In this document: positions 1 through 64,000 of the stretch, piece by piece | How positions within the stretch are numbered: position 1 is the first letter of the stretch | Layout of the letters: every line of letters begins with the position of its first letter | NCBI GenBank assembly: GCA_035510735.1 | Contig: DATKGN010000004.1 | Location: forward strand, 92,705-156,704 | Reading direction: 5' to 3' | Source: Patescibacteria group bacterium | Lineage (GTDB): Bacteria; Patescibacteriota; Microgenomatia; UBA10105; UBA927 | Length of the DNA: 64,000 nt | Notes under the pieces: model-generated | Databases searched by the model: none | What the model was told of the DNA's origin: nothing | The model's input: the letters and a program-made list of their open reading frames with translations, nothing else | Translations under genes and position numbers: made by a program

Positions 1-57
1 GTTTTTTAGTTCATTAAACTTACGTAAGACATTTTAGTCAAATATAGAGGTAAATTT

Positions 58-984
58 ATGAAGTCGAATATATTTATCAAGTATCAAACAAAAGATTCTG
101 GTGGTTTTGATTTAACCACAATTGGAGAATCGTTTATAGGGATGGATTCTAATTTAAAGGATTTTTTTGAACTTTCTGGAATCGATGGCGAGCTTTTAGT
201 TAAAACTGAAAAAATATCTGAGGGTTCAGTATTAACTCATCAAGTTATTCATCTAGCTACATCGATGCCTTTTCATGACATACGTGAGTTGTTGGATTTT
301 TTATACGTCGTTGGAGCAGCAGAATATAAGATAGGGTCTGATTTTTTTCAGGCATTTGGCAGTGGATATAAAACAGTCAATGATTTTTTCAAGGAAAATC
401 CTTTGATTCTTGCTTCGATAGAATTGTTCCTAGGATATTATTTTACAAAATTAATGGACGCAGCTTCTTCTCAAAAGAATGGTCCAAAAAGTGACAATTC
501 TAATAGAAATATTCCGATGCGATATGCGAACGGGCTTCATAGAATGATTTTAGAGGGCAAATTTAGGAGAACGTTAAAACCGATAGTTGAAGGGAGCGCA
601 AGTGAAATAATTATTGGTAATAATCTTGAATTAAAAGATTCCTCACAAATAAACAGTGCAAATTTTGAGAACTATCTTCCAGAAGAAGAAAAAATCCTTC
701 CTGAGCTTGGAAATGGTACAACACATACATTTTTAGGGGAACTACTTGCTATACAGAGCACCAAGGGAGAAGTACTTAAGTTTAGGATTCACAACATTGA
801 TGAAAGATTTAATTTATTTACTGCATATCCAGCAGATGGTATGAATACAGAAAATTATATTCAATATTATAAAAAAGCAGTTAATATAACTGCTCAGGTA
901 ATTCGCGATTCGCTTTACAAAAAGCCAGAGTTGCAGATTTTATCAATAGAATTGACTCAACGAGACATGTTTGAGGGAAAATAA
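58..984 (+). CDS. hypothetical protein, translationally coupled to hsdR (14-nt overlap)
   Basis: 308-aa ORF with no recognisable motif. Its 3' end overlaps the hsdR start. AT-rich, like the rest of the island. Confidence 0.45.
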   Translation: MKSNIFIKYQTKDSGGFDLTTIGESFIGMDSNLKDFFELSGIDGELLVKTEKISEGSVLTHQVIHLATSMPFHDIRELLDFLYVVGAAEYKIGSDFFQAFGSGYKTVNDFFKENPLILASIELFLGYYFTKLMDAASSQKNGPKSDNSNRNIPMRYANGLHRMILEGKFRRTLKPIVEGSASEIIIGNNLELKDSSQINSANFENYLPEEEKILPELGNGTTHTFLGELLAIQSTKGEVLKFRIHNIDERFNLFTAYPADGMNTENYIQYYKKAVNITAQVIRDSLYKKPELQILSIELTQRDMFEGK

Positions 985-3925
985 ATATATGAAATTTAAC
1001 GAACAATATACAGTCGAAAAACACGTTATCAAATTCCTTTCCACAAATTTGGGTTATGAGTATATTGAACCTGATGAATTTGCTGAATTGAGAAGTTTGG
1101 AAAGTGAATACCTGATCGTTTCCCATCTTGCGGAAGCTATAAAGCGGATCAATAAAATTACTGATGATACAGAAGTACAAAGCGTTATTAGAGAAATAAA
1201 AAAAATTGATACAAACGAAGGTTTCCTAAAGCTCCTACGAGATGGCGTAAACCTTAAAGACACATTAACAGGTAAGATGCATGATTATCTGGTTGTTGAT
1301 TACGACAACATTGAAAATAATCGCTTCGTAGTGACCAATCAATTCTATTTTGAGGGCAATCTGGAAAATATAAGACCTGATATTTTAGTTTTTCTAAATG
1401 GTATTCCAATCGTTGATATTGAGGCAAAAAGCCCTACTGCTTCTACAACTGTTAGTTACGAAAATGCTATTGGTCAGATAATCCGCTATCAACGAGTAGC
1501 TATGAAACTATTCTGGCCGAATTGTTTTAATGTCGCGACAGATGGTTTAAAAACCGTTTATGCCACCACTTTCGCTCCAGAGCAGGATTTTTTGCAATGG
1601 AAAGACGAAGAACTTGAAAAAAAGCTCGATGGGCAGCTTGAAATGACTCTGACGTCTTTATTGGCAAAAGAAAGGTTATTAGACATAATCAAAAACTTTA
1701 TTGTTTTTGAGCAAACAAAAGATGGTCGAGTCAAAAAGATAGCTCGTTACCAACAGCTTCGTGCTACCAATAAAATTGTTGAACGAGTACAGGAAGGAAA
1801 AAAGAAACGAGGCTTAATCTGGCATACACAAGGATCAGGAAAATCTTTAACCATGTTTTTTGCCGCTTGGAAGCTTAGATTCGATAAGACACTCAAGAAT
1901 CCAAAAGTATTTGTTCTGGTTGATCGTATTGACCTTGATAACCAGATTTACGATTCATTCATCAATACTGGTGGTAAAAACGTGATTCGGGTTACTTCCC
2001 AGCGTGATCTCGCAAAAAAGATTACTAATGATGAGAGAGGAATTTTTATCTCTACCATTGAGAAGTTTAATGAGCTTCCCCTGCATCTTGACAATCCTAA
2101 TGAAAATATCATCGTTTTGTCTGACGAAGCTCACCGATCAAACGAGGGCGTAGCTGGAATTAAACTAAGAGATTCCATGCAAAAAGCCTTTTTCTTCGGC
2201 TTTACAGGTACGCCGATTGATAAAACAACTCTAAATACTCATCGAAACTTTGGACAAGAAGGTGAACGCTATCTTGATTACTATTCTATTCAACAGGCTA
2301 TTGATGACGGTGCAACACTGCCCGTAACGTATGAGGCTCGTCTTTCGAAATTCTTTATTGATGAACAAAAAATTGACCAACAATTTGACGAAATGACAAT
2401 CGATTTATCCCCAGAGCAAAAACAGTTAGTAATGCGACGTTATGGCAAAAAAGAGGCTCTTGTAAAGCTCGATAAACGCATGAAAGCTGTCGCACAAGAC
2501 ATTGTGGATCATTATAGACTCTACATCGAACCGAATGGTTTTAAGGCGCAAGTCGTCTGCTATGACCGAGAAGCTACAGCTAAATTCAAACAATTATTTG
2601 ATGAACTTATTCCAGCAGAATGGACAGAAGTTGTTTACTCACCCGGTGATCCGAACAGCGATCCAGAGAACTTGAGGAAATACAATACCAGCAAAGCTCA
2701 AAAAGAAAAGATTATTGATAAATTCAAAGATCCAAAAAGTTCTCTTAAATTACTTTTGGTCTGCGACATGCTTTTAACTGGATTTGATGCTCAAATTGAG
2801 CAAGCGATGTATTTGGATAAACCTTTACGAGATCATAACCTTTTGCAGGCTATTGCTCGTACAAATCGTGTATATCCAAACAAAGGGTGTGGAAAGATAA
2901 TTGATTACTACGGAATCACTAGAAACCTCTACGAAGCTCTTAACTTTGATGAAAGTATTATTGACTCTGCACTTATTGACCTTGATTCCCTTAAAGAAGA
3001 ATTTCTTGAGGTTCTTAACGAAATAAGAGAGATTTTTACTGGCATTAATCAAGAAGACCCATCAATTGAAAATTTGAGGCGATGCTTAAAAATCTTTATT
3101 GATAACGAAGGAAAACAACGCTATTTTACTGATAAATACTCCAGATTGAAGCTATTATTTGAAGTTTTGTCACCTGATCCGTTCCTTGCTGATTATATTA
3201 GGACATTCGAATGGATTACGAGCGTTTATATCGCCTTCCTTAATGATTTTAGACAAGAAAACTTGACTTTACAGGCTTTTCGAAGCGGTGACATTCCAAC
3301 TTTCGGAGAATACGGAGAAAAAGTTAAGAAACTGATTCAGGAACAGATTGATTATGAAGGAATCACAAAAAATTTCAGAGAGCTAAGGATCAATGATATC
3401 TATACTCTTGAGCGACTCGACAAGATGGAGGATGAAGAAAAAGCCTTGAATCTTGAAAAAATGCTCAAGCAAGAAATTTCTATTAACGTTGACACAAATC
3501 CTATATTTCAGAAATTCAGTGAGCGATTAACAGCTATCCGAAAAGAGTTTGAACAACACCAGATTGATCTTTCCGAAAGAATTAAGCGTTACTACGACTT
3601 GATGAACGATATTAAGAGCAAAGCAGACGAAGCCAAAGAAATGGGGCTTAATTTACGAGAATACGGACTGTTCGTTATATCTCAGGAATTTTTATCTAAA
3701 ACAGATCAACCAGTTCTATTAGCGTTATCTAAAGACCTTTCGAAAAGATTAGAGTCTATTCTTGATGAAGGTTGGCAAAATTCATCCAAACGAGAAGAAT
3801 TTCTTAAAGGTGTCAAGCAAATTATTCAAGAGCTTATCCTAAAAGACTATAAAGGTAAAATACAAGTCGAGGATTTCCCTAAATTTTTAAACAGACTTGT
3901 TGATATTGTTATTAAAAAATTCTGA
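971..3925 (+). CDS. hsdR: type I restriction enzyme R subunit (HsdR)
   Basis: N-terminal PD-(D/E)XK motif (RPDILVFLNGIPIVDIEAKS). SF2 motifs GSGKSLT (I), LSDEAHRS (II, DEAH) and QAIARTNR (VI). 984 aa, typical HsdR size. Confidence 0.85.
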   Translation: MRENKYMKFNEQYTVEKHVIKFLSTNLGYEYIEPDEFAELRSLESEYLIVSHLAEAIKRINKITDDTEVQSVIREIKKIDTNEGFLKLLRDGVNLKDTLTGKMHDYLVVDYDNIENNRFVVTNQFYFEGNLENIRPDILVFLNGIPIVDIEAKSPTASTTVSYENAIGQIIRYQRVAMKLFWPNCFNVATDGLKTVYATTFAPEQDFLQWKDEELEKKLDGQLEMTLTSLLAKERLLDIIKNFIVFEQTKDGRVKKIARYQQLRATNKIVERVQEGKKKRGLIWHTQGSGKSLTMFFAAWKLRFDKTLKNPKVFVLVDRIDLDNQIYDSFINTGGKNVIRVTSQRDLAKKITNDERGIFISTIEKFNELPLHLDNPNENIIVLSDEAHRSNEGVAGIKLRDSMQKAFFFGFTGTPIDKTTLNTHRNFGQEGERYLDYYSIQQAIDDGATLPVTYEARLSKFFIDEQKIDQQFDEMTIDLSPEQKQLVMRRYGKKEALVKLDKRMKAVAQDIVDHYRLYIEPNGFKAQVVCYDREATAKFKQLFDELIPAEWTEVVYSPGDPNSDPENLRKYNTSKAQKEKIIDKFKDPKSSLKLLLVCDMLLTGFDAQIEQAMYLDKPLRDHNLLQAIARTNRVYPNKGCGKIIDYYGITRNLYEALNFDESIIDSALIDLDSLKEEFLEVLNEIREIFTGINQEDPSIENLRRCLKIFIDNEGKQRYFTDKYSRLKLLFEVLSPDPFLADYIRTFEWITSVYIAFLNDFRQENLTLQAFRSGDIPTFGEYGEKVKKLIQEQIDYEGITKNFRELRINDIYTLERLDKMEDEEKALNLEKMLKQEISINVDTNPIFQKFSERLTAIRKEFEQHQIDLSERIKRYYDLMNDIKSKADEAKEMGLNLREYGLFVISQEFLSKTDQPVLLALSKDLSKRLESILDEGWQNSSKREEFLKGVKQIIQELILKDYKGKIQVEDFPKFLNRLVDIVIKKF

Positions 3926-4497
3926 TGAAACGACAGATAAGCTTACACAATAAAGTCATCAACTACTCAATCCGCAGGAGCAGGAGAGCCAAGCGGATGA
4001 GGTTAGCCGTCTATTGCGACGGTAATTTTATTGTTACTGTTCCCCAGATGTTTCCCTCTAACTCAGTTGACAGTTACGTAATTGCAAAATCACAATGGGT
4101 TATTTCCAAGCTCGATTTTTTTGAAGGACTAAACAAGAAGCAAAAATTAACTCTTGGGACTGATGGATATGATAAGTATAAGGAAAAAGCCTTAGAAATG
4201 GTTACAGAGAGGCTTACAGCTATTAATAACAAGCACTATAAATTAATGTTTAATAAGATTACTATCAAAAGTCAGAAAACACGCTGGGGAAGCTGTTCAA
4301 AGAAACAAAATCTTAACTTTAACTATAAAATTCTGTTCCTACCTCCCAAAATGCGGGATTACATCATGGTGCATGAGCTCTGTCATTTAAAAGAATTTAA
4401 TCATGCTAGCCGATTTTGGAGGCTTGTAGCAAAAGCTATGCCAGACTATACGAAAATTATTGGTGATTTGAAAGAAAAAGGTTTAACAATATCGTGA
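3925..4497 (+). CDS. DUF45/YgjP-like zinc metallohydrolase (HEXXH)
   Basis: HELCH (HEXXH) motif near the C-terminus. Start overlaps the hsdR stop (ATGA). This family commonly follows hsdR. Confidence 0.65.
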   Translation: MKRQISLHNKVINYSIRRSRRAKRMRLAVYCDGNFIVTVPQMFPSNSVDSYVIAKSQWVISKLDFFEGLNKKQKLTLGTDGYDKYKEKALEMVTERLTAINNKHYKLMFNKITIKSQKTRWGSCSKKQNLNFNYKILFLPPKMRDYIMVHELCHLKEFNHASRFWRLVAKAMPDYTKIIGDLKEKGLTIS

Positions 4498-4588
4498 ATA
4501 TAGAGTTAAGAGTATTATAAACGAAGCGATGTGAGCGTTAAACGTCGAGTAATCTTGGTTGTAGGCACAGAATGCATTGTAAAGATAA

Positions 4589-5059
4589 ATGAACTCAACA
4601 GAAATTATTTTTGATCCCCAGCTATTTTCTATTTGGAAAAAAGGTTTTCTGCCCAAAGATTGGCTCGCGTTGTATCCTACTATTTTTGATTCAGAAGATT
4701 TGCGATTAGCTCTCTCACAACCGCAATATCACTTCGCTGAATGGTTTACGGCAATTCATTATTTCAAGCTGGGATGGAATGCTCTCGTCGAACAATATAT
4801 TTATAAACCGCACGCGAGAAAACTTGTGATTATTGAAAAGTATTTAGGGAAGGAAGGTGTGGAATTTCTTCGCAAGAGTGAGGGTCGCGGTCGAATTCAA
4901 CCACCAGATTTGTTTTTATATCGTGGAGACGAATATTTTTTCGGAGAAATCAAAATGCCGTCTGATAAACTTCGCGACGAACAAAAAATATTTTTTGAAT
5001 CAATTGAGAAACACTTTAATACATCTGTGAGCATTATATATTTGAAAAAGCGCGTATAA
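4589..5059 (+). CDS. VRR-NUC-like nuclease domain protein
   Basis: C-terminal PDLFLY...GEIK...QK pattern resembling the VRR-NUC / PD-(D/E)XK core. Confidence 0.45.
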   Translation: MNSTEIIFDPQLFSIWKKGFLPKDWLALYPTIFDSEDLRLALSQPQYHFAEWFTAIHYFKLGWNALVEQYIYKPHARKLVIIEKYLGKEGVEFLRKSEGRGRIQPPDLFLYRGDEYFFGEIKMPSDKLRDEQKIFFESIEKHFNTSVSIIYLKKRV

Positions 5060-5112
5060 TCAGGCTATGTCTCAATATTACAATCCAAATCGCATATTAA
5101 ATAAACAACAAA

Positions 5113-6594
5113 ATGACGCTGTCTAAATCAGATTATCTTCTTTTCCTCAAACACCCCGCGTGGCTTTGGTTAAAAAAGCATGACAGACGAAAGCTGCCGC
5201 CCGTTGATGAAAATCTTCAAGCTGTCTTTGATGCCGGCCACATGTTTGAAAAGTATGCAGAGAAGTTATTCCCCGGCGGCGTTACTCTTGGGTTTTCTGA
5301 AGATGATTTTGATACGTATCTGAGTTTACCAGCACGAACGACACAGGCATTACGAGATGGCGCGACGACTATTTTCCAGGGGCGCTTTGAAAGCAACAAT
5401 ATAACGTGCATCTGCGATGTGGTGGTCAAAGTCAACGATTCAACCGTTGACCTCTATGAGATTAAATCCAGCACTGAAGCCAAAGAGCTCCACGAACATG
5501 ATCTCGCGTTTCAGATGATTGTGCTTGAAAGTTGCGGATATACCGTACGTACCATTAAAGTACTGCATGCCAACAATACGTATGTCCGTCAGGGAGCCAT
5601 TGACCCACAGCAACTGGTCATGTCTACGGATATCACGGAAACGGTGAAGGAGATGCGGGAAGATACTAAGTATCACATCACAAAAGCGCTGGAGGTGATG
5701 GCGGCACCGACCATTCCGGATATTTCGCCGATCCATGCCCAGTTTCAGTCATTGGGCGAATGGATAGAAATTTACAAGACATTCCATTCGGTGTCAGCCG
5801 GAAGCATTTATAGTCTGTGTCGGCTCAATGTGAAGCTTATTGAAGAGCTTGAGGATCGGCATATCGAAATGATTGCAGATATTCCTGAGGATATTGCACT
5901 GCGTCCCCAACAGAAGTTGCAGGTTCGCGCAACGAAAGAAAACAAGGTTCTTATTCGAGCATCCGACATTCGCACATTTCTCTCGCAATTTGTGTTTCCG
6001 CTCTACTTTCTTGACTACGAAACGCTCGCAAATGTGGTGCCGGAGTTTGATGGTACCCGTTCGTATCAGCAGGTACCATTCCAGTACTCGCTCCATATAT
6101 TGGATGCGCCCGGCAGCGAGGTGCGGCACGTGAGCTATCTTCATACAGAAAAAACAAACCCTGTCCTTCCGTTAAGTCAATCACTCCTATCCCATATCGG
6201 TACCACGGGGACTGTCCTCGTGTGGCATGAAAGTTTTGAAAAAGGACGCAATACCGAAATGGGTGAATTATTCCCTGAATTTAAAGCGTTTTATAGGGAG
6301 GTAAATAAGCGGATCATTGACTTGAAGATTCCCTTTTCCGAAGGATGGTATGTCCATAAAGACTTTTTAGGAAGTGCATCGATTAAAAAAGTATTGCCCG
6401 TCCTTGTTCCTGAACTTTCCTACACTGCCCTGGATATTCATGAAGGGAATTCGGCACAGCGTCTTTGGATGGAGACGGTGCTGGAAGGAGAACACGCGGC
6501 AGAACGCGCTAAAGTCTTCCAAAATCTCGATAAGTATTGTACACTGGACACACGTGCGATGGTACGCATTTACGAGAAATTGACTGCAATATGA
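5113..6594 (+). CDS. DUF2779-family PD-(D/E)XK (RecB-like) nuclease
   Basis: N-terminus LSKSDYLLFLKHPAWLWLKKH matches the characteristic DUF2779 start. D..DLYEIK nuclease motif. About 490 aa, typical for the family. Confidence 0.55.
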   Translation: MTLSKSDYLLFLKHPAWLWLKKHDRRKLPPVDENLQAVFDAGHMFEKYAEKLFPGGVTLGFSEDDFDTYLSLPARTTQALRDGATTIFQGRFESNNITCICDVVVKVNDSTVDLYEIKSSTEAKELHEHDLAFQMIVLESCGYTVRTIKVLHANNTYVRQGAIDPQQLVMSTDITETVKEMREDTKYHITKALEVMAAPTIPDISPIHAQFQSLGEWIEIYKTFHSVSAGSIYSLCRLNVKLIEELEDRHIEMIADIPEDIALRPQQKLQVRATKENKVLIRASDIRTFLSQFVFPLYFLDYETLANVVPEFDGTRSYQQVPFQYSLHILDAPGSEVRHVSYLHTEKTNPVLPLSQSLLSHIGTTGTVLVWHESFEKGRNTEMGELFPEFKAFYREVNKRIIDLKIPFSEGWYVHKDFLGSASIKKVLPVLVPELSYTALDIHEGNSAQRLWMETVLEGEHAAERAKVFQNLDKYCTLDTRAMVRIYEKLTAI

Positions 6595-6845
6595 GACCCA
6601 TGTCAGCAAAGAAATATCGTGAGACAACAAAGAAAATCGTTGTAGATCGTTTTGGTCCAGATAACGAGATGTATGCTCGCGCAAAAGAGCGTTTTGCTAC
6701 CGAAGCATACGTTTCGTCAGGATCGCTTCAACGACATATGCAAATACCATACTTTCGCGCACGATATATTCTCGACAGAATGATTGATGATAAGTTTTGT
6801 GAACCACAAGAAGGTGCAAAGCCTTGCAAAGTTCTTAAAAAATAA
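6591..6845 (+). CDS. small FtsK-gamma-like winged-helix DNA-binding protein
   Basis: SGSLQRHMQIPYFRARYILDRMIDDKF matches the FtsK gamma-domain pattern (S-x-LQR-x-IGYNRAARIID-ME). ATG overlaps the stop of the DUF2779 gene (ATGA). Confidence 0.45.
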   Translation: MRPMSAKKYRETTKKIVVDRFGPDNEMYARAKERFATEAYVSSGSLQRHMQIPYFRARYILDRMIDDKFCEPQEGAKPCKVLKK

Positions 6846-6885
6846 GTTCTATTATTTGTTGTCAATATTTTCGAATCAAGTTATT

Positions 6886-7470
6886 TTACTGAAGTTTTTG
6901 TTTCAATTCGCTTATTTTATTCTCCAATAAATTATTGGTATATAAAACTGGACGATCTGATCCTCTGGTGAGATAAATACTATCGTTTTCTTCATCAAAG
7001 CCGAATCCGAATTTTGATTCAACTTTCCCTTTCTTTGTTTTTATTTCATTTAATAATGTTCCCATTTCGTTATCGGAAAATAGCAACGATTTGAACCCCC
7101 ACCATTTATCCGGTGTGGTTTTGTCCAGTTTTATTCCGTTGCCTCTGGATAAGATCGGATATGGAGTGAAGAAAACGTAATAATCTGCAATACCTTCTTT
7201 GTATTTATAGAGAAAATTATTAAACCATGAAGAATGTTGATGGACGATTCGGTTGTTCCGTTTTGACGGGATTCCTTCGTATGATCGTGAACTTTTAATC
7301 TGAATGGTTAACGTTTTTTTCGTTTTGAGGTTATGGATTATCAAATCAACACCCTCCTGCTGTCGTGATAACGGAATATACAGAGAATACCCGTCTTTCT
7401 TTTTCAGTTCATTTTGCAGTATCAATGCAACCTTGTATTCGGAGAACGGTAAGGTGAATATAGAATCCAT
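6886..7470 (-). CDS. hypothetical protein, possible PD-(D/E)XK nuclease fold
   Basis: QEGVDLII...TLTIQIKSS resembles an E-D-(E/Q)xK core. No other recognisable motif. Confidence 0.35.
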   Translation of the reverse strand: MDSIFTLPFSEYKVALILQNELKKKDGYSLYIPLSRQQEGVDLIIHNLKTKKTLTIQIKSSRSYEGIPSKRNNRIVHQHSSWFNNFLYKYKEGIADYYVFFTPYPILSRGNGIKLDKTTPDKWWGFKSLLFSDNEMGTLLNEIKTKKGKVESKFGFGFDEENDSIYLTRGSDRPVLYTNNLLENKISELKQKLQ

Positions 7471-7528
7471 ATTTAGTGTATATTATACCGCTAAATAGAC
7501 TTTAGAGTGTATAATCAAGGGGATTTTT

Positions 7529-9199
7529 ATGGATTACCTTAAAGATGATCAACACTATATCAACCGCTATGATCTCCTAACTATAAAGGAGTGCCTCAAG
7601 GTAGTTGAAATGTTCCAGGCTGTCTACAACAAAACCCTTACTAGTAAAGAACTACAAGGCATGTCTAATCATGATAAATACAGTGATGTCACTAAGCTGA
7701 TGTATTGGCAGTTGTGGTTTATTCAGTCTCAAGAATTTAAAAATAAGAAAGAAACAATCAGGAAATGGATGGAGGATGATCGTATAAAGCAGGAAAAATA
7801 CGATAGTGCCATTGAGCCTCAGGCTATCCACTGCCCTTCATGCAAAGCAAAAATGCAGATAGCAGGATCTAAACATTTGGAAGATTATACAGATCAACCA
7901 ATGCGAGTGATGTTTCTCTTTCGCTGTACAAAATGTAAAAAGCAAGAATGGGTATACGAAGGTGGCGAAATAAGAGTATCGAAACCTGATCTCTGTTCTA
8001 AATGCAATAAAGAAATTGACGTCAAGCATACGAGGAAAGGCAAAGTTATTACTTGGACGAGAAAATGTAAGTTTTGTGGTCACACCGAAACCGAAGTAGA
8101 CGACTTTGAAAAGAGTGATAAAGAATACTTGCAAAAAGAGCAGGCAGAAAAAGAGTTATTGGAAAAATATCGCACTGCATTTTGTTTAACAGACGAGCAA
8201 GGAGAAAAGTTTTTATTTGAACTAGAAGCCATGGAATTCGCCGACCAAATACGCAACGAAGCAAAACAAAAATATGACAACAGTGCTTATCAACAAGTAA
8301 GTACACTGAAGAAGCTAACCATTGTTGAACTCGAAAAGCTCCTAACAAAAGTGTTAGAGAAAACAAGTTATATAAAGCTCTCCTTTACCGCTCCTGAAAT
8401 AGGACAGTTTATTTTTGCTCCATTTACGTTACAGGATGCCGATACGTCACGGAGGGAAAATATCAGCACGAGTACGCTTGAGAAACTCCTCAAAAGTACG
8501 TTAGAAAACACAAACTGGCGACTCGTAGATAGAGTAAGTTATCGGCTCGGTTTTCTCTCAGGAAGGCTGAAAGGATATGAACGAGAAGATGATTTATTAA
8601 AGCTGTACGAAAAGAAAAAAGAGCCACAAAAAGCAATAGACCCTGAAAAGCGAATGAAGTACAGTACGAGCACTTGGGTAAAACTTGCTGAAATGCAAGG
8701 AGAACATGAGGGAATAGATGCTACGAGAAAAAGACGATTAGAAAAAGAGCCAGAAGGATTTTTTCTGGATGCAGATGTTCATTACAACTGTGCAATTTGC
8801 TACGAAGGTCATTACGGGAACGAAATTTGGTGGAACTTAGATGGAATTCGTTGTGCTGATTGCTGGCATAACATTAAAGAAGGCGTTATACCACCGCTAA
8901 AGAAGCACTTGTTTGATAACGAAGGTGAGTGGATTTCAAATTCGCAATTAAAATCAAGGCATAACGTCCATCCCTCATCTGTTAAAAAACTACGGCGAGA
9001 GGGATTGTTGCATGGCAGAGATTTAAAGAGAGCAAACGGTTCAATTTATGAAACTATTTATTTGGTAAGCGAAAATCAGGAATTTCTTAAAAAATATCCT
9101 CGGATAAAGGAAAAGGAAAATCCAAACATAGTTACCTTGGATATATTTGGGCATGCAGTACAAATAGGCGAAGTGCCTAGTGAAGATAAAGGTAAATAA
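7529..9199 (+). CDS. zinc-ribbon-rich hypothetical protein (multiple CxxC pairs)
   Basis: CPSC...CTKC, CSKC...CKFC and CAIC...CADC Cys pairs. Lys/Glu-rich linkers. No catalytic motif seen. Confidence 0.5.
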   Translation: MDYLKDDQHYINRYDLLTIKECLKVVEMFQAVYNKTLTSKELQGMSNHDKYSDVTKLMYWQLWFIQSQEFKNKKETIRKWMEDDRIKQEKYDSAIEPQAIHCPSCKAKMQIAGSKHLEDYTDQPMRVMFLFRCTKCKKQEWVYEGGEIRVSKPDLCSKCNKEIDVKHTRKGKVITWTRKCKFCGHTETEVDDFEKSDKEYLQKEQAEKELLEKYRTAFCLTDEQGEKFLFELEAMEFADQIRNEAKQKYDNSAYQQVSTLKKLTIVELEKLLTKVLEKTSYIKLSFTAPEIGQFIFAPFTLQDADTSRRENISTSTLEKLLKSTLENTNWRLVDRVSYRLGFLSGRLKGYEREDDLLKLYEKKKEPQKAIDPEKRMKYSTSTWVKLAEMQGEHEGIDATRKRRLEKEPEGFFLDADVHYNCAICYEGHYGNEIWWNLDGIRCADCWHNIKEGVIPPLKKHLFDNEGEWISNSQLKSRHNVHPSSVKKLRREGLLHGRDLKRANGSIYETIYLVSENQEFLKKYPRIKEKENPNIVTLDIFGHAVQIGEVPSEDKGK

Positions 9200-9434
9200 C
9201 TACTGATCAAACTATATCAGTTAAGAATTGAGACACTCCTTTTTTATAGTGTCCCATTTGTCTCATTTAGCTTCGACTACGGGACACAAAAACCCCAGAA
9301 TCTGGTAGAATACAAGGTTGGAGTATGGTGGGGTTATAAGGACACTGGGGTTCCAGACTCACATGCTCCGCCTTCGCTCGCCGAAGCGAGCTACGGCGGA
9401 CGCTGTCCGCACTTGGTTTGAATATTGTTCAAGT

Positions 9435-10019
9435 ATGTCATTAATTAAAACAGGGATAAGCATTATCGGTGTGATCCTCGCGTTTGTCGCGTATATCCCG
9501 TATTTCCGGGATACGATTCAGGGAAAAACCACACCGCATATTTACAGCTGGTTTATCTGGGGATTTTTAACATCGATTGTGTATGCGCTCCAAGTCGCCG
9601 CAGGAGCAGGCGTCGGGTCATGGGTCACACTATCAGTTGCCGTCATATCGTTTCTTATATTTTTCCTGGGGCTCAAAAACGGAAAAAAGGATATTACGAA
9701 AACTGACACGGTATTCTTTGTTCTTTCCCTTATTGCATTATTCCTATGGTGGTTTGCCAAGCAACCCGTATTATCCGTCATCCTTGCGGTGTCCATCGAT
9801 ATGCTCGGATTTATTCCCACAATCAGAAAGTCATGGAACAAACCGTATTCAGAGACATTATCCTTATATGAAATAAATTCATTCCGGCATCTCTTAAGTT
9901 TATTTGCGCTTCAAACATACAATATCGTTACGTGGCTCAATCCCGCGGTATGGATTCTGGCGAACGGATTATTCAGTCTGATGTTACTGCTCAGGCGAAG
10001 AAGGATTGCTCAAAAATAA
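9435..10019 (+). CDS. polytopic integral membrane protein
   Basis: About 6-7 hydrophobic helices. Start moved to the internal ATG (MSLIKTG) after a structured 230-nt leader. Confidence 0.5.
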   Translation: MSLIKTGISIIGVILAFVAYIPYFRDTIQGKTTPHIYSWFIWGFLTSIVYALQVAAGAGVGSWVTLSVAVISFLIFFLGLKNGKKDITKTDTVFFVLSLIALFLWWFAKQPVLSVILAVSIDMLGFIPTIRKSWNKPYSETLSLYEINSFRHLLSLFALQTYNIVTWLNPAVWILANGLFSLMLLLRRRRIAQK

Positions 10020-10053
10020 TAGTTTCAGTTCCGTCGCAGGCCGTTATATATGT

Positions 10054-10515
10054 ATGATTACGAATAAAGACATTGAGTATCTAAAAATAGCCATAGAAAA
10101 TTCAAAAAAGTCATTTGAGGCGGGCAACTTTCCTGCGGGAGCCATAGTCGTAAAGGACGGTAAAATTCTCTCAACTGCCGTAAGTTCTCCCTATCCCGGA
10201 TTATTCCATGCAGATTCCAAAGCGGTGATAGAAGCGTTCAACAAAATAGGTCCATTAAAAGGCGCGACGCTCTATATTGGTCTTGAATCATGTCTCATGT
10301 GTGCGGGAGTTGCGTATTGGTCGGGGTTAAGAAGAATTGTTTACGCAGCACCAAAATCCAACGTGTCGGGTGATTATTATGAAACACCCCGAGATACATC
10401 CGAACTTATTACTTCTTTTAACGAACCAATTGAATTTCTTCACGTGCCGGAATGTGAAGAGGAAGCATTAAGAAATATTAGAGAGTGGGAAGAAAAATAT
10501 TTAAAAAAAATATAA
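10054..10515 (+). CDS. CMP/dCMP-type (cytidine/deoxycytidylate/TadA-like) zinc deaminase
   Basis: HAD...E (FHADSKAVIE) and ESCLMCAG zinc-binding motifs. Start chosen at the internal ATG to avoid overlap with the upstream gene. Confidence 0.7.
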   Translation: MITNKDIEYLKIAIENSKKSFEAGNFPAGAIVVKDGKILSTAVSSPYPGLFHADSKAVIEAFNKIGPLKGATLYIGLESCLMCAGVAYWSGLRRIVYAAPKSNVSGDYYETPRDTSELITSFNEPIEFLHVPECEEEALRNIREWEEKYLKKI

Positions 10516-10542
10516 GCTTCAATTCAGCTCTCTTCGCGAGAT

Positions 10543-11094
10543 ATGAAAAAAAAGACGAATATAAATAATAACATTTATCTATTTCTCGTATGTCTGGTTA
10601 GCGTAACTCTTCTTATTGATTTTCTCCTGAGCACGGGCGTCTTTATGAAAACGATAGATTTTTTCAACGAAGCAGAAAATACAAAAGTTAAGCAAAAATT
10701 TTACGCGGAAGTCAACACAATTTCCGGAATCCGGGTAAAACGGTTCGATACATTTGAAGGTATGGGTTTCGGAACTATAACCATTCTACATAAAGGTGAA
10801 GTTACATTATATTATGATCAAAATGGTCTTCCGTGGATCAGAGACATCGGTGAATTTGACACAGGATTTTTGTGTCCGAATAATACTATGTATCCGCTTG
10901 TATTAACGAAAAATAATAGTTTTTGGAAATTGTTTCCCTTCCAGGTTGTGAACCTTCGTCAGCTCGTTAATCATTATGATCAAATTATTTCAATCTTAAA
11001 GACGTTCCCGAAATCTCCCAACCCCAACTTTACAATTGACGTGCCGACCGGGATTTTTTCACATACGTCCTGCAACCTATATTTTAATAAGTAG
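10543..11094 (+). CDS. hypothetical N-terminally membrane-anchored protein
   Basis: N-terminal hydrophobic helix. No motif. Confidence 0.4.
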   Translation: MKKKTNINNNIYLFLVCLVSVTLLIDFLLSTGVFMKTIDFFNEAENTKVKQKFYAEVNTISGIRVKRFDTFEGMGFGTITILHKGEVTLYYDQNGLPWIRDIGEFDTGFLCPNNTMYPLVLTKNNSFWKLFPFQVVNLRQLVNHYDQIISILKTFPKSPNPNFTIDVPTGIFSHTSCNLYFNK

Positions 11095-11152
11095 GTTATT
11101 AGACTGTAAATGGCTCTTCGAAAAAATCTGGTGTTTTCTAATTTAACTATTC

Positions 11153-12424
11153 TTACGTCGGCGTCGCGCTGGGTGTCGCTGTGGTTGTAGGGTTCGCCGT
11201 CGGTGTTGTTGTAGGCGTCGGTGAGGGAGTTGCCCCTGCGGTCGGCGTTGGTGTATCGGTACCCGCCGGAGTCGGTGCCGGCGTTGATGCACTGCCGAAA
11301 ACAACACTCGGATTATAGTTATTTGCATCCGTAACGGCAAATGAACTTGTCGTATCCTGAACGGTAAGGGCGACGGTACCCGCGACCTGCGACACAACAG
11401 TGAAACTGGTCTGACCGCTTTGCGCCGTCGTGTCGTACGGGGGGGTGCTTCCGTTAATTTGAGTGCCTGCGTCACCCGAACTTACCGAAACGCGGATTGA
11501 ATCATCAGTTGATATGGCGTTTTTATTGCAATCCCGTATGTAGACCGTAAATGTAACGGTGGAGCCGACGGTAGTTGTGACCGGCGACGTCGGATAGATG
11601 TCGGAATACCAGGAGTTTGCGATACCGACGCCCGTCGTGCAATTGCCGTTTCCCGATGTGTTATTAGCGAACGTGATCGACGGGTTGTGGTTATGCGGAT
11701 CCGTAACGGTGAACGACCTTGACGTATCCGTGATGATATAGGTATCGATGCCCGTATTTGAAGAGAAGACGGGTATAGTGGCCTTGCCGTTTTGCGCCGT
11801 CACGGTCACCGGAGCGGTGGCGCCATTCACTTTCGCGCCTGAATCGGTATTGGTCAGTGTGACCGTCAGTGTATCATTGACCGGTGCGTTATTATTATTG
11901 CAGTCCAACAGTTCAACGGTAATCGTTGCTGTTGTGTTCACAAGAGCAGTATTCGTTGAGACAATCGCCTCCGAATTGTAGGCAGTTGGTATACCCACAC
12001 AGGAAGCCGGGGAGCTCGTTGATGTGGTGGTCGTATATATGGGGGCGATGGTTGGTGCCGGTGTATAGGTGGGGAGAGGAGGAAACGGGGTCGGCGTGAG
12101 ATATAACGTGTTGTCGCCACTGTCGCCTGCACCAAAATTACTGGAGGCACCCAGCAAGCCCGATTGAGACGGAGGTACCGTTTCAATGGCCTCAAACGGA
12201 TGAGCGGACCCTGAAGCATAATAAATATCATTTGAAGGAGCGTTCCCGTTTGTTTTCATCTGAGACAGAAGTTGGCCTCTCAACCGCATCGCAAACACGC
12301 CAAAGGCGCCCAGAGAAAGCGTGGTTACGAGAACAACGATGATCAGGATTTTATGAGCCTTGATTTGTGAAAAAACACTGTCTATCCGCTGGGGAAAACC
12401 ATCAAAATTTGGCAATTGCATCAC
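11153..12424 (-). CDS. Thr/Pro-rich cell-surface protein with N-terminal TM anchor
   Basis: TM helix near the N-terminus. Long T/S/P-rich low-complexity repeats (TPTPTAGATPSPTPTTTPT). Ig-like repeat character. Confidence 0.5.
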   Translation of the reverse strand: MMQLPNFDGFPQRIDSVFSQIKAHKILIIVVLVTTLSLGAFGVFAMRLRGQLLSQMKTNGNAPSNDIYYASGSAHPFEAIETVPPSQSGLLGASSNFGAGDSGDNTLYLTPTPFPPLPTYTPAPTIAPIYTTTTSTSSPASCVGIPTAYNSEAIVSTNTALVNTTATITVELLDCNNNNAPVNDTLTVTLTNTDSGAKVNGATAPVTVTAQNGKATIPVFSSNTGIDTYIITDTSRSFTVTDPHNHNPSITFANNTSGNGNCTTGVGIANSWYSDIYPTSPVTTTVGSTVTFTVYIRDCNKNAISTDDSIRVSVSSGDAGTQINGSTPPYDTTAQSGQTSFTVVSQVAGTVALTVQDTTSSFAVTDANNYNPSVVFGSASTPAPTPAGTDTPTPTAGATPSPTPTTTPTANPTTTATPSATPT

Positions 12425-12565
12425 GATGGAAAAATTATATCACTATTGTGAGCGGCGGATGTTCCTCTTGGTAATTTAGTTGACGCTACGGCAGCCAATC
12501 GCTGCTGAGTACAGTGACCGTAAACGGAGTTCTGATTGAATGATGCGGATAGAAATACCGATGAT

Positions 12566-14050
12566 TTATCTCTTTTCCGTGTTTGTCAGCTGCCGGTCGA
12601 TGTCGGTGAGCAGTTGGGCGGGTACGGTATCCGTCCTATACAATTCGGGAACAGCATTTCGCAGACTTCCATTCCCTGAGGGGTCCAGAAGTATGAGGAA
12701 TTTGGCGCCGATATCTGCAGCAATATTGGTACCCCAGATAGTGCCCCCGTGGCTTTCCACCAGTCCCTTCGCGAGAGTCATGCCGATGCCGGAATGGGGC
12801 ATGCCTGCGCGCGCCGAGCCCGAAACCCTGCGTTCGAAAATGAAATTAACGATGTCGAACAACCGTAAATCAAGACTGGTCCAGTCACCTGCAATTTTTT
12901 TCTCCGCATCTGTCAGATGGTCAAAATCTTCCTGCAACAGTTTTTGTTTTGACCGGAGAATCGCTGCAAAATCAAGTCCCGGACCGTTATCGCTCATCCG
13001 TACGGCGATGCAAGGCTCACCGTTAGCTGTGCATCGGGCAGCGGTTATGGCGACTGCCGGCTTGTCCACACGAGTATTCTCATCCTGGAACATGACGACG
13101 GTATTTTTGACGAACTGATAAAACAACAGGTGAAGCCCTGATTCATTCCCCGGGATGGTGAGGTCGGGCGCGATGTGGATGTCGATAGTGAATTCGGAAA
13201 TAGGCGTCTTTTTTGGATCATCAAGGTACGGATTACGGTATGTTACATTTTGGTAGTTGAGCGCACGAGCACGATTATTCCCAAACGCTCTGGCGGCTGC
13301 CTCGTCAGCGACCGTTTGTAGGACCTCGGTGAGATTGGCGTTTCCTTCGGGGAAGTTCCCCTCCGCCATATTGGCATACGCTTCAAACATCCATGATGCG
13401 CCCCGATGAAGCCCTGAAAAAATCCGGACGCCCATGCCGATGTTGCCCGGCTCTATTTGATCACGTTGTCGGCGTTTCGCTTCATTACTTTCCGCGTACA
13501 CTGCCAGATTCATAGCGAAGTTCGAAAATGCAGGAATAGCGTTTACATCATGTCCGAGATTGGCGCACAAATGCGACATGTCGGGATTATCAAGCAGCTG
13601 AAGATTATTATATGGATATGCATCAAAAGATCTGCTGCTTTGTTGGCTAGATCTTGGGTCAAAGAGATCGAGGGATACTGTGACAAGCCCGTCCCTGAGC
13701 TTATCGCGGTCATCAAACCAATTGAGCGTCTGCGTTTCGTTATAGGGAAGCGCAGCTAATTGTTCGGCAGTTAACGATGAGATGCGCTTGAAGACTCCCG
13801 AAACATGCGGTGAAGCTAAGATCTCAACCGCCCGGCGTGATCCGTCAATGATCTGCGTTCTAATGGATTCCCAAAGGAATGCTTCACGGTCGGGGTCTGT
13901 CATTGACGCCAGAATCCCGTCTATTTCCGCTCTCGCTCCGATCATATGTCGCTCCGCATCTGGTTTTTCCCAATACTGGGAGACCAGTCGGTTAAAGTCC
14001 GCGACTGAGTGGTTTTGTTCGGATCCGTCTTTTTGTTCTACATCCATCAT
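12566..14050 (-). CDS. GHKL/HATPase_c-domain protein (atypical soluble histidine-kinase-like ATPase)
   Basis: C-terminal DNGPGL (G1 box) and HSGIGMTLAKGLVESHGG (G2 box). No canonical HisKA H-box or TM segment. Large N-terminal domain of unknown function. Confidence 0.55.
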   Translation of the reverse strand: MMDVEQKDGSEQNHSVADFNRLVSQYWEKPDAERHMIGARAEIDGILASMTDPDREAFLWESIRTQIIDGSRRAVEILASPHVSGVFKRISSLTAEQLAALPYNETQTLNWFDDRDKLRDGLVTVSLDLFDPRSSQQSSRSFDAYPYNNLQLLDNPDMSHLCANLGHDVNAIPAFSNFAMNLAVYAESNEAKRRQRDQIEPGNIGMGVRIFSGLHRGASWMFEAYANMAEGNFPEGNANLTEVLQTVADEAAARAFGNNRARALNYQNVTYRNPYLDDPKKTPISEFTIDIHIAPDLTIPGNESGLHLLFYQFVKNTVVMFQDENTRVDKPAVAITAARCTANGEPCIAVRMSDNGPGLDFAAILRSKQKLLQEDFDHLTDAEKKIAGDWTSLDLRLFDIVNFIFERRVSGSARAGMPHSGIGMTLAKGLVESHGGTIWGTNIAADIGAKFLILLDPSGNGSLRNAVPELYRTDTVPAQLLTDIDRQLTNTEKR

Positions 14051-14159
14051 AAGTTGTCTCCGGTAAACATATCAAAGTATATCGCATTTTCCGGAGTTTT
14101 TCAACTATAGGCTAATTTGTAGCGTATTCCGCCCCGACCTAACGTGGACCCGGCAAGTC

Positions 14160-14220
14160 TTCGTACGCAGACTTGCCTGTCTACCTGTGCAGACAGGCGG
14201 AGGTCAGGGGAGTATACTTC
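14160..14220. repeat. intergenic hairpin + promoter-like module, copy 1 (CCTGTCTACCTGTGCAGACAGG ... GGGGAGTATACT)
   Basis: Inverted repeat cctgtct/agacagg at about 14177-14198 followed by ggggagtatact, 24 nt upstream of the DUF2207 ATG. Near-identical copies at about 19272, 22882 and 24533. Confidence 0.6.
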
Positions 14221-14233
14221 AAATAGCTTCCGT

Positions 14234-15934
14234 ATGAAAAAAGTACTTATTTTTATCCTTGCGCTGTTTTGCCTCGTTTTCCCTCTCGCTTCGCACGCCC
14301 AGGATTCGGAACATATTGAGAAATACGATACGAGCGTTGCTATCCGCAAGGACGGAACGATCCACGTCGCCGAACGTATAGAATATTTTTTCGATTCCCC
14401 GCGGCACGGCATATTCCGGGATATCCCGACCATAAAGACCAATGCTGACGGCAAAAAGTACCGGATGACGATCTCCGGTGAGTCGGTTACCGACGAAACG
14501 AACGGTCCCTACACATTTACCGTAACTCAAAACGGCGATACGGAAGAGTTAAAAATAGGCGATGCCGACCGAACCATAACCGGCACGCACCACTATGTGA
14601 TTACCTATGACGTCGCGGGCGCCCTCACGTATTTCCCTGGTCACGACGAGCTCTACTGGAATGCGGTGGGCACGCAGTGGACGGTGCCCGTGAGTGAAGC
14701 GTCCGTCATTGTGCGCTTACCTCAAGCGGTTGCCCAAAAAGATCTCAATGTCACCTGTTTTGTGGGGGTAGAGGGCGCCACAGGTAAGGATTGCACGGCT
14801 TCTCATACAGATTCCTCCGTAACGGTAACGGCGACCCTCGCACTTACCACGGGTGAAGGCGTGACCGTCGTCGTCGGATTCCCGAAGGGAATGGTTGCCG
14901 TCCTGGAACCAAAAGAGGTTGTCCCGTTTTTTGCGACACTCGCCGGCAAGATTACACTCCTTTTCATTATCATCGTTGCAATCTTCTGGTATATCGCGGC
15001 TCCCGTTCTCGTCATCCGCAAATGGTGGGTGAGCGGCCGGGATCCGAAGCCGGCGATGGGGGAAGCAGCGGCGTGGTTTAGTCCACCGAAGAATCAAAAA
15101 CTTAGAGATCTGACGCCTGCTGAGACCGGGACACTTGTTGATGAATCGGCGGATCTAAGGGACATCTATGCGACGCTTGTCGATTTGGCCCGACGGGGCT
15201 ATATGAAGATCATCGAAACGAAAAAGACCGTGTTTTTTTCAAAAACCACGGGGTATGATTTTCAAAAGCAAAAAGACTGGAAAAATGATCCGGGTGTGCA
15301 GCCCTTTGAAAAAGAACTTCTTGATGCCATTTTTGAAGACGGCGACCGTGTGAGCCTCAAGGATCTCGATCTTCATGACACGTTTGAAAAAGTAAAAACA
15401 GAAGTCTATACGTCGCTTGTCACTGACGGATTTTTCCCGGAGAACCCGCAGAGCGTACGGACGAAGTATTACGTTCTCGCATTTTTTGCACTGTTCACCG
15501 GGAATCTTATTCTCTTTCTTGTCGCCCTCCTGTTTGGTAAAAACATGCCCAGGAAAACGCAAGCGGGGGCGGAAGCGGCAGCAGTCGCCAGGTCACTTAA
15601 GAATTTTCTTGTGAGCCAGAACCGCGAGCTCGCGTTTCAGGCGAAAAACCAGATGATGTTTGAAAAGCTTCTCCCATTCGCCGTTGCCTTCGGGGTTGAG
15701 GAGATCTGGGCCGCCCGGTTTAAAAATCTTGCCCTGAAGCAGCCGAAGTGGTATGTCGCAAGCGGCAATGGGCCGTTTAATGCGGTATTTTTTGCACAAA
15801 GCATCGGGAGGTCGGCAAGCGTTTCGTTTGCGTCATCAGTGATGTCGAAATCCTCAAGCGGTTTTTCCTCAGGATTCTCAGGCGGCGGCTTCTCAGGCGG
15901 CGGCGGAGGCGGGGGCGGCGGGGGAAGCTGGTAG
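14234..15934 (+). CDS. DUF2207-family membrane protein with poly-Gly C-terminal tail
   Basis: Signal/TM N-terminus, beta-rich ectodomain with the HGIFRDIP motif, central TM helices and a GGGFSGGGGGGGGGGSW tail typical of DUF2207. Start at internal ATG 14234. Confidence 0.7.
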   Translation: MKKVLIFILALFCLVFPLASHAQDSEHIEKYDTSVAIRKDGTIHVAERIEYFFDSPRHGIFRDIPTIKTNADGKKYRMTISGESVTDETNGPYTFTVTQNGDTEELKIGDADRTITGTHHYVITYDVAGALTYFPGHDELYWNAVGTQWTVPVSEASVIVRLPQAVAQKDLNVTCFVGVEGATGKDCTASHTDSSVTVTATLALTTGEGVTVVVGFPKGMVAVLEPKEVVPFFATLAGKITLLFIIIVAIFWYIAAPVLVIRKWWVSGRDPKPAMGEAAAWFSPPKNQKLRDLTPAETGTLVDESADLRDIYATLVDLARRGYMKIIETKKTVFFSKTTGYDFQKQKDWKNDPGVQPFEKELLDAIFEDGDRVSLKDLDLHDTFEKVKTEVYTSLVTDGFFPENPQSVRTKYYVLAFFALFTGNLILFLVALLFGKNMPRKTQAGAEAAAVARSLKNFLVSQNRELAFQAKNQMMFEKLLPFAVAFGVEEIWAARFKNLALKQPKWYVASGNGPFNAVFFAQSIGRSASVSFASSVMSKSSSGFSSGFSGGGFSGGGGGGGGGGSW

Positions 15935-16009
15935 GCCGCTCGCCATCACGAACCCGTTCGTTAACGAATTACGTATTTCTCTCCGAACGCTACGAATACC
16001 CTTTTCCTT

Positions 16010-16693
16010 TTACGGGCAGTGGAGCTGCGTTTTGCAGGCGGTTTGCGCGGCGCCTGCAGGCAAACTATTACACGCACTGCATGCGGCATTCGCTGTGCCC
16101 GTGCCGGTTGCTGATGTGCCAGTCGTTGCGGCACCCGGTATCGTGATTGTTGTGAATTTAATATCGGTCGGAAGTGTAAATTGGGACATGTGAGGAGCCC
16201 AATCGGTGCACGAATAGGAAACGGTTTCGTTCATACCGACCCCCTGGTTTGCACCGGGCGTTGTACTTGGTTTTGGTGCATCGGCAAGGGCGATCTTAAA
16301 TCCCATTTTCGTCATACCCGTCCAGACGTAACTGTATCCGGAGTCAACAATCATGTGGGCCGTTATGGTGTTTCCCTGACTCTTTGTAGTAAAGTCCCCG
16401 CTCATTTTTCCCTGCACGGTATATACCGTGCCCGTGGTGTTTCCGTCTTGAGTGGTAAACGTACATGAGACTGGTTTACCGATCGACAAAAGATTTTTCA
16501 GCGTCCCCTGTGTTTGCGCCGCAGTCGCAGTCGTTACCATCGCGGTTGTTCCCGTAGGATTCGCGGTCGGACTTACCTGTGTTAACGTTTCTGGTGCGGG
16601 CGCTTTCATTGATTTACCCAGCATCATATACGCGCCGCCTCCGAGAAGAAGGAGGAGAATTATTACGATAGCAACAACAATTTTTTTATTCAT
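16010..16693 (-). CDS. secreted/anchored Thr-rich hypothetical protein
   Basis: N-terminal TM helix (MNKKIVVAIVIILLLLL) and T-rich linkers. Start at internal ATG. Confidence 0.45.
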   Translation of the reverse strand: MNKKIVVAIVIILLLLLGGGAYMMLGKSMKAPAPETLTQVSPTANPTGTTAMVTTATAAQTQGTLKNLLSIGKPVSCTFTTQDGNTTGTVYTVQGKMSGDFTTKSQGNTITAHMIVDSGYSYVWTGMTKMGFKIALADAPKPSTTPGANQGVGMNETVSYSCTDWAPHMSQFTLPTDIKFTTITIPGAATTGTSATGTGTANAACSACNSLPAGAAQTACKTQLHCP

Positions 16694-16961
16694 ATACCGC
16701 AAAAATAGCACAAGATAAGGATAAATGCAAACCGGGAGCTCATCTTTTTCTATTGTTCTTTAGATATCCCGTAGGGTATATACTGGGAGAGGTAACGCCT
16801 ATGGATCGATCACAGTATCGGATGTATCTGTTTTACTTTTAGACCGCCCGACCGGGCGGTTTTTGATGGTTGCTTAATGATCCGTCAGCTGACGGAGAGT
16901 TTAGAAACCATCAATCCCCATGAGAAAACATGGCGGATTTGTGGAGAGGAGGTGAAACGAA

Positions 16962-17657
16962 ATGAAAAAAATAGGTATAGCACTTTCCTTATGTTCTCTG
17001 GTTTTAGCGGTACTTGCGCTCAATTCTGTTCGGGTGTTTGCCAATGACTGGCAGGATCGCGGACACAGGGATAATGGTAAGCATTTTAACGGCGATTTCA
17101 ATACCGATAAACAATTGACGAGGTCAGCATGCGGCGACAAACTGGGTAAACCGATTATCGACGTGACCGAAAATGTACAGAACGACACTGATTCAGGATT
17201 CGGAGCTAACGTCTATTTCCCAAGCGCCGGAAATTACTGGAACGTCGAGAGCTACACCCGTCATATACAGGTGTGGCCGACCGGGGAAACGTCCTGGTGC
17301 GCCATTGTCCTTTATGATAACGGACACTTTAACGCATTTTATAAACAGACCGGTCCAGCAGGTACGGGAATTATCGGATCGGATGTTGACGGAGAAATGC
17401 ACGGCGGATACCGGGCGACGTTTAACGGTACGCTTCTCTCAACGACGCTGTGGTCAAAAAACGGTTTTGTCGGAACATTTAATTATGATTGCGACATAGC
17501 TGGGAATTGCGGTCCCGGTCGTGTCGACTGGGTAGGGCAATATTTTGGTCCGGGTTATACGGGTTTTGATCAACCGTGGTGGGGTTGGCAATATAAGGCC
17601 GGAGGTCACGGAACATGGGTAAACGCGCTTGAAGGTTCAACAGGAAATATCCTGTAA
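16962..17657 (+). CDS. secreted hypothetical protein (signal peptide)
   Basis: MKKIGIALSLCSLVLAVLALNSVRVFA signal peptide. Gly/aromatic-rich mature region. Confidence 0.45.
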   Translation: MKKIGIALSLCSLVLAVLALNSVRVFANDWQDRGHRDNGKHFNGDFNTDKQLTRSACGDKLGKPIIDVTENVQNDTDSGFGANVYFPSAGNYWNVESYTRHIQVWPTGETSWCAIVLYDNGHFNAFYKQTGPAGTGIIGSDVDGEMHGGYRATFNGTLLSTTLWSKNGFVGTFNYDCDIAGNCGPGRVDWVGQYFGPGYTGFDQPWWGWQYKAGGHGTWVNALEGSTGNIL

Positions 17658-17754
17658 GGATGCGTTTCGTATGTGCCTTAGTACGCGTAGCCTATCGGAA
17701 AAAGTGATAGGCGTGTGGTTGTGTTCTCTCCTCAGGGGTGTATACTACATTACA

Positions 17755-18207
17755 ATGATCGCTTCGGATTTCAGTTTACCGGACCAGGATGGAGTCACCC
17801 ATACTCTCGCTCAATATAAGGGGAAATGGGTTATTCTCTATTTTTACCCAAAAGACGATACGCCGGGATGCACCAAAGAAGCGTGTAATTTCCGCGACTC
17901 GATTGCCGAATATCAAAAATTGGGCGCCATAATTCTTGGCGTGTCCCGCGACAGCGTCAGCTCCCACAAAAAATTTGCCGATAAATATCACCTCAACTTT
18001 CCACTCCTCAGCGACGAAAGTACCAAGATGATACAAGCCTATGAAGCATGGGGAGAGAAGAAATTCATGGGAAAAACATTCACCGGGGTTCTTCGGACCA
18101 CATATCTCATTAATCCTGCGGGAGAAATTCAAAAGGTCTACAAAGACGTCAATCCCCTCGTTCATGCGGGCGAAATCCTCGCAGATCTCAAAAAGTCCGC
18201 AACGTAA
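17755..18207 (+). CDS. bcp: thiol peroxidase Bcp (peroxiredoxin)
   Basis: FSLPDQDG...KWVILYFYPKDDTPGCTKEAC peroxiredoxin active site. Start at internal ATG 17755. Confidence 0.8.
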   Translation: MIASDFSLPDQDGVTHTLAQYKGKWVILYFYPKDDTPGCTKEACNFRDSIAEYQKLGAIILGVSRDSVSSHKKFADKYHLNFPLLSDESTKMIQAYEAWGEKKFMGKTFTGVLRTTYLINPAGEIQKVYKDVNPLVHAGEILADLKKSAT

Positions 18208-18261
18208 TCCGATTGATTGATTATACTGAATCCATAAAGTGTGTTCCGATTAAGTCGGAGG

Positions 18262-18267
18262 TATAAT
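18262..18267 (+). promoter_or_regulatory. putative -10 element (TATAAT) within a GGAGGTATAATTT motif
   Basis: tataat 12 nt upstream of the RhuM-Fic start. Same GGAGTATAAT-type motif as upstream of several island genes. Confidence 0.35.
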
Positions 18268-18278
18268 TTGAGTAACGT

Positions 18279-19244
18279 ATGAAAAATAAATCCATAAAAA
18301 ATGACATCGTTATATATCAGGCTAAATCCGGTGCAATTGAGCTGAAAGGCGATTTTGCAAAAGAAACCATCTGGGCGACGCAGGCTCAGCTTGTTGATAT
18401 TTTTGAAATTGATCAGTCTGTAGCGTCAAGGCATATCAGTAACATATTTAACGATGGCGAGATATCAAAAGAAAGCAATATGCAAAAAATGCATAATGCA
18501 AATTCTGACAAACCAGTAATCTTATATTCACTTGATGTGATATTAGCCGTTGGTTATCGTGCTAATTCAGCACGAGCTATCCGCTTTCGTAAATGGGCGA
18601 CGCAGGTATTGAGAAACCATTTGATTAATGGTTATACGATTAACCGTTCACGCATCGCCAAAAATTACGGTAAATTTCTTAAAGCCGTTGAGCAGATAAA
18701 ACAGTTATTGCCTGAAAGCGGAAATGTGAGCACGGACAGCGCACTGGATCTCGTTTCGCTTTTTGCAAGCACGTGGATATCCCTTGAAGCATATGATACG
18801 TCGGTTTTGCCGGTGGCAGGCGCGACGCAAAAACAGGTTTCACTCACTGCACAGAATCTGGAGTCGGTTTTGAGAGAATTTAAGCATGAGTTGATGAAAC
18901 GGAAACAGGCGAGTGAGTTGTTCGGCCGGGAGCGGCAAGCGGATAGCTTTACGAGCATTGTCGGCAATGTATTTCAGTCATTTGGCGGGCGCGATGTGTA
19001 CCCGAGTGCAGAGGAAAAAGCGGCACATTTGTTGTATTTCGTCGTAAAAGATCATCCGTTTACCGACGGGAACAAACGGAATGGTGCGTTTGTGTTTATC
19101 TGGATTCTTAAGAAAGCGCGCCTCCTGAACGTTGGCCGTCTGACTCCTGAAGCTCTGACAGCGCTTACGTTATTGGTCGCAGAGAGCGATCCGAAAAATA
19201 AAGACAGAGTGATCGGGCTTATTTTGCTGCTTCTGAAAAAATAA
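18279..19244 (+). CDS. RhuM-family N-terminal domain fused to a Fic/Doc domain
   Basis: N-terminus matches the RhuM virulence-family start (IVIYQAKSGAIELKGDFAKETIWATQAQLVDIFE). C-terminal HPFTDGNKRNG Fic/Doc motif. Confidence 0.6.
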   Translation: MKNKSIKNDIVIYQAKSGAIELKGDFAKETIWATQAQLVDIFEIDQSVASRHISNIFNDGEISKESNMQKMHNANSDKPVILYSLDVILAVGYRANSARAIRFRKWATQVLRNHLINGYTINRSRIAKNYGKFLKAVEQIKQLLPESGNVSTDSALDLVSLFASTWISLEAYDTSVLPVAGATQKQVSLTAQNLESVLREFKHELMKRKQASELFGRERQADSFTSIVGNVFQSFGGRDVYPSAEEKAAHLLYFVVKDHPFTDGNKRNGAFVFIWILKKARLLNVGRLTPEALTALTLLVAESDPKNKDRVIGLILLLLKK

Positions 19245-19271
19245 TTAGAGCGCTTCCATTGACGATGGTAA

Positions 19272-19330
19272 ATGTATTTCGAACTAAGCTTGCCTGTCTA
19301 CCTGCGCAGACAGGCGTAGGTAGGGGATTT
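19272..19330. repeat. intergenic hairpin module, copy 2
   Basis: tgtatttcgaactaagcttgcctgtctacctgcgcagacaggcgtaggtagggg. The inverted repeat is identical to copy 1 apart from one loop base. Confidence 0.6.
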
Positions 19331-19426
19331 TGCCTCATTATCTCTAAAACACCGTGAATAGAGCCTATTTTTCACCCAAATTCATGATAAATTGACAAAA
19401 CACCGTGAATATGATAGTATACAGCC

Positions 19427-20317
19427 ATGGCTACTTCACGATTGATCACCGATAGGATACGGATATTAAAAACGCAATATGACCGTATGCGCGCCGGAAA
19501 AGATGCATTACTTGTGCTTATTGATGAAGCGGAGGTAGCGGAAAGCGTCTATAACTCCAACGCAATTGAGAACTCGACGCTCAGTCTCCCTGAAACGGAA
19601 AAAATATTGCTTGAAATGGAAGTTTCCCGGAATATTAGTGTGCGCGAAGTGTACGAAGCAAAAAATTTAGCCCGCGTAAGTGCTTATGTACGGGCATTAT
19701 CGAAAGACCGTGAACTGTCTAAAGAACTTATATGTGCACTTCACGGGATGCTTCTGGTTGGAATAGACGATACCATTGCCGGACGATTCAGGAAGGCAAA
19801 CGAATTTGTTCGCGTAGGCACATTTATCGCGCCAGCGCCTGAACATATAGATTTATTGATGGACCGGATGTTAGAAGAATATACGAGCAATCTGACGACG
19901 TATCCTCTGGATGCGATCGCGAGGTTTCATCTGGAGATTGAAACAATTCATCCGTTTAATGACGGCAACGGTCGTATCGGAAGAGCACTCATTAACCTAC
20001 AACTACAGCGCATCGGATTTCCAAACGTTATTATCCGGGATAAAGAAAAGCAGGAATATTATCGGGGATTTACGACGTACCGTGATGACAAAAAGACGCA
20101 AATCATGGAACGCGTGCTCACAAGAGCGATAATTGAATCACTGCACAAGAGGATTACCTATTTACAGGGAGAAGAAATACTGACGCTCGCGGCCTATGTC
20201 AAAGAGCATGGGTTCGGTGCTCCCACTGTATTTAATAAAGCACGCCGGCAAACAATCCCGGCCTTCCGCGAAAAGGGAGTGTGGAAAATAGGGAAAAATT
20301 ACAATCCTAAATCCTAA
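19427..20317 (+). CDS. Fic family protein (AMPylase/adenylyltransferase-type)
   Basis: Canonical HPFNDGNGRIGR Fic motif. Confidence 0.75.
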   Translation: MATSRLITDRIRILKTQYDRMRAGKDALLVLIDEAEVAESVYNSNAIENSTLSLPETEKILLEMEVSRNISVREVYEAKNLARVSAYVRALSKDRELSKELICALHGMLLVGIDDTIAGRFRKANEFVRVGTFIAPAPEHIDLLMDRMLEEYTSNLTTYPLDAIARFHLEIETIHPFNDGNGRIGRALINLQLQRIGFPNVIIRDKEKQEYYRGFTTYRDDKKTQIMERVLTRAIIESLHKRITYLQGEEILTLAAYVKEHGFGAPTVFNKARRQTIPAFREKGVWKIGKNYNPKS

Positions 20318-20377
20318 ATCTGAAATCTTAAATCCGATATTTATCTTGCCATGAACCATGAACCATGAACGATGAAC
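20303..20377. repeat. two short tandem heptamer arrays (AATCCTA-like x4; CATGAAC x4)
   Basis: aatcctaaatcctaaatctgaaatcttaaatcc straddles the Fic stop. catgaaccatgaaccatgaacgatgaaca lies about 15 nt downstream. Confidence 0.6.
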
Positions 20378-20466
20378 AATTTAATTTTCGAGCATGAGGG
20401 GAATCCTGTGCAGGATATATCCTATAATGTTGTTTTCCTCAGGTTTTTGTGCTATGATCCGGTCTC

Positions 20467-21195
20467 ATGACCATATCGGAAGCAGACAGTTATTTACCGG
20501 AGAGCCGTCAATTACAAGACGTTTTTGAGATTGCTCAAAAGACGCATTTTACTATCGGCACAACGCTTGCGGAGATTCAACGTGCCCCGTTTGAAAAGGT
20601 TTCCCGGGCGACTTCGGATTTCATCACGACATCCGTTGCCTATTTTGCCAACCGCGGTCACTCGGAGCTTGCGCAAACCATCGGAACGTGCGCATGGAGG
20701 ATGATAAACAGGAAAGAAGTATTCCCGATGTATACGGAGAATATTCCCGTTGTCTTACACAACTATTTTGAAATTCCTGTTAACAAAATTCTCACAATGA
20801 CCGCTCCGGGAGAACCGGTATCTTTAATAGGTGTATTTCCGAAGACCGAAATTAATAAAGTTGCAGGCTTTATCATATTTCCGCCCGAGTTTCCGCTCCG
20901 CGTGATGACCAGACCAGTCGAAGCGCTGGCCACTATATCCAGTATGGCGTCGCAAATCACGGATTATTCAAACGGCAGACTGTATATCGACGCTCCGAAT
21001 ATAAAGCTACGAGCACAGGCTTTTGAAGCAGATTTTTTGCTCCACGCCCGTCGGGAAATACCGGATTTGGAATTGTCTCCTGTATTTTCACCGCTTTTAC
21101 AACTTTATCCCAAGGGGATGGAGAGCTTAGTTCCGAAACAACGATACAATCCCAACGATAATCTTCCGCCAATCAGCTTTGTCACTCTTCCATAA
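20467..21195 (+). CDS. hypothetical protein
   Basis: 242-aa ORF with no motif. Coding-like composition. Confidence 0.4.
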   Translation: MTISEADSYLPESRQLQDVFEIAQKTHFTIGTTLAEIQRAPFEKVSRATSDFITTSVAYFANRGHSELAQTIGTCAWRMINRKEVFPMYTENIPVVLHNYFEIPVNKILTMTAPGEPVSLIGVFPKTEINKVAGFIIFPPEFPLRVMTRPVEALATISSMASQITDYSNGRLYIDAPNIKLRAQAFEADFLLHARREIPDLELSPVFSPLLQLYPKGMESLVPKQRYNPNDNLPPISFVTLP

Positions 21196-21237
21196 AAGAA
21201 GATAGGAGTGCGGATTTACCACTTTTGCGCGCGGCGA

Positions 21238-21957
21238 TCACTTCAGCGGTCCGACATCGAGAAGAAGAATTTCGGTGTCACCTGCGGCTTTAAGCGTTAG
21301 CTTCGATTCCTTCGTTATCATCGCCGCCGACAGAACGGGGGCATCTATGCCGTTGACCGCGAGCGGCGCGCCCTCCAATATATATAGATAGTATCCGCGT
21401 TTGGGGTCGAGGGTTTTGGAAACGTGTTTCCCATCAGTCAAAAATAATGAATATACGGCGGCATCGGATTTTATCCTGAGCGCGCCCGCGTCACTATTGG
21501 ATACAAGCGGAAGAAACTTGTCGGTCCGGTCAGTCTTCTCAACTTTTTTCTGCTCGACAGCAGGCTCATGATCGGGCCGGTCCGGCAGAAACCAGAGCTG
21601 AATGAACCGCATGGGCGCGTCCGGTTTATTATTAATTTCCGAGTGCCACATGCCCGTGCCGACCGTCGTGTGCTGGACCCAGCCTTTTTTGAGAATCCCG
21701 CCCAGGCCCCGTTCGTCCTCATGCCGGAATTCGCCCGCCGCCACATACGTGACGACCTCATTGTACCGGTGCGGGTGCAAGGGCCACACGGCGCCGGGAG
21801 ACAGGGTATCGTCGTTACACACCCGAAGACACCCGAACCGTTCAAATTTGGGATCGAAATATTGGTCAAAGGAAAAGTGCCACCGTCCGGCGAACGTGCC
21901 GTTTACTATTTCCCCGTGTGCCTTATATATGCTTTCCGGTTTACGGATGGTAATCAT
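21238..21957 (-). CDS. pirin-like cupin protein
   Basis: N-terminal cupin His pattern (HPHRYNEVVTYV...GE) and overall length typical of the pirin/YhhW family. Confidence 0.7.
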   Translation of the reverse strand: MITIRKPESIYKAHGEIVNGTFAGRWHFSFDQYFDPKFERFGCLRVCNDDTLSPGAVWPLHPHRYNEVVTYVAAGEFRHEDERGLGGILKKGWVQHTTVGTGMWHSEINNKPDAPMRFIQLWFLPDRPDHEPAVEQKKVEKTDRTDKFLPLVSNSDAGALRIKSDAAVYSLFLTDGKHVSKTLDPKRGYYLYILEGAPLAVNGIDAPVLSAAMITKESKLTLKAAGDTEILLLDVGPLK

Positions 21958-22113
21958 ATGAGACTTTAGTTTACCATTTTGTAAGCTATATTACATTTAG
22001 ACAGGGGAAACGTGTGAATCGGGCGTGAGGGGAGTAAAATTAACCCCTTGAGTCTAAGAGTACTGTGAATTACATAACAAAAATTTGAAATACCATACTC
22101 TATAATTTGATGA

Positions 22114-22770
22114 ATGGCGTATATCTTTTTAGATGAGAGTGGAGATTTGGGGTTCAAATCTGACAAAAGGAATTCAACATACTTCATTATTTCTGTTATT
22201 TCCTGTGAAGATAAGAAAAAGTTAGAAAAGGCAGTGAAAAAAGTTCATAGATCCCTTCGGAAAAAAGGTATTCGACTGTCCGCTGGTATACTTCATTGCT
22301 ATAAAGAAAAACCAGCTACGAGAAGAAAAATGTTACGTCTGTTGGCGGAATCAAAGATTTCAATTATGACTATTTGTTTAAACAAAAAGCGTGTCTACAC
22401 AAACTTACAGGAAGAAAAGCACGAACTATATAATTATGTGGTCAATATTCTTCTTGATAGAATAATGACAAAGCAACTTGTTATAAGTTCGGGAAGAATT
22501 TCACTTATTGCGTCTAAACGGGAAACGAATAAGTTCTTGAATGAGAATTTTTCTTCGTATCTTTCGGTTCAGGTTGAACGAAACCATAAAGTAAAGTTAG
22601 AAATACTCGTTCGTACCCCCGCAGCTGAAAAAAGCCTTCAGGCAGCTGATTTTGTCAGCTGGGCGATTTTTAAGAAGTATGAAAAGAACGATGACTCCTA
22701 TTATCGAATAATAAAGGATTTGATTATTGAGGAAAATATGCTTTTTGGCCCAAATACGACAAAACCCTAG
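22114..22770 (+). CDS. DUF3800-family protein (paralog A)
   Basis: N-terminal YIFLDESGD matches the conserved DES motif that defines DUF3800. Confidence 0.55.
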   Translation: MAYIFLDESGDLGFKSDKRNSTYFIISVISCEDKKKLEKAVKKVHRSLRKKGIRLSAGILHCYKEKPATRRKMLRLLAESKISIMTICLNKKRVYTNLQEEKHELYNYVVNILLDRIMTKQLVISSGRISLIASKRETNKFLNENFSSYLSVQVERNHKVKLEILVRTPAAEKSLQAADFVSWAIFKKYEKNDDSYYRIIKDLIIEENMLFGPNTTKP

Positions 22771-22881
22771 ACGCTATTTACGAGGAACCATCCGGAACCC
22801 CACGCCCAGGGAATTACTTGTCACTTACTATTATATCCCAGAAGTCAAAGTTAGCAAAATTAAGAGTTTACACTGGGCCGT

Positions 22882-22945
22882 CGAAGTGAGCGTGAGCCTG
22901 CCCGCCGAAGCCGGTGCTTTGTCTGCGTAGGCAGGGGGAGTATAA
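22882..22945. repeat. intergenic hairpin + promoter-like module, copy 3 (variant stem)
   Basis: gaagtgagcgtgagcctgcccgccgaagccggtgctttgtctgcgtaggcagggggagtataattt. Shares gagcgtgagc, the hairpin and GGGGGAGTATAATTT with copy 4. Confidence 0.55.
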
Positions 22946-22979
22946 TTTGGGAGAATATTAATAGTAATATTTTACTTGT

Positions 22980-23777
22980 ATGGTAGTTACAAAAACGAAG
23001 CTTCCAGTTGTATACATGGATGAAACCGGGAATAAGGAGTCTGATCGATTTTTTGTGGTTGGTTTTCTTAGTGTGAGTGACACAGAACAGCTAAATAGTG
23101 AATTGATGAGAATAAAAGAGCAAATAGAGGCCCTTTCTCGATTTAATAGATTAAAACATGTTCAAATGCTGAAAAGTGAAGGTGATATAGAACAGTTATA
23201 TAATTTTGCCAAATCTGCTGGCACATTTGAGTTGAAGTTTAAACATATCACAGAAGAAAATATTCGGTTTTTTAAAATATTAATAAAAATATTAATTCAT
23301 CGAATTGATTTTCGTTTTGATGCACTCGTTATTGACAGAAAAGATCCAAACTATCGGCATACAGACCTCTCTGACATGTATAAGATAATTACACACTTGT
23401 ACTTTAATCATAGATGTAAAGTAGGTTCTATTTTTGTTCCGGATAGTTTTGATTATCGATGGAATTGGGCATCTATGCTCAATAATCCACAAATAGTCGC
23501 GATTATTCCCAGTTCATCACATGCTTTATTAGCGCTTCAAACAGTTGACATCCTTACGGGGTTAGTGGCCCAAGGGTTAAAAAATAAAGCGGACTATACA
23601 AATAAGGACAAAGTGCGGGCCTCTTTGCTTAAAGTTTTTACTGAAGAAGCAAAGGTATCGATTGAGAAATCAGTTACGGTGAATAAACCAAAATATATAA
23701 GCATTTGGACGATAGACTTTTCAAGAACGAAAAAAGGAGCTCAAAGCATGGACAAAAAATCCAACCTTGGCTCCTAA
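22980..23777 (+). CDS. DUF3800-family protein (paralog B)
   Basis: N-terminal VVYMDETGN (DES-type motif). Similar length and architecture to the upstream paralog. Confidence 0.5.
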   Translation: MVVTKTKLPVVYMDETGNKESDRFFVVGFLSVSDTEQLNSELMRIKEQIEALSRFNRLKHVQMLKSEGDIEQLYNFAKSAGTFELKFKHITEENIRFFKILIKILIHRIDFRFDALVIDRKDPNYRHTDLSDMYKIITHLYFNHRCKVGSIFVPDSFDYRWNWASMLNNPQIVAIIPSSSHALLALQTVDILTGLVAQGLKNKADYTNKDKVRASLLKVFTEEAKVSIEKSVTVNKPKYISIWTIDFSRTKKGAQSMDKKSNLGS

Positions 23778-24089
23778 CAAGCTAATAATAACACGAAGGG
23801 AAGATAATTACAATTTATATATTTCGAGCGAGGGGTCACGTTAGAGCATAGAAGATAGATGTTTCTACCTCGAAGGTGGAAGTAGATAGTAAGGCCAACA
23901 AATTCGATATAAATAAAATAAGCCCCTTATAAGCTAGACGAGTTGCCTCGTGCAAGGCATGAAGCCTACTTTCACGTATAAGGAGCCTAATTACTTAGTT
24001 ACAGTATACCAAGAACTGTTAAGTTAACGCAAATAAGCACAATTTTCGTATTCCGAGTGTGAGGGGAGTATAGTGAGGTCATCTTCATT

Positions 24090-24443
24090 ATGAAATCACA
24101 TCTACAATTTGCCGAAGGGCTGATGCATCTCATGGATAGCAAGTTTAAGCTATTCGGCATCAAATTCGGCATCGACCCGTTTTTGGATTTCATTCCGGGT
24201 CTGGGAAGCCTGATCGGGGCATTCGTATCCTGTTACCTCTTTTGGATAGCCTACAAGTTGCACGTTCCGTCAAAAATTTATTGGCGGATGGGATGGCATA
24301 TATTTCTGGATTTCATACTCGGCGAACTACCGTTTATCGGATTCTTCTTTGACCTCTGGTACAAATCAAATGATATTAACCTCAAACTTCTGTACCCCTT
24401 CGTCGATCCTGAGGTTTTGGAAGGAGTGTTGGTTGAAGGATAG
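24090..24443 (+). CDS. DUF4112-like small membrane protein
   Basis: FGIKFGIDPFLDFIPGLGSLIGAFVS matches the DUF4112 core. Two TM helices. Confidence 0.5.
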   Translation: MKSHLQFAEGLMHLMDSKFKLFGIKFGIDPFLDFIPGLGSLIGAFVSCYLFWIAYKLHVPSKIYWRMGWHIFLDFILGELPFIGFFFDLWYKSNDINLKLLYPFVDPEVLEGVLVEG

Positions 24444-24532
24444 GGAGAGTTTACACTGCCTGCCCGTCTGAAGCCTCATGCGTAGGAGGGAGCTTGCCGA
24501 AGTAGCCTGCACTGAGCGTAGCCGAAGTGAAG

Positions 24533-24598
24533 TGTATTTCGAGCGTGAGCTTGCCTGTCTACCTGTGCAGACAGGCGCAGCCAGGGGGAGTATAATTT
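24533..24598. repeat. intergenic hairpin + promoter-like module, copy 4
   Basis: gtgtatttcgagcgtgagcttgcctgtctacctgtgcagacaggcgcagccagggggagtataatttt. The TATAAT lies about 13 nt before the RadC-like ATG. Confidence 0.6.
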
Positions 24599-24608
24599 TA
24601 ATGTATTT

Positions 24609-25292
24609 ATGCACAAGGATTTATACAAAAACGCCGGTCATAGAAAACGATTAAGAGACAGATTTTTACAATCAGGTTTTGATGGATTCGTAGACTACGA
24701 AATTATTGAACTACTTTTAACTCTTGGCACCCCTAGAAAAGACTGTAAACAGACGGCGAAAAATGCGATTAAAAAGTTTGGAGGGCTATATGGTACACTC
24801 GATGCCTCCCTTGAGGAATTACAAAAAATCAAGGGGATTGGACAATATAACGCATTCGGTTTGAAGTTGTTTCAAGCAATTACTGAGCGTCTTGCAAGAG
24901 AGCAAGTACCAAAAAAAATTACACTAAATTCTTTAAAGTCAGTAGCAAATTATTTACAGATGTCTATTGGTCGAAAAAAGAAAGAGTATTTTGTTATGTT
25001 GTCTATCGATTCACGGAACAATTTAATAAAGGTTAGTAATATTTCAGTTGGTTCGCTTAATGAAAGCGTAGTTCATCCAAGAGAGGTTTTTAAAGAAGCA
25101 ATTCAATCGTCCGCGGCACAGATATTAATCGCACATAATCATCCGTCAGACAATCCTGAAGCATCGCCCGAAGATGTTGCGCTCACACGACGCCTTGTGG
25201 AAGTGGCAAGAATTTTCGATATTCAGTTACTTGATCATATAATCGTAACTAAGAATAATTTTTTTAGTTTAAAAGAACAAAATTTAATTTAA
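24609..25292 (+). CDS. RadC-like JAB/MPN domain protein (UPF0758)
   Basis: HNHPSDNPEASPED JAMM-like motif. Helix-hairpin-helix GIGQYNAFG. Confidence 0.75.
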   Translation: MHKDLYKNAGHRKRLRDRFLQSGFDGFVDYEIIELLLTLGTPRKDCKQTAKNAIKKFGGLYGTLDASLEELQKIKGIGQYNAFGLKLFQAITERLAREQVPKKITLNSLKSVANYLQMSIGRKKKEYFVMLSIDSRNNLIKVSNISVGSLNESVVHPREVFKEAIQSSAAQILIAHNHPSDNPEASPEDVALTRRLVEVARIFDIQLLDHIIVTKNNFFSLKEQNLI

Positions 25293-25296
25293 GTTT

Positions 25297-25650
25297 ATGT
25301 CTGACATAAAAAAACTTACGAGAAAAATTATGAAATTTAGGGATGATCGAGATTGGAAGAAGTTTCATAATCCAAAAGATGTCGCCTTGTCACTAGTATT
25401 AGAGGCGACTGAGGTTTTAGAAAAATTTCAATGGAAAAATCAAAAGGAAACTGAAGAATATATAAGAACAAACAAGGCGGATATCGGCGAAGAACTAGCA
25501 GACGTTTTATATTGGATTTTACTAATGAGTTATGATCTCGATATAAATATTAACCGGGCCCTAGAAAATAAGATTAAGAAAAATGAAAGACATTATCCCG
25601 TAGATAAAGCAAAAGGCAAACATGTTAAATATACGGAGCTTAAAATATGA
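25297..25650 (+). CDS. MazG-like nucleoside-triphosphate pyrophosphohydrolase
   Basis: All-alpha NTP-PPase signature EATEVLEKF...EEYI...GEELADVLYWIL (EExxE...E..D). Confidence 0.65.
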   Translation: MSDIKKLTRKIMKFRDDRDWKKFHNPKDVALSLVLEATEVLEKFQWKNQKETEEYIRTNKADIGEELADVLYWILLMSYDLDININRALENKIKKNERHYPVDKAKGKHVKYTELKI

Positions 25651-27494
25651 TTCTCTACGATGCGGATATTGAACATTTTAGTGAAGATGTAATGCAGAAT
25701 CGCATTGCTGACCGCGCATCCGAAAAATATCAAGAATATTATAAGAGGCAACCAGGAAAGTCTGAATATCGTTCGTGGGCAATTTCATTGGCAATTTTAA
25801 ATAACAGCTTCATGTATGCCGGACTTAAAGACAATCATATAGTTGTCGAATATGAACTGCCATTTGCTTCACAAAGGATTGATGTATTATTGTTCGGACA
25901 TGATAGTGTCGGAAAAGAAAATATAGTAATAATGGAACTTAAACAATGGTCAAACGATAGCGTGAAAGACTCTGCTTCAGAAGGAAACATAATCGTTAAT
26001 TATGGAAGATTTGAAAAGGAACGACCTCATCCAGCTCTACAGGTGCAGGGTTATTATTTTGGCCTAAAGGATTTTGTTAAAATTTTTGATGAAACGAATG
26101 CACCAGAATTGAGCGCATCAGTATATGCACACAACTATTCAAAATACAAAGACGCTGTTTTACTTTCTCCTAAATATTCTGAATTAATCAAAACATTCCC
26201 CATATTTACAAAAGAAGACGCAATCGAACTAGGCAGATATCTTAATGAACGTCTGCACAACGGTAAGGGACAAATGGTTTATGAGCATTTTGCTAGGAGT
26301 CCGATTGGCCCATCAAAAAAACTTCTAGATCACACAAGTGAAATGATTAATAAGCGACAGATATTTAATTTAATAGATGATCAAATTGTTGCTTACAATA
26401 CCATAAAACACAAAGCGAAAGAGTTGGCTACAACAAAAAAGAAATCTGTTGTAATTGTAAAAGGTGGTCCAGGTACTGGGAAGTCTGTTATAGCATTAGA
26501 GGTTATGGGGGAACTATTGCGGCAAGGAAAAACTGTTTTTCATGCTACTGGAGGTTCAGCATTTACGAACACACTAAGGAAGATAGTCGGTATACGGGCG
26601 AAAGGTCTTTTTAAATTCTTCTTTAATTTCACCAAACTTCCTGATAATTCTGTCGACGTATTAATTTGCGATGAAGCTCATCGTATCCGCGAAAATAGTA
26701 ACGACTACGGCGTTCCATTCATGTTCAAATCACGTAATCCACAGATTGATGATTTAATACGTCCTGCAAGGCTATGCATATTCTTTATAGATGAGTTTCA
26801 GGTAGTAAGACCGAAAGAAGTTGGAAGTGTTGCAATGATTAAGGAGGCTGCTAAACGATTTGGGGTTAATGAATCTGAGATTTCTGAATTTGAGTTAAAA
26901 ACACAATTTCGCTGTTCAGGCTCAGATGCGTATTTGCAATGGATAGATAATATTTTGAATATTTGTGATTCTGATATTGCCTACATTGATCCTAAAATGG
27001 AATTCCGTATTTTTGACTCGCCATCAAAAATGTTGGAAGAAATTAGAATTAAAAATCGTGAGAAAAAGAACTCAGCAAGAATTGTTGCTGGATTTTGTTG
27101 GCCTTGGAGCAATCCGAACGCTGATGGTTCTCTTGTAAACGATGTAAAAATTGATAACTTTGAAATGCCTTGGGAGCAAAAAAATCAATTCTGGAAATGG
27201 GCAACTGACGATTCAGGAATGGAACAAGTTGGTACTGTATATACGGCACAGGGATTTGAATTTGACTACATAGGTGTAATCTTTGGAAAAGATTTAATCT
27301 ACGATGGTAATAAATGGGTTGCTATTCCAGAAAATTCTTATGACACTCAAGTTAAAAGAAAAAATTCAAATTTAGTAAATCATTTGAAACACATTTACAG
27401 AGTATTAATGACGAGAGCGCACAGAGGAGTCTTTGTTTATTTTATGGACAAGAGCACTGAGAAATATTTTAAAGAAAATTTGAATAGCAAATAA
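25647..27494 (+). CDS. DUF2075-type P-loop ATPase/helicase-like protein with N-terminal PD-(D/E)XK nuclease domain
   Basis: N-terminal IDVLLF...IMELKQ (D-E-K). Walker A GGPGTGKS. LICDEAHRI (DEAH-like). C-terminal YTAQGFEFDYIGVI. The 4-nt overlap with the MazG-like gene implies co-translation. Confidence 0.7.
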   Translation: MILYDADIEHFSEDVMQNRIADRASEKYQEYYKRQPGKSEYRSWAISLAILNNSFMYAGLKDNHIVVEYELPFASQRIDVLLFGHDSVGKENIVIMELKQWSNDSVKDSASEGNIIVNYGRFEKERPHPALQVQGYYFGLKDFVKIFDETNAPELSASVYAHNYSKYKDAVLLSPKYSELIKTFPIFTKEDAIELGRYLNERLHNGKGQMVYEHFARSPIGPSKKLLDHTSEMINKRQIFNLIDDQIVAYNTIKHKAKELATTKKKSVVIVKGGPGTGKSVIALEVMGELLRQGKTVFHATGGSAFTNTLRKIVGIRAKGLFKFFFNFTKLPDNSVDVLICDEAHRIRENSNDYGVPFMFKSRNPQIDDLIRPARLCIFFIDEFQVVRPKEVGSVAMIKEAAKRFGVNESEISEFELKTQFRCSGSDAYLQWIDNILNICDSDIAYIDPKMEFRIFDSPSKMLEEIRIKNREKKNSARIVAGFCWPWSNPNADGSLVNDVKIDNFEMPWEQKNQFWKWATDDSGMEQVGTVYTAQGFEFDYIGVIFGKDLIYDGNKWVAIPENSYDTQVKRKNSNLVNHLKHIYRVLMTRAHRGVFVYFMDKSTEKYFKENLNSK

Positions 27495-27640
27495 GTCAAA
27501 TGATTTATTAACTCCCCGGCCGTATGCCAGAGGAAATTGAAATTGTTGAGAAAAGCACAAAATAATTATGTATAAATTGTCACCGTCCGACTTCGTCCCA
27601 CATTACATTGGAACGGCGTCCAAGGGAGTAAAATATAAAT

Positions 27641-28312
27641 ATGTTTAAGGTATCTCCCTCGGACTTCGCGTACCTGTATGAAGAATGCAAGCATTGTTAT
27701 TATCTCAAGGTCAGGAGGGGAATTACACGACCGCAGGCGGTGATGCCGGGGATCTTTACCGCGATCAATACGCGGCTGCAAGGCATGCTGGTTGGAAAGG
27801 ACTTGCGGACACTTTCTCCGCTACTCCCCGAGGGGTTAGTTGAGAGTCAGGAGGGGTTTGTGGAGTCGGAGAAAGTTCCGGGGACAGAGGTGTATATCAA
27901 AGGAAAATATGACTTACTCGTTCTCCAGCCCGACGGCACGTACATGCTTGTCGATTTTAAATTAAGTCAGCCGAGCGAGGATAAAATTCCCAAGTATCAG
28001 ACCCAGCTCCAGGCGTATCACTATGCGTTTTTGCACCCGGCCAAAGGTGAAATTAAAAATATTACGAAGATGGGGCTTATCATCATGTATCCCGATAAAG
28101 TGAAATTTGAAGAGGGGACGGCCATCCTTTCTTTCCCGCCGAAGTGGATGGGTATTGATATTAACACGGATAAATTTTTAGACTTTATCAATTCGGTAAG
28201 TACGCTTCTCGAGGGTCCGACCCCGCCTGAAAATCCCAACTGCAAGTGGTGCAAATACAGGCATTTAGGCGAAGCGCTCAATTATCCGTCATCCTCCATC
28301 GATCCGTTTTAA
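27641..28312 (+). CDS. Cas4-like Fe-S PD-(D/E)XK nuclease (standalone)
   Basis: N-terminal CKHC and C-terminal CKWC cysteine pairs bracket a DLLVLQPDGTYMLVDFK nuclease core. Confidence 0.5.
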   Translation: MFKVSPSDFAYLYEECKHCYYLKVRRGITRPQAVMPGIFTAINTRLQGMLVGKDLRTLSPLLPEGLVESQEGFVESEKVPGTEVYIKGKYDLLVLQPDGTYMLVDFKLSQPSEDKIPKYQTQLQAYHYAFLHPAKGEIKNITKMGLIIMYPDKVKFEEGTAILSFPPKWMGIDINTDKFLDFINSVSTLLEGPTPPENPNCKWCKYRHLGEALNYPSSSIDPF

Positions 28313-28475
28313 CCCTTCGCTATTATTGTTATTTATACGTGATAATGATAGAACAGAGCTCATGGCCGGTGATTTTAAAGATCAAGGGGAATTAAAGGAA
28401 GAAATCCGCTCGGTACTCATTCCCGGTAATCTCGTTTGGGGTACGGGACTTTATGAAGGCAAATAGCCTTCTCTT

Positions 28476-29036
28476 GTGCAAAACGGTATTTTACGGGCAA
28501 TGGATGTCGGATTCGGATCCTGGTGGCTCACGCCGGATTGCATCGCGTTTGCCATATTATCTTCCGAGCCGCCCCTGGAAAGTTACAGAAGAGCACACCA
28601 TTCGGGCGCCGGACAATTAGGGATTCCCCCTGATCACAACCGGTGGAATTTTGATGTGGGTATTGTTGTAAAAAAAGATGCGGTGATACGGCGGTATCCG
28701 GATCAACTCCGGGCGGTTGGTGAGTTTTTTCACGATAAACCGAAAATGGCGAAACGGTTATATAGTTTTAATGAGGAAGGGACGGCGGTTTTCGGCATCC
28801 CCATTGCTGTGGACGCGGGAAAAACTATTCCATGGGGCGATGAAGCCCGCTTGTATGAGGAGAAAATAAATAATCAACGGGGGAATGCGCCGCGCATCAC
28901 GCCCGATCTTTGGGCAGGCATTTGCATATATGAAGATTGCTGGCCAACACTCAAAAAATGGCATAAAGAAGCGAAAAGAAGCGTCTCTGTTCCTATTTTC
29001 ACGCCTCAGGGCAAGTTATTAAGCATAGGATTCTAA
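28476..29036 (+). CDS. hypothetical protein
   Basis: 186-aa ORF. No motif. Start uncertain. Confidence 0.3.
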   Translation: MQNGILRAMDVGFGSWWLTPDCIAFAILSSEPPLESYRRAHHSGAGQLGIPPDHNRWNFDVGIVVKKDAVIRRYPDQLRAVGEFFHDKPKMAKRLYSFNEEGTAVFGIPIAVDAGKTIPWGDEARLYEEKINNQRGNAPRITPDLWAGICIYEDCWPTLKKWHKEAKRSVSVPIFTPQGKLLSIGF

Positions 29037-29053
29037 TTCACAGGGGAGCGGAA

Positions 29054-29491
29054 TTAATAGACAAACGGAATGAGGCGCTTCGTGCGGGATTTGTATGCGG
29101 CGTAATCCGTAAATTTTTCCGTAAGCAGTTTTTCTTCGATGGATATTTTTGTGAGAAGCACCACTATTTCCAAAATATATATGACCAACCGAATTGGCGT
29201 ATAAAAATCAAGGAGGAGTACGCCCATGACCAGAAGCCAGGCGGTGTACATCGGGTTCCGGATGTATTGGTACGGGCCGGAGTGAAGGAGCTTCGCCTGT
29301 TCGGCCGGCGTCGGGAACCCGCTAAACTTGCTGTTTCGCTTCATATGAATAATTGCCCACACACCGAGGATGATAGCCGCCAGTTCCACGATTGAGAGTG
29401 CGTAGTTGTTCGCAAACACCGGGCCGGTCGCAAAAAACAAGAAGAGGAAAAGGAGCTGGAAAAAGACGAGTAGAAAAGATTTAATTCTCAT
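29054..29491 (-). CDS. ICMT/PEMT-family membrane methyltransferase
   Basis: Polytopic membrane protein with an IRNPMYTAWLL (RHPxY-like) motif and a C-terminal EE...L segment typical of isoprenylcysteine carboxyl methyltransferase-like proteins. Confidence 0.6.
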   Translation of the reverse strand: MRIKSFLLVFFQLLFLFLFFATGPVFANNYALSIVELAAIILGVWAIIHMKRNSKFSGFPTPAEQAKLLHSGPYQYIRNPMYTAWLLVMGVLLLDFYTPIRLVIYILEIVVLLTKISIEEKLLTEKFTDYAAYKSRTKRLIPFVY

Positions 29492-29504
29492 TATTGCTTG
29501 CTCT

Positions 29505-29777
29505 CTATTGTAATTGGACCGTAAGCCGGTAACCCATGACCGATGCGATTTTTTCCAGGAGTCCGAGAGACGGATTCACACTGCCGGATTCAAGGCGGGC
29601 GATAGCTGACTGTTTCGTGCCGATTTTATCCGCGAGTTCTTTTTGAGTAATGCCTTTTTTGAGACGCGCGGCGATAAGACCGGAAATGACCTGGTAACGC
29701 GGCGTGAGTTTTTTGTATTCACGAGCGACGTCCTTATCCTTAAGTAATTCTGTTTTGAATCGGGTAAATGTTTTCAT
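29505..29777 (-). CDS. XRE-family helix-turn-helix transcriptional regulator
   Basis: GITQKELADKIGTKQSAIARLESG HTH_XRE signature. Confidence 0.7.
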   Translation of the reverse strand: MKTFTRFKTELLKDKDVAREYKKLTPRYQVISGLIAARLKKGITQKELADKIGTKQSAIARLESGSVNPSLGLLEKIASVMGYRLTVQLQ

Positions 29778-29906
29778 AGTAAGCGCTTACTCAAATATAA
29801 CATAGATGTTATATCTTTGTCAAGATTTCGATTTATGTTATCTGGTTTACTTTTTTTTGCAGGAATCCCGAAACAATGTTGAAGTAATACGGTATGATAG
29901 AAGCAT

Positions 29907-30572
29907 ATGAATGAAGCTGGCATCGATGCATATACAATTCGGGAATTAGAAATCGCACATCCTCCGGAAGTTCTGATCCGCGTCGGAGAGTTTCTGAAAT
30001 CCGCAAACTACACATACCATCAGGATTCGGGTGTAATCACCGGGACACAGAACATAGCGGAGTTAGAAGTCGCAGCATTGCCCGACAACCTCTCGACCGT
30101 GAATACTATTCCGGTGATTTTAGTCGGTCTCCATACTGACATCGATGCTTTGATTCCAAGTCCAGTGGCCAGTAATGCGAGAACCGTGACACTTGAGACA
30201 ATAGTGAAAGGTACGGTTACCAAACGGGACGTTATATACCGTGGGCAAGACGGGGATGTTATGAATACGAAGACCGTGTACCTAGTTCCCACGACAACGT
30301 TTGAAGGCGAGCCGACAATCGCGCCATTGGGGTCGGCAACGGGCAGGCGCCTGCGTGTCTATACGGATGATCCTCACAGTATTGTTGAGCACCCCGTCGG
30401 GGAGCCATCATTCATTCTCGTCTGTATCGGGAGTTATCTTGATAAACGGGACCGGGTGACATTTAACGACAATCATGAGCTTGAGTTTGAAAAAAATATG
30501 ATCAAAGCGGTCGCCGTCTTCGAGCGTCCGGGCGGCAGTCAACCTAGTCAACCTAACGTGACGTGGACGTAA
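29907..30572 (+). CDS. hypothetical protein
   Basis: 221-aa ORF. No motif. Confidence 0.35.
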   Translation: MNEAGIDAYTIRELEIAHPPEVLIRVGEFLKSANYTYHQDSGVITGTQNIAELEVAALPDNLSTVNTIPVILVGLHTDIDALIPSPVASNARTVTLETIVKGTVTKRDVIYRGQDGDVMNTKTVYLVPTTTFEGEPTIAPLGSATGRRLRVYTDDPHSIVEHPVGEPSFILVCIGSYLDKRDRVTFNDNHELEFEKNMIKAVAVFERPGGSQPSQPNVTWT

Positions 30573-30576
30573 TGTT

Positions 30577-31698
30577 TTACTTCTTTCCCTGAATTAATTG
30601 TGGAAGCAGGTCATTGGTAAGAGACTCAATACCTTCTTTTGTTTTTGTCGAGATAAATACGTAGGGCGTATCGCGGGCGAGAGCAATTAATTTTTCCCGG
30701 TCGATGGGGACGGCATCGATTTTGTTAAATACCCAGACTTCTTTGGTTTCCAATATTTCCAGCTGGTCGAGAATGTCGTTTACGACGCGGATCTTTTCCT
30801 TCATCAAGGGATCCGATACGTCGATCATGTGAAGGACGATGTCCGCGTGGGCCGACTCCATGAGCGTTGATTTGAACGCTTCAACGACGGAAGGCGGGAG
30901 ATTAGCGATAAAGCCGATGGTGTCGGAAATGAGGACCTTGCCGCCGAGACTCGGCATATAAATTTCCCCGACCGTGCTGTCGAGGGTGGCGAAAAGCGCA
31001 TTCTCGACAAGATGTTTTTTGTGGGTCAAAATATTAAACAGTGACGTTTTCCCGGCATTGGTGTAACCGACGATCGAAATGGTTTTCAAGCCTATTTGTT
31101 TCCGGTGATCCATCTGCCTAAATCGGGATGCCGCGGATTTGGCAAGTTCATCATGGGCGCGTTTGATTTCGCGTTTCCAGTGGCGCTGCATGAGCTCCGT
31201 ATTAGTTTCCCCGATTCCGCGCCCTCCGATGCCACCTCCCTGGCGCGAGAGCACCATCCCCATCCCGTAAATCCGCGGGCCCATGCTCTCCATCTTTGCC
31301 AACTCGATCTGAAGCTTCGCCTCCGTGGTCCGGGCATGAGCGGCGAATATCGCAAGGATGAGGTCGACCCGGTCCCAGATGGCGATATTTGGCCGGACGG
31401 TCCAGAACAACTTCATGAGGTTGAATTTCTGGCTCGGCTTCATCCTGCCGTTGAATATGATGATATCCACAGGATTATTTTTGAGATAAAAGTTTACTTC
31501 CTCCACCTTCCCCGGGCCGATGTAGGTTGCCGCAAATTCCTCGCCCTGCTGATGGATGAGGTCGGTGACCCGCGCATTGCCAAGAGTTGCGACGAGTTGC
31601 CAGAGCTCGGTGATGTCTTTTTCCATTTCAGCGCGGCTCATGCGCGGTCGCGCGAGATAGACGAAAAGAATGTTTAACGGGTGATCAATTGTTTCCAC
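30577..31698 (-). CDS. hflX: GTPase HflX
   Basis: GYTNAGKTSLFN (G1), DTIGFI (G3), NKID (G4) and the N-terminal HflX domain. Confidence 0.85.
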   Translation of the reverse strand: METIDHPLNILFVYLARPRMSRAEMEKDITELWQLVATLGNARVTDLIHQQGEEFAATYIGPGKVEEVNFYLKNNPVDIIIFNGRMKPSQKFNLMKLFWTVRPNIAIWDRVDLILAIFAAHARTTEAKLQIELAKMESMGPRIYGMGMVLSRQGGGIGGRGIGETNTELMQRHWKREIKRAHDELAKSAASRFRQMDHRKQIGLKTISIVGYTNAGKTSLFNILTHKKHLVENALFATLDSTVGEIYMPSLGGKVLISDTIGFIANLPPSVVEAFKSTLMESAHADIVLHMIDVSDPLMKEKIRVVNDILDQLEILETKEVWVFNKIDAVPIDREKLIALARDTPYVFISTKTKEGIESLTNDLLPQLIQGKK

Positions 31699-31720
31699 TA
31701 GTGCGCATTATAGTCCATAT

Positions 31721-32374
31721 GTGGTAAATATACGGCCGGAGTGCTCTTTTCTATTTGAAACGGACTATAATGTCAGTATCATGAACTTAGTAGTGGAGAC
31801 GGTGCGAGAGAGAGCAAAATTTGTTACAGCTCAAGTTGAGGATGGGATTTTTCTACCTGAACACGTCACACTACTTTGGTCTATTAATCAGAGAGCCCAC
31901 GTCATAGCGGAAAACGTCCGGCAAAAAGGTACTGCAATAACGCGCGATCCCGTTGATCCGTGGGTGCAGGGGTACACCGTGTTGCCGAAACCTGATCTGC
32001 GGATAGTGTTCATACAAGAGTCTCAGGATAGTTTAAAAAAAGGCCTCATGCTGGCACTCCACATATCGCATACGCTCGGATATCGGTTTAAAACCGATAT
32101 CCAATATAATCTTTGGGAAAATAGAATTGAACTATTTAGGATAGATTCCTATAAACGGCAACCGGTAGGCAGCAGTCCGATTATTGCGTATCGGTTCCGT
32201 GATCATCCACAGGACGGAACACGGATTCCTGCTGGGTTAAAATTGAGTGATATCGTTGCACCGATTGATAGATTGTTACAACTCGTTGAAACGGCGTCAG
32301 AGCATATCACGCGGACACTTGAACCTGTGTCGGTGGAGCTCCATCATAGTGTTCATTCCCTGAGCGTGATCTGA
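31721..32374 (+). CDS. hypothetical protein
   Basis: 217-aa ORF. No motif. Confidence 0.35.
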   Translation: MVNIRPECSFLFETDYNVSIMNLVVETVRERAKFVTAQVEDGIFLPEHVTLLWSINQRAHVIAENVRQKGTAITRDPVDPWVQGYTVLPKPDLRIVFIQESQDSLKKGLMLALHISHTLGYRFKTDIQYNLWENRIELFRIDSYKRQPVGSSPIIAYRFRDHPQDGTRIPAGLKLSDIVAPIDRLLQLVETASEHITRTLEPVSVELHHSVHSLSVI

Positions 32375-32423
32375 TAGTGAAGAACATCATAACTTCGTTG
32401 CCTTCGTAGTGTAAAATGAGAGT

Positions 32424-32822
32424 ATGAAACTGAACGTGCATCACGTGGCCTTCACAGTAAAAGATATCAAAGAATCTGTCTCATGGTATGAAGAAAAACT
32501 GGGTTTTACCGTGGCCCATTCATATAGCAAGAACGGAATGGACATCGCTCTTCTTGAAGGAAGCGGCATACATCTTGAGCTTATTTCCTACGGAAACAAT
32601 ACGGAGGCGCTTCCCGAATACAGGACCGATATTATGAGCGACATCCATGTTGTGGGAACGAAACACCTGTGTCTTGAAGTGGACAGTCTTGAAGAAAGTA
32701 TTACCGAATTAAAAACCAAAGGAGTGGAGTTTGTCACCGATATCGATACAGCGGCCTTCGGCGGACGGTATATATTTTTCACGGATTGTAACGGCATTCT
32801 TATTGAATTACATCAGTCGTAA
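32424..32822 (+). CDS. VOC/glyoxalase-family protein
   Basis: HHVAFTVKDIKESVSWYEEKLGF N-terminal glyoxalase/bleomycin-resistance fold signature. Confidence 0.7.
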   Translation: MKLNVHHVAFTVKDIKESVSWYEEKLGFTVAHSYSKNGMDIALLEGSGIHLELISYGNNTEALPEYRTDIMSDIHVVGTKHLCLEVDSLEESITELKTKGVEFVTDIDTAAFGGRYIFFTDCNGILIELHQS

Positions 32823-32836
32823 CAGCATATACAACT

Positions 32837-33718
32837 ATGGATAATAGAGCGGGAACAGTCGTAAACGTTACTACAACGGACGGATACGTGCTCCATGGAA
32901 ATTATTGTGGGGTCGAGAAGGCAACGACTGCGATTCTCCACATGCATGGGACCGGCGGCAATTTTTACGGGAACAATTTTTATACTGAAATAGCTAAAAC
33001 AGTGAATGAGGCAGGCGTTTCATATCTTACGACGAATAGCCACGGATCCGGCGTCTATGAATTTGAGGTGGGGACGCCGCTCTCGGGAATTTCCCTGGAA
33101 ATATTTGAAAATTGCCTTCTGGATATCGATGCGTGGATAGAATTTTTACTTGCCCGGGGTACGAAGTCCATTATACTTGAAGGCCACAGTTTCGGAATCG
33201 GAAAAGTGACGTATTACATGGCAAAAGGGAAATATAAGGACAAGGTGAAGGCGGTTATATTCTTAGGGACAAACGGGGTATTTCAAACACAACAGCAGTA
33301 TCTCGCAAAAAAAGGCGTGCCGCCTGAGGTGTATCTGGCCGAGGCGAACAAATTCATGGCGATGGGGAAGCCTACCGCAATTCTTGCCGACCCAACGGCG
33401 CTTTGTGGCTATTATCCGGCGAGTGCCCAAACGTATATCAATTTCTTCCGTGTGGCAAGCGAGATGTACAGGTCCACACAGATGGCAACGGGCGAGGATG
33501 GTGGGTACCGGCATCTCATCACGGTCCCTTTATTGTGGATTTTGGGTGATGATCCCCAGAAAGAATATCTCTTTGTGCCGTTTGAAGATGCGTTTGCGCT
33601 CGTCCGGTCGGAAAATCCTCAGGTCGCCATTCACCAGCTCACGAAATGCGATCACGGGTTAAACGGCCATGAAGAAGAGGCAGCAGCGCTCATCGCCGAT
33701 TTTCTCAAACATATCTAG
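32837..33718 (+). CDS. alpha/beta-hydrolase fold protein
   Basis: GHSFG nucleophile elbow and a downstream His. Confidence 0.6.
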   Translation: MDNRAGTVVNVTTTDGYVLHGNYCGVEKATTAILHMHGTGGNFYGNNFYTEIAKTVNEAGVSYLTTNSHGSGVYEFEVGTPLSGISLEIFENCLLDIDAWIEFLLARGTKSIILEGHSFGIGKVTYYMAKGKYKDKVKAVIFLGTNGVFQTQQQYLAKKGVPPEVYLAEANKFMAMGKPTAILADPTALCGYYPASAQTYINFFRVASEMYRSTQMATGEDGGYRHLITVPLLWILGDDPQKEYLFVPFEDAFALVRSENPQVAIHQLTKCDHGLNGHEEEAAALIADFLKHI

Positions 33719-34032
33719 CTTGATGTCGATTGGACGGTAATGTAATCTCCAAGTATAATTCCTTTTCTCTTAATCTCACTCGCCGGAAGCTCAACAACAT
33801 TTTGATACTTCGGGTTCCAAAAGAAAAGGCGGTTCGGGGGAAGTTCGCGCGTGAGTTTCACTACGCGGTTATCGTTATCCAGAATTAACACATCAATCGG
33901 GAACAAAACGCCGAACGTGTGGATACCCCAGCGCGTGGTGAAGAAGACGGGATAGATTTCTTTTGCTCCGATAAGGCCTTTTGATTTCTCAAAATCGGTA
34001 AGCAGAAATTTCATCTTGAGCATGATCATCAC
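33715..34032 (-). CDS. DUF192 (COG1430) family protein
   Basis: GLIGAKE...VFFTTRWGIHTFG...IDVLILDNDNRVV pattern of DUF192. Confidence 0.5.
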   Translation of the reverse strand: MMIMLKMKFLLTDFEKSKGLIGAKEIYPVFFTTRWGIHTFGVLFPIDVLILDNDNRVVKLTRELPPNRLFFWNPKYQNVVELPASEIKRKGIILGDYITVQSTSS

Positions 34033-34078
34033 ACTCTAATATACCGTTTTCGTTACATATCGGATAGTATAGGAGTAT

Positions 34079-34696
34079 ATGACAAAAAAACTCCTCGTTG
34101 AATTTATCGGGACCTTTTTTCTCGTTCTTGTTGTGTCGCTTTCCGGGAATCCGGTTGCCATTGGGTTTATCCTTATGGCGATGGTGTATATGGGGGGATA
34201 TATTTCGGGTGCCCACTATAATCCGGCGGTCACTGCGGGCCTGTGGGTATCAAAGAAAATCGGGGGACACGATGCTGTTAAATATATCGTTGCCCAACTG
34301 GCAGGGGGATTTGCTGCCGCAGGCGTGTATACATTTATTAATAAAAACTTTTTCCTGCCGGCACCGGGTGCTGGGGTGAGCTGGCTCGTCGCATTTATCG
34401 TTGAGATGCTCTTCACATTCGCGCTTGTGACGGTCGTCCACCATACGGCAGCGACAGAAAAAACAAAGGGGAATGACTATTACGGACTGGCGATCGGCAT
34501 GACCCTCCTTGCAGCGGCAGCGGCAGGGGGCCCGGTCTCGGGAGGCGCTTTTAATCCGGCTGTGGGCGTTTCACCCTTACTCTTTGATATCGGAGACATA
34601 AGTGCCCACCTCGGAAATATGCTTCTTTACGGCGCGGGACCCCTGGCCGGCGGACTCCTGGCCGGGTGGGCGTATGTGAAGATGAAGAACCTGTAA
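34079..34696 (+). CDS. aquaporin/MIP-family channel
   Basis: Two NPA boxes (HYNPAVT, FNPAVG). Six TM helices. Confidence 0.85.
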   Translation: MTKKLLVEFIGTFFLVLVVSLSGNPVAIGFILMAMVYMGGYISGAHYNPAVTAGLWVSKKIGGHDAVKYIVAQLAGGFAAAGVYTFINKNFFLPAPGAGVSWLVAFIVEMLFTFALVTVVHHTAATEKTKGNDYYGLAIGMTLLAAAAAGGPVSGGAFNPAVGVSPLLFDIGDISAHLGNMLLYGAGPLAGGLLAGWAYVKMKNL

Positions 34697-34724
34697 AGCG
34701 CGAATTCTGATATAATCATTTGTA

Positions 34725-35153
34725 ATGCAGAATACATTTGTGGCAACAAGTTCCATCACCATTAAAGCGCCGGTCGCGAGAGTCTGGGATGCGCTTACCA
34801 ATCCCGAGATGATTGCCAAATATTTGTTCGGGACGAAGACGGAAACCGACTGGAAGGTCGGAAGCCCCATCACCTATACAGGAGCTTGGGAGGGAAAGAC
34901 GTATCAGGATAAAGGCATGGTACTCGCAAACGTTCCGGAAAAACTATTGAAATCCACCTACTGGAGCAGTATGTCGGGAAAACCGGATAAGCCCGAAAAC
35001 TATCAGATTGTGACCTATACGCTTGTCCCTAACGGCAGCGAAACGACACTTACCGTGACTCAGGAACAAATCACCTCTGAAGCGGACCGTGATCACTCGG
35101 AGGACAACTGGAATGTGGTTCTTACAACAATGAAGAAATTGCTGGAAGCGTAA
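34725..35153 (+). CDS. SRPBCC/AHSA1-like domain protein
   Basis: ITIKAPVARVWDALTNPEMIAKY N-terminal signature of the Aha1/SRPBCC family. Confidence 0.6.
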   Translation: MQNTFVATSSITIKAPVARVWDALTNPEMIAKYLFGTKTETDWKVGSPITYTGAWEGKTYQDKGMVLANVPEKLLKSTYWSSMSGKPDKPENYQIVTYTLVPNGSETTLTVTQEQITSEADRDHSEDNWNVVLTTMKKLLEA

Positions 35154-35179
35154 AAAGGCTTTTTGTTATATTTTCCCTC

Positions 35180-36403
35180 ATGGAACCAGAACCTCCAAAA
35201 ACATCGTATTCATTCATCTTCGTTACGACCTTCCTGAATTTCCTGGGATTTTCTATCATCATCCCGGTGATTCCATTTCTTGTACAACGCTATGAACCCA
35301 ACCCCGGTTTAATCGCGCTCTACGTCGGATTTATTTTATCCTCGTATTCCCTGTGCCAATTTCTGGCAGCGCCGGCGCTTGGCGTGTTAAGCGACCGATT
35401 TGGGCGACGGCCGATACTCCTTATCAGTTTATTCGGCTCAGTTATCGGATATTTATTATTAGGTATCGGCGGATCGCTGAGTGTCCTTTTTATCGGCCGG
35501 ATTATCGACGGATTAACCGGCGGCAATATCTCGACGGTCTACGCGTATGTGTCCGATATCACCCCGCCTGAAAAACGGGGGAAATATTTCGGGATCATGG
35601 GCGCCGTCGGGGGCTTGGGATTCATGTTGGGGCCTGCAATCGGCGGACTTGCCGCGACGATTCACCTGTCGGCTCCGATGTATCTGGCTGCCGGCGTCAC
35701 TGCCGTCAATTTGTTGTGGGGATATTTTGTCCTCCCTGAGAGTCTCAAAAAAGAGCATGCGCTTGACCGCGTGGAACTCGCGCACCTCAATCCGTTCGGG
35801 CAGTTTGCGCACTTATTCACGATTTCGGTCCTTAAGATTTTATTCCCGGTCGTGTTCTTGTATTTTTTTGCCTCAACGATGTTCCAAGGAAATGTGTCGG
35901 TGTTCCTCAAGGATATTCTCTCGTGGGGTCCCAAAAATATCGGGTTTATGCTGTTCGTTGTCGGCATTGTTGATATTGTCGCTCAGGGATATATCACGCC
36001 AAAACTTTTACCACGATTCGGCGATATTGCGTTAGTCATTGCGGGAGCAATGGTAAATGGCGTAGGGATTGGGCTTATCGGACTGTTGGCACACATGCCG
36101 TCCATCGCCATTTTATTTACGGCGATTGTCATACTTAACATCGGCGACGGGATGTTCCAGCCGGCAATGGCCAGTCTCATCTCAAAATCAGTCGAACAGA
36201 AAAAACAGGGACGCGTCCAGGGCGCAAATCAGAGCATTCAGGCGATTTCTCGGGTGTTGGGGCCGCTTGCGGCTGCAGGTCTTTATCAGTACAACCGAGG
36301 GCTCCCGTATTTTGCAGCCGGTGTCGTTGTCATTATTGCAACCGGTGTCATTATCCGATATGTGGGGATTCTTCGGGCTGGTGAAGAAGGAGCGGCTGTA
36401 TGA
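35180..36403 (+). CDS. MFS transporter
   Basis: 12 TM helices. GVLSDRFGRRP MFS motif A. Confidence 0.8.
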   Translation: MEPEPPKTSYSFIFVTTFLNFLGFSIIIPVIPFLVQRYEPNPGLIALYVGFILSSYSLCQFLAAPALGVLSDRFGRRPILLISLFGSVIGYLLLGIGGSLSVLFIGRIIDGLTGGNISTVYAYVSDITPPEKRGKYFGIMGAVGGLGFMLGPAIGGLAATIHLSAPMYLAAGVTAVNLLWGYFVLPESLKKEHALDRVELAHLNPFGQFAHLFTISVLKILFPVVFLYFFASTMFQGNVSVFLKDILSWGPKNIGFMLFVVGIVDIVAQGYITPKLLPRFGDIALVIAGAMVNGVGIGLIGLLAHMPSIAILFTAIVILNIGDGMFQPAMASLISKSVEQKKQGRVQGANQSIQAISRVLGPLAAAGLYQYNRGLPYFAAGVVVIIATGVIIRYVGILRAGEEGAAV

Positions 36404-37236
36404 TCGCGACATTCGTTATCGCATTCCGGGAATTTTTGGAAGCATTCCTCATTGTCGGCGTATTTTTAGGAATCTCCCGGAAGATGGGACTCAAACGGGA
36501 GCGTGAAATAGCGATAGCAGCGGGGATTGGCATAGTTATTTCACTCATTCTTTCAACATGTACGTATTTCTTTGGCGGCTATGCGCGGGGTGTATTGACG
36601 GAAAAAAACGCAGATGTCCTTGAAAGTTATCTTCTTATATTCTCGGGACTATTTATCGCATACGTTGTTTTTTCGCTCCATGAAGTCATGAACCGCGGGC
36701 GCGGCCGTCTCATCATGACCGCCCACACGAAACTCCAGGCGGAAACGTTTGACGCAACGCTTTTCCTCACCATCATATTTCTCGTTGCGCGCGAAGGGTT
36801 TGAAATAGCACTCTTCACCGCAAGCGTTTCATTATTCACTGACTTCCTTGGGAATTTCCTGGGATTGTTGTTGGGATTTGCGGCGGGGGCGGCGGTCGGG
36901 CTCTCGACGTTTGCAACCTATCTCCGGTTTCCGATCGGGCGGGTGTTTCGCGCGACTGAGTATATGATTATACTCCTGGGAGCTTCACTTGTAGAAACCG
37001 GCACGACGAAGTTTCTTTCGACGCAGTTCGGGATCGAGCTCTCGCGCATCTGGTCATTTCACTTCACGTTTTTGCCGGGTGAGGATAGTTTCCTTGGGCA
37101 TATTCTCCAGGGGCTCTTCGGCGTGGACCGGGGATTCAGTGCGGCACGGCTCGCAATCATGCTTGTCTACATCAGTGTTATTTATCTTCTGTTTATCCGC
37201 AACCGGAGAATGACTACTCTACATAAGAGTGAGTGA
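36400..37236 (+). CDS. FTR1/EfeU-family iron permease
   Basis: Two RExxE motifs (REFLE, REGFE) in TM1 and TM4. The 4-nt overlap with the MFS gene implies translational coupling. Confidence 0.6.
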   Translation: MIATFVIAFREFLEAFLIVGVFLGISRKMGLKREREIAIAAGIGIVISLILSTCTYFFGGYARGVLTEKNADVLESYLLIFSGLFIAYVVFSLHEVMNRGRGRLIMTAHTKLQAETFDATLFLTIIFLVAREGFEIALFTASVSLFTDFLGNFLGLLLGFAAGAAVGLSTFATYLRFPIGRVFRATEYMIILLGASLVETGTTKFLSTQFGIELSRIWSFHFTFLPGEDSFLGHILQGLFGVDRGFSAARLAIMLVYISVIYLLFIRNRRMTTLHKSE

Positions 37237-37280
37237 AACAGCCGGTTTCGACAGTGAAAACGTGAATTCAACTCCCGGGT

Positions 37281-38366
37281 TTGATACAATGCGCTACGTT
37301 ACTTTCGATCACTATGATACCCGCTGATAACGAACATTTACTTGATCAAGCGTCCGGAAACGGGAACAAAGAAGGCCGGCAGATTGTCGAGCTTGTGAAG
37401 TTAATCCGTACTCCCGGTACAGCGGTCGCAATCGATGAAGAGGTAAAATCAACGGCGCTCGACCATGACCAGCTCATTCGTCCCCAAGAGAGCGGTATTC
37501 CGTTTATCATGCATCTGACACCGGCAGAGGCTATTCTTGCGATGGAGGCGAAGCGGACGGATATATCCGTCAAAAGCGGTATATGTCAGGCAGGGCTTAA
37601 TCTTCAGAATTTTACCTACGATCACGGGATGTTTACGGGGAATATGAAAAACATGGGTCCGAGAACTATCCGGGTGCCTGCGGGTTATGAGGTGCCGATC
37701 GGTTTTCCTTATTTTATGTCACAGCACGCCGATAATGCGACAATATTTTCCCGTATCACTAAATACCTTGAGCTAAATCCGCGTAATTCCATCTCATTCT
37801 TTCAACAGGCGGATATATCCGACAAAAACAATTTGACATGGATGTTTATTGAAACAGGGACATATCTCAAGTATGAATCTGTACGTTTTCAGAGCGGAAA
37901 AGATGATGATGTGATCAATCTTGATAATAGATTTCCGCGCGGGACCCAACGGGAACAACTCCATACATTTCTGAACATCACCCGGGTTGATGATCCGCGG
38001 CATTCTGTCCCGGTGAGCAGCGACAGAAAATTATTGTATACGCTTATGGAAACCAAGGGTCCGATTCATTATCCTGAGGGTGGCGGCATTGTTATCATGG
38101 GCGGGGCGGTTATCAACAAAGACGGTTCCGTGAAGTTGTTCAACCACGGCGACAGTGTGGTGGGTCAACATAGGAAGCACGGTAACGGATCTCGGGATCC
38201 TGCGCACACACTGGTTGGAGAATTTCTATTGCCGTATTGGGCCATTCATTTCGTGAGGCGAAGGGGAAGCCTTATTGGTCTCTGGTGCGATCCGGTTAAT
38301 TTGCATTGGGCAACGCCTGAAGGAAAACTTCTTGATAAAAAACAAACACCCCCTGAAGATAATTAG
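37281..38366 (+). CDS. hypothetical protein
   Basis: 361-aa ORF. No motif. Confidence 0.35.
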   Translation: MIQCATLLSITMIPADNEHLLDQASGNGNKEGRQIVELVKLIRTPGTAVAIDEEVKSTALDHDQLIRPQESGIPFIMHLTPAEAILAMEAKRTDISVKSGICQAGLNLQNFTYDHGMFTGNMKNMGPRTIRVPAGYEVPIGFPYFMSQHADNATIFSRITKYLELNPRNSISFFQQADISDKNNLTWMFIETGTYLKYESVRFQSGKDDDVINLDNRFPRGTQREQLHTFLNITRVDDPRHSVPVSSDRKLLYTLMETKGPIHYPEGGGIVIMGGAVINKDGSVKLFNHGDSVVGQHRKHGNGSRDPAHTLVGEFLLPYWAIHFVRRRGSLIGLWCDPVNLHWATPEGKLLDKKQTPPEDN

Positions 38367-38371
38367 TCCTA

Positions 38372-38408
38372 AACAGCGCTCAGGTGCGTTACCGGGCGCT
38401 GTTTTTTT
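38372..38408 (+). terminator. rho-independent terminator (aacagcgc...gcgctgtt + T7)
   Basis: Perfect 8-bp stem aacagcgc/gcgctgtt followed by ttttttt, immediately after the 37281-38366 CDS. Confidence 0.65.
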
Positions 38409-38559
38409 GATTGTCCGGCATCTATCTGTATGCCTTTCATACCCCAATCCGCCCTAGAGGTATGACATAACTAAACCGTGTCATTTATTGCCCAATCGTT
38501 TTCGTGTCCTCCTTTCACAGTCTACTCTACGGAAGAAATCTGAAAGTTTGCTTAAAAAA

Positions 38560-40080
38560 TTATGCAAATCCCGGAAAGAAATCCGTTTTTATGTGATCAC
38601 CCGGTACTCCCAAATCCCTAAGCATTTTTTCACCCGCCGTGACGAACGCGTTGGGTCCCGAAAGATAGAACATGCGTTCACGATAATCGGGAATTTCCGT
38701 CTGGATCATGGCGGCGTCTATCCGGCCCCGGCGCCCCTGCCAGTCGGGAGGGATTTGGGTGACGTCAGTCAATGTATAGACGGTTTTCATGCCGAGGGCG
38801 CTCTCTGCACTTTTAAAGACGTCGGCGTAAACGATTTCCGACGCGGTTTTATTTGTATAGAGAAGTACGATTGAACGCTTCTGATTTGAATCCAAAAGAT
38901 ACTTCACCATACTTCTGTACGGCGTGACACCGATGCCTCCGGCGATAAAGACCAATTTTTGGTTCGCGTTGCGTGGGAGCGTAAAGTCACCGGCAAGTTG
39001 GCCCGCTAATATTTTGGTATCGCTCGTGAGATTGAGAAGTGACCGCTTAAAACTGCTTGACGGATTGTTGAACCGCACGCCGATACGCATAGTATTCTCC
39101 GTCGGAGAGGACGCGAGCGTAAAGTATCTGCGGTTACCCCGGTCATCGGGGCTGGCATGACCCACCGTCCATTCCATATATTGGCCAGGCTCATAATGTG
39201 CTGGTTTATTAATCGCAAAGACAAAATCATAAATATTTGGGGTTAGTTGGATCTTTTCTTTGAGCATGAGGAGTAGTTTTTCCTTGGGACTCACAGCATA
39301 GGAGAACAGGTTGCCGATGAGAAGTGCGCTTTCCGGCGTCGTGTAGAGATTACTGAGATGTATTTGCGGCGAGAACAGAAATCCGACAATTGCTCCGTAC
39401 CATATCCGCAGGCCCTTTGTCGGTGGTGTCGTTAACGGTTCGGTCAGCATGATCGTCGCAAAAAATACGAGCGGTGAGTTTACAAATATTCTCTGAATTG
39501 ACGTTACGAGTGATACCCCGTGCAGAAGATTGGCAATTCCGATGGTTATAAGAGCGGCAACGGTAAAACTTCCGAATAAATCCGCTCGTCGAATTTTGCG
39601 GACAACGAGGAGTCCCCCGATAACAACGACCGGGAGCATAATGGCGGTTCCGACCCACCAGGAGGCTGATTGACCGATCGTTACGGATGTCACAAATACA
39701 GCCAGAGCGACCGGGTTAAATATGTGTTTTTTATGGAGTGCAAGAATGAATTTGGATGCCATCGTAAGCACTGCGGCCCAAAAGAGGAAAGACAGATCAG
39801 ACAGAGATCGGATCGGGGAAATGATGAGGGCGAGAATGAGCGCGGATATGTAAAACGATTCCACATTGGGAGGCGTTTCAAAGACAGACGCAAACACGGT
39901 GTTTGAAGCCCATCCGATAAACAACAGGAATGCGGTCGAGAAGAGGAGTGCATACGGGCTAAACGGGAGAAGTCCCATGAAACTTATGACAACCGCATAC
40001 CCCAAAAGCGCGATAAGGACGTAAAGGACCAGCCGGTACATCGTCGTATTGTTTAGAATTTCATCAATGAATTTCATCAT
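38560..40080 (-). CDS. membrane-anchored FAD/NAD(P)-binding oxidoreductase (ferredoxin-reductase-type flavoprotein domain)
   Basis: N-terminal half has 6-8 TM helices. C-terminal half has RRYFTLAS (RxYS FAD site) and FIAGGIGVTP (NAD-binding G-rich loop). Confidence 0.6.
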   Translation of the reverse strand: MMKFIDEILNNTTMYRLVLYVLIALLGYAVVISFMGLLPFSPYALLFSTAFLLFIGWASNTVFASVFETPPNVESFYISALILALIISPIRSLSDLSFLFWAAVLTMASKFILALHKKHIFNPVALAVFVTSVTIGQSASWWVGTAIMLPVVVIGGLLVVRKIRRADLFGSFTVAALITIGIANLLHGVSLVTSIQRIFVNSPLVFFATIMLTEPLTTPPTKGLRIWYGAIVGFLFSPQIHLSNLYTTPESALLIGNLFSYAVSPKEKLLLMLKEKIQLTPNIYDFVFAINKPAHYEPGQYMEWTVGHASPDDRGNRRYFTLASSPTENTMRIGVRFNNPSSSFKRSLLNLTSDTKILAGQLAGDFTLPRNANQKLVFIAGGIGVTPYRSMVKYLLDSNQKRSIVLLYTNKTASEIVYADVFKSAESALGMKTVYTLTDVTQIPPDWQGRRGRIDAAMIQTEIPDYRERMFYLSGPNAFVTAGEKMLRDLGVPGDHIKTDFFPGFA

Positions 40081-40817
40081 ACGAATACAGCAAATTTTTC
40101 AAAACCGCGGGTGTATGTCGCCAATCCTTTTGTATCTATCATATACCCCTCAAAGCCTTCGAGGTTGTCTATAAATTGTATACCCGGTTTACTCATGGCA
40201 AATGCTGCGGTCGCAAACCGGTCGGCTTCATAAACATTCGGTCCTACAACCGTCAGGCTTACGATATCCGTGACGGGTGTTTTCGTTTTTGGATTATAGA
40301 CATGATTTCCGCGTTCATAGGTGCCTGAAGTTGCGACCCCAAGGTTTCCGGTTGCTATAACCTTCACGATCTCTTTTGTGTTAAACGGGTTTCTGATGCC
40401 GACCGTCCAGGGTTTGCCCTTGTCATTTGTTCCCGACGTCTGAATATCTCCTCCGGCGTCGACGTAAAAATCATGGCAGCCTTTCCGTTTGAGCAGGTTT
40501 GCGGCGTTCCAAATTGCCCAGCCTTTGACGAGCCCTGAAGGGTCAAGAATGCCCCCCCTTTTAATTTCAAAGTATCCGTTTGTTTGTTTTTTTGTTTGGT
40601 CACAAAGCATGAGCACGGTTTTCATGTCCGGGCTGTAATCCTGTTTAGATATTTTTCCTTCATTAATTTTTGTTATCTCGCTGGTTTTTTTAAATGTACT
40701 GAATGTTTCATCAATATAGGAAAAATAATCGTAGACTTCATCGAAGACAGCGGGTGTTACGGCATCGACAATTTCCACACTCACATGCATATCCATGAGA
40801 ATTTTCGTCTGTTTCAT
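40077..40817 (-). CDS. apbE: FAD:protein FMN transferase ApbE
   Basis: ApbE-family signature including the GLVKGWA and DAGGDI motifs. Coupled (4-nt overlap) to the downstream oxidoreductase. Confidence 0.8.
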   Translation of the reverse strand: MKQTKILMDMHVSVEIVDAVTPAVFDEVYDYFSYIDETFSTFKKTSEITKINEGKISKQDYSPDMKTVLMLCDQTKKQTNGYFEIKRGGILDPSGLVKGWAIWNAANLLKRKGCHDFYVDAGGDIQTSGTNDKGKPWTVGIRNPFNTKEIVKVIATGNLGVATSGTYERGNHVYNPKTKTPVTDIVSLTVVGPNVYEADRFATAAFAMSKPGIQFIDNLEGFEGYMIDTKGLATYTRGFEKFAVFV

Positions 40818-40821
40818 AGCA

Positions 40822-41370
40822 TTAACGTGCCTGGTCCAGAGCTGACTGAAGGGACTGTCGGAATGCGAGACTAGAATCGGTTGCCCCTGAGACGATATCG
40901 ACCTGTGCGCTCTGCGCTTGTATCGCTTCTGATTTGAGATACGGCATGGCCTGTGAATTGATCATGATTGACGTGTTGCGGTCATGCGGATAATCCAAAA
41001 ATTGAACGTCCGTGATCTTTCCGCCTTGTATAGTGATTTTTACCTGGATGTTTCCGTAGTATGCGTCGGCTGAATTGCCGGTAAATTGTCCGTCTTTATA
41101 GCCACTATGGGCCGGCGTTGGAGTAGCGGTGGGTGTGGGCATGCTGGTTGCCGCTGGTTGCGGTTGGTGACTTATAGGTGTATTCGTCGGAGGGGGTGGA
41201 GAGCTAGCTGTAGCTGTAGGTGTGCTAATAGTGTTGAATGTCTGTCCCTGGGATTGCGAGGGCAAGGGCGCAATGACGCCGGAGGCGCCGTCGGCTCCTG
41301 TCAATTTTTGATTGAGCACATATGCGATGAATGTGATAACCACAAATGCGGATAACGCAAACCTTTTCAT
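40822..41370 (-). CDS. FMN-binding domain lipoprotein/secreted protein
   Basis: N-terminal TM/signal, T/P-rich linker, C-terminal FMN_bind domain (...VDIVSGATDSSLAFRQ with the Thr/Ser flavinylation-site context). Confidence 0.6.
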   Translation of the reverse strand: MKRFALSAFVVITFIAYVLNQKLTGADGASGVIAPLPSQSQGQTFNTISTPTATASSPPPPTNTPISHQPQPAATSMPTPTATPTPAHSGYKDGQFTGNSADAYYGNIQVKITIQGGKITDVQFLDYPHDRNTSIMINSQAMPYLKSEAIQAQSAQVDIVSGATDSSLAFRQSLQSALDQAR

Positions 41371-41442
41371 AATTATAAGAATACACGCGTATTCTGAAAT
41401 TCAGCTGAAAATCAGCGGTATATTTTAGCCGGTCCGAATACG

Positions 41443-42159
41443 TTATTTTTTCTTTCGGTTTCTGCGTCCGGCTTTCATATCCACCGTATTCATTTTGATA
41501 AACAAATACATGGGAACCACAGACCCGATTACGACAACAGCAATATAGACATACCATAAACGGATCCGGGTGATCTTGATAATGCTTCCCAAGAGCGGAT
41601 ATAAAATGGATTCAGGTATAGTGCCAAGCAGCGTTGCGGTAAAAAATGATAGTACGGATATATCGGTAAGTCCGGCAAGAAAACTGACGATGTTAAACGG
41701 AGCGGCGAGTGTTGCACGTGTGATAAAAATTCCCTTGGCACCGTTGTCATCGACATATTTTCTATAGATATGAAATACACGTGTCGAAAGAAGAGATGTA
41801 AACAGCCGCGTGCCAATAAACCGTGTTAAAGCATACGCAAACAGCGACGAGATGATCTGAGAAAACCAGACAAGAAAGAGTCCGGGCCAAAATCCGAAGA
41901 TGTACCCGGCTGCAATTTCGATAAGCGGCACGGGAAGCGGAAGCGGGGGGATTGCGGTACTTAAAAAAATAAGAAAAATAACGGCAAGCGGCGAAAGTAT
42001 GCCATAGGAGGTGATAAGAGATGACATCTGGCGGATGCCCCGTCTGGTAAAATAGTGCCTCCCCAGGAAAATGATAATAATAAGAACGATGATTGCGATG
42101 ATAACGGTAAGAATTGTCGCTGCACGACGGTATTTTTTGGGAATCGGAAATAATTTCAT
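41443..42159 (-). CDS. DedA/TVP38/TMEM64-family membrane protein
   Basis: IEIAAGYIFGFWPGLFLVWFSQIISSLFAYALTRFIG signature. Confidence 0.65.
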   Translation of the reverse strand: MKLFPIPKKYRRAATILTVIIAIIVLIIIIFLGRHYFTRRGIRQMSSLITSYGILSPLAVIFLIFLSTAIPPLPLPVPLIEIAAGYIFGFWPGLFLVWFSQIISSLFAYALTRFIGTRLFTSLLSTRVFHIYRKYVDDNGAKGIFITRATLAAPFNIVSFLAGLTDISVLSFFTATLLGTIPESILYPLLGSIIKITRIRLWYVYIAVVVIGSVVPMYLFIKMNTVDMKAGRRNRKKK

Positions 42160-42322
42160 AAACTCTTGATTACCAATAAGTATCTCATATAATGATATGC
42201 GTGAGAATCGTCAGTAAGTATAAAAAATATATTGCATTTTGCTGAATCGTTGCTGAATTTGGGTGGGTTGCATAAAAATACCCCGCCTAAACGGGGTATT
42301 TTTGATATGAACAACCTTTTTG

Positions 42323-42754
42323 TTATGGAGTAGGTTGTGGTGTCCCTGATGGAGATCCACTTCCCATACCAAACGTCGGATTGACCTGAATATTGGTCGC
42401 GGTGAATGTACCGTCACCATTATCCGTTCCGAAAGCCGAAATTCTTATTCCTGTTGCTAAATCACTTTTCGATCCGGTTGTTGCTTTATTGATCGATGTG
42501 GACGCGCCGACTAAAACAATTTTTGTGCTGCCGTCCTGCAATTTTACCGTGACTGATTTATCGTCACTGCTTAAAATATCGCCTGAGACCGGTCTGCCGC
42601 CGCTGCGATTTGTTCCAGAGCCGCGTTGTCCGAAAAGACCTGCCCCCCGTGTATACGATGAGCCTTTGCTTTTTTGGTACTGCATACCGGCAAAAAATCC
42701 TCCGGCTGCAACAACGATGACTAAAATGATCATGATGAGTGTGTTATTTTTCAT
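42323..42754 (-). CDS. hypothetical secreted protein
   Basis: N-terminal TM/signal. Gly/Ser-rich region. Confidence 0.35.
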   Translation of the reverse strand: MKNNTLIMIILVIVVAAGGFFAGMQYQKSKGSSYTRGAGLFGQRGSGTNRSGGRPVSGDILSSDDKSVTVKLQDGSTKIVLVGASTSINKATTGSKSDLATGIRISAFGTDNGDGTFTATNIQVNPTFGMGSGSPSGTPQPTP

Positions 42755-42779
42755 AAATACTTCACCTCCTTTCAGTGTT

Positions 42780-43841
42780 CTAGTTACTACTGATTCCTTT
42801 CACATATGTATCAAAAAATGCTATTGATCGTTCCATTGCAACCGTGAAATTCGGGTCGGCGATATTGTGATCTCCTCCCGGATAATTGTAATATTCAACC
42901 GTTTTCCCCAGCGCCGAAAGCTTATTTTTCAGGCTTACCGAAAATGCGACGGGAACCTCTTCATCGCTACCGCCCGTATGAATCTGGATGGGGATCGTTA
43001 TATCGGCGAGGTGGCTCGTCGGATCGATCGCCTGCCAGAAGGTAGGATTCGTTTGCGGCGTGCCGTATTGGTCGGTCAACCGTTTGCGGTAGTTATTTCT
43101 ATTGGCCAGCTCAGGCGGTGGGGGTTGATACGTTACCTGCCGCTGCCAGTTGTTCATAATATCATCGTAAGACCCGACGACGCCTCCCCAGATAACCGCG
43201 GCTTTCACGTCTTTTGTATCAACAACAATATCCCGGAGCGTAATGTTACCGCCCATTGAGTGTCCCCACATACCGATTTTTTTGGGATCCGCGTCTTTAT
43301 AGTGTTTCAGTGAGGAGAGAGCATTTAAGACGTCGATTGCGTAGGCGGGAGAATAGTACGCGCCCTCCGGTGTACCCTGTGAAGAACCGTTACCGCGGTA
43401 GTCAGATTTAAAGACGATGTATCCACTTCTTGCGATAGCTGCAACATATGCGACATATCGCTCTGTTGTACGGTAAATCGTTGGGGGAATGTAGCCGTGG
43501 TTAAAAATAATGACCGGCCAGCCTGTCGCCGGTTTCACGCCCGTGGGAACGGTGAGAAGTCCGTAAATTTTGAGTCCCTCTGACAGGTATGACGCGATAT
43601 ATTGATGATAATTTGTTCCGTCCGGTAACGTTTGTTCAATAGTAAGATCGCTTCCTGGATATGATTGTTTCCTCATAGTTGTTATGGCAAGCGGATTGTC
43701 AATTTCCTTTTGGGCGGGGGACGGGGCAGGCGATATCTCATGTGCTCCGGTTTTCACCGTCATAAATTTCCGCTGATATATAAATCCGAAGACCGCAAAG
43801 ACTGCAACTGTCCCCGCTATTACAACCCAAACTTTACTCAT
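42780..43841 (-). CDS. alpha/beta hydrolase (prolyl-oligopeptidase/dienelactone-hydrolase-like) with N-terminal TM anchor
   Basis: GHSMGG nucleophile elbow. Start moved to the internal ATG (MSKVW) to avoid a 100-nt overlap with the ABC permease gene. Coordinates may be off by 1 nt. Confidence 0.55.
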   Translation of the reverse strand: MSKVWVVIAGTVAVFAVFGFIYQRKFMTVKTGAHEISPAPSPAQKEIDNPLAITTMRKQSYPGSDLTIEQTLPDGTNYHQYIASYLSEGLKIYGLLTVPTGVKPATGWPVIIFNHGYIPPTIYRTTERYVAYVAAIARSGYIVFKSDYRGNGSSQGTPEGAYYSPAYAIDVLNALSSLKHYKDADPKKIGMWGHSMGGNITLRDIVVDTKDVKAAVIWGGVVGSYDDIMNNWQRQVTYQPPPPELANRNNYRKRLTDQYGTPQTNPTFWQAIDPTSHLADITIPIQIHTGGSDEEVPVAFSVSLKNKLSALGKTVEYYNYPGGDHNIADPNFTVAMERSIAFFDTYVKGISSN

Positions 43842-45057
43842 ATCGGAGAGCCTCAATCGGCTGCAAATCCGATGCTTTCTTTGCCGGGTACCAACCAAAG
43901 AGAATGCCAATAGCTGCCGAAACGATGAATGCAAGGAATATTGAAGAGAATGAAACGATAAAAAGAGAGCCCGAGATGGTCGCGATGATATACGAGGCCG
44001 CGATACCGAAAATAATGCCGATGGCGCCGCCAGTAAATGTCAGCATGATGGATTCGGATAAAAACTGCATCGTTATCGTATTTTTCTTTGCCCCGAGTGC
44101 TTTCCGAAGTCCGATTTCCCGTGTCCGTTCCGTTACTGTGACAAGCATAATGTTCATAATGCCGATACCGCCGACCAGAAGCGAGATAGCGGCAATTCCG
44201 GATAAGAGCGATGTGAACGTTCCCGTGGTAGCCGAAGCCGTGTTTAGAATGTCCTGTTGCGACATTATCGAAAAATCAGCCTGTGTGGGATCGTTAAATT
44301 TGTGGCGTGCGAGGAGAAAATAACCGACTTCATTCTGAGCCTGTGTCATGACATCAGAGCTTTTTGCCTCAAGCGCGATCGAGCTTAAATAGTCAACACC
44401 AAAAATTTCCTTCATCGCCGTTGTGAGAGGGACCATCACTATATCATCCTGATTCATAAATCCGGTTCCTCCTTTAGACTGGGTAATACCGATGATCGTA
44501 AATGACTGGCCGCTGATCCTAATTGTTTGTCCGATTGGTGTGGCGCCGTCGCCGAATAAGTCGCTTACGACCTGAGGACCGATAACCGCGACCTTTGTGT
44601 CTCCGTCAACGTCGCGTTGCGTAATAAAACTGCCGGTATCAATTGTGACTTTATGGACATCAGTGTAGACAGGCGTGACGCCGACTATCTGAGTATTCGT
44701 ATTATTACTGCCGGTTGTGACCTGGCTTCTCCGCTGTAATTCGGGTGAAACGGTTTTTATGGTCGTAATTGCCGCCGACGTTTTAATCGCGTTTGCATCA
44801 TCAAGCGTGAGCGTCGTGCCGCCGCCTGATGCCCCCCTTACCGCGCCGGTCCGCTGGGCGGTCGGCTGAATTGTTAGGAGATTTGCGCCCAATGATTGGA
44901 TTTGATTTTGGACGGACTGCTGTGTTGCCTGTCCCAATGAAACGAGAGCGATGACGCTGCCGATGCCGATGACAATGCCGAGGATCGCAAGGCCTGTCCG
45001 CATTTTATTGACCGTGAGTGTGCCGAAGCTTTCCTGTATGAGTTCAATTGGTTCCAT
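43834..45057 (-). CDS. ABC transporter permease, MacB/FtsX-type
   Basis: N-terminal TM, large periplasmic domain and C-terminal FtsX-like 3-TM bundle. Confidence 0.8.
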   Translation of the reverse strand: MEPIELIQESFGTLTVNKMRTGLAILGIVIGIGSVIALVSLGQATQQSVQNQIQSLGANLLTIQPTAQRTGAVRGASGGGTTLTLDDANAIKTSAAITTIKTVSPELQRRSQVTTGSNNTNTQIVGVTPVYTDVHKVTIDTGSFITQRDVDGDTKVAVIGPQVVSDLFGDGATPIGQTIRISGQSFTIIGITQSKGGTGFMNQDDIVMVPLTTAMKEIFGVDYLSSIALEAKSSDVMTQAQNEVGYFLLARHKFNDPTQADFSIMSQQDILNTASATTGTFTSLLSGIAAISLLVGGIGIMNIMLVTVTERTREIGLRKALGAKKNTITMQFLSESIMLTFTGGAIGIIFGIAASYIIATISGSLFIVSFSSIFLAFIVSAAIGILFGWYPAKKASDLQPIEALRYE

Positions 45058-45060
45058 AGT

Positions 45061-45774
45061 TTAATGTATTACCTTTTGTCGTTTGTGATTGGAACTATCT
45101 TCTATGATTTTTCCGTCGCGGACATGAATAATCCGTTTTGCGTGTTGTGCTATATCCGGCTCATGGGTAATCATGACGATCGTATGTCCTTCATTGTTTA
45201 ACTTCTGGAAAATTGCCATTACTTCTTCAGCCTGGGCGCTTGCGATATTTCCCGTCGGTTCATCGGCAAGAATAATTGCCGGATTTAAGACGAGCGCACG
45301 CGCAATCGCGACCCGTTGCTGCTGTCCTCCGGATATCTGATTTGATGTATGGTGGATTCGGTCCCCCAAGCCAACCATGGTCAGAAATTTTATGGCGGTT
45401 GGCTCCCGCTCTTCCCTCGGTACGCCTGCATACATCATAGGGAGCATGACGTTCCGGAGCACTGTTGTACGCGGCAACAGATTAAACGCCTGAAAGACAA
45501 ATCCTATTTTTCGGTTCCTGATATCTGCAAGTTTGTCGTCAGTCAGATTCTCGACATTTTCTCCGTCTAATATATATTCTCCCTTCGTTGGTAAATCGAG
45601 TGCCCCGAGTATATGCATAAGTGTTGATTTGCCCGATCCTGATGGACCCATGATCGCAACAAATTCGCTTTTATTGATATTAAAGGAGACGTCATCCAGG
45701 GCGACTGTTTCGACCGAATCCATTTTATAAATTTTCGACAGATGATGCGTCTCAATGATTGAATGTACGGCCAT
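45061..45774 (-). CDS. ABC transporter ATP-binding protein (MacB/LolD-type)
   Basis: Walker A GPSGSGKST, signature LSGGQQQRVAIARAL, Walker B ILADEPT. Confidence 0.85.
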   Translation of the reverse strand: MAVHSIIETHHLSKIYKMDSVETVALDDVSFNINKSEFVAIMGPSGSGKSTLMHILGALDLPTKGEYILDGENVENLTDDKLADIRNRKIGFVFQAFNLLPRTTVLRNVMLPMMYAGVPREEREPTAIKFLTMVGLGDRIHHTSNQISGGQQQRVAIARALVLNPAIILADEPTGNIASAQAEEVMAIFQKLNNEGHTIVMITHEPDIAQHAKRIIHVRDGKIIEDSSNHKRQKVIH

Positions 45775-45780
45775 GTGGTA

Positions 45781-47118
45781 TTATCCTCCTACCCGTCGTA
45801 CGGTCGTTCCGCCGCCTCCGCCGCCGCCTCCGCCAAATCCGCGGCCTCCCAGCGCACTGAATGGGGAAGTGCCTGTTGAGGTTGTCGTTGTCGCGCCACC
45901 GATAACAGCTGTTACGACTGTATCACCATCGCTTAATCCTGATGTGATTTCCGTTTGGGTATCATTAGAGTCGCCGATCGTGACCGGCACCGAACTCATC
46001 ACGCCGTTTTTGAGTACCCTGACCGTTGTCGCGCCATTGGTCGTTACGACGGCTGCCGACGGGACAAGGAGTACATTATCTTTGACGTTTGTAATAATTT
46101 TGGCGTCAATCGCCATATTTGAGTATATGCCGTTCGGCGCCGAGTCAAGTTTGATATATGCCGGATACGTTGTCACTCCCGAACTGACAACGCCCGAGGT
46201 ATCAATGCTTACAATGACCCCGGTAAATGTTTTACTAGGAAATGCATCCATGGTAAGCGTTGCTTTATTATTGACGGCCACTTTCGGTGCATCGGTTTCG
46301 TTTATATTAACAATAGCAACAGGAGTAGCGGCGGTTTTGATATTTGCTATCCTCTGTGATGTTGAAGTGCCTGAAGAATTTGTCTGTGCGGTCAATACGG
46401 AGCCAACCTGAAGCGAGAGGCCGTTTAAGACTCCTGAAATCGGTGCGTAAATGGTCGGTGATGATTGCAAATAACTTGCCCACGCGCTACCCACCGATGT
46501 TTGCGCCGCAGTTATGGCGCCTTGTTGGTTTTTGTATTTAGCTTCTGTAGACAACCAGTCATCGTTCGTGCTTATATATTGCGGAAGCGTTCTATTCCCT
46601 GTATTCGGTGAACCGTCAGGGTTTGTGAATGTAGAGTTTTGCGCAATATTCATATACGTATTCCATTGGGTAAACATTGTTGATTGGAGCGCAAACATTG
46701 CGGCATTTGCGTTATCGAGGTTATTTTTTGCACCCTGATAACTCGCAAGGGCCTGAGCACTTCTCTGTTTTCCGTCCATATCAAGGTCAACGTCGGCAAT
46801 TGCATCGCCGGATTTCACCGTTTGTCCGTTTTGTACGTAAATTTTTGTAACGACCCCGGATGTCTGTGTCGTCACCTGGGCGCTATTAGCGCTGGATATA
46901 TTGCCTGATGCTGCGACCGAGGTAACGAGCGTACCCTTCGTTGCGGTGTCCGTTTGATATGTTGGCTGTTTTGTCGTATTACCGATGGTTTTTGAGTAGA
47001 TAAACCATCCGAGTGCTGCAAGAAGAAGGACGATAAAAATTTTTGTTGCTGCGGGACTTTTGATAAACCAATCCTTTATACCGCTAAGTTTTTCCATCAA
47101 TGAGTTCTTTTGATTCAT
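45781..47118 (-). CDS. HlyD/MacA-family periplasmic adaptor with poly-Gly C-terminal tail
   Basis: N-terminal TM, coiled-coil and beta-barrel regions of membrane-fusion proteins. Ends GGRGFGGGGGGGGGTTVRRVGG. Confidence 0.7.
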   Translation of the reverse strand: MNQKNSLMEKLSGIKDWFIKSPAATKIFIVLLLAALGWFIYSKTIGNTTKQPTYQTDTATKGTLVTSVAASGNISSANSAQVTTQTSGVVTKIYVQNGQTVKSGDAIADVDLDMDGKQRSAQALASYQGAKNNLDNANAAMFALQSTMFTQWNTYMNIAQNSTFTNPDGSPNTGNRTLPQYISTNDDWLSTEAKYKNQQGAITAAQTSVGSAWASYLQSSPTIYAPISGVLNGLSLQVGSVLTAQTNSSGTSTSQRIANIKTAATPVAIVNINETDAPKVAVNNKATLTMDAFPSKTFTGVIVSIDTSGVVSSGVTTYPAYIKLDSAPNGIYSNMAIDAKIITNVKDNVLLVPSAAVVTTNGATTVRVLKNGVMSSVPVTIGDSNDTQTEITSGLSDGDTVVTAVIGGATTTTSTGTSPFSALGGRGFGGGGGGGGGTTVRRVGG

Positions 47119-47174
47119 AGATAAAATGAATGATACATACGTAAACTGAAAGCAAGCTGAATCCGATAAGCGAT

Positions 47175-48218
47175 TTATGCCAATTTTCTTTGATGGATTG
47201 GCAAATGGACAATAAACGTACTCCCGTGACCTGATTTGCTTTCGACGCTTATAGATCCATGATGCACGTCAGTGATTTTTTTTGCAATAGATAAGCCAAG
47301 ACCGTAGCCTCCTTCTTGCTCTCTAGCGCGAGCTGTATCTGCGCGATAAAACCTATCAAAAATATGAGGAATGTCTTTTTGTGCAATACCGATTCCCTCA
47401 TCATGAACGCGTATCGTGATGTCTCCGTCGGTACGCTTTGCGACAACTGTGATCTTAGTTTTTCCATCAGAGTATTTAATTGCGTTATCTAAGAGAATAA
47501 CCAACAGGTCGATGAGATATTCTTTACTTCCTGTCATCGCAAGCCCGTTTGTTTGATTTTGTATTGTAACCTGCTTCACTTTTGCCTGTGGCGTCACACG
47601 CTGTATGGCTCCGGTCGTAATCTCCGAGAGTGATACCGTAGTAAATGCAATCTTTACATTTGGTTGTTGATATTGAACAAGTTCAAGCAGCGAGTCTGAC
47701 AGCGATTGTAGTTTATTTACCTGTCCTATGCTTCCTGAGAGGAGTTCTCTTGCGGTCGCAAGCGTAAGTTTTTTATCACGAAGATTTACCTCAATTGAAC
47801 TTTTGAGCGCGGTAAGCGGTGTCCGCAGTTCATGTGATGCATCGGATATAAACCGGTTTTGCTCGTCAACCATCTGTTGAATAGGCGTGAGCGTCCGGCC
47901 GGCTAATATATATCCGAGGCCGCCGGATATAAAGAAAATTGCTCCATTGACGACAAACAAGATTAGTAGTACCCGGTGTTCAGTTTCCAGAACCAGATCG
48001 GGATCCATCGTAATAGGTGGCGGAGGGAGTTGGGCGCTACCGGGTTGGACTAATCCCTCATCCAATAAGCGCCGTTCGATTCGGGTGCGCTGGGCCCGTG
48101 CAAACCGGTCAACTTCACTTGTGAGTACGCGATATATGACCACACTAAACGCAATACTGACAATCATGATGATGAGGAGATACCATGCGGTTAATTTTAG
48201 CCGTGCAGATCGAAACAT
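47175..48218 (-). CDS. sensor histidine kinase
   Basis: TM N-terminus. HisKA H-box SHELRTPL. HATPase G boxes (GGYGLGLSI). Confidence 0.8.
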   Translation of the reverse strand: MFRSARLKLTAWYLLIIMIVSIAFSVVIYRVLTSEVDRFARAQRTRIERRLLDEGLVQPGSAQLPPPPITMDPDLVLETEHRVLLILFVVNGAIFFISGGLGYILAGRTLTPIQQMVDEQNRFISDASHELRTPLTALKSSIEVNLRDKKLTLATARELLSGSIGQVNKLQSLSDSLLELVQYQQPNVKIAFTTVSLSEITTGAIQRVTPQAKVKQVTIQNQTNGLAMTGSKEYLIDLLVILLDNAIKYSDGKTKITVVAKRTDGDITIRVHDEGIGIAQKDIPHIFDRFYRADTARAREQEGGYGLGLSIAKKITDVHHGSISVESKSGHGSTFIVHLPIHQRKLA

Positions 48219-48225
48219 ATTGTTG

Positions 48226-48900
48226 TTAACTTCCTATTTTATACCCAAAACCGCGCAGCGTCAGGAGAAGCGGTTTTTTGTTTTTAAACGGATTGTCGAT
48301 TTTATTTCTGAGATTCCGCATATAGACCTCCACGGTATTCGGGAGAATGTTTGCATCATAATCCCACACGTGTGCAATAATTTGCTCTTTTGTGAGTATT
48401 TGATTTGCATGGCGCATGAGGTATTCAAGGAGGGCAAATTCTTTGCTAGACAGGAAAATGGCTATATCTCCTCTTTTTACCTCAAATGATTGGGTATTCA
48501 TAGTGAGGTCTGACACCACCAGGGTGGTACTGAGCGTGCTTTTCGGACGCCTGATTAACGCTCTAATCCTTGCGAGCATTTCTTCAAATGAAAACGGTTT
48601 TGTAAGATAATCATCGGCTCCTGAATCAAGGCCGGTGATCTTATCCTGAATTTGCCCTTTGGCGGTGAGAATGAGAATCGGTGTATGGATCCGTTTGGCG
48701 CGGAGCTCCTTGCAGATGGAGAGACCATTCATACCGGGGAGCATGAGATCAAGGATCATGAGGTCGTATTCCTCAGTTGAAGCCAAATCAAATCCCTCCG
48801 TACCCGTATAGGCCACATCGACCGCATATTTTTCCTGTTCGAGGCCTTTCTTTATTGATGTTGCAATAGTGTGTTCGTCTTCAATAACGAGAATTCTCAT
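48226..48900 (-). CDS. OmpR-family response regulator
   Basis: Receiver domain (MRILVIEDE...DLMLPG) plus winged-helix C-terminus. Start at internal ATG. Confidence 0.8.
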   Translation of the reverse strand: MRILVIEDEHTIATSIKKGLEQEKYAVDVAYTGTEGFDLASTEEYDLMILDLMLPGMNGLSICKELRAKRIHTPILILTAKGQIQDKITGLDSGADDYLTKPFSFEEMLARIRALIRRPKSTLSTTLVVSDLTMNTQSFEVKRGDIAIFLSSKEFALLEYLMRHANQILTKEQIIAHVWDYDANILPNTVEVYMRNLRNKIDNPFKNKKPLLLTLRGFGYKIGS

Positions 48901-49110
48901 ACAACCCGTATTATACTCAATTAGCTGAATATAAGCTGAAAAATAGGGGTATCCAGGCAATTTTTCTTTACTTGGATTATTACCTGTGGGCATCGGGCGC
49001 GGATTCTTTCGATCGTGTAGATAATCTATAATTTCAGGAAAAACAGATCAGTGTTTGCTGATTAACAGCTATTTGTTTTACTATAAAGACGGTAGCGGTT
49101 ATTATTTCTT

Positions 49111-49581
49111 ATGATTACCTGCACATTTGAAAAGGGACAAAAGGCAAGCCTCCGTCATGTCGTTGTCCATATGATTGTCGAAAAAGACGGCGCATTGCTG
49201 TTGGAAAAGAGAACGGGAGACATGCTCGAGACCGGGAAGTGGGGGTTGCCGAGCGGTTTTTTGGAGCGGGATGAGACTGCATCGGAAGGCGCGCTACGGG
49301 AGTTACGCGAAGAGACCGGCTGGGAGGGGAAAGTTATTAATCTTTTCCGCATTAATACGAATCCGAATCGTCCGAAAGAGGATAGGCAGAATATTGCGAT
49401 TGAATTTCTTATTAAGCCGATTAGAAAGATAGGTGAAGCAGATCACGAATCATCACGCGTTGAATGGATTCCGATTGATAAATTATTGCCATTGGGCGAG
49501 TTTGCATTTGATCATGGGGAAAGTATCGGGCATTATCTGAAATACAGAAAGAAGCCTTTTCCGTTGCCGATTTTGGATTAA
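49111..49581 (+). CDS. NUDIX hydrolase
   Basis: Nudix box GLPSGFLERDETASEGALRELREETG. Confidence 0.7.
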   Translation: MITCTFEKGQKASLRHVVVHMIVEKDGALLLEKRTGDMLETGKWGLPSGFLERDETASEGALRELREETGWEGKVINLFRINTNPNRPKEDRQNIAIEFLIKPIRKIGEADHESSRVEWIPIDKLLPLGEFAFDHGESIGHYLKYRKKPFPLPILD

Positions 49582-49597
49582 TCGCAATACTGCAGTT

Positions 49598-50221
49598 ATG
49601 AAATACATCGATCTTACTCACACATTCACCGATAATATGCCCGTTGTTCCTGGTGACCCGGCAACTTCATTAAAACAGATTACTACTATTGAAAAAAATG
49701 GATATACGGATCATCTCCTTACCACGGTTATGCATGTTGGTACTCATTTAGACGCGCCACTCCATATGATTCCTGGAGGAAAATATATAGATGAGATGCC
49801 TGTTGAGCATTTTGTTGGACCGGGTGTAGTTATTGATGTCCGCGGAAAGAATCTGATAGACGAGACTGTTTTGATCGGAAGCAATGTAAGGACGGGGAGT
49901 ATTCTTCTGTTATATACCGGTATGTCCGAACAATTCAGAACGGATACATATAATACCGCGTATCCACGGATTTCGGAATCGTTCGCTAAGGCGGTTGTTG
50001 ACGCTGGAGTCAAAATCATCGGTATTGATATGCTTAGTCCCGACATAGAGGAAACATTTCCTGTTCATAAAATATTGCTTTCCAAAGAAGTTCTTATTAT
50101 AGAAAATCTCACAAACCTTGAATCACTTATCGGAGTAAAAAATTTTGAAGTATTGGCATTTCCCATGAAGCTTCATGCTGAAGCCGCACCCGTTCGGGTT
50201 GTTGCACGAATCCCTAATTAG
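49598..50221 (+). CDS. cyclase-family protein (kynurenine-formamidase-like)
   Basis: HVGTHLDAPLH metal-binding motif. Confidence 0.65.
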   Translation: MKYIDLTHTFTDNMPVVPGDPATSLKQITTIEKNGYTDHLLTTVMHVGTHLDAPLHMIPGGKYIDEMPVEHFVGPGVVIDVRGKNLIDETVLIGSNVRTGSILLLYTGMSEQFRTDTYNTAYPRISESFAKAVVDAGVKIIGIDMLSPDIEETFPVHKILLSKEVLIIENLTNLESLIGVKNFEVLAFPMKLHAEAAPVRVVARIPN

Positions 50222-50257
50222 ACCTTCCTCCCTGTTCGTGATATCCTTCCGTTTGCA

Positions 50258-52081
50258 ATGAGTGATATAGATGAAATTAAATCCAGACTCAATATTGTTG
50301 ACCTCATCGGCAAGCACGTAAAACTTAAGAAGGCCGGCCGGAATTTTAAAGGCTTATGTCCTTTTCATGGTGAAAAAACTCCTTCATTTGTCGTCAGCCC
50401 TGACCGGCAGATTTTTCATTGCTTCGGATGCGGTAAAGGAGGAACCATCTTTGACTTTTTTATGGAATTTCATCACGTCGATTTTGCTGAGGCCCTGGAA
50501 GAGCTTGCAACTGTAGCTGGTGTCAAACTGACAAGAAGTTCGTTTGCATCTGGCGAGAGCAGCGTGAAGCAAAAGATCTATGAGGTAAATCATCTTGCAA
50601 GTGAGTATTACCACTACGTCCTTATGAAGCATCCGTCAGGACAACGCGGGCTCATGTATCTCAAAAACCGCGGTATCTCGGATAAATCCATGAAAACGTT
50701 TTCTCTGGGCTACAGTCCAAACAGTTGGGACGGACTATATAATTTTTTACGGAAGAAGGGCTATGACGATGAGATCATGGAGAAAGCAGGACTTGTCATC
50801 CGGATGGACAGGCAGACGGCAAGCGGAAGAGGTTATTACGACCGGTTTCGGGGGCGGGTGATGTTTACGCTCAAAGACCACCGCGGGAATGTGGTTGGGT
50901 TTGCCGGACGGGTTCTTGATCCGAACGCGAAAGAAGCGAAATACATTAATACGCAGGAAACGCCTGTGTACCTTAAAAGTAATCTTTTGTATGCACTTGA
51001 TGTAACAAAAGATGCAATTCAAAAAGCGAACGAAGCTGTTGTCATGGAGGGAGAACTTGATGTAATTTCATCTTTTCAGGCGGGAATTCCCAATGTCGTT
51101 GCCATTAAAGGTTCCGCGCTAACAGAGGGGCATGTCAGGCTCCTTCGGCGGTTTACCGAACGGTTAACGTTTGCTCTTGACAGCGATATGGCGGGTGACG
51201 CGGCAGCCAGGCGGGGGATTGAAATCGCCGATCACGCAGGACTTGACATGAAAGTCGTGACGCTGCCCTCCGGGAAAGATCCCGATGATGCCGCCCGTGA
51301 AAATCCTGGGCTTCTCAAGAAAGCGATTAAAGACGCAGAGCCCATTTATGATTATTTCCTCGCATCCGTCAAAAAGCGGTTTGACCTTAACTCCACATTC
51401 GGGAAACGGAAAGCAAGCGAAGAACTGATGCCCGTGATCGCGAAAATAGATAATCCGATCGTGCAGAATCACTATGTTAAAAAGATTGCCACACTCCTTG
51501 ATACGTCAGAGGTTGCAATAGATGATAGTCTTGAGCGGGTAGAGCGGGGGTTGCCGCGCGAGAAGCAGGCGCAGCAGGGTGAAGCGACAGCACAAAATAC
51601 GATTCTCTCCCGTCCTGACAAATTAGAGGCATATCTTTTGGCGATGCTTCTTCAGGGGAAGACGACAGACCTCTTCGAAGATTTACAGGAGGCCGGACTT
51701 CTTCCTGAATTTAACAACCCAGCGATTTTGAAGATTATTGACAGCCTTGTGACCTATCTATCGCCGAAAGATGGGGAACCCGAGGGGGCGAAAGTATTTC
51801 TTCTTCGGGATTTCGCCGATTCACTGCCGGCGGAGCTTCTGCCGACGTTAGATGAAGCATGTCTCTGGGATATTGCTGACTTTTTAAGCGATGAGGAATT
51901 ATTTATGCGTGAATGGTTGCGGACGCTCAAAGATTTCCATAAAGTCGTATTACGGCGGAAGATCCAGGATCTTACAAAGGGTACGCAAAATGATTCCCTT
52001 GATTCTTCAAAGTCGGCAAATTTGCAACGGCAACTTACTAAATTGACCGATACGTTACGGGGTCTGGATAAGTCAAGCTAG
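50258..52081 (+). CDS. dnaG: DNA primase DnaG
   Basis: Zinc ribbon [11 protein letters not shown]...CFGCG. TOPRIM EGELD...DSDMAGD. Confidence 0.9.
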
Positions 52082-52184
52082 ATTTGATATACTTCACAAG
52101 AACCAAGCGGGATTCACTGTCGGGTATACATCGGCGAGTTTCGGCTCTCTGACTGCATACGCTAACAGGAATCTACGGTACAAT

Positions 52185-53273
52185 ATGACCAAACAACGCA
52201 CACTTGCAACTGTTGCTGATCTCATTCACGAAGGCAAAGAAAACGGCTTCGTGACCCAGGAAGACATCCTCTTCCTTTACCCCAAGCCAGAAGAACGCAT
52301 CAAAGAGCTTGATCAACTGTACGATAAACTCATCAGGGCCGGGATTGACGTCTTTGAAACTACCTCCCAGGAAACCGATAAAGAAGCGACAAAAAGCATT
52401 CAGGATCTGGAAAAAGAGATAGAAGCCCTCGCAAAAGCGACCAGTGAAGGTGTATCAGATCCGGTCCGGATGTATCTTAAAGAAATCGGGCGGATACCGC
52501 TTCTTACATTCGCCGATGAGATTTCACTTGCGAAGCGATATGAAAAAGGTGACCGGAAAGCGAAGAAAAAACTTATCGAATCAAACCTCCGTCTCGTTGT
52601 ATCTATCGCGAAAAAATATATCGGCCGCGGCATGTCACTTTTGGATCTTATCCAGGAAGGAAATCAGGGATTAATCCGCGCCGTTGAAAAATACGATTGG
52701 CGGAAGGGTTATAAATTCTCGACATACGCGACCTGGTGGATACGGCAGGCGATTACGCGCGCAATAGCCGATCAGGCGCGCACGATCAGGATTCCTGTCC
52801 ACATGGTTGAAACGATCAACCGGTTTGTGAGGGCTTCCCGCCGGCTCATGCAGGATTTGGGACGCGAACCCACTCCCGAGGAAATTGCAAAAGTCATGGA
52901 AGTCGACGTCACGAAAGTCCGGGAGATTATGAAAGTGTCCCAGGAGCCGACCTCTCTTGAGACTCCGGTCGGCGATGAAGAGGATAGTCATTTGGGTGAT
53001 TTTATTTCCGATCCGGGTCCGACACCGTATGAACAGACGAGCCGGCAGTTATTAAAAGAACATATGGAAGAAGTGCTGACGACTCTCTCCGACCGTGAAA
53101 AGAAAGTACTTATCTTACGATTTGGTTTGGAAGATGGAAGACCACGGACTCTTGAAGAAGTCGGTGCACAGTTCGGCGTTACCCGTGAGCGCATCCGACA
53201 AATTGAAGCGAAAGCCCTTCGGAAACTCCGCCACCCGTCTCGTTCGAAGAAGCTGAAAGACTATTTGGAATAA
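52185..53273 (+). CDS. rpoD: RNA polymerase sigma-70 factor RpoD (short form)
   Basis: Regions 2-4 conserved ([18 protein letters not shown], RpoD box, region 4 HTH). Follows dnaG as in the conserved MMS operon. Confidence 0.9.
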
Positions 53274-53777
53274 TTACTTGGCCCCAAGAATCCGCATCAA
53301 TTGTGGCGTTATTTCCGATGATCCTTCCTTATTATTATATATTGTGAGATGCGGGATGCGCACGGGTTCAAAGAGGGCGCTCATATGCCTCAGATACGGA
53401 AGTCCCAGGTTGAAATAGTTTCGTTTCATATACCGTTTTTCCCGGATCGGATTATCGGTTGTAACGAGGATAAATTGTGTAGAGGGAATCGCATCCAATA
53501 ATTGCCTCCGCATGAATTCTTTGATAAACGCCTGATGGACGACGAGCTTTGTTTCTTTGTGCATCAATTTTTTAATTGACGCCACCATATTTTCGATAAA
53601 AGCCTTCCGCATATCATCGGTTATTATTTTTTTCTCGTAGAGGGCTTGTTTCATCTCTTCCGGCAGATCGTCGTCGCCATTATAATGGATATAGCCAAAT
53701 TCGCGTTCAATAACCTTCGCGACATACGATTTGCCCGCGCCCGGGAGGCCAAAAACGACAATGAGTTGACTCTTCAT
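53274..53777 (-). CDS. P-loop NTPase, putative small-molecule/nucleotide kinase
   Basis: Walker A GLPGAGKS near the N-terminus. Start at internal ATG. No further specific motif. Confidence 0.5.
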   Translation of the reverse strand: MKSQLIVVFGLPGAGKSYVAKVIEREFGYIHYNGDDDLPEEMKQALYEKKIITDDMRKAFIENMVASIKKLMHKETKLVVHQAFIKEFMRRQLLDAIPSTQFILVTTDNPIREKRYMKRNYFNLGLPYLRHMSALFEPVRIPHLTIYNNKEGSSEITPQLMRILGAK

Positions 53778-53835
53778 GGCGATCATTGTATCAAATTTCA
53801 GATATAAACCCTTACGCACATGGTAAAATAACGGC

Positions 53836-55014
53836 ATGACGAAAACCCTCGTGAGCTGTGTTGTGGGATTACTCCTTGGAGTTGTGGGTGCCGTTGCATT
53901 TATTTATTTCGGCGGATCGCTTCCTCTTCGGTTTGATAACCCCGCCCTTGCGACACTCAATATCAATAAACCACAGGTTGTCGGATTTTTACCGTACTGG
54001 CTCCTTGATAAAGCGGATAAACCGTATGAGCAGTACATTACGACGCTCACGTATTTCGGCTTGTCTCTCAACAATGACGGAACCATTATGAAACTTACCA
54101 ATCCACAGGAAGAGGAACCAGGATGGACGACGCTCAAAGGTGACGCATATGCTAAACGGATTGCCGACGGCAAAAAAGCAAACTTAAAACAATCGCTTCT
54201 GATCATCAGCGGCGATGATTCTATAATTCATGACGTGCTTCAGGATCCGGTCACAAGCGCCAATAATTTGATGGGCGACGTTGCCCCGATTATGAAAGAT
54301 AAAGGGTTCACCGACCTCAATCTTGATATCGAAAGCTTTATGGCAGCCTCACCAAGCGGACAGGCAGCGTTTACCCAGTTTGTTAGAACGGTAAAAGACG
54401 CGCTGGTTGCCCAACATCTCGGAACGTTGACGTTGGATCTTATCCCCATTTCTCTTGTCAAGTCGACACTCTATGATGCGAAGGCACTTGGAGCGCTCGC
54501 CGATTCAATTGTTCTTATGACCTATGATTATCATTACACCGGATCGTTTACCGCCGGAGCCATTGCGCCGGTCGGAGGGTCGGGAACAACAGTTGAATAT
54601 GACGTTGAGACCGCGGTGAAAGAGGCGCTCAAAGTTATGCCGAAAGAAAAAATACTTCTCGGAATTCCTCTTTATGGTTATGAATGGGAAACGATCGATA
54701 GCGCGACAGAATCAGCAACCATTCCCGGCGGATCGGCAACGGCAAGTACCAGGCGTGTTGCCGAAATTCTCGCGTCGTGTACCAATTGCACCCGTGGGAT
54801 TGATCCCGTATCCCGCGAACCGTACGTCATTTATCCGGAAGGCGATTATTACAATGAACTCTACTATGAAGATGAATCGTCGATGAAGGAAAAAATCGCT
54901 TTGGCCCAAAAATATAATCTCGGGGGCGTCGCACTGTGGGCATTGGGATACGAGGATGATACGATGCTTAAGCCTCTTGTCACCTACAAAAATTCTATTT
55001 CGTTATCATGGTGA
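53836..55014 (+). CDS. GH18-like glycoside hydrolase domain protein with N-terminal TM anchor
   Basis: DLNLDIE (DxxDxE catalytic-type motif) and MTYDYHYTGS typical of GH18/YaaH-like proteins. Confidence 0.55.
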   Translation: MTKTLVSCVVGLLLGVVGAVAFIYFGGSLPLRFDNPALATLNINKPQVVGFLPYWLLDKADKPYEQYITTLTYFGLSLNNDGTIMKLTNPQEEEPGWTTLKGDAYAKRIADGKKANLKQSLLIISGDDSIIHDVLQDPVTSANNLMGDVAPIMKDKGFTDLNLDIESFMAASPSGQAAFTQFVRTVKDALVAQHLGTLTLDLIPISLVKSTLYDAKALGALADSIVLMTYDYHYTGSFTAGAIAPVGGSGTTVEYDVETAVKEALKVMPKEKILLGIPLYGYEWETIDSATESATIPGGSATASTRRVAEILASCTNCTRGIDPVSREPYVIYPEGDYYNELYYEDESSMKEKIALAQKYNLGGVALWALGYEDDTMLKPLVTYKNSISLSW

Positions 55015-55056
55015 TACACAAAATTTAAACTACAATCAATTACACCCATGCAATTC

Positions 55057-55722
55057 TTATTGCAGTGGGTGAACGAAGTAAACGCTTCGCGTAGGATCGT
55101 CTATGTTTGCGCGGTGACCCGCTGTCAGATTCCAAACGTGCGTATTATTGTCATTGTCGACAAGCGCGAATTTGAGAGATCCTGTTTTAACGGTTATGGA
55201 CATATCGGAATCAATGACGTTAATGATCGCTGTCCCGGAATTAATTGATACCAATGTGTGTAAAGCGCGAACAGACATGGGATACCCGCTATCCGTGACA
55301 TCGTACTGAATTTTGCCGCTTTTTTGCTCCAGAACCATATCCGTGGGAAACAGATTAGCAAACGCAAGCTCCGCGTTTTGGTTAAGTGTAGCGGTTACGA
55401 TTCCGCTTACCGTCGCGACGGCTATCCCATTTTCATCGGTTGCGACAGATTCGCCGGTCAGGATTTGCCCACCAGGAGTAGCATCCTGATACGAATCATT
55501 AGTACGCGTCAGCTGCGTTACTTTGTTGTGGAGAATTGTTAACGTGCCGCTTACCGATTGAGATGGGGGAGTGAGAATAAACGGCGTCGGTGAAACCGCC
55601 GGTGATTGAGACGTCATTGAAGTTGGAGTATATGAATTATTGGTATGGCGGATATATTGGAATCCCCACACAGCGATAACGCCGATTGCAAAGAAGAGGG
55701 TGGTAAGTAAGAAGTTTTTCAC
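55057..55722 (-). CDS. secreted hypothetical protein
   Basis: N-terminal TM/signal. T/S-rich region. Confidence 0.35.
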   Translation of the reverse strand: MKNFLLTTLFFAIGVIAVWGFQYIRHTNNSYTPTSMTSQSPAVSPTPFILTPPSQSVSGTLTILHNKVTQLTRTNDSYQDATPGGQILTGESVATDENGIAVATVSGIVTATLNQNAELAFANLFPTDMVLEQKSGKIQYDVTDSGYPMSVRALHTLVSINSGTAIINVIDSDMSITVKTGSLKFALVDNDNNTHVWNLTAGHRANIDDPTRSVYFVHPLQ

Positions 55723-55793
55723 ATAGTGATTATATCATTGGTAGCGCACTAAAACGCTTAAGAATCTGGTATAATACGAACGTTCTTTTACAT

Positions 55794-56091
55794 TCCCCTG
55801 TAGCTCAACGGTAGAGCGGCTTCCTGTCACAAGGCAGCGCCAAATAGCAATATTTGGATGAACATCGGGCTAATTCGGGGGACTCCTGCACCGCGTTGGT
55901 TTAGGACAATCCCGAGCTAAATTTCTTTTGCAACGCAAATGGACTCGTCCTGAGCGAGGTCGAAGGATAAATGTGTAGAGACTATATACCCGACTCCCGA
56001 TTTTATCGGGATGATGAGATAGTCCAGTCTTTTTGGTAACAGAAAGCAAACTGTAAGAAGAAGGTTGCAGGTTCGAATCCTGCCGGGGGAG
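55794..56091 (+). tRNA. tRNA-Asn(GUU) interrupted by a group I intron (exons 55794-55827 and 56054-56091)
   Basis: The joined exons give a canonical 72-nt cloverleaf. Acceptor UCCCCUG/CGGGGGA, D-stem GCUC/GAGC, anticodon stem GCUUC/GAAGA, loop CUGUUAA, T-arm GCAGG-UUCGAAU-CCUGC, discriminator G. Very similar to E. coli tRNA-Asn. Confidence 0.7.
55828..56053 (+). ncRNA. group I (self-splicing-type) intron in the tRNA-Asn anticodon loop, ORF-less, about 226 nt
   Basis: 5' exon ends in U and intron ends in G. P1 hairpin cugu/gcag with a U.G at the splice site. P-like aauucggggga. P7 candidate ggacu (55941-45) with aguCC in the S-like element gagauaguCC (56016-25). 55842-55855 aaatagcaatattt resembles the start of the Tetrahymena LSU intron. 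Confidence 0.6.
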
Positions 56092-56118
56092 CAATTTCTA
56101 CGGATTTCTTCGGATTTT
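56086..56118. repeat. 33-bp direct repeat, copy A (overlaps tRNA-Asn 3' end), putative attL-like site
   Basis: ggggagcaatttctacggatttcttcggatttt. Identical copy at 61616-61648. Confidence 0.7.
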
Positions 56119-56143
56119 ATTACCCTCTGATATACTGCTATTA

Positions 56144-57919
56144 GTGAATAAAGAACTCCTCGAAATACTTTCAGGGTTTAAGCGAACGGTACGGCTCATG
56201 GATAGGTCAGAGAAGATCACGTTGGTTGTGGCCTCCGTTCTCATGCTTATAACCGGCGTGCTGACCAACTTGCCTGCAATAATTTTAGGCCGGTTAGTCG
56301 ACACATTGGTCGGTCATCCGAGTATTCAATTTAGTGCAGCGATTCCGTTTATCGGTCTCATTGTTGTCATCATCATTATCCGTGAGGTGCTCACAGTTAT
56401 CAGAAAATATCTTGTGGAAAACATTGCTGCGCTTACGGAAAAGAAACAAACCGTCGCCGTCATTGACCATCTCTTAAAAACAGATATAGCTGTGATAAAT
56501 GAACAACAGATTGGCTCATTACATGGAAAGGTATTCCGCTCCATTGAAGGTCTGGTGAGTCTGATTAAACTTGGTTTTCTGGATTTTTTTCCCGTATTTT
56601 TTAGTGGCATTGCGGCTATAGCAATAGCATTTTTGCAGAAGCCGCTCCTGGCGTCGGTGATGATACTCGTCATACCCACCGGTCTTTTTATCATCATAAA
56701 ACAAATATCTTCACAAAAGGGCTTACGGGTCGCATTTCTTCGGAAACAGGAGACGATTGATGGAGCTGTGGTAGAAATGCTGGGAGGCCTGGAAACGGTG
56801 AGGGTCGCCAACACCACTGATCAGGAGGTTGGGAAAATCGAGCTCGTCGCGGAAGAGTTACGTAAAAAAGAGATTAAGCATCATATAGCCATGGCCCTGT
56901 TTGATTCTGCAAAATACCTGAATGAGGGATTTTTCTATATTTTAGTTATCAGTCTATCCATACTGTTTTCAGCTCAAGGACTCATCAGCCGCGGCGACAT
57001 ACTTGTATATTCCATACTTTTTTTGAGTATCACCGGCCCACTGCGGGAGATTCACCGGATCCTTGATGAGGCCCATGAAAGTTCCATCAGGGTAAATGAC
57101 TTATATGATCTATTAGGAGAGCCTATTGATGAATCATTTAAAACTACCGCAGGAGGAGTGTCTTCTTTGCCAAAAAGAAAAAATGTCATTGAAATTAATA
57201 AATTATCCTTTAGCTATCCGACAAAGAAGATTAAAGTTTTGGACGGTATCAACTTAACTATTAAATCAGGAGAAAAGATTGGTATCGCAGGTGCCTCTGG
57301 ATGTGGAAAGAGCACACTCATAAAAATCCTTTTACGGCTAGTCCACGGTTATTCCGGCAATGTTACTCTTTTTGGCAAAGACTTGCAGAGTATAACGAGG
57401 GATGAAATTGGCCAGAAAATTGCCTACGTCCCGCAAAAAGATTACATTTTTTCCGGAACGATAAAAGAAAATATCATATATGGGTGTTTCCGGACAGATG
57501 TTTCCGAAGAAGAAGTTATATCTGCGGCTAAGAAGGCTCATGTTTATAAAGAAATCGTTGATTCCTTGGGCGGTTTGAATGGCAGAGTTGGAGAAAATGG
57601 TAATAATCTCAGCGGTGGCCAAAAACAGAGGTTGGCAATAGCCAGGCTGATACTAAAGTCACCGGAGTTATTTATCTTTGATGAAGCAACTTCCGCCCTT
57701 GATAATACCAATGAAGATCTGATTCAGAAAAATATAGAAGAGCTCTATAAGGATAAAACGATGATTACGATTGCACATCGGCTAACCACGCTCAAAAATA
57801 CCGACCGAATATTTGTGCTTGGTCAAGGGCATATAGTGCAAGAAGGAACGTTTGAGGAGTTATCCCATAAAAAGGGGCTTTTCCAGGATTTTTTACAGCA
57901 AAGGATAGAAAAGGTCTAA
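56144..57919 (+). CDS. ABC transporter ATP-binding/permease fusion (type I exporter, peptide/bacteriocin-exporter-like without peptidase domain)
   Basis: 6-TM N-terminal domain. Walker A GASGCGKST, LSGGQKQRLAIARL, Walker B IFDEATS. Confidence 0.8.
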   Translation: MNKELLEILSGFKRTVRLMDRSEKITLVVASVLMLITGVLTNLPAIILGRLVDTLVGHPSIQFSAAIPFIGLIVVIIIIREVLTVIRKYLVENIAALTEKKQTVAVIDHLLKTDIAVINEQQIGSLHGKVFRSIEGLVSLIKLGFLDFFPVFFSGIAAIAIAFLQKPLLASVMILVIPTGLFIIIKQISSQKGLRVAFLRKQETIDGAVVEMLGGLETVRVANTTDQEVGKIELVAEELRKKEIKHHIAMALFDSAKYLNEGFFYILVISLSILFSAQGLISRGDILVYSILFLSITGPLREIHRILDEAHESSIRVNDLYDLLGEPIDESFKTTAGGVSSLPKRKNVIEINKLSFSYPTKKIKVLDGINLTIKSGEKIGIAGASGCGKSTLIKILLRLVHGYSGNVTLFGKDLQSITRDEIGQKIAYVPQKDYIFSGTIKENIIYGCFRTDVSEEEVISAAKKAHVYKEIVDSLGGLNGRVGENGNNLSGGQKQRLAIARLILKSPELFIFDEATSALDNTNEDLIQKNIEELYKDKTMITIAHRLTTLKNTDRIFVLGQGHIVQEGTFEELSHKKGLFQDFLQQRIEKV

Positions 57920-58158
57920 GCAAGTGCGATTCCACTTTGTAATTTCTTTATCTCCTCCCACCGTTGTCTCAATTCACCAATATATCGCAAGTCCTGAAAT
58001 GCCTGAATAATACAGTCGAATTGAAAAGAATCAACCATTATAGTAATTCGAGGTACGGGGAGCAAAATTATTTGGAGCATATTGACAACCTATTTCAGTA
58101 ATCGCGGATGGACGTTCGAACCTCTGATATAATTGAGTAGCAGATTTCATTCCGACGT

Positions 58159-58677
58159 ATGGCAAGTGGTGACCTTATTTTAAAAGCTAAACAACAATCA
58201 ACGTATATTCTATTGATAATTGGACTACTTCTTATAATTGCCTCGCTATTTGTGGCGTTTATTAGCGGATTGCAATTTACGACTTGGTATTTATTAAGTA
58301 TTGGAATAATTTTTGTTATTTTTTCCATCCTTTATCTTGCTAACCCAGGGTATTTGTTGTTAACAAAGGAAGGAATAACAATAAAATATTCTTTATTTAA
58401 AAAATTGCAGACATATAAATGGACTGATATTAAAGATTTTAAAATTTTTGAGAAAAAATTAAATCCGAGAAATGTAACTCTTACAAAAGTTGTAGGCTAT
58501 GTGTTTACAGAAAAATATGTAAATCAATTAGATGGAATTTCTAAATTAGATGCAGAATTTAGCAGAAAGCACAGTATGGAGGATGGTGCGGTTGGATATG
58601 GAGAAAATTATGGCATGGAGGTAACAGGATCGTGCACATTACTTAATCAATGGAGTGCAAAATATAGTAAGGTATAA
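58159..58677 (+). CDS. small membrane protein, possible bacterial PH-like domain
   Basis: Two N-terminal TM helices followed by a soluble beta-rich segment. Confidence 0.35.
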   Translation: MASGDLILKAKQQSTYILLIIGLLLIIASLFVAFISGLQFTTWYLLSIGIIFVIFSILYLANPGYLLLTKEGITIKYSLFKKLQTYKWTDIKDFKIFEKKLNPRNVTLTKVVGYVFTEKYVNQLDGISKLDAEFSRKHSMEDGAVGYGENYGMEVTGSCTLLNQWSAKYSKV

Positions 58678-58801
58678 GTTATTTTTAATCGCCTAATTAG
58701 TATAATAAATAGTCCGAACATCCTCTACCGCTTGGAGCATTTTAATTTTGGAGCATATTGATGCCCCAATTCTTATTACAGTTTACTTCCAAAGGCGATT
58801 A

Positions 58802-59569
58802 TTATTGTTGTTTCTTAACATCTTTGCAGGTAATTGTTAGGTAGCCAATAAAAAGAATAATAAGAATAGTTAAGACTATACTCGTTCGTCCAGTACCAAA
58901 TCCAATACCACCCATATCTGAAGTTCGTCCAAACCAGTCAGCAAATGATGCACCGAACGGTCGAGTCACAATATAGGCAGCCCAGAAAGTCAGTACTTCA
59001 TTAACGCGAAATAGTTTGTGTGCTACCAATGGCAGAGCAAACAATATTGCAAATAGAATTCCTGAAGTTAAATAACCTAAATTTAACGTGATTGCAGTCA
59101 TATCACCTGTTGCAGTACCAAGCGCAAACGTCACTATGACAGTAGCCCAGTAAAATAATTCGCGGCGTGGAGTGTAAATACTATGGATAGAGAGAGTTTT
59201 CTCAGTTTTGTACCAAAAAATAAAGATAATAGTCAATACAATTGCGAAGGATATGGTTGAGATTAGATACGGAATACCTAAAACTATGTGCATCACGTCA
59301 GCAGTCATAGTCCCAAATATGGCAACCATGGTGACAGTGAGCCAATAAATCCAGGCAACGTATTTCCGAACCGAAAACTGTAGCACAATGGCGACAGCAA
59401 ATCCAATGCCTCCTACTACTACAGCGATAACTGGGTTAATATGATGGACCAAGAAGTCAGAAGTTGACTCACCCATTGCCGTCGTGAGTAGTATCATGAT
59501 CCAGAAGAAGATGGTAATTTGGGGTACCTTTAGAAATCCTTGTGTCGTTAGTATCTTTTTAAGATTCAT
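58802..59569 (-). CDS. polytopic membrane protein (COG4705-like, uncharacterised)
   Basis: About 8 TM helices. No catalytic motif. Confidence 0.4.
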   Translation of the reverse strand: MNLKKILTTQGFLKVPQITIFFWIMILLTTAMGESTSDFLVHHINPVIAVVVGGIGFAVAIVLQFSVRKYVAWIYWLTVTMVAIFGTMTADVMHIVLGIPYLISTISFAIVLTIIFIFWYKTEKTLSIHSIYTPRRELFYWATVIVTFALGTATGDMTAITLNLGYLTSGILFAILFALPLVAHKLFRVNEVLTFWAAYIVTRPFGASFADWFGRTSDMGGIGFGTGRTSIVLTILIILFIGYLTITCKDVKKQQ

Positions 59570-59662
59570 TTGTAATATGTGAAATATCTGACGGTTATTT
59601 ACCGATGGAATAATAATACCCTTTCTGTGATCGTATCTCTAGAGCAAAGCAGAAGTGCTATA

Positions 59663-59833
59663 TCAGAAATTTAAGATTAAATAGTTTCGAACATCGTCTA
59701 CTGCTCGGAGCAAAAGTTGATTATCGGCGTAATTTAGTATTGTATCAAAGGGTTTTATAGCTTCATAGTGCACCGTTTCACCATCTACCTTAAGGTTCTG
59801 AAGTACAAGTTTAACTAACTGACGTTTTTTCAT
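59663..59833 (-). CDS. small ORF (56 aa), hypothetical. An upstream in-frame start-less remnant suggests a decayed gene
   Basis: ATG preceded by AAGGTG. Translation MKKRQLVKLVLQNLKVDGETVHYEAIKPFDTILNYADNQLLLRAVDDVRNYLILNF. Not in the supplied ORF track (<60 aa). Confidence 0.2.
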   Translation of the reverse strand: MKKRQLVKLVLQNLKVDGETVHYEAIKPFDTILNYADNQLLLRAVDDVRNYLILNF

Positions 59834-60163
59834 CACCTTCAGAACGGATGAACAACCATATGCCCGTTTGGATAGTTCTAGCAGGTATAGCCGTAATGTA
59901 GTATTTATCTTCAGCCTCTTGAAGCTTAAATAGGCGGGTATCTCGTTCGGTTATTTTATTCCGTAGCGACTGGTAAAACTTGTCGTACTCATCATCAGTA
60001 ATTCTACCGCCAAAAACATGTCTCTATATCCTGTCCTGAAGAATATATATAATACTTCTCATTACATAACGCGTGTCTGCATTATTCCGGTGACACAAAA
60101 TATTGTTATTTTAAAGCTGACGCCATTAAGCTTGCACACATGTTCCATAAAGCCTAAAAACAT

Positions 60164-61333
60164 ATGAAATTTCATTTCACGAATGGGAGTATTCGTAAAT
60201 TATTGCCTAGTAAATATCATTTGTTGTTGTCTATTTTTTCAATCTTCATTACCCTGGCTTTATTGGAAATTGTTTTGCAAATTGACTTCAGGCTAAAACA
60301 AAAATTTCAGTCTTCCCCGGTTCTCACGGAAACAGAAGAGATGCTCAGTGAATATGAAAATATAGAATATGAGTATCGCCCATATATTTTATGGAGAGCA
60401 AAGCCTAACGTTTACACAAAATATTACAGTACGAATAGTCTGGGTTTGCGCGGTAACGAATTCCAAAAAGAAAAGAGTCCAAATGTTTTTCGGATTATTC
60501 TCTTAGGGGGATCCGCGGCCTGGGGCTATGACGCCGGTTCGAATGAAAATACAATTAGCGTTCAATTAGAAAATATACTTCAAAAACAATTCTCTGAATC
60601 AAATAAGAAAATAGAAATTTATAATTTTGCAGAAAGTGGATATACCTCTTCACAGGAGATTATACTCTGGAATGAAATAAGCGATTATAATCCGGATCTT
60701 GTTATCCACTATACCGGTTATAATGACATTTTTGCAGGAGTTTACAGACTGAAGCCGGGATGGAATCACCATTTTATTCAAGAAGATTTGATCCTTTCAA
60801 AGGATAATTGGCATATCATTTTTACCTTGCTCAGTGTGCAAATTGATACTATGCTTCAAAATTTTCGATTATATGATTTGATTAAAGGAAAATTTTTTAG
60901 CGCCCCTCGCATAACTTCAATCGCTAGCAATGGTACAAGGACCTATTCTAATTTAGGAGAAATAGCTAATATCTTCGTGAAGAATATGTTTTTCTCTCAA
61001 CAGATAGCAAAAAGCAAAAACATCCGTTTCCTGATTGTATTGCAACCGTCAATTTTTACGGATCAAAAAATATTAACGAACCAAGAAAAGAAAATCTTTG
61101 ACGAATTTAACACAGCGTTTCCTTTGTCAGCAAACTACTTTCGCGACGGTTATCAAGATTTAGCCAACGGTCTCACACAGCTTGATATTCCCTTTATGGA
61201 CGGTTCAACCTTTTTTAAGGACGAACAAAATACGATATATTATGATACGGTTCATTATACTGACACAGGAAATACACAGGTTGCAGAATCGCTGGCAAAT
61301 TTAATTATTAGCGAAGGACTCCTTGACAAATGA
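60164..61333 (+). CDS. SGNH/GDSL-like hydrolase-fold protein with N-terminal TM anchor
   Basis: N-terminal TM. IILLGGSAAWG block resembling SGNH block I. C-terminal DxxH-like DTVHYT. Confidence 0.45.
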   Translation: MKFHFTNGSIRKLLPSKYHLLLSIFSIFITLALLEIVLQIDFRLKQKFQSSPVLTETEEMLSEYENIEYEYRPYILWRAKPNVYTKYYSTNSLGLRGNEFQKEKSPNVFRIILLGGSAAWGYDAGSNENTISVQLENILQKQFSESNKKIEIYNFAESGYTSSQEIILWNEISDYNPDLVIHYTGYNDIFAGVYRLKPGWNHHFIQEDLILSKDNWHIIFTLLSVQIDTMLQNFRLYDLIKGKFFSAPRITSIASNGTRTYSNLGEIANIFVKNMFFSQQIAKSKNIRFLIVLQPSIFTDQKILTNQEKKIFDEFNTAFPLSANYFRDGYQDLANGLTQLDIPFMDGSTFFKDEQNTIYYDTVHYTDTGNTQVAESLANLIISEGLLDK

Positions 61334-61615
61334 GATAAGAAATATACCTCTTACTTTATACCTATTCTATTTCGTTTCAGAATTGAATTGATATGTGTAG
61401 ATATAATCGGGTCTATGCTTTTTTTAGCTGCCCGCCCTAGAACCAGATAATTGATGCTCATTTGGACGAGGTAGTAAACGCACTTGTAAAAGTCGTAGAG
61501 ATAACATCAAAGGGTCAGGCGTAAGCTGGTTGTAGTTGGAAGGTTTCAAATACCGTCTGAATGTTCTGTAAGCTAAAACCAAACTCTATTTTATGATTAC
61601 GGAACATATCTACTA

Positions 61616-61648
61616 GGGGAGCAATTTCTACGGATTTCTTCGGATTTT
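61616..61648. repeat. 33-bp direct repeat, copy B (putative attR-like site)
   Basis: Identical to 56086-56118. Lies at the far edge of the AT-rich 5.5-kb segment. Confidence 0.7.
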
Positions 61649-61671
61649 CTTGCTTCTGTTATAATTTCTCC

Positions 61672-62589
61672 ATGAGAACAACAGATAATATCGCAGTTAT
61701 AGATAAGTATTTATCAATAGTTAAGAGTTATTATCCTGATGTTTCTGCCGATACCATAACGGTATTTCAGGATGGGTATGACCACGACGTTTTATTGATA
61801 AATACGCGTCAGGCATTTCGATTTCCTCGCACGAAAGATCACGGGAAAAAAGATCTTGTAGAAAATATATTTTTACGTGAGTTCGCGCCGTCTTCTCCGA
61901 TCACGGTACAAGAGATGACCGGTCAAGCTGATCCAAAAACCGGTATTGAGTATCAAATGTACCGATACATACAAGGCGTTCAACTCTCAACGAAAATCGC
62001 TTCAACTCTTACAGAACAGGAATTAGCAAACATAGCGATAGACATGGGAAAATTTTTAACTACACTGCACTCTTTTTCGCTCGTTGAAGCACGCTCGATG
62101 GGGATGGACGAACTTGATCCTAAGACGTATTGGAAGTACTTTGAAAGCCTTTTTGGAAAAATCAGTGTGACAATCTTCTCGTTATTATCAACAAACGAAC
62201 AACGTTGGATAGAGGAGCTTGTAAAAGATTACGTCAGCATAACAAGAGACAACCCTTTCGAGTTAAGAGTAACTCATTCCGATCTTCTTGCAGAACATAT
62301 AGTTGTTGATGAAACAACCCACAAGCTTAATGGTGTTATTGATTTCTCTTTGCGTATCGCTGATCCTGCAAATGACTTTAAATTTTTTGATAGATATGCA
62401 CCCATTTTCCTCCAAACAGTCTACAAGAACTATTTACCTGTAGATGAATATTTTGATCAGAGGAGAAGATTTTATGCAGCGTATGTTCCGGTTGTTAATC
62501 TTTATGAATCGATTGAAAGGAAGGACAACAAAATAACAGAGATATATCTAACTCAATTGAAAGAATATATTTTTCAAAGTAGCTTATAG
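61672..62589 (+). CDS. aminoglycoside-phosphotransferase (APH)-family kinase
   Basis: Brenner motif HSDLLAEHIVV and downstream GVIDFS (DFG-like) characteristic of the APH/choline-kinase fold. Confidence 0.65.
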   Translation: MRTTDNIAVIDKYLSIVKSYYPDVSADTITVFQDGYDHDVLLINTRQAFRFPRTKDHGKKDLVENIFLREFAPSSPITVQEMTGQADPKTGIEYQMYRYIQGVQLSTKIASTLTEQELANIAIDMGKFLTTLHSFSLVEARSMGMDELDPKTYWKYFESLFGKISVTIFSLLSTNEQRWIEELVKDYVSITRDNPFELRVTHSDLLAEHIVVDETTHKLNGVIDFSLRIADPANDFKFFDRYAPIFLQTVYKNYLPVDEYFDQRRRFYAAYVPVVNLYESIERKDNKITEIYLTQLKEYIFQSSL

Positions 62590-62613
62590 ATAATCCCAGT
62601 AAGTGAGCAACTT

Positions 62614-63201
62614 CTATGGATTTGATACTTTTTGGCCCCGGATGGGTTCGTAACTCACTTTTTCCTCTCCATCAACAAGTATTTTTTTAAACTGTGCGGG
62701 CAACGCATTCGCTTTGTGCATTAATGGTCCATCTTGGAGATTGAAATGGATGTGTGGTTGAGTCGTATTTCCGGTATTACCGCATAAACCTATTACATCA
62801 CCCTGCTTGACCTTATCGCCAATTTTTACTCGTATTGAATTATGTTTGAAATGACATAGAAGACTATATTCTCCGTTTTGGTGATCGATAATAATTGCAT
62901 TCCCTACACCGACGCTCCGGTCACGTTCTCCCGGAAGTACGTCAATTGACCCGTTAATGATTTGTATAACTAATCCGTCACCCGGAGCGAGCACTTCTTT
63001 CCCAAAAACCTTAAACTCCACAAGTTTTATTTCTTTTCCTGTATTTTCCATTCGAAAATCGTATGCATACAGTTGGTTTTGGGGGCCTTGCTCAGCTGGG
63101 CGTACATGATTATTTGTATCAGTAGTTCTGCCGCCGTTACTTACTAACCATGTACCGTGAAACGGAAGAATAAGATGTGTTTTTGTTTGGTAATCCATCA
63201 T
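62614..63201 (-). CDS. M23/LytM-family peptidase
   Basis: HxxxD...GNTGNTTQPHIHF motif set of M23 metallopeptidases. Confidence 0.75.
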   Translation of the reverse strand: MMDYQTKTHLILPFHGTWLVSNGGRTTDTNNHVRPAEQGPQNQLYAYDFRMENTGKEIKLVEFKVFGKEVLAPGDGLVIQIINGSIDVLPGERDRSVGVGNAIIIDHQNGEYSLLCHFKHNSIRVKIGDKVKQGDVIGLCGNTGNTTQPHIHFNLQDGPLMHKANALPAQFKKILVDGEEKVSYEPIRGQKVSNP

Positions 63202-63260
63202 TTAGATTATACAGTAATAGGTCCGAACATCCTCTACAGTTTGGAGCGCATTGGACTAAA

Positions 63261-63920
63261 TTATTCAGGTTTTGCCGCTTCAGAACGCGTCCCGACATAT
63301 GGATAATGATCCCCGGGTGATGCAAAATTTAAATGGAGGAGTCTTTCATTATTAGGAAAACTGGCATAAACATACCTATCACCACAACGGGAATCAAGCA
63401 AACGGCTCTCGGTTCTCTCTTTGTCAAAAAAATCTCCTGTTAAATCCCAACTATCTATTGATGCGATAATATACGTAGATAATCTTTGTCCCTGCAGCCC
63501 CAAAAATCCTAAGACTTCGCGGGCAACACCGTCCGAACCGTTTCGTAGAGGAGCGTCTATAGAAGTCTCAACGCCGATCCAGCCTCCGCCGCTACGTTCT
63601 TGTGTAATTGGTGCGCCCTCGCGTTTTGTGAAACTGCCAAACTCCGGAAATATTCTTTCAAGTAAATGTAGTCCTTCAGGGTCGGTTAATTCGTTTGAGA
63701 TATATACCAATTTCCCTCCGCCTTGTTCAAACGTTTTTAGGTGTTTTTCGTTCCAATCGCACTGAGGCACAATGAACGGCTGTTCCGCTCGTTTTCCGTA
63801 CACTTCGTATTTTGCCTGCCAATATCGGGTAAGAAGTTCCGGCGTATGAGGTCCTTCTTTCACCGCCAGCGTCAATTTTTCTAACAGAGCAATTGCTACC
63901 TGTGTATTTGTTTCTCTCAT
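63261..63920 (-). CDS. hypothetical protein
   Basis: 219-aa ORF. No motif. Confidence 0.35.
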   Translation of the reverse strand: MRETNTQVAIALLEKLTLAVKEGPHTPELLTRYWQAKYEVYGKRAEQPFIVPQCDWNEKHLKTFEQGGGKLVYISNELTDPEGLHLLERIFPEFGSFTKREGAPITQERSGGGWIGVETSIDAPLRNGSDGVAREVLGFLGLQGQRLSTYIIASIDSWDLTGDFFDKERTESRLLDSRCGDRYVYASFPNNERLLHLNFASPGDHYPYVGTRSEAAKPE

Positions 63921-64000
63921 ATATTGTATTTAAGGAATTAGAATCATTTGTCTTACACAACTTGCTGAGCCGGAATCTTGATCTGCAGCATCAATAGCGC

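Follow-up and report, generated by a model that had tools for sequence, protein, structure and literature searches.

A recurring hairpin upstream of accessory genes in a CPR genome: a probable 36-nt insertion element within an older island-specific module

The window, a stretch of 64,000 nt from a Patescibacteria group bacterium, carries a hairpin that recurs upstream of unrelated accessory genes, and the question that it raises is whether these genes share an operator or have received a mobile sequence. Both possibilities had been raised in an earlier note, as an operator or promoter cassette tying the island genes into one regulon or as a MITE-like element that supplies promoters. We found that the recurring repeat is real and that it consists of two separable things, a 36-nt element and an island-specific module. 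The reading that we favour, with a probability of about 0.7, is that the hairpin is a 36-nt palindromic CPR insertion element within an older island-specific module, with TAWAAT as the likely −10 box. The window belongs to a Gottesmanbacteria-like CPR genome; DnaG and RpoD were present, and the best named relatives of DnaG were from Candidatus Gottesmanbacteria. The GC content was 38-42% at 20-28 kb and 51% and 46% at 12-20 kb, compared with 45-49% in the core.

The element follows the pattern C(C/T)TGCCTGTCTACCTG(C/T)GCAGACAGGCG.AG..AGG, with CCTGCCTGTCTACCTGCGCAGACAGGCGCAGGCAGG as the 36-nt consensus, and it is GC-rich, palindromic, and non-coding. Its core, GCCTGTCTACCTG(T/C)GCAGACAGGCG, was located three times on the + strand (14175-14199, 19292-19316, and 24553-24577, with 0, 1, and 0 mismatches), against 0 matches in 100 shuffles. 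The stem, previously counted as 7 bp, is 8 bp long (GCCTGTCT/AGACAGGC) and encloses a loop of 8 nt. The whole unit spans 36-37 nt, and the window copies scored 48-59 bits with the covariance model (E 1e-11 to 1e-14). Four near-identical copies had been described; those in the 14160, 19272, and 24533 regions stand as such, whereas the one at 22882-22945 shares only the ends CCTGC...GCGTAGGCAGG and the flanks (9.9 bits, E 1.5). This variant has its own small central hairpin, CGCCG-AAGC-CGGTG, and lies at the same module junction; its common ends and position suggest kinship to the 36-mer. The weak match at 24459-24490 was listed as a possible decayed copy only because it is inside the same spacer. 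In the remaining 50 kb of the window (covariance model, filters off) and in the 8.6 kb past its end (regular expressions for the core and module words; model with default filters), no further canonical copies were detected; the three copies in 72.6 kb are all within 10.4 kb. Copy 1 lies between a divergent HATPase_c gene (12566-14050, − strand) and the DUF2207 gene (14234-15934, + strand). Copy 2 is 45 nt past the stop of the RhuM/Fic gene and 102 nt ahead of the Fic gene, and TATAAT is missing at this site. Copy 3, identical in independent assemblies, separates GAGCGTGAG from GGGAGTATAAT ahead of the RadC-MazG-helicase operon.

Table 1: Coordinates of the element copies and of the module sequences in the window.
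Feature	Position	Strand	Remarks
Element copy 1	14172-14208	+	37 nt, extra base in 3' tail; 48.2 bits, E 1.3e-11
Element copy 2	19289-19324	+	36 nt; 59 bits, E 9.8e-15 (covariance model)
Element copy 3	24550-24585	+	36 nt; 57.7 bits, E 2.3e-14 (covariance model)
Variant element	22897-22935	+	39 nt; termini CCTGCC...GCGTAGGCAGG as in element, centre different
Possible decayed copy CCTGCCCGTCTGAAGCCTCATGCGTAGGAGGG	24459-24490	+	8.1 bits, E 5; weak
Module left half GTATTTCGAGCGTGAG, filled copy	24533-24549	+	
Module right half GGGAG + TATAAT (24591-24596)	24586-24596	+	12 nt before RadC start 24609
Module right half GGGAG + TATAAT (22941-22946)	22936-22946	+	upstream of second DUF3800 gene
Module right half GGAG + TATACT (14213-14218)	14209-14218	+	15 nt before DUF2207 start 14234
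Empty module GTATTCCGAGTGTGAG / GGGAGTATAGT	24047-24074	+	15 nt before DUF4112 start 24090
Empty module GAATCGGGCGTGAG / GGGAGTAAAAT	22013-22040	+	upstream of first DUF3800 gene
Empty, more diverged module GCGTCCAAG / GGAGTAAAAT	27616-27634	+	6 nt before PD-(D/E)XK start 27641
Diverged module GAGCATGAG / GGGA	20390-20428	+	then small hairpin ATCCTGTGCAGGAT, then TATAAT (20423-20428)
13-mer AGAGTTTACACTG	22863-22875 and 24446-24458	+	marks start of two homologous spacers

The module reads TTCGAGYGTGAG followed by GGGAGTAWAAT and precedes about nine accessory genes of the + strand; the junction of its two halves may be occupied by the element or not. Three module copies hold the canonical element at this point, one holds the same-ended variant, and four or more have no insertion there. 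The module is specific to the low-GC island at 14-29 kb and older than the insertion of the element. Words resembling AGGGGAGTATA occurred six times, all on the + strand, compared with 0.57 expected, and the related motifs described at about 22020 and 24060 were recovered as exact copies of GTGAGGGGAGTA at 22025 and 24059. Two other words fared differently: GCCGAAG was not enriched (13 against 7.4 expected, equalled in 6 of 100 shuffles), and the cgccgaagc motif near 9380 lies inside an ORF. The hairpin had also been said to be followed by GGGGAGTATAAT, and this fails in the 19272 copy, which reads GGGGATTTTGCC and looks like the result of a 7-nt loss, and in the 14160 copy, which has TATACT. 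Moreover, GGGGAGTATAAT belongs to the module, and hairpin-less modules lie at 22021-22040, 24055-24074, 27616-27634, and 20390-20428. The TATAAT is thus not brought in by the element, contrary to what had been proposed.

Hexamers resembling a −10 box end 6-11 nt ahead of the start codon in 19 of 65 genes in this genome. Four start codons have a module box (TATAAT, TATAGT, TAAAAT, or TATACT) 6-15 nt ahead of them, in line with the genome-wide peak, and the module TAWAAT would most likely act as the −10 box of promoters with short leaders or none. The first DUF3800 gene has an additional proximal TATAAT 7 nt ahead of its start codon. As a candidate −35 there is only CAGACA or TTGTCT, and the TGn of an extended −10 is absent. 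In element copy 3, CAGACA (24568-24573) is 17 nt upstream of the TATAAT at 24591-24596, and in the variant TTGTCT is 16 nt upstream of the TATAAT at 22941-22946. The right arm of the element places CAGACA, a weak −35-like hexamer that matches at only 4 of 6 positions, at the canonical spacing. Since the element takes the place of the sequence between about −12 and −47 and brings in this hexamer, it may modulate these promoters but does not create them.

The insertion could be followed in three comparisons between filled and empty sites, all with a precise 36-nt insertion and no target-site duplication. In one of them, the conserved GKISSFLRH of a WWE3 DinB protein (P0121) is preceded by 12 additional residues, GLPVYLRRQAQS. 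They are missing from 10 of 10 aligned orthologues, including the 87%-identical P0122, the DNA alignment has a 36-nt gap without duplication, and 5 assemblies carry the filled allele intact. The in-frame tolerance is accounted for by the length, 36 nt being 12 codons, and by five of the six reading frames being open. In another locus (L014), a duplicated 5' fragment of tRNA-Leu reads ...GGCATA, then the 36-mer, then CGCGTACGG, compared with GGCATACGCGTACGG in the intact tRNA. Finally, the filled modules of the window, minus the element, align seamlessly with the empty ones. Between independent events the block boundaries agree within 1-2 nt, and the inserted block measures 36 nt, or 37 in window copy 1. 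No conserved target motif was visible flanking the insertions among the loci compared; IS200/IS605 elements, in contrast, use a fixed tetra- or pentanucleotide beside which they insert. The Pfam or NCBIfam scans of window ORFs, a set that excluded several at 40.8-49 kb, revealed no transposase, integrase, or Y1 gene, and the surroundings of the DinB copy showed none either. Since all the assemblies of the strain are identical, they offered no empty allele of the three window sites. The three canonical copies would mostly be duplications of an already filled module and not three separate insertions, since their flanks, though diverged, are homologous and all three have a derived CTTGCC at the 5' end.

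The distribution was determined by scanning 185,579 species genomes with an exact 21-of-22-nt core, for which about 0.3 chance matches are expected by our own arithmetic. Seven loci were obtained, six of them in CPR MAGs (WWE3, Woesebacteria, Gottesmanbacteria, Microgenomates, and Patescibacteria), and the metagenome matches repeated the same CPR loci. A comparison of copy number across related genomes had been suggested: the element is indeed shared with them, with one exact-core copy detected per representative genome against three here. The sequence is nearly identical across CPR classes, and its contexts vary among the loci, in either orientation and 5' of, 3' of, or within genes. The L004 copy is read through in frame by the ORF of a PMT-like glycosyltransferase; a 13-nt direct repeat flanks this copy, at odds with the rule of no duplication. 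The element forms adjacent inverted doublets in L007 and L012. Taking into account the sharing across CPR and the three precise filled/empty cases, the element is probably mobile or horizontally spread DNA rather than an operator; it resembles REP and RPE elements but belongs to neither family. The MITE-like suggestion of the earlier note was thus borne out for the hairpin part, as a discrete 36-nt insertion found in several CPR lineages.

An operator or shared promoter cassette, selected for one regulator that would govern the island genes as a regulon, appears unlikely to us. It is true that the three window copies point the same way, each directly followed by a −10-like box or a gene, that they show dyad symmetry with an 8-nt spacer, and that their core is far better conserved than tails and flanks (25 nt identical while the flanks diverged to about 70%), which could also reflect purifying selection on the core. 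However, elsewhere in CPR the same 36-mer is in frame in DinB and within the glycosyltransferase ORF; it also lies in a pseudo-tRNA fragment and 3' of genes, and in another CPR genome it stands in the opposite orientation 8 nt ahead of an RNase Y gene. The earlier note itself had named occurrence inside genes as an observation that would speak against its proposal. At least four modules work, or at least persist, without the element, and copy 2 lost its TATAAT while the Fic gene has its own predicted promoter, TTGACA-17-TAGTAT. The nearby XRE gene (29505-29777), put forward as a possible regulator, has in its promoter other palindromes, unrelated to the hairpin. Stem and loop are equally invariant, and neither covariation nor compensatory changes were seen among all the copies compared. 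The last result also bears on a role at the RNA level, as a terminator or insulator of the upstream gene or as a stabilising UTR stem-loop, which we consider very unlikely. The 8-bp GC-rich stem is stable (consensus −21 kcal/mol, z = −3.1), copies 2 and 3 come 45 and 107 nt after co-directional genes, and REP elements stabilise upstream mRNA. But no T-run follows any window copy and the terminator scan reports none of them, in agreement with what had been noted before; the folds of the window copies, with z from −1.6 to −2.2, are not clearly better than shuffles, and copy 1 has no co-directional upstream gene. If TATAAT is the promoter, the hairpin would be outside the downstream mRNA. The element also has an alternative 9+4-bp fold, and the Rfam search yielded no match at the gathering thresholds anywhere in the window; at E <= 10, no relevant family was matched in 13900-24800.

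It is highly improbable that the modules are attC-, lox-, or dif-like recombination sites bounding successively captured gene cassettes. Unrelated accessory genes in one orientation, each after the same module, two spacers with a common start and end, and inverted arms around an asymmetric 8-nt spacer would be consistent with it; nevertheless, neither a tyrosine nor a serine recombinase came up in the scanned window ORFs (the same set as above), the RYYYAAC/GTTRRRY cores are not visible, the element is shorter than any attC, and elsewhere it is a solitary insertion within conserved genes. A lesser, though not negligible, chance is given to break repair, in which the 36-mer would be filler from a common mobile parent (a phage, a plasmid, or an abundant small DNA or RNA of CPR communities) or the excision footprint of a larger element. 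The absence of both target-site duplication and target consensus, the very few and yet near-identical copies across classes, the location of the L014 copy at 9 nt from where a GIY-YIG endonuclease cassette is inserted, and a sequence readable as two imperfect inverted ends (CCTGCCTG.../...CAGGCAGG) agree with this. Against it, no parent carrying both halves was found, the scans of viral contigs giving only look-alikes or chance matches, and the boundaries and length are more regular than in typical filler DNA.

Returning to the insertion element, our best guess is that it would be mobilised in trans by a hairpin-recognising single-strand enzyme (HUH/Y1, IS200-IS605 or RAYT-like), since hairpins are also the substrate of such systems, which insert without duplication; the main alternative would be that break repair captured the sequence from a shared mobile parent. 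Only tentatively do we suggest, as a possibility that may well prove wrong, that the 36-mer is a previously undescribed, hairpin-only minimal mobile DNA of CPR, passing between classes of these ultra-small bacteria, precise without target-site duplication and in frame even in conserved genes such as DinB, moved by a single-strand DNA enzyme, possibly phage- or host-borne, and co-opted into the −35/spacer region of accessory-gene promoters.

REPs are elements of Proteobacteria mobilised by the RAYT (Y1 HUH) transposase. The element resembles REPs and REPINs in its 20-40 nt size class, its imperfect GC-rich palindrome, the lack of target-site duplication, its position mostly between genes, the occasional inverted doublets, and the clustering with decayed copies in the same spacers. 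It differs in having 1-3 copies, where REPs have tens to hundreds dispersed per genome, in not being strictly extragenic, in lacking an evident flanking GTAG head (CTAC is in the loop only), in that no RAYT (Y1_Tnp) gene was found near the DinB copy or among the scanned window ORFs, and in being near-unchanged between classes, whereas REP families are species-specific. Fungal mitochondrial GC clusters are mobile palindromic GC-rich insertions of 30-50 nt in AT-rich reduced genomes, occasionally in genes, and some are reported with short AT-rich target duplications; hosts and sequences are other, and no relationship is implied. RPEs are palindromic selfish insertions tolerated in frame within conserved protein genes of Rickettsia (PMC10969869). 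The palindromic insertion, the small, AT-rich, host-dependent genome, and the in-frame tolerance in conserved genes are common to both, but RPEs measure about 100-150 nt, with dozens of copies, in Rickettsia only and with a conserved peptide when intragenic, and the element has 36 nt and a very low copy number across CPR lineages. Correia-type MITEs are small non-autonomous repeats just upstream of genes that can add promoter hexamers (PMC10969869). CAGACA at 17 nt from TATAAT makes the element similar to the Neisseria Correia element; the latter is, however, of about 100-150 bp, with terminal inverted repeats, TA duplication, and complete strong promoters, whereas here the −10 is outside the element. 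As for MITEs in general (about 50-500 bp, with a parent IS), the ends of the element are inverted, but it has 36 nt and no parent was found, and only L004 shows a direct repeat. The element and module sequences lack the cores of integron attC sites (RYYYAAC...GTTRRRY, 57-141 nt, intI nearby), and the element copies lack the T-run that follows the GC-rich stem of intrinsic terminators. The very low copy number, one per representative genome and three here, is unlike that of proliferating REPs or MITEs.

The hairpin repeat described in the earlier note is real: its core, GCCTGTCTACCTG(T/C)GCAGACAGGCG, was found at three plus-strand sites and matched none of 100 dinucleotide-preserving shuffles. 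A repeat finder lengthened these copies to 53 nt at 74-85% identity, and a covariance model built from nine non-redundant instances scored them at 48-59 bits (E 1e-11 to 1e-14). Neither this model, on both strands of the 64 kb, nor an ungapped weight-matrix scan of the window gave additional significant copies, and the 8.6 kb past the window end (L020) held none by a regular expression for the core and module words or by the covariance model with default filters. The sequence that had been placed at 22882-22945 as a fourth copy does not belong with the hairpin copies; only its termini (CCTGC...GCGTAGGCAGG) and flanks were in common (E = 1.5), and it is called here the variant element. The word GGGGAGTATAAT, said to follow every copy, does follow the copy at 24550 and the variant at 22897, and is replaced by GGAGTATACT after the copy at 14172 and by GGATTTTGCC after that at 19289. 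AGGGGAGTATA-like words were enriched (6 on the plus strand vs 0.57 expected). Counted in the window, the shared flanking word GCCGAAG was not, exactly or with one mismatch, nor was GAGYGTGAG with one mismatch. Neither the hairpin nor the module matched an Rfam family, whether gathering thresholds or E <= 10 were applied.

With the 36-39-nt block taken out, the four filled sites and five sites that have no hairpin can be aligned without a break, giving a module consensus that reads TTCGAGCGTGAG before the junction and GGGAGTATAAT after it. On this alignment, the hairpin is a discrete block at one fixed junction of the module. The clearest filled and empty pair lies 500 nt apart, and its flanks agree at 14/16 and 10/11 positions with no duplication; therefore, the TATAAT word belongs to an older island-specific module, and the proposal that the element supplies the promoter does not follow. 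The spacers at 22771-22979 and 24444-24608 have their first 13 nt (AGAGTTTACACTG) and last 17 nt in common, and between these ends both hold what may, weakly, be decayed pieces of the same palindromic family (E about 5). A tRNA origin of the flanks was also considered and dropped, with only the 9-mer GCCGAAGTG in common.

Coordinates of the hairpin cores, modules and promoter-like boxes in the window (a slash marks the empty junction)
Feature	Position	Strand	Remark
Hairpin core	14175-14199	+	0 mismatches
Hairpin core	19292-19316	+	1 mismatch
Hairpin core	24553-24577	+	0 mismatches
Empty module	24047-24074	+	GTATTCCGAGTGTGAG/GGGAGTATAGT
Filled module	24533-24596	+	GTATTTCGAGCGTGAG (36 nt) GGGAGTATAAT
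TATACT	14213-14218	+	15 nt before start codon 14234
TATAGT	24069-24074	+	15 nt before start codon 24090
TATAAT	24591-24596	+	12 nt before RadC ATG
TAAAAT	27629-27634	+	6 nt before start codon 27641
CAGACA to -10	14190-14218	+	spacing 17 nt
CAGACA to -10	24568-24596	+	spacing 17 nt
TTGTCT to -10, variant element	22919-22946	+	spacing 16 nt

The same block was found as a precise insertion in other genomes. A WWE3 locus (L013) carries the 36-mer within the DNA polymerase IV (DinB) gene, in frame and close to the 3′ end of the gene. The product reads ...DQTKGLPVYLRRQAQSGKISSFLRH, whereas ten orthologues, one of them 87% identical, read ...DQTKGKISSFLRH. At the DNA level, the comparison with the contig of the 87% orthologue left a single 36-nt gap with no flank duplicated, and the filled allele was intact in five assemblies. 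In L014, another outside locus, the intact tRNA-Leu(tag) reads GGGCGAGTGGCGGAATTGGCATACGCGTACGG..., while a duplicated tRNA-Leu 5′ fragment some 340 nt upstream, with a small GIY-YIG gene coming after it, reads GGGCGAGTGGCGGAATTGGCATA, the 36-mer and then CGCGTACGG. The paralogous filled and empty modules of the window constitute the third case. The fourth is L004, where the open reading frame of a PMT-like membrane glycosyltransferase continues through the element (...NKIHN SCLSTCADRRRQ AKFIILNS...) and a weak Pfam match covers both sides of it. Here (913-976) a 13-nt direct repeat, AAATTCATAATTC, lies on either side of the 36-mer; the insert totals 51 nt and keeps the frame, and this is the sole case resembling a target-site duplication; a comparison with the glycosyltransferase of L012 gave two proteins that could not be aligned. 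The insertion is thus a precise 36-nt block with no target duplication in three of the four testable cases, and the "MITE-like" half of the earlier interpretation holds for the hairpin. Inspection of the sequence shows that the 36-mer has five open frames out of six, which explains the survival of in-frame copies; peptides to be expected from such copies would be LPVYL(R/C)RQAQ, PACLPAQTGAGR, CLSTCADRRRQ, LPAPVCAGRQA and CLRLSAQVDRQ. For annotation, this means that small in-frame inserts of the LPVYLRRQAQ type in CPR proteins can be selfish DNA, and that identical intergenic hairpins are not necessarily regulatory.

The GIY-YIG nuclease gene of L014 (482-905, minus strand) stands beside tRNA-Leu(tag), the first 32 nt of which are duplicated, and the order of events is that the old tRNA-Leu 5′ fragment received the 36-mer after the GIY-YIG insertion and duplication. 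This gene may be a tRNA-targeting cassette in CPR. A constant linkage of the hairpin to GIY-YIG genes was rejected, as L014 alone has one.

The distribution of the 36-mer was established by an exact scan for CCTGTCTACCTGNGCAGACAGG (21 specified bases) over one genome per species, 185,579 species and 596 Gb in all, for which we calculated about 0.3 chance matches. Seven loci were obtained, six of them in CPR MAGs, namely WWE3, Woesebacteria, Gottesmanbacteria, a Microgenomates bacterium, a Patescibacteria bacterium and the unclassified MAG "DTUPAT2". The seventh, a Streptomyces locus, had only the stem in common and was treated as a chance match, probably the one expected. A metagenome scan recovered the same CPR loci, the window's own sequence and two new loci. 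The conserved unit in CPR genomes is the 36-mer CCTGCCTGTCTACCTGCGCAGACAGGCGCAGGCAGG, shortened in two copies to a 26-nt core, and it occurs once per locus or as an inverted doublet (L007 and L012). Stem and loop were equally invariant and showed no compensatory changes; hence it is the sequence, and not merely the structure, that is conserved, which is the outcome that recent spread or sequence-specific recognition would be expected to leave. The element was found in both orientations and in varied contexts: 5′ of genes (the window, L006, L008 and L011), 3′ of or between convergent genes (L001 and L007), and inside genes. This variation fits a selfish insertion and not a conserved cis-regulatory site, and neither the operator nor the regulon suggested before follows from the evidence. 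It was also possible to see in L001, at about 5985-6010 and just 5′ of a full 36-mer, the word CGCCTGGCTACGCAGTCAGG, which reads like an element copy with a 14-nt internal deletion.

Within the window, the left flanks of the copies are homologous (GTATTTCGAACTAAG vs GTATTTCGAGCGTGAG) and the copies have a CTTGCC 5′ end in common, where most other genomes have CCTGCC; for these reasons, duplication of an already filled module is the simplest history of the three copies. Their core is identical except for one loop difference, whereas the 3′ tails (GCGGAGGTCAGG, GCGTAGGTAGG and GCGCAGCCAGG) and the flanks have diverged, a pattern that selection acting on the core, gene conversion or successive replacements could each have produced. 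Other assemblies were looked up by exact protein (the DUF4112, Fic, MazG, DUF3800 and APH genes) for empty alleles of these sites, and none was obtained; the roughly 25 contigs recovered, from many samples, were 99.9-100% identical to the window, so they offered no usable polymorphism at these sites. The exact-protein lookup for HsdR gave no record.

Since the 36-mer enters genes without target duplication, the mechanistic question is which enzyme moves a bare hairpin. Hairpin recognition without target duplication is a hallmark of single-strand HUH/Y1 systems (IS200/IS605, REP-RAYT), and for this reason we rank first mobilisation in trans by a putative enzyme of this kind. This proposal is weakened by the very low copy number of the element, by insertion sites that show no target consensus or fixed motif, and by the lack of a Y1 gene in the DNA examined. 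The main alternative is that, in the course of break repair, the sequence was taken up from a common mobile parent, or that it is an excision footprint. Among viral contigs, the matches to a degenerate core pattern were limited to two phage contigs that carry (CCTG)n/(CAGG)n hairpins, while the 3′-half and module patterns gave chance matches. These two contigs, L016 (761-11728) and L015 (1127-3685), carry terminase and portal genes at 53% and 64% GC, with about 8 and 3 hairpins, respectively, of CCTG(C/T)CTG / CAG(G/A)CAGG words, some overlapping long ORFs; they are either related to the 36-mer or merely similar low-complexity palindromes.

Among known systems, the 36-mer resembles REP sequences in size, palindromic form and absence of duplication. 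It resembles the Rickettsia palindromic elements in the in-frame insertion tolerated by a reduced genome (PMC10969869). It fails, however, the defining features of both, as well as those of MITEs, attC sites and intrinsic terminators, and attC, dif/lox and CRISPR-repeat readings were rejected on anatomy. The literature searched held no description of the 36-mer and nothing relevant on extragenic palindromes or MITEs in CPR/Patescibacteria. To our knowledge, the mobile DNA of these bacteria is poorly charted, and a 36-nt element nearly identical in WWE3, Woesebacteria and Gottesmanbacteria would compactly mark DNA exchange among episymbionts.

The window is from a CPR/Patescibacteria genome: it encodes DnaG and RpoD, and the best named relatives of DnaG are from Candidatus Gottesmanbacteria (about 62% identity; unnamed metagenomic proteins reach 93%). 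The core part has 45-49% GC, against 35-42% at 1-12 kb and 20-28 kb, where a type I restriction subunit, Fic/RhuM, two DUF3800 genes, a RadC-MazG-Schlafen-like helicase operon and a PD-(D/E)XK gene are found. No integrase or transposase domain was detected in the window ORFs scanned with Pfam or NCBIfam, a scan that left outside several ORFs at 40.8-49 kb. Additional defence or accessory genes open the window at 1-12000 (a type I restriction R subunit, a YgjP-like peptidase, DUF2779 and a deaminase), and the accessory region therefore exceeds the 14-25 kb flagged before. Farther along, a group I intron (Rfam RF00028, 55813-56046, 74 bits) splits a tRNA gene (55797-56093, plus strand; anticodon loop CTGTCAC, Asp GUC), the 3′ exon of which ends ...GGTTCGAATCCTGCCGGGGGAGCA; ARAGORN reported no tRNA in the whole window. 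A 36-nt direct repeat (56086-56121 / 61616-61651, 97% identical) begins in the last 8 nt of this tRNA and brackets a 5.5-kb block of 38-39% GC with an ABC exporter, DUF347 and GDSL-like proteins. This block has the look of an island that integrated at the 3′ end of the tRNA, but no integrase was seen.

Regarding the promoter geometry, of the 65 window genes, 19 have a hexamer with at least 5/6 matches to TATAAT that ends 6-11 nt ahead of the start codon, and 33 have one that ends within 0-17 nt of it. This accumulation just 5′ of start codons suggests that most mRNAs of this Gottesmanbacteria-like genome are leaderless or have a very short leader. The boxes of the module agree with this geometry, and it is on this agreement that we infer its promoter role. 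The module has no TGn extended -10, unlike many core promoters in the window; TGn is carried by many of the -10-like hexamers near the 65 gene starts. The empty module showed no convincing -35. In a consensus scan, CAGACA in the right arm of the element fell exactly 17 nt 5′ of the -10 at two copies, and TTGTCT of the variant 16 nt upstream; since each matches TTGACA at only 4/6 positions, the hint that promoter strength could be modulated by the insertion is a weak one. At the copy at 19289 the -10 is lost, and downstream of it the Fic gene is preceded by a TTGACA-17-TAGTAT promoter of its own, 6 nt from the ATG. For the island, transcription starts can be predicted from the separable promoter-like module and the leaderless geometry, and these predictions are open to direct test.

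The XRE gene (29505-29777, minus strand) has its own palindromes, AGTAAGCGCTTACT and ATAACAT-AG-ATGTTAT, in 29778-29823; they overlap its TTGACA-18-TATATT promoter, a typical layout of autoregulation, and have no relation to the hairpin. A second family of repeats between genes (…GTCCGAACATCCTCTAC.G.TTGGAGC), at 58701-58738, 59674-59711 and 63210-63247, adjoins the TATAAT boxes of neighbouring minus-strand genes and is a candidate operator or promoter motif, also unrelated to the hairpin.

Follow-up and report, generated by a model that had tools for sequence, protein, structure and literature searches.

Two genes for Fic-fold proteins lie side by side in the window (the whole 64,000-nt stretch of DNA that was analysed), and our best reading, to which we give a probability of roughly 70%, is that they are adjacent but independent single-gene modules that ended up in one variable accessory island. 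On this reading each would be a self-contained enzyme of a conflict or defence type. The upstream gene, A, encodes a RhuM-type module fused to a Doc-like domain, and the downstream gene, B, encodes a Fic protein of the self-inhibited class.

The RhuM-N/Doc fusion encoded by gene A

18279-19244, + strand: gene A, RhuM-N/Doc fusion protein of 321 aa (ORF, Pfam, PDC-S23 HMM)
18345-18623, + strand: N-terminal RhuM-type winged-helix module of A, about residues 23-115
18846-19241, + strand: Doc-like minimal Fic domain of A, about residues 190-321
19053-19085, + strand: Doc-type catalytic motif of A, HPFTDGNKRNG, H259-G269

The initial annotation had read in this gene an N-terminus of the RhuM family joined to a Doc-type C-terminal motif and had proposed a Pfam search for RhuM and Fic domains; run on A and B, that search puts both proteins above the curated cut-offs. 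In A, Virulence_RhuM (PF13310) scores 62.7 bits (gathering cut-off 33.7) and Fic/DOC (PF02661) 41.7 bits (cut-off 24; residues 197-277) within the same chain, with HPFTDGNKRNG at residues 259-269. The PF13310 alignment pairs A residues 69-135 with profile positions 10-79 of 252 only; positions 80-252 are absent, so that full-length canonical RhuM is not matched, and a BLASTP alignment to canonical RhuM (35% identity over the N-terminal ~130 residues) ends at residue 131. By these alignments, A keeps only the winged-helix N-terminal ~130 residues of RhuM, and a linker and a Doc domain replace the C-terminal two thirds.

The match to the PADLOC candidate PDC-S23 (model PDLC04965) runs over nearly the full length of both (E 4.3e-102; residues 3-320, profile positions 3-324 of 327), PHROG matches likewise back the family identities of A and B, and the score against NCBIfam TIGR01550 (DOC_P1), 24.5 bits, lies below the cut-off of 38.65. 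Judged by sequence, A is a member of a widespread RhuM-N/Doc family, which NCBI names 'virulence protein RhuM/Fic/DOC family protein' and PADLOC lists as PDC-S23; the fusion was already described in 2013 by Anantharaman et al. (PMC3710099). Its relatives number more than 7,400 (420 clusters at 50% identity with E ≤ 1e-30) and span at least 596 species genomes of many phyla, with 60-79% identity to A in Patescibacteria and 44% on a Pseudomonas aeruginosa plasmid. The RhuM and Fic Pfam pair is present in all 240 A homologues among the matches listed. Residues 259-267, HPFTDGNKR, have the Doc-type form HxFx(D/N)(A/G)NKR, and across 132 family sequences D263, G264, N265 and R267 are invariant while conservation of H259 and K266 is 90% or higher.

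A first structure model of A, from 59 sequences, was too poor (pLDDT 58). With 73 proteobacterial homologues added, pLDDT rose to a moderate 69, residues 115-168 of the helical linker remaining below 50, and the model has a Doc-like minimal Fic fold (Foldseek probability 0.99). An in-chain inhibitory motif of the form (S/T)xxxE(G/N) was sought in A and none was found; SGAIEL (residues 17-22) is a mere resemblance and sits in a predicted beta-hairpin. Operator-like palindromes upstream of A homologues have no common layout, and the excess hairpins there resemble terminators of the preceding genes. PADLOC's PDC-S05 models, which come in many lengths, carry the same N-module as A. With the N-module being all that A shares with canonical RhuM, these varied lengths suggest an N-module with swappable C-terminal domains.

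Gene B and the spacer upstream of it

19292-19315, + strand: copy 2 of a hairpin module in the A-B spacer, 8-bp stem and 8-nt loop, GCCTGTCT-ACCTGCGC-AGACAGGC
19346-19360, + strand: distal copy of a 15-nt direct repeat, AAAACACCGTGAATA, upstream of B
19392-19420, + strand: promoter-like site of B, TTGACA-17-TAGTAT (TG-extended)
19427-20317, + strand: gene B, class II (self-inhibited) Fic protein of 296 aa (Pfam, PDB, PADLOC)
19556-19573, + strand: inhibitory-helix motif of B, SNAIEN, S44-N49, of the (S/T)xxxE(G/N) type
19949-19984, + strand: canonical Fic motif of B, HPFNDGNGRIGR, H175-R186
20180-20293, + strand: conserved C-terminal segment of B, residues 252-289, ...NAARRQxIPAFREKGVWKIG

The AMPylase-type motif earlier assigned to the second gene is found at B residues 175-186, within a Pfam Fic match of 76.5 bits, above the curated cut-off. 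It has the form HxFx(D/E)GNGRxxR, and a set of 120 sequences shows no variation at its H, P, F, D, G, N, G, R, G and R. The start at 19427 is favoured over a 276-aa gene call by the conserved N-terminus of the family. Among PDB sequences, FICD/HYPE come nearest to B (E 8e-21); in PADLOC, B matches PDC-S04 (E 7e-34) and, more weakly, SoFic (E 1.7e-30), residues 41-247. Against the NCBIfam SoFic equivalog NF046030 it reaches 27.6 bits, far under the cut-off of 550; these scores make B related to SoFic, yet not a SoFic equivalog.

SNAIEN, which precedes the Fic core in the chain, aligns with TVAIEG of FICD and is the sole (S/T)xxxE(G/N) motif across proteins A and B; within the B family S44-E48 are invariant and N49 occurs in 119 of 120 sequences. 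The conserved motifs thereby place B among class II Fic proteins, with its own inhibitory glutamate helix and an invariant catalytic motif. The protein is highly conserved across Patescibacteria and its C-terminal segment is near-invariant in the family. For this segment there was no match in Pfam or in the PDB profile search and no detectable similarity to known DNA-binding domains; we infer only that it could be a DNA-binding element.

A and B are on the same strand, separated by 182 nt. A hairpin module had been noticed between them, and this copy is indeed one of three with identical stems in the window, where shuffles lead one to expect none; the flanks of the copies were aligned. Copy 2 was considered as a terminator of A and rejected: the terminator scan does not call it, and its fold is no better than that of shuffles (z -1.0). 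The proximal copy of the direct repeat (19397-19411) lies within the spacer of the promoter-like site of B. Between the end of the -10 element and the ATG lie 6 nt, so that, read from the sequence, there would be a very short leader or none. Two-copy repeats at a spacing of 51-52 nt were found in 21 of 79 B-family loci (at least 11 of 12 matches); other spacings give 0.09 loci on average. These spaced direct repeats in the promoter region of the B family are the one detail that is possibly new. The separate promoter-like site of B and the 182-nt spacer support independence of the two genes.

Partner genes, genomic context and competing readings

On first inspection no cognate antitoxin ORF was obvious, and ORFs below 60 aa in 19245-19426 had been named as the place to look; this spacer contains only ORFs of 25-39 aa, which overlap the repeat and are unconserved. 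We surveyed partner genes in 80 genomes with A and 80 metagenome loci with B, and no partner gene is conserved beside either. Small ORFs beside the A or B families are conserved in at most 3 of about 80 loci, and the small-ORF clusters that were found are near-identical contigs or pieces of neighbouring genes. An antitoxin of the Phd/YefM or a similar type is absent beside A in the window, and none is conserved beside A in the 80 genomes. The 145 immediate neighbours of A (80 loci) are spread over 121 Pfam families, of which the largest has 5 members, and the recurrent ones are HsdM upstream or HsdS downstream (7 of 80 loci) and Fic (4 of 80), with no other cluster. The missing antitoxin is a property of the whole A family. 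For B, the in-chain motif SNAIEN would explain why there is no separate antitoxin. Such a helix is no proof of harmlessness, since wild-type E. coli SoFic is reported to be toxic despite it and to be countered by a 47-aa downstream ORF, AS1 (PMC12249575). No conserved small ORF (≤450 nt, either side) accompanies the B family in 82 loci, and an AS1-like downstream ORF is thus absent there.

A and B sit in a variable accessory island, on what is probably a Patescibacteria chromosome of Gottesmanbacteria-like type. Neighbours in the island are two DUF3800 genes, RadC, a MazG-like gene, a Nhi/AbiO/PDC-S41-like helicase and a PD-(D/E)XK nuclease, and these families recur in other combinations beside A or B homologues; GC drops to 0.36-0.38 at 22-28 kb of the window. 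The initial annotation had stated that RhuM and Fic/Doc proteins are frequent in defence islands and hsd loci, which agrees with the literature (PMC3710099; bioRxiv 10.1101/2024.01.29.577857) and with the HsdM or HsdS genes adjoining A homologues. Here A and B are outside any hsd operon; a single hsd gene, HsdR, was found in the window, at a distance of 14 kb. The initial annotation had also allowed that the motifs might fail HMM thresholds, or that the proteins might be housekeeping paralogs in conserved core synteny; the thresholds are passed and synteny is not conserved. The context of A and B is variable even among close relatives, and their distribution is patchy over phyla, taking in plasmids and a transposon; plasmid-borne A homologues are found in small-gene arrays or carried as cargo of Tn3. 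Recognisable defence genes are missing beside most homologues of A and B. The 242-aa gene downstream (20467-21195) was left out of the feature, since searches of Pfam, NCBIfam, PADLOC and PHROG gave no match for it and no homologue of it was found near other A or B genes.

The A-B arrangement is not a conserved pair, and the adjacency is rare. A B-family gene is near A in 2 of 80 A loci, a full A gene is near B in none of 80 B-family loci (plain RhuM in one), and the closest B relatives, 84-88% identical, are in other contexts. The two exceptions are a Saccharibacteria MAG (L018) with A then B across a 241-nt gap, and a locus (L078) in which B, a DUF2779 gene and A are tightly packed on one strand. 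The adjacency would then reflect both genes having landed in one island, with no joint mechanism.

P1 Doc is the toxin of the Phd-Doc type II toxin-antitoxin pair and an EF-Tu kinase. By analogy, the Doc domain of A would phosphorylate a protein, most plausibly a translation factor, instead of transferring AMP to it. As the whole family goes without an antitoxin, A is probably silenced in cis; it may be released when the N-module meets a cue, which could be a phage protein or foreign DNA, and A would then combine sensor and effector in one chain, as an abortive-infection or conflict protein. The kinase activity, target, toxicity and anti-phage effect ascribed to A are extrapolated from P1 Doc, together with guilt-by-association reasoning. 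B, by analogy with FICD, would be an auto-inhibited AMPylase and possibly a deAMPylase too, with expression regulated at the 51-52-nt repeats, perhaps by its own C-terminal segment. PDC-S23 and PDC-S04 belong to the PADLOC PDC set of 145 putative defence candidates; the literature searched yielded no paper on PDC-S23 and no experimental anti-phage test of RhuM-type proteins.

A more ambitious combination of these ideas is tentative, and we hold it to be doubtful as a whole: the RhuM N-module may be a portable sensor for alternative effectors (the RhuM C-domain or a Doc kinase), the fusion an antitoxin-free single-chain abortive-infection kinase common in Patescibacteria, and B a member of a class II Fic family with a conserved autoregulatory circuit, in which two lineage-variable operator-like repeats are possibly read by the protein's own C-terminal segment.

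Chaperones or topoisomerases are regulated by FICD and some bacterial Fic proteins, and among the alternatives a role outside defence for A, B or both, though improbable, deserves the most weight. B could be a housekeeping AMPylase/deAMPylase acting on such a protein, and A a DNA-binding regulator or an effector on another cell. FICD being the nearest sequence to B, the strong conservation of B across Patescibacteria, the scarcity of defence neighbours, the small-gene arrays and Tn3 cargo of the plasmids, and the action of the RhuM-Fic protein BifA on a host protein (PMC6529018) all fit this; the shifts of context between close relatives, the patchy distribution with its plasmids and transposon, the recurrence beside RM and defence-type genes, and the matches of A and B to PADLOC defence-candidate models speak against it.

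It is very unlikely that A and B form a single two-gene system, in which one Fic protein modifies or restrains the other or two effectors are triggered together. The shared strand and short spacer, the two exceptional loci and the occasional Fic protein beside A would suit such a system, but B relatives live mostly apart from A in the counts given above, a promoter-like site and repeats of its own precede B, and each protein is self-contained. Least probable of all is that A is a classical Doc of a Phd-Doc-type pair whose antitoxin is an overlooked small ORF or is encoded elsewhere. The motif and fold of A are of the Doc type, and JGI labels its homologues 'prophage maintenance system killer protein'; yet the 71 nt between the upstream gene and A leave no room for an ORF, the short ORFs after A overlap the repeat and are unconserved, and no neighbour family recurs in 80 genomes.

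Significance and comparison with known systems

Since A and B are real but belong to large catalogued families and form no conserved pair, the finding is correct and ordinary: both are members of large named families, and their pairing is incidental. Function has been demonstrated for these families only in one streptococcal virulence study. A putative Doc-type kinase that never comes with an antitoxin raises the question of how its activity is restrained, and the P. aeruginosa plasmid homologue (WP_105446666.1) offers a route to a culturable host for that question. In the class II Fic family, the repeat layout offers a concrete candidate for a regulatory feature.

A is like PDC-S23 in domains, length, motif and full-length match, and nothing structural differs; the defining PADLOC instances lie inside hsd operons, whereas A here does not. 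Set beside P1 Doc, A has ~190 extra N-terminal residues (winged helix and linker), no Phd-type antitoxin gene and a score under the DOC_P1 cut-off. Canonical RhuM (Salmonella SPI-3 type; PF13310; PDC-S05) shares with A the N-terminal ~130 residues and, with the A family, an association with type I RM; its C-terminal ~200 residues are missing from A, with Doc in their place. [quoted passage not shown] It is the only characterised RhuM+Fic protein, and is reported to be a secreted, host-directed virulence factor acting on human cells rather than a defence protein (PMC6529018). B, at 296 aa, is shorter than the anti-phage SoFic (about 370 aa), has neither the TPR nor the membrane part of FICD, and differs from E. 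coli SoFic in that its family has no conserved AS1-like downstream ORF. As in FICD/HYPE and SoFic, a canonical Fic motif and an N-terminal (S/T)xxxE(G/N) helix are combined in the one chain of B.

Domain content and Fic class

The initial annotation reported a RhuM/Doc fusion and a second Fic gene, and both are present as forward-strand ORFs at the positions it gave:

18279-19244, +, gene A: ORF of 321 aa with Virulence_RhuM and Fic/DOC domains (Pfam)
19427-20317, +, gene B: ORF of 296 aa with a Fic domain (Pfam)

Its facts are correct, yet the locus is ordinary: the genes are two new members of catalogued families, and their adjacency is incidental. The RhuM N-terminus (62.7 bits) and Fic/DOC domain (41.7 bits) of gene A and the Fic domain of gene B (76.5 bits) all exceed curated Pfam thresholds, and the motifs hold at sequence level: Doc-like HPFTDGNKRNG at residues 259-269 of A, AMPylase-type HPFNDGNGRIGR at residues 175-186 of B. 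The genomic context is variable, which speaks against housekeeping paralogs in core synteny.

The Virulence_RhuM match in gene A spans profile positions 10-79 of 252 only, and a canonical 336-aa RhuM, which covers the whole Pfam RhuM profile, aligned by BLASTP to residues 1-131 (35% identity) and nothing beyond; the RhuM portion is the N-terminal module only. An AlphaFold2 model from 132 sequences (mean pLDDT 69) is usable for the N-module and the C-domain, and not for residues 115-168. The motif has the Doc signature, i.e. the second Gly is replaced by Lys and the distal Arg is absent; in 132 patescibacterial and proteobacterial family members, D263, G264, N265 and R267 are invariant, with H259 and K266 at least 90% conserved. 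Sequence searching with a profile of the family retrieved chains 9vzc and 3k33, both of the Doc family, and the gene A protein sequence contains no (S/T)xxxE(G/N) inhibitory motif. Gene A was not counted among the orthodox Doc toxins, since its score falls below the NCBIfam DOC_P1 cut-off.

In the PDB, FICD/HYPE are the closest relatives of gene B by sequence (E 8e-21), and the inhibitory TVAIEG of FICD aligns with SNAIEN at residues 44-49 of gene B. Among 120 family members, S44-E48 and the HPFxDGNGRxGR motif residues are invariant and N49 is kept in 119. This alignment and conservation mark gene B as a class II Fic protein, predicted to carry its own inhibitor within the same chain. Its last ~45 residues (NAARRQxIPAFREKGVWKIG) are near-invariant across the family and have zero matches in Pfam or PDB sequences; DNA binding by this segment is therefore a guess.

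Gene partners

The annotation found no obvious cognate antitoxin, and the absence extends well past this contig. We called ORFs around 80 genomic homologues of gene A and looked at the nearest two genes to either side. Immediate neighbours, 145 in all, are spread over 121 Pfam families, the commonest being N6_Mtase (5), ResIII/DEAD (4), Fic (4) and Methylase_S (3). All-against-all clustering of 274 proteins (two per side) recovered only HsdM/HsdS (7 loci together) and Fic (4 loci). No small ORF (25-130 aa, within 450 nt of the homologue) recurred in more than three loci, and those that did recur were HsdM fragments. Antitoxin absence is therefore a property of the whole gene A family and no annotation gap in the window.

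Nor are A and B a pair. A B-family gene occurs at only two of the 80 A loci: a Saccharibacteria MAG (L018), with A then B as in the window and a gap of 241 nt, and L078, ordered B homologue, DUF2779 gene, A homologue. Conversely, none of 80 metagenomic B-family loci has a full gene A, and one has a plain RhuM. The gene order of the window is common to contigs with identical gene B copies, while relatives of gene B 84-87% identical lie beside DUF4112 or Bcp, without gene A. The two genes also have separate promoter-like sites.

Upstream repeats and island genes

A promoter-like TTGACA-17-TAGTAT ends 6 nt before the gene B ATG. The exact 15-mer AAAACACCGTGAATA occurs twice upstream, 51 nt apart (within 19346-19411), its proximal copy inside the promoter spacer. 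Direct repeats at 51-52 nt spacing, with at least 11 matches in a 12-nt window, were found at 21 of 79 B-family loci, against a mean of 0.09 loci for every other spacing of 20-90 nt outside 49-53; the looser match (at least 10/12, 50-52 nt) gave 38/79. The repeat varies by lineage (CCGTGAAT, TAGTGAAT, CCGTTAAT and others, with a core like GTGAAT), and inverted copies frequently lie between the two direct ones. The pair is a conserved, putatively regulatory layout of the gene B family; nothing comparable was found upstream of gene A homologues.

The surroundings are an accessory mosaic. It comprises a Bcp peroxiredoxin, then A and B, an uncharacterised 242-aa gene, a pirin gene, two DUF3800 genes, DUF4112, RadC, and a tight cluster of MazG-like, helicase and nuclease genes; GC at 22-28 kb is 0.36-0.38 vs ~0.45-0.50 nearby, and housekeeping genes, e.g. 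HflX, follow. At 14 kb upstream of the A/B locus there is a type I HsdR gene.

Genes and hairpin copies around A and B
971-3925: type I restriction HsdR gene
3925-4497: YgjP-like metallopeptidase
5113-6594: DUF2779/Cas4-like nuclease (a DUF2779 gene also separates the Fic and RhuM-Doc homologues in L078)
14175-14198, +: hairpin copy 1
19292-19315, +: hairpin copy 2
20467-21195, +: 242-aa ORF directly after gene B
24553-24576, +: hairpin copy 3
24609-25292: RadC, 4.3 kb downstream of gene B
25297-25650: MazG-like gene (tight cluster)
25647-27494: SLFN/Nhi/AbiO/PDC-S41-like helicase (same cluster)
27641-28312: PD-(D/E)XK nuclease (same cluster)

Several of these recur elsewhere: MazG-like gene and helicase adjoin the A homologue in L012 and lie a few kb off in L074, a MazG-like gene adjoins it in L034, and RadC is directly downstream of the B homologue in three unrelated metagenome loci (L107, L121, L129). 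This recurrence is the pattern of island genes drawn from one common pool. Pfam, NCBIfam, PADLOC and PHROGs gave no match for the 242-aa ORF; it has no homologue close to A/B genes elsewhere and is confined to contigs with identical gene B copies.

The hairpin copy noticed between A and B does lie in the 182-nt spacer, one of three in the window (GCCTGTCT-N8-AGACAGGC; 0 expected by chance) with identical stems and the loop form GCCTGTCT-ACCTGYGC-AGACAGGC. The start codons of a DUF2207 gene and RadC come 33-36 nt after copies 1 and 3, respectively, and each of these copies is followed by the -10-like GGGGAGTATAMT. Homology between copies 2 and 3 extends further upstream (GTATTTCGARC-TRAGCTTGCC). 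Such a module might be an operator, a palindrome associated with promoters or a small dispersed repeat.

Two other families of short direct repeats occur in intergenic DNA near the window 3' end: D2 (58701-58738, 59674-59711, 63210-63247) and D3 (56086-56121 and 61616-61651, 97% identity). Rfam places a group I intron at 55813-56046 on the + strand (74 bits vs gathering score 50). It is flanked by an unannotated minus-strand ORF (55057-55722) on one side and an ABC transporter gene (56144-57919) on the other, and neither rRNA nor tRNA genes were detected in the window.

Family distribution and comparison with known systems

NCBI already names the gene A family "virulence protein RhuM/Fic/DOC family protein". 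More than 7,400 relatives came up by word-indexed searching, and each of the 240 homologues listed carries the same pair of Pfam domains. When 1.84 billion cluster representatives were searched exhaustively, 420 clusters reached E<=1e-30. Relatives are encoded in at least 596 species genomes, among them Patescibacteria, Nitrospirales, Gammaproteobacteria, Bdellovibrionales, Actinomycetota and one Woesearchaeota MAG. Full-length homologues are plasmid-borne in Pseudomonas aeruginosa (44% identity), Vibrio, Aeromonas and Legionella, the last adjoining a Tn3 transposase. On the P. aeruginosa plasmid NZ_CP052760.1 (L086) and a Vibrio plasmid (L087), the homologue ends a long same-strand array of small hypothetical genes; the layout recalls plasmid leading regions, and a role in plasmid establishment rather than host defence is a possibility.

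Gene A matches the full-length PADLOC model PDC-S23 (E 4e-102) and gene B matches the PADLOC models PDC-S04 (E 7e-34) and SoFic (E 2e-30), and scores far under the NCBIfam SoFic equivalog cut-off. The PDCs are 145 candidates chosen for embedding in BREX, DISARM or type I RM operons, and a defence or abortive-infection role for gene A or gene B would be guilt by association only. E. coli SoFic has a reported 47-aa downstream antitoxin (PMC12249575), whereas the gene B family lacks a counterpart, with no conserved small ORF flanking it at 82 loci. BifA of Streptococcus equi, a RhuM+Fic protein studied as a virulence factor, reportedly needs its Fic histidine for moesin phosphorylation (PMC6529018).

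P1 Doc is an EF-Tu kinase that holds ATP in inverted orientation and depends on the motif Lys; by analogy, gene A would be a kinase kept inactive in cis, with its N-module perhaps a sensor or targeting domain. A helix glutamate inhibits class II Fic proteins and, in FICD, supports deAMPylation as well; on that model gene B may be an auto-inhibited AMPylase/deAMPylase, possibly under repeat-mediated control.

Follow-up and report, generated by a model that had tools for sequence, protein, structure and literature searches.

The conserved partner of each of two neighbouring DUF3800 genes in a Patescibacteria group bacterium is a small structured RNA encoded on the opposite strand, and not the other DUF3800 protein. 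The two genes are independent modules that happen to be neighbours in an accessory island of the 64,000-nucleotide stretch analysed here (the window). The anatomy of these two DUF3800-small RNA modules is held with high confidence (Table 1). The reading of the whole locus, namely two independent, self-contained modules, each made of a DUF3800 nuclease and its cognate structured RNA and working in the manner of a toxin-antitoxin (TA) system, is about evenly balanced between right and wrong.

DUF3800 proteins recur in defence contexts, as effector-type partners of the reverse transcriptase in type VII retrons (PMC7736814) and as accessory nucleases of Cas12a2, Cas12a3 and Cas13 loci (PMC10910872, PMC13594972, PMC12669027). 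With the locus described here come two RNA classes that escape Rfam: one is very common in Microgenomates, and the other belongs to a Saccharibacteria-centred subfamily. Its two orthogonal protein-RNA pairs lie within 1.8 kb and form a compact experimental system.

Table 1. Features of the two DUF3800 modules (positions in the window)
Feature	Position	Strand	Remarks
GGGAGTAAAAT motif	22030-22040	+	84 nt upstream of ORF1
Second TATAAT near ORF1	22101-22106	+	ends 7 nt before ATG
ORF1, family-1 DUF3800 protein, 218 aa	22114-22770	+	PF12686; predicted RNase HII-like fold
sRNA-1, small structured RNA	about 22750-22823	-	convergent to ORF1; covariation and nhmmer
sRNA-1 promoter-like site, TTGCTA-16-TATAAT	22830..22857	-	promoter scan; -10 ends about 7 nt before the RNA
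ORF2 promoter-like site, TTGTCT-16-TATAAT	22919..22946	+	promoter scan; includes GGGAGTATAAT at 22936-22946
ORF2, family-2 DUF3800 protein, 265 aa	22980-23777	+	PF12686; predicted RNase HII-like fold
sRNA-2, hairpin RNA	about 23731-23778	-	inside last 15 codons of ORF2 (codons 251-265)
sRNA-2 promoter-like site, TTGTAA-17-TATTAT, upstream TG	23785..23813	-	promoter scan

Two DUF3800 genes from separate subfamilies

The initial annotation recognised two DUF3800 genes from their DES-type openings (YIFLDESGD and VVYMDETGN), and this identification holds. Both are same-strand ORFs whose extents it had placed exactly, and the Pfam search that it proposed puts both above the PF12686 gathering score of 21 (50.1 bits for ORF1 and 37.3 for ORF2), with matches that run from profile positions 1-2 to 148 of 149. 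The motif set by which DUF3800 is defined, an N-terminal D-E-(S/T)-G and a C-terminal QxxD (PMC7736814), is intact in the two proteins. ORF1 begins MAYIFLDESGD and carries D7-E8-S-G-D and Q176xxD179, with D7, E8, S9, G10, Q176 and D179 invariant in the family-1 alignment (A3); near its N-terminus ORF2 reads VVYMDETGN, and it carries D14-E15-T-G and Q187xxD190, with D14, E15, G17, Q187 and D190 invariant in the family-2 alignment (A2).

The fold prediction suggested earlier gave RNase HII-like AF2 models for both proteins (pLDDT 90.2 for ORF1 and 86.5 for ORF2), and the nearest folds are RNase HII and HIII, not transposases. The predicted fold, RNase H-like and nearest to RNase H2, is that expected of DUF3800 members, and ORF1 and ORF2 are predicted to be RNase HII-like metal-dependent nucleases. 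They differ from RNase HII/H2A and RNase HIII, to which they have 10-15% identity, in forming a separate Pfam family with the QxxD motif and in being accessory-island genes with a dedicated RNA rather than housekeeping repair enzymes. No relatives of solved structure were found by profile search, and no extra nucleic-acid-binding domains are present in the predicted structures. Neither protein receives a functional name from PADLOC, NCBIfam or PHROGs: the PHROGs match is phrog_9243, which has no assigned function, and PADLOC has no model for ORF1 and only a partial PDC-M04A match for ORF2. Pfam also matches ORF1 to Mt_ATP-synt_B at 22.3 bits (cut-off 21.7); this match is taken as spurious and attributed to a lysine-/glutamate-rich helix.

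The two genes had at first been taken for tandem paralogs left by an old duplication. A local duplication is ruled out, because ORF1 and ORF2 share about 18% identity over 44 residues (BLASTP, E = 0.004) and each has far closer relatives elsewhere, at 73% and 87% identity in other organisms (one figure per gene). They fall in separate subfamilies, and each has much closer kin in other Patescibacteria.

A related proposal was that tandem duplication gave rise to two proteins that work together as a two-component toxin/sensor pair. Such a pair would suit the position of the genes, which are neighbours in the same orientation with a gap of 209 nt, and the tendency of DUF3800 genes to cluster (two in locus L021 and three in L026). 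However, the partner family is absent both from the neighbourhood of the family-1 gene in all 40 informative family-1 loci (those with at least 1.1 kb of downstream flank) and from that of the family-2 gene in all 17 informative family-2 loci (those with at least 1.1 kb of upstream flank). Among the loci examined, the pair occurs only in contigs of the same organism (L001-L004), which are identical to the window. Co-occurrence across genomes, a check that the initial annotation had itself put forward, thus goes against it: the paralogs are not co-conserved, and family-2 genes elsewhere stand singly with their RNA, some flanked by housekeeping genes and others within operons of type I R-M systems. 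With such low identity, and with a separate promoter-like site and a separate RNA for each gene, a toxin/sensor pair is extremely improbable.

The description of the surroundings as an AT-rich accessory region stands. The locus sits in an accessory, defence-like island with a GC content of 0.35-0.375 at 22-24 kb, versus 0.45-0.51 in the flanks, and the defence-associated neighbours include Fic/DOC, RadC, MazG-like, Schlafen-like helicase and PD-(D/E)xK/Cas4-like genes. The island genes all run in one direction, with repeats between them, a layout that might recall an integron-like cassette array. The GGGAGTA(T/A)AAT motif that had been assigned to each DUF3800 gene is present upstream of both, and the window holds four exact matches to it versus 0.05 expected. 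The other copies (exact at 24586 and 27624, and with one mismatch at 24064) precede a RadC operon, a PD-(D/E)xK gene and a DUF4112 gene. A DUF3800-specific promoter motif is ruled out by these copies before three other island units and by the upstream regions of the homologues, which show no conservation in either family. A promoter scan called no -35 partner upstream of ORF1; over the window region as a whole it returned 8 sites versus 7.6 expected from shuffles, that is, no enrichment.

A convergent structured RNA at the 3' end of each gene

The family-1 partner, sRNA-1, is complementary to the ORF1 3' UTR, and its U-rich 3' end overlaps the stop codon and last codons of ORF1. It was found in every family-1 locus with enough flank, at exactly one nhmmer match per locus (89 in total), and family 1 is very common in Microgenomates, with more than 1800 protein homologues. 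In the alignment of 78 sequences (A4), 98.4% of cells in the 22 pairs are paired and 13 pairs show compensatory change; these values were reached by none of 500 shuffles. The derived model R1 scores 89.5 bits at 22743-22828 on the minus strand. A -35/-10 site equivalent to that of sRNA-1 is present in 56 of the 75 non-redundant family-1 loci (3.7 expected from shuffles), and a U-run follows the closing helix in 70 of the 75.

The family-2 partner, sRNA-2, is present in 17 of 17 non-redundant family-2 loci, and its class is confined to this small, Saccharibacteria-centred subfamily. It combines an almost invariant apical part (GUUGGrUUUyUUGUCCAUG) with a covarying stem and a U-tract; in the alignment (A5) the 17 sequences are 97.2% paired over 15 pairs, 8 of which show compensatory change, and a U-run again follows the hairpin. 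Model R2 scores 78.6 bits at 23715-23787 on the minus strand. In 16 of 16 family-2 loci the promoter position holds a -10 box (7.3 expected); 8 of them show a complete -35/-10 site, where 1.2 would be expected. The single viral match to the sRNA-2 loop pattern, in locus L104, is due to chance, since it has neither the stem nor a DUF3800 gene. A phage origin was rejected, as 2.9 million viral contigs yielded only one close family-1 locus and no family-2 locus.

The position of sRNA-2 relative to its gene varies: in some loci the RNA lies within the coding sequence, in either of two frames, and in others downstream of the stop codon. The constraint therefore acts on the nucleic acid and not on the protein. 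A conserved C-terminal peptide of family 2 is ruled out by this variation and by the disorder predicted for ORF2 residues 252-265, which are the antisense of sRNA-2 and have pLDDT below 50. The conserved C-terminal tail of family-2 proteins is the translated antisense of an RNA gene.

Both RNAs belong to the minus strand, as G-U pairs, promoters and U-tracts agree. In the strand test based on G-U pairs, 98.4% of sRNA-1 cells pair on the minus strand versus 82.3% on the plus strand, and for sRNA-2 the values are 97.2% versus 73.2%. On the minus strand sRNA-1 has a minimum free energy of -26.8 kcal/mol (z = -2.86), compared with -10.7 kcal/mol (z = -0.26) on the plus strand; for sRNA-2 the value is -22.2 kcal/mol (z = -5.56). 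These folding energies and the strand test rule out a plus-strand 3'-UTR element or a DNA hairpin. Both minus-strand RNA genes had been overlooked in the initial annotation.

The same results bear on the idea that DUF3800 is a DDE/RNase H-type transposase or homing nuclease, with the hairpin serving at the DNA level as an element end or recombination site. Strand-specific structure with G-U pairs argues for RNA rather than DNA, and the RNAs carry conserved promoters and U-tracts. Moreover, the conserved element is found at one end only, the upstream flanks being unconserved, and the nearest folds are those of RNases and not of transposases. A mobile element is accordingly highly improbable.

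It might also be asked whether the RNAs act purely as cis-antisense RNAs, pairing with the 3' end or 3' UTR of the DUF3800 mRNA and setting its stability without binding protein. Convergent type I TA systems such as txpA/RatA and bsrG/SR4 provide precedents. The convergent overlap invites this comparison, with sRNA-2 inside the last codons of ORF2 and sRNA-1 complementary to the ORF1 3' UTR, and for both ORFs the convergent antisense RNA overlaps the 3' end, as in the 3'-overlapping class of type I systems. However, antisense pairing requires no conserved structure, yet compensatory changes maintain the helices even outside the coding sequence, and both RNAs keep invariant unpaired nucleotides, again also where the RNA lies outside the coding sequence. 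The toxins do not match either: type I toxins are typically small hydrophobic or membrane peptides, whereas ORF1 and ORF2 are soluble-looking proteins of 218 and 265 aa with a predicted RNase H fold. In addition, RNAs of the published DUF3800-I motif may precede or follow the gene and may point in either direction (Weinberg et al., PMC5737381). Pure cis-antisense control is therefore unlikely.

Relation to known DUF3800 RNAs

Since 2017 many unrelated structured RNAs have been known to accompany DUF3800 genes; 11 motifs of unknown function, DUF3800-I to -XI, have been described (Weinberg et al. 2017, PMC5737381), among them the Rfam families RF02964 (DUF3800-V), RF02967 (-VII), RF02968 (-IX), RF02969 (-I) and RF02984 (-X). 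Like these, sRNA-1 and sRNA-2 are small, conserved structured RNAs genetically linked to a DUF3800 gene, and both end in a stem and U-run resembling a Rho-independent terminator, as reported for several of the motifs (PMC5737381). The linkage is specific to the protein subfamily: over 315-464 kb searched, every R1 match lay next to a family-1 gene and every R2 match next to a family-2 gene.

Known Rfam families are ruled out for both RNAs. Searches of 86-121 nt against Rfam 15 gave no DUF3800 model match to either RNA at E <= 10, and across Rfam sRNA-1 had no match and sRNA-2 no meaningful one, while the same tool recovered DUF3800-IX, -X, -V and -VII in control loci. sRNA-1 and sRNA-2 are thus two RNA classes undetected by Rfam that join the known association of DUF3800 with RNA.

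The by-name comparison covers the published motifs I, V, VII, IX and X. In the control loci, DUF3800-V, -VII, -IX and -X occupy the position seen for sRNA-1 and sRNA-2, directly 3' of the gene and on the strand opposite to it. For six RNA classes the anatomy is the same: each RNA is driven by a promoter of its own, runs towards the gene and terminates at, or within, the 3' end of that gene. DUF3800-V shares with sRNA-1 a 5' GCAAGUAA.UCC segment and a long closing helix, and R1 gives 21.6 bits on a DUF3800-V RNA, but DUF3800-V is longer. DUF3800-IX shares the CCG(G/U)AUGG hairpin tip and the UAG junction, but has a second internal hairpin that is absent from sRNA-1, and DUF3800-IX RNAs were not detected by R1 or R2. 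In contrast, sRNA-2 has no evident counterpart among the motifs compared, being a single 15-bp hairpin inside the coding sequence.

How the modules might work

A TA-like mechanism, through addiction or abortive infection, is suggested for both modules by analogy, tentatively and with something less than an even prospect. Each RNA would have a promoter of its own on the strand opposite the gene, and a stem and U-tract would close the transcript where the coding sequence ends or just within it. The protein may recognise its own RNA through the invariant unpaired nucleotides, which include the loops GUAA and UAAAUAG in sRNA-1 and UUUCUUG in sRNA-2, and in the favoured polarity the RNA would keep the nuclease inactive. 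The nuclease would then be released once the RNA is lost, either in the course of an infection or because the locus itself has gone.

RNA control of this kind would resemble type III TA systems and the control of retron effectors. The likeness to type III (ToxIN-like) systems, which is the working analogy proposed here, lies in the combination of a nuclease with a dedicated, structured and adjacent RNA in a mobile or defence context. In type III systems a tandem array of antitoxin RNA repeats precedes the toxin gene in the same orientation, and the toxin has the ToxN/Kid fold. In contrast, sRNA-1 and sRNA-2 are single-copy, convergent RNAs that overlap the 3' end from the opposite strand, and ORF1 and ORF2 are predicted to have an RNase H fold. 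No tandem RNA repeat array was found in 21900-24200, where the sole tandem repeat is a 12-nt AT-rich unit in 1.9 copies inside ORF2. Type VII retrons likewise join a DE...(Q)xxD DUF3800 protein to a structured non-coding nucleic acid in a defence-type locus, but their subfamily is without the Q of QxxD, which ORF1 and ORF2 keep. The neighbouring genes in the window, from 18279 to 29036, encode no RVT domain, and the homologous DUF3800 genes have no reverse transcriptase beside them; the one exception, in L021, is an unrelated RVT_1 gene at a distance of 3.8 kb.

The polarity could be reversed, with a toxic structured RNA and an RNase H-like protein that protects by binding or cleaving it, in a type V-like system with an RNA toxin. 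The compact, terminator-capped hairpins could be stable, and a cellular target could be bound by the unpaired nucleotides that they keep invariant. In Tn-seq of L. pneumophila, a strain-specific DUF3800 gene also scored as essential and was discussed alongside antitoxins (bioRxiv 10.1101/2020.10.01.323287). However, that result is one indirect data point from another DUF3800 subfamily, work on retrons and CRISPR loci has interpreted DUF3800 as an effector nuclease (PMC7736814, PMC12669027), and the present analysis identified no cellular target of the RNA loops. A toxic RNA is unlikely on balance.

A further analogy would make the small RNA a guide or scaffold that steers the RNase H-like enzyme to a complementary nucleic acid. 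HEARO and IS605-orfB RNAs were later found to be guide RNAs, and PIWI and RuvC enzymes offer an analogy for a guided nuclease. However, nearly all positions of both RNAs are conserved or covarying, which leaves no variable guide-like segment, and the proteins are small and lack extra nucleic-acid-binding domains, so that a guided nuclease would be quite improbable.

In a wider frame, stand-alone DUF3800 genes with a convergent RNA might be a widespread, unrecognised class of TA or abortive-infection systems, in which an RNase HII-like nuclease and its dedicated structured RNA exert subfamily-specific mutual control; this extension, too, has something less than an even prospect. If true, it would account for what the eleven-plus DUF3800 RNA motifs do, a question that dates from 2017, and the side-by-side orthogonal modules would be a natural specificity pair. 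Two observations weigh against the favoured reading: the Legionella essentiality result suits a protective protein better than a toxic one, and the full complementarity of sRNA-1 and sRNA-2 to the mRNAs of the DUF3800 genes, at the 3' end or in the 3' UTR, would also suit simple antisense control.

Two DUF3800 genes of separate subfamilies

The two same-strand genes recognized in the initial annotation, ORF1 and ORF2, lie exactly where they had been placed (see table), and their assignment to DUF3800 was borne out by a search with Pfam profile PF12686, which they match over nearly its full length with 50.1 and 37.3 bits, respectively (gathering cut-off, 21). The DES-type openings are likewise present, as MAYIFLDESGD in ORF1 and ...VVYMDETGN in ORF2. 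Public gene calls differ in the start of ORF2, giving either 253 aa from M13 (23016) or 265 aa from M1 (22980); the latter is favoured because of the conserved LPVVYMDE strand ahead of the catalytic D-E and the strand at residues 10-16 in the AF2 model. ORF1 also matches PHROG 9243 (E = 2.3e-16), which has no function assigned there, and residues 70-127 of ORF2 partially match the PADLOC candidate defence model PDC-M04A (E = 2.7e-9; model positions 42-98 of 232).

The proposal that these genes are tandem paralogs born of duplication is not supported, because BLASTP identity between the proteins is 18% and confined to 44 N-terminal residues (E = 0.004), and because they belong to separate subfamilies with closer foreign relatives. 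The ORF1 subfamily (family-1) is large and tight, with >1868 homologues, typically of 211-218 aa and about 60% identical; those with a named source are from Gottesman-, Woese-, Curtiss-, Roizman- and other Microgenomates/Patescibacteria, and the nearest foreign relative is 73% identical. The ORF2 subfamily (family-2) is small, consisting of 42 proteins with identities up to 87% from Saccharibacteria, Amesbacteria and a few others. The exact pair is restricted to L001-L004, which are contigs from the same organism and 100% identical. Co-conservation was analyzed in 85 foreign family-1 and 18 foreign family-2 loci, requiring at least 1.1 kb of flank. No family-2 gene lies beside a foreign family-1 gene (0/40 informative loci downstream, 0/43 upstream), and no family-1 gene lies on either side of a foreign family-2 gene (0/17, each side being long enough in 17 of the 18). 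ORF1 and ORF2 belong to two orthogonal DUF3800-small RNA modules rather than forming a duplicated pair.

Positions of the DUF3800 modules and associated features (window coordinates unless a locus handle is given)
Feature	Position	Strand	Remarks
ORF1, DUF3800 protein, 218 aa	22114-22770	+	PF12686 profile
ORF2, DUF3800 protein, 265 aa	22980-23777	+	PF12686 profile
sRNA-1, approximate transcript	22823 to 22750	-	overlaps ORF1 stop codon, remainder antisense to ORF1 3' UTR
sRNA-2, approximate transcript	23778 to 23731	-	within last 15 codons of ORF2
sRNA-1 promoter-like site	22857-22830	-	TTGCTA-16-TATAAT; independent scan
sRNA-2 promoter-like site	23813-23785	-	TTGTAA-17-TATTAT plus upstream TG; independent scan
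GGGAGTA(T/A)AAT upstream of DUF3800 genes	22030, 22936	+	ORF1, ORF2
Other GGGAGTA(T/A)AAT copies	24064, 24586, 27624	+	DUF4112 gene (one mismatch), RadC operon (exact), PD-(D/E)xK gene (exact)
Family-2 DUF3800 + RNA within type I R-M operons	L015 4348-11705; L017 967-4354; L108 3190-6317
Multi-DUF3800 islands, other Patescibacteria	L026 1399-5710; L021 4200-6709		2-3 genes within 2.5-4.3 kb
Two consecutive Fic/DOC-domain genes	18279-20317	+
RadC-like JAB/MazG-like/helicase operon	24609-27494	+	three genes
Cas4-like PD-(D/E)xK gene	27641-28312
GC-rich intergenic repeats	19277-19326, 22866-22935, 24448-24587	+
Interrupted tRNA gene	55790-56090	+	group I intron

Structured RNAs opposite the 3' ends of the genes

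The 3' RNA genes were discovered through the alignment of family-2 C-terminal tails, which end in ...KKGAQSMDKKPNLGS in some members and ...GHGQETQPRL in others, and are absent in the rest. All versions are the same DNA, CATGGACAAGAAACCCAAC, in two reading frames or beyond the stop codon, and the ORF2 tail over this element is predicted to be disordered (pLDDT < 50). The nearly invariant stretch occurs in 17/17 non-redundant family-2 loci and is flanked by a stem that stays paired although its sequence varies. Read on the strand opposite the gene, the consensus of this RNA (sRNA-2) has 15 pairs, with 97.2% of cells paired; column shuffles give 84.7%, and sliding the partner gives at most 57%. 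Compensatory changes occur in 8 pairs, and the covariation score (0.525 vs 0.249) is reached by 0/500 shuffles.

A longer element, sRNA-1, follows the family-1 genes, with one copy found by nhmmer in each of 89 loci; L091 alone lacks it, and that contig ends at the gene. The 78 distinct copies share 22 pairs in three stacked helices, in which the internal loops GUAA and UAAAUAG are conserved. Here 98.4% of cells are paired (85.0% in shuffles, at most 53% with the partner slid), compensatory changes affect 13 pairs and 268 cells where 79 are expected, and none of these measures is reached in 500 shuffles.

Both RNAs are on the minus strand, as four lines of evidence agree. Pairing on the plus strand falls to 82.3% for sRNA-1 and 73.2% for sRNA-2, whereas the minus-strand pairings include 280 and 66 G-U cells, respectively. 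The window copies fold at -26.8 kcal/mol (z = -2.86) on the minus and -10.7 (z = -0.26) on the plus strand for sRNA-1, and at -22.2 (z = -5.56) and -15.1 for sRNA-2. Correctly placed minus-strand -35/-10 elements occur in 56/75 family-1 loci (3.7 in shuffles, maximum 9) and 8/16 family-2 loci (1.2 in shuffles), and the -10 box alone in 68/75 and 16/16. Finally, a U-run follows the closing helix in 70/75 family-1 loci. In the window, both promoter-like sites end about 7-9 nt ahead of their RNAs; a promoter scan across the whole region gave no enrichment over shuffles, and so the promoter argument rests on conservation across loci. These elements are very unlikely to be transposon ends, given that their G-U pairs are strand-specific, that they have promoters and that no second end is conserved.

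Covariance models of sRNA-1 and sRNA-2 (R1 and R2) find exactly one match beside each cognate gene and none elsewhere when both strands of 315-464 kb, the remainder of the window among them, were searched. Neither RNA (86-121 nt queries) has a match in Rfam 15, even at E <= 10. As positive controls, the same resource identified DUF3800-IX RNAs beside the further DUF3800 genes in L021 and L026, two foreign islands, and DUF3800-X, -V and -VII beside distant ORF1 homologues (21-28% identity) that are encoded on viral contigs. All of these lie directly 3' of the gene on the opposite strand, arguing that the window modules follow a general DUF3800-RNA plan with RNA classes not recognized by Rfam. 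Weinberg et al. 2017 (PMC5737381), the first to report the association, described eleven unrelated DUF3800 motifs in which UAA is common, without proposing a function. sRNA-1 appears to be related to DUF3800-V, in a shortened and diverged form: both contain the segment GCAAGUAA.UCC and the closing helix, and R1 gives a DUF3800-V RNA 21.6 bits. It also has the CCG(G/U)AUGG hairpin tip and UAG junction in common with DUF3800-IX; sRNA-2 has no evident counterpart.

Genomic settings and possible role of the modules

Each locus consists of a nuclease gene and a dedicated, independently transcribed structured RNA, co-inherited and subfamily-specific, and this unit has enough autonomy to occur by itself in unrelated genomic settings. 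Family-2 genes occur singly, beside a serine recombinase, between housekeeping genes (tRNA synthetase/TatD, transketolase/aldolase, DNA pol III delta'/RRF) or in type I R-M operons (hsdM-DUF3800-hsdS, hsdS-DUF3800, hsdM-DUF3800-x-Abi_alpha). The last placement is reminiscent of the PrrC anticodon nuclease, whose gene lies within a type I R-M operon. At L108 the family-2 gene is found together with an Abi_alpha gene. Family-1 genes reside in one-directional accessory islands with MazG-like, R-M, toxin-antitoxin, DUF4112 and PD-(D/E)xK genes. DUF3800 genes of different subfamilies tend to cluster in islands, two in L021 and three in L026, with no fixed pairs. Those checked in L021 and L026 each have a distinct RNA class, DUF3800-IX by one and the sRNA-1 class by another, so the window is not unique in stacking orthogonal modules.

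The invariant unpaired nucleotides and covarying helices would not be needed for mere antisense pairing, and sRNA-1 is conserved mostly outside coding sequence; these features suggest that each DUF3800 protein recognizes its own RNA, and they render pure antisense control unlikely. A guide function is more doubtful still, as variable segments are absent from both RNAs. The leading, though tentative, reading is an addiction or abortive-infection unit of toxin-antitoxin-like type, based on the defence-island and R-M-embedded contexts, on the effector role assigned to DUF3800 both in type VII retrons and in CRISPR accessory sets (PMC7736814, PMC10910872, PMC13594972, PMC12669027), and on L. pneumophila Tn-seq data in which a strain-specific DUF3800 gene is essential and listed next to antitoxins (bioRxiv 10.1101/2020.10.01.323287). 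In the preferred version the RNA would restrain the nuclease by a type III-like logic, although the tandem RNA repeats that define type III systems are absent at the window modules. The first rival is the reverse polarity, a toxic RNA and a protective protein, which better fits the Legionella result but is on the whole improbable, about on a par with antisense control. The modules would be of value chiefly as a compact system in which to establish the function of DUF3800 proteins and of the many RNAs that accompany them.

Promoter-like motif and other features of the island

The motif GGGAGTA(T/A)AAT, which had been described as a promoter-like element of each DUF3800 gene, is real and precedes both, with four exact plus-strand copies in the window where 0.05 are expected. 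It is not private to them: the other copies lie 17-26 nt ahead of start codons, a spacing that implies very short leaders or leaderless mRNAs, and the motif therefore marks transcription units of the island, whose AT-rich character was confirmed (GC 0.35-0.41 at 22-28 kb). The upstream regions of 78 family-1 and 16 family-2 homologues have nothing in common. A consensus scan gave a possible ORF2 promoter (TTGTCT-16-TATAAT, 22919-22946), and the only well-placed -10 of ORF1 is TATAAT at 22101-22106, ending 7 nt ahead of the ATG.

A GC-rich intergenic repeat family carries the hairpin GCCTGTCTACCTGyGCAGACAGGC, two copies being 90% identical, and related pieces TCGAGCGTGAGC and GAGTTTACACTG immediately precede the promoter-like motif GGGAGTATAAT in several units. 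The Fic/DOC-domain genes immediately precede the island, and the first of them carries a fused N-terminal domain of the RhuM family. The RadC operon includes a 615-aa Schlafen-group-3-type helicase that matches PADLOC models PDC-S41, AbiO and Nhi, and is followed by the PD-(D/E)xK gene, the whole being a likely defence cluster. MazG-like, DUF4112 and PD-(D/E)xK genes are repeatedly found near family-1 genes in other genomes. ARAGORN reported no tRNA over the full length of the window. Outside the island, a group I intron (Rfam RF00028, 55813-56046, 74 bits) interrupts a tRNA gene, and the acceptor, D-arm and T-arm halves can be made out to either side of the intron.
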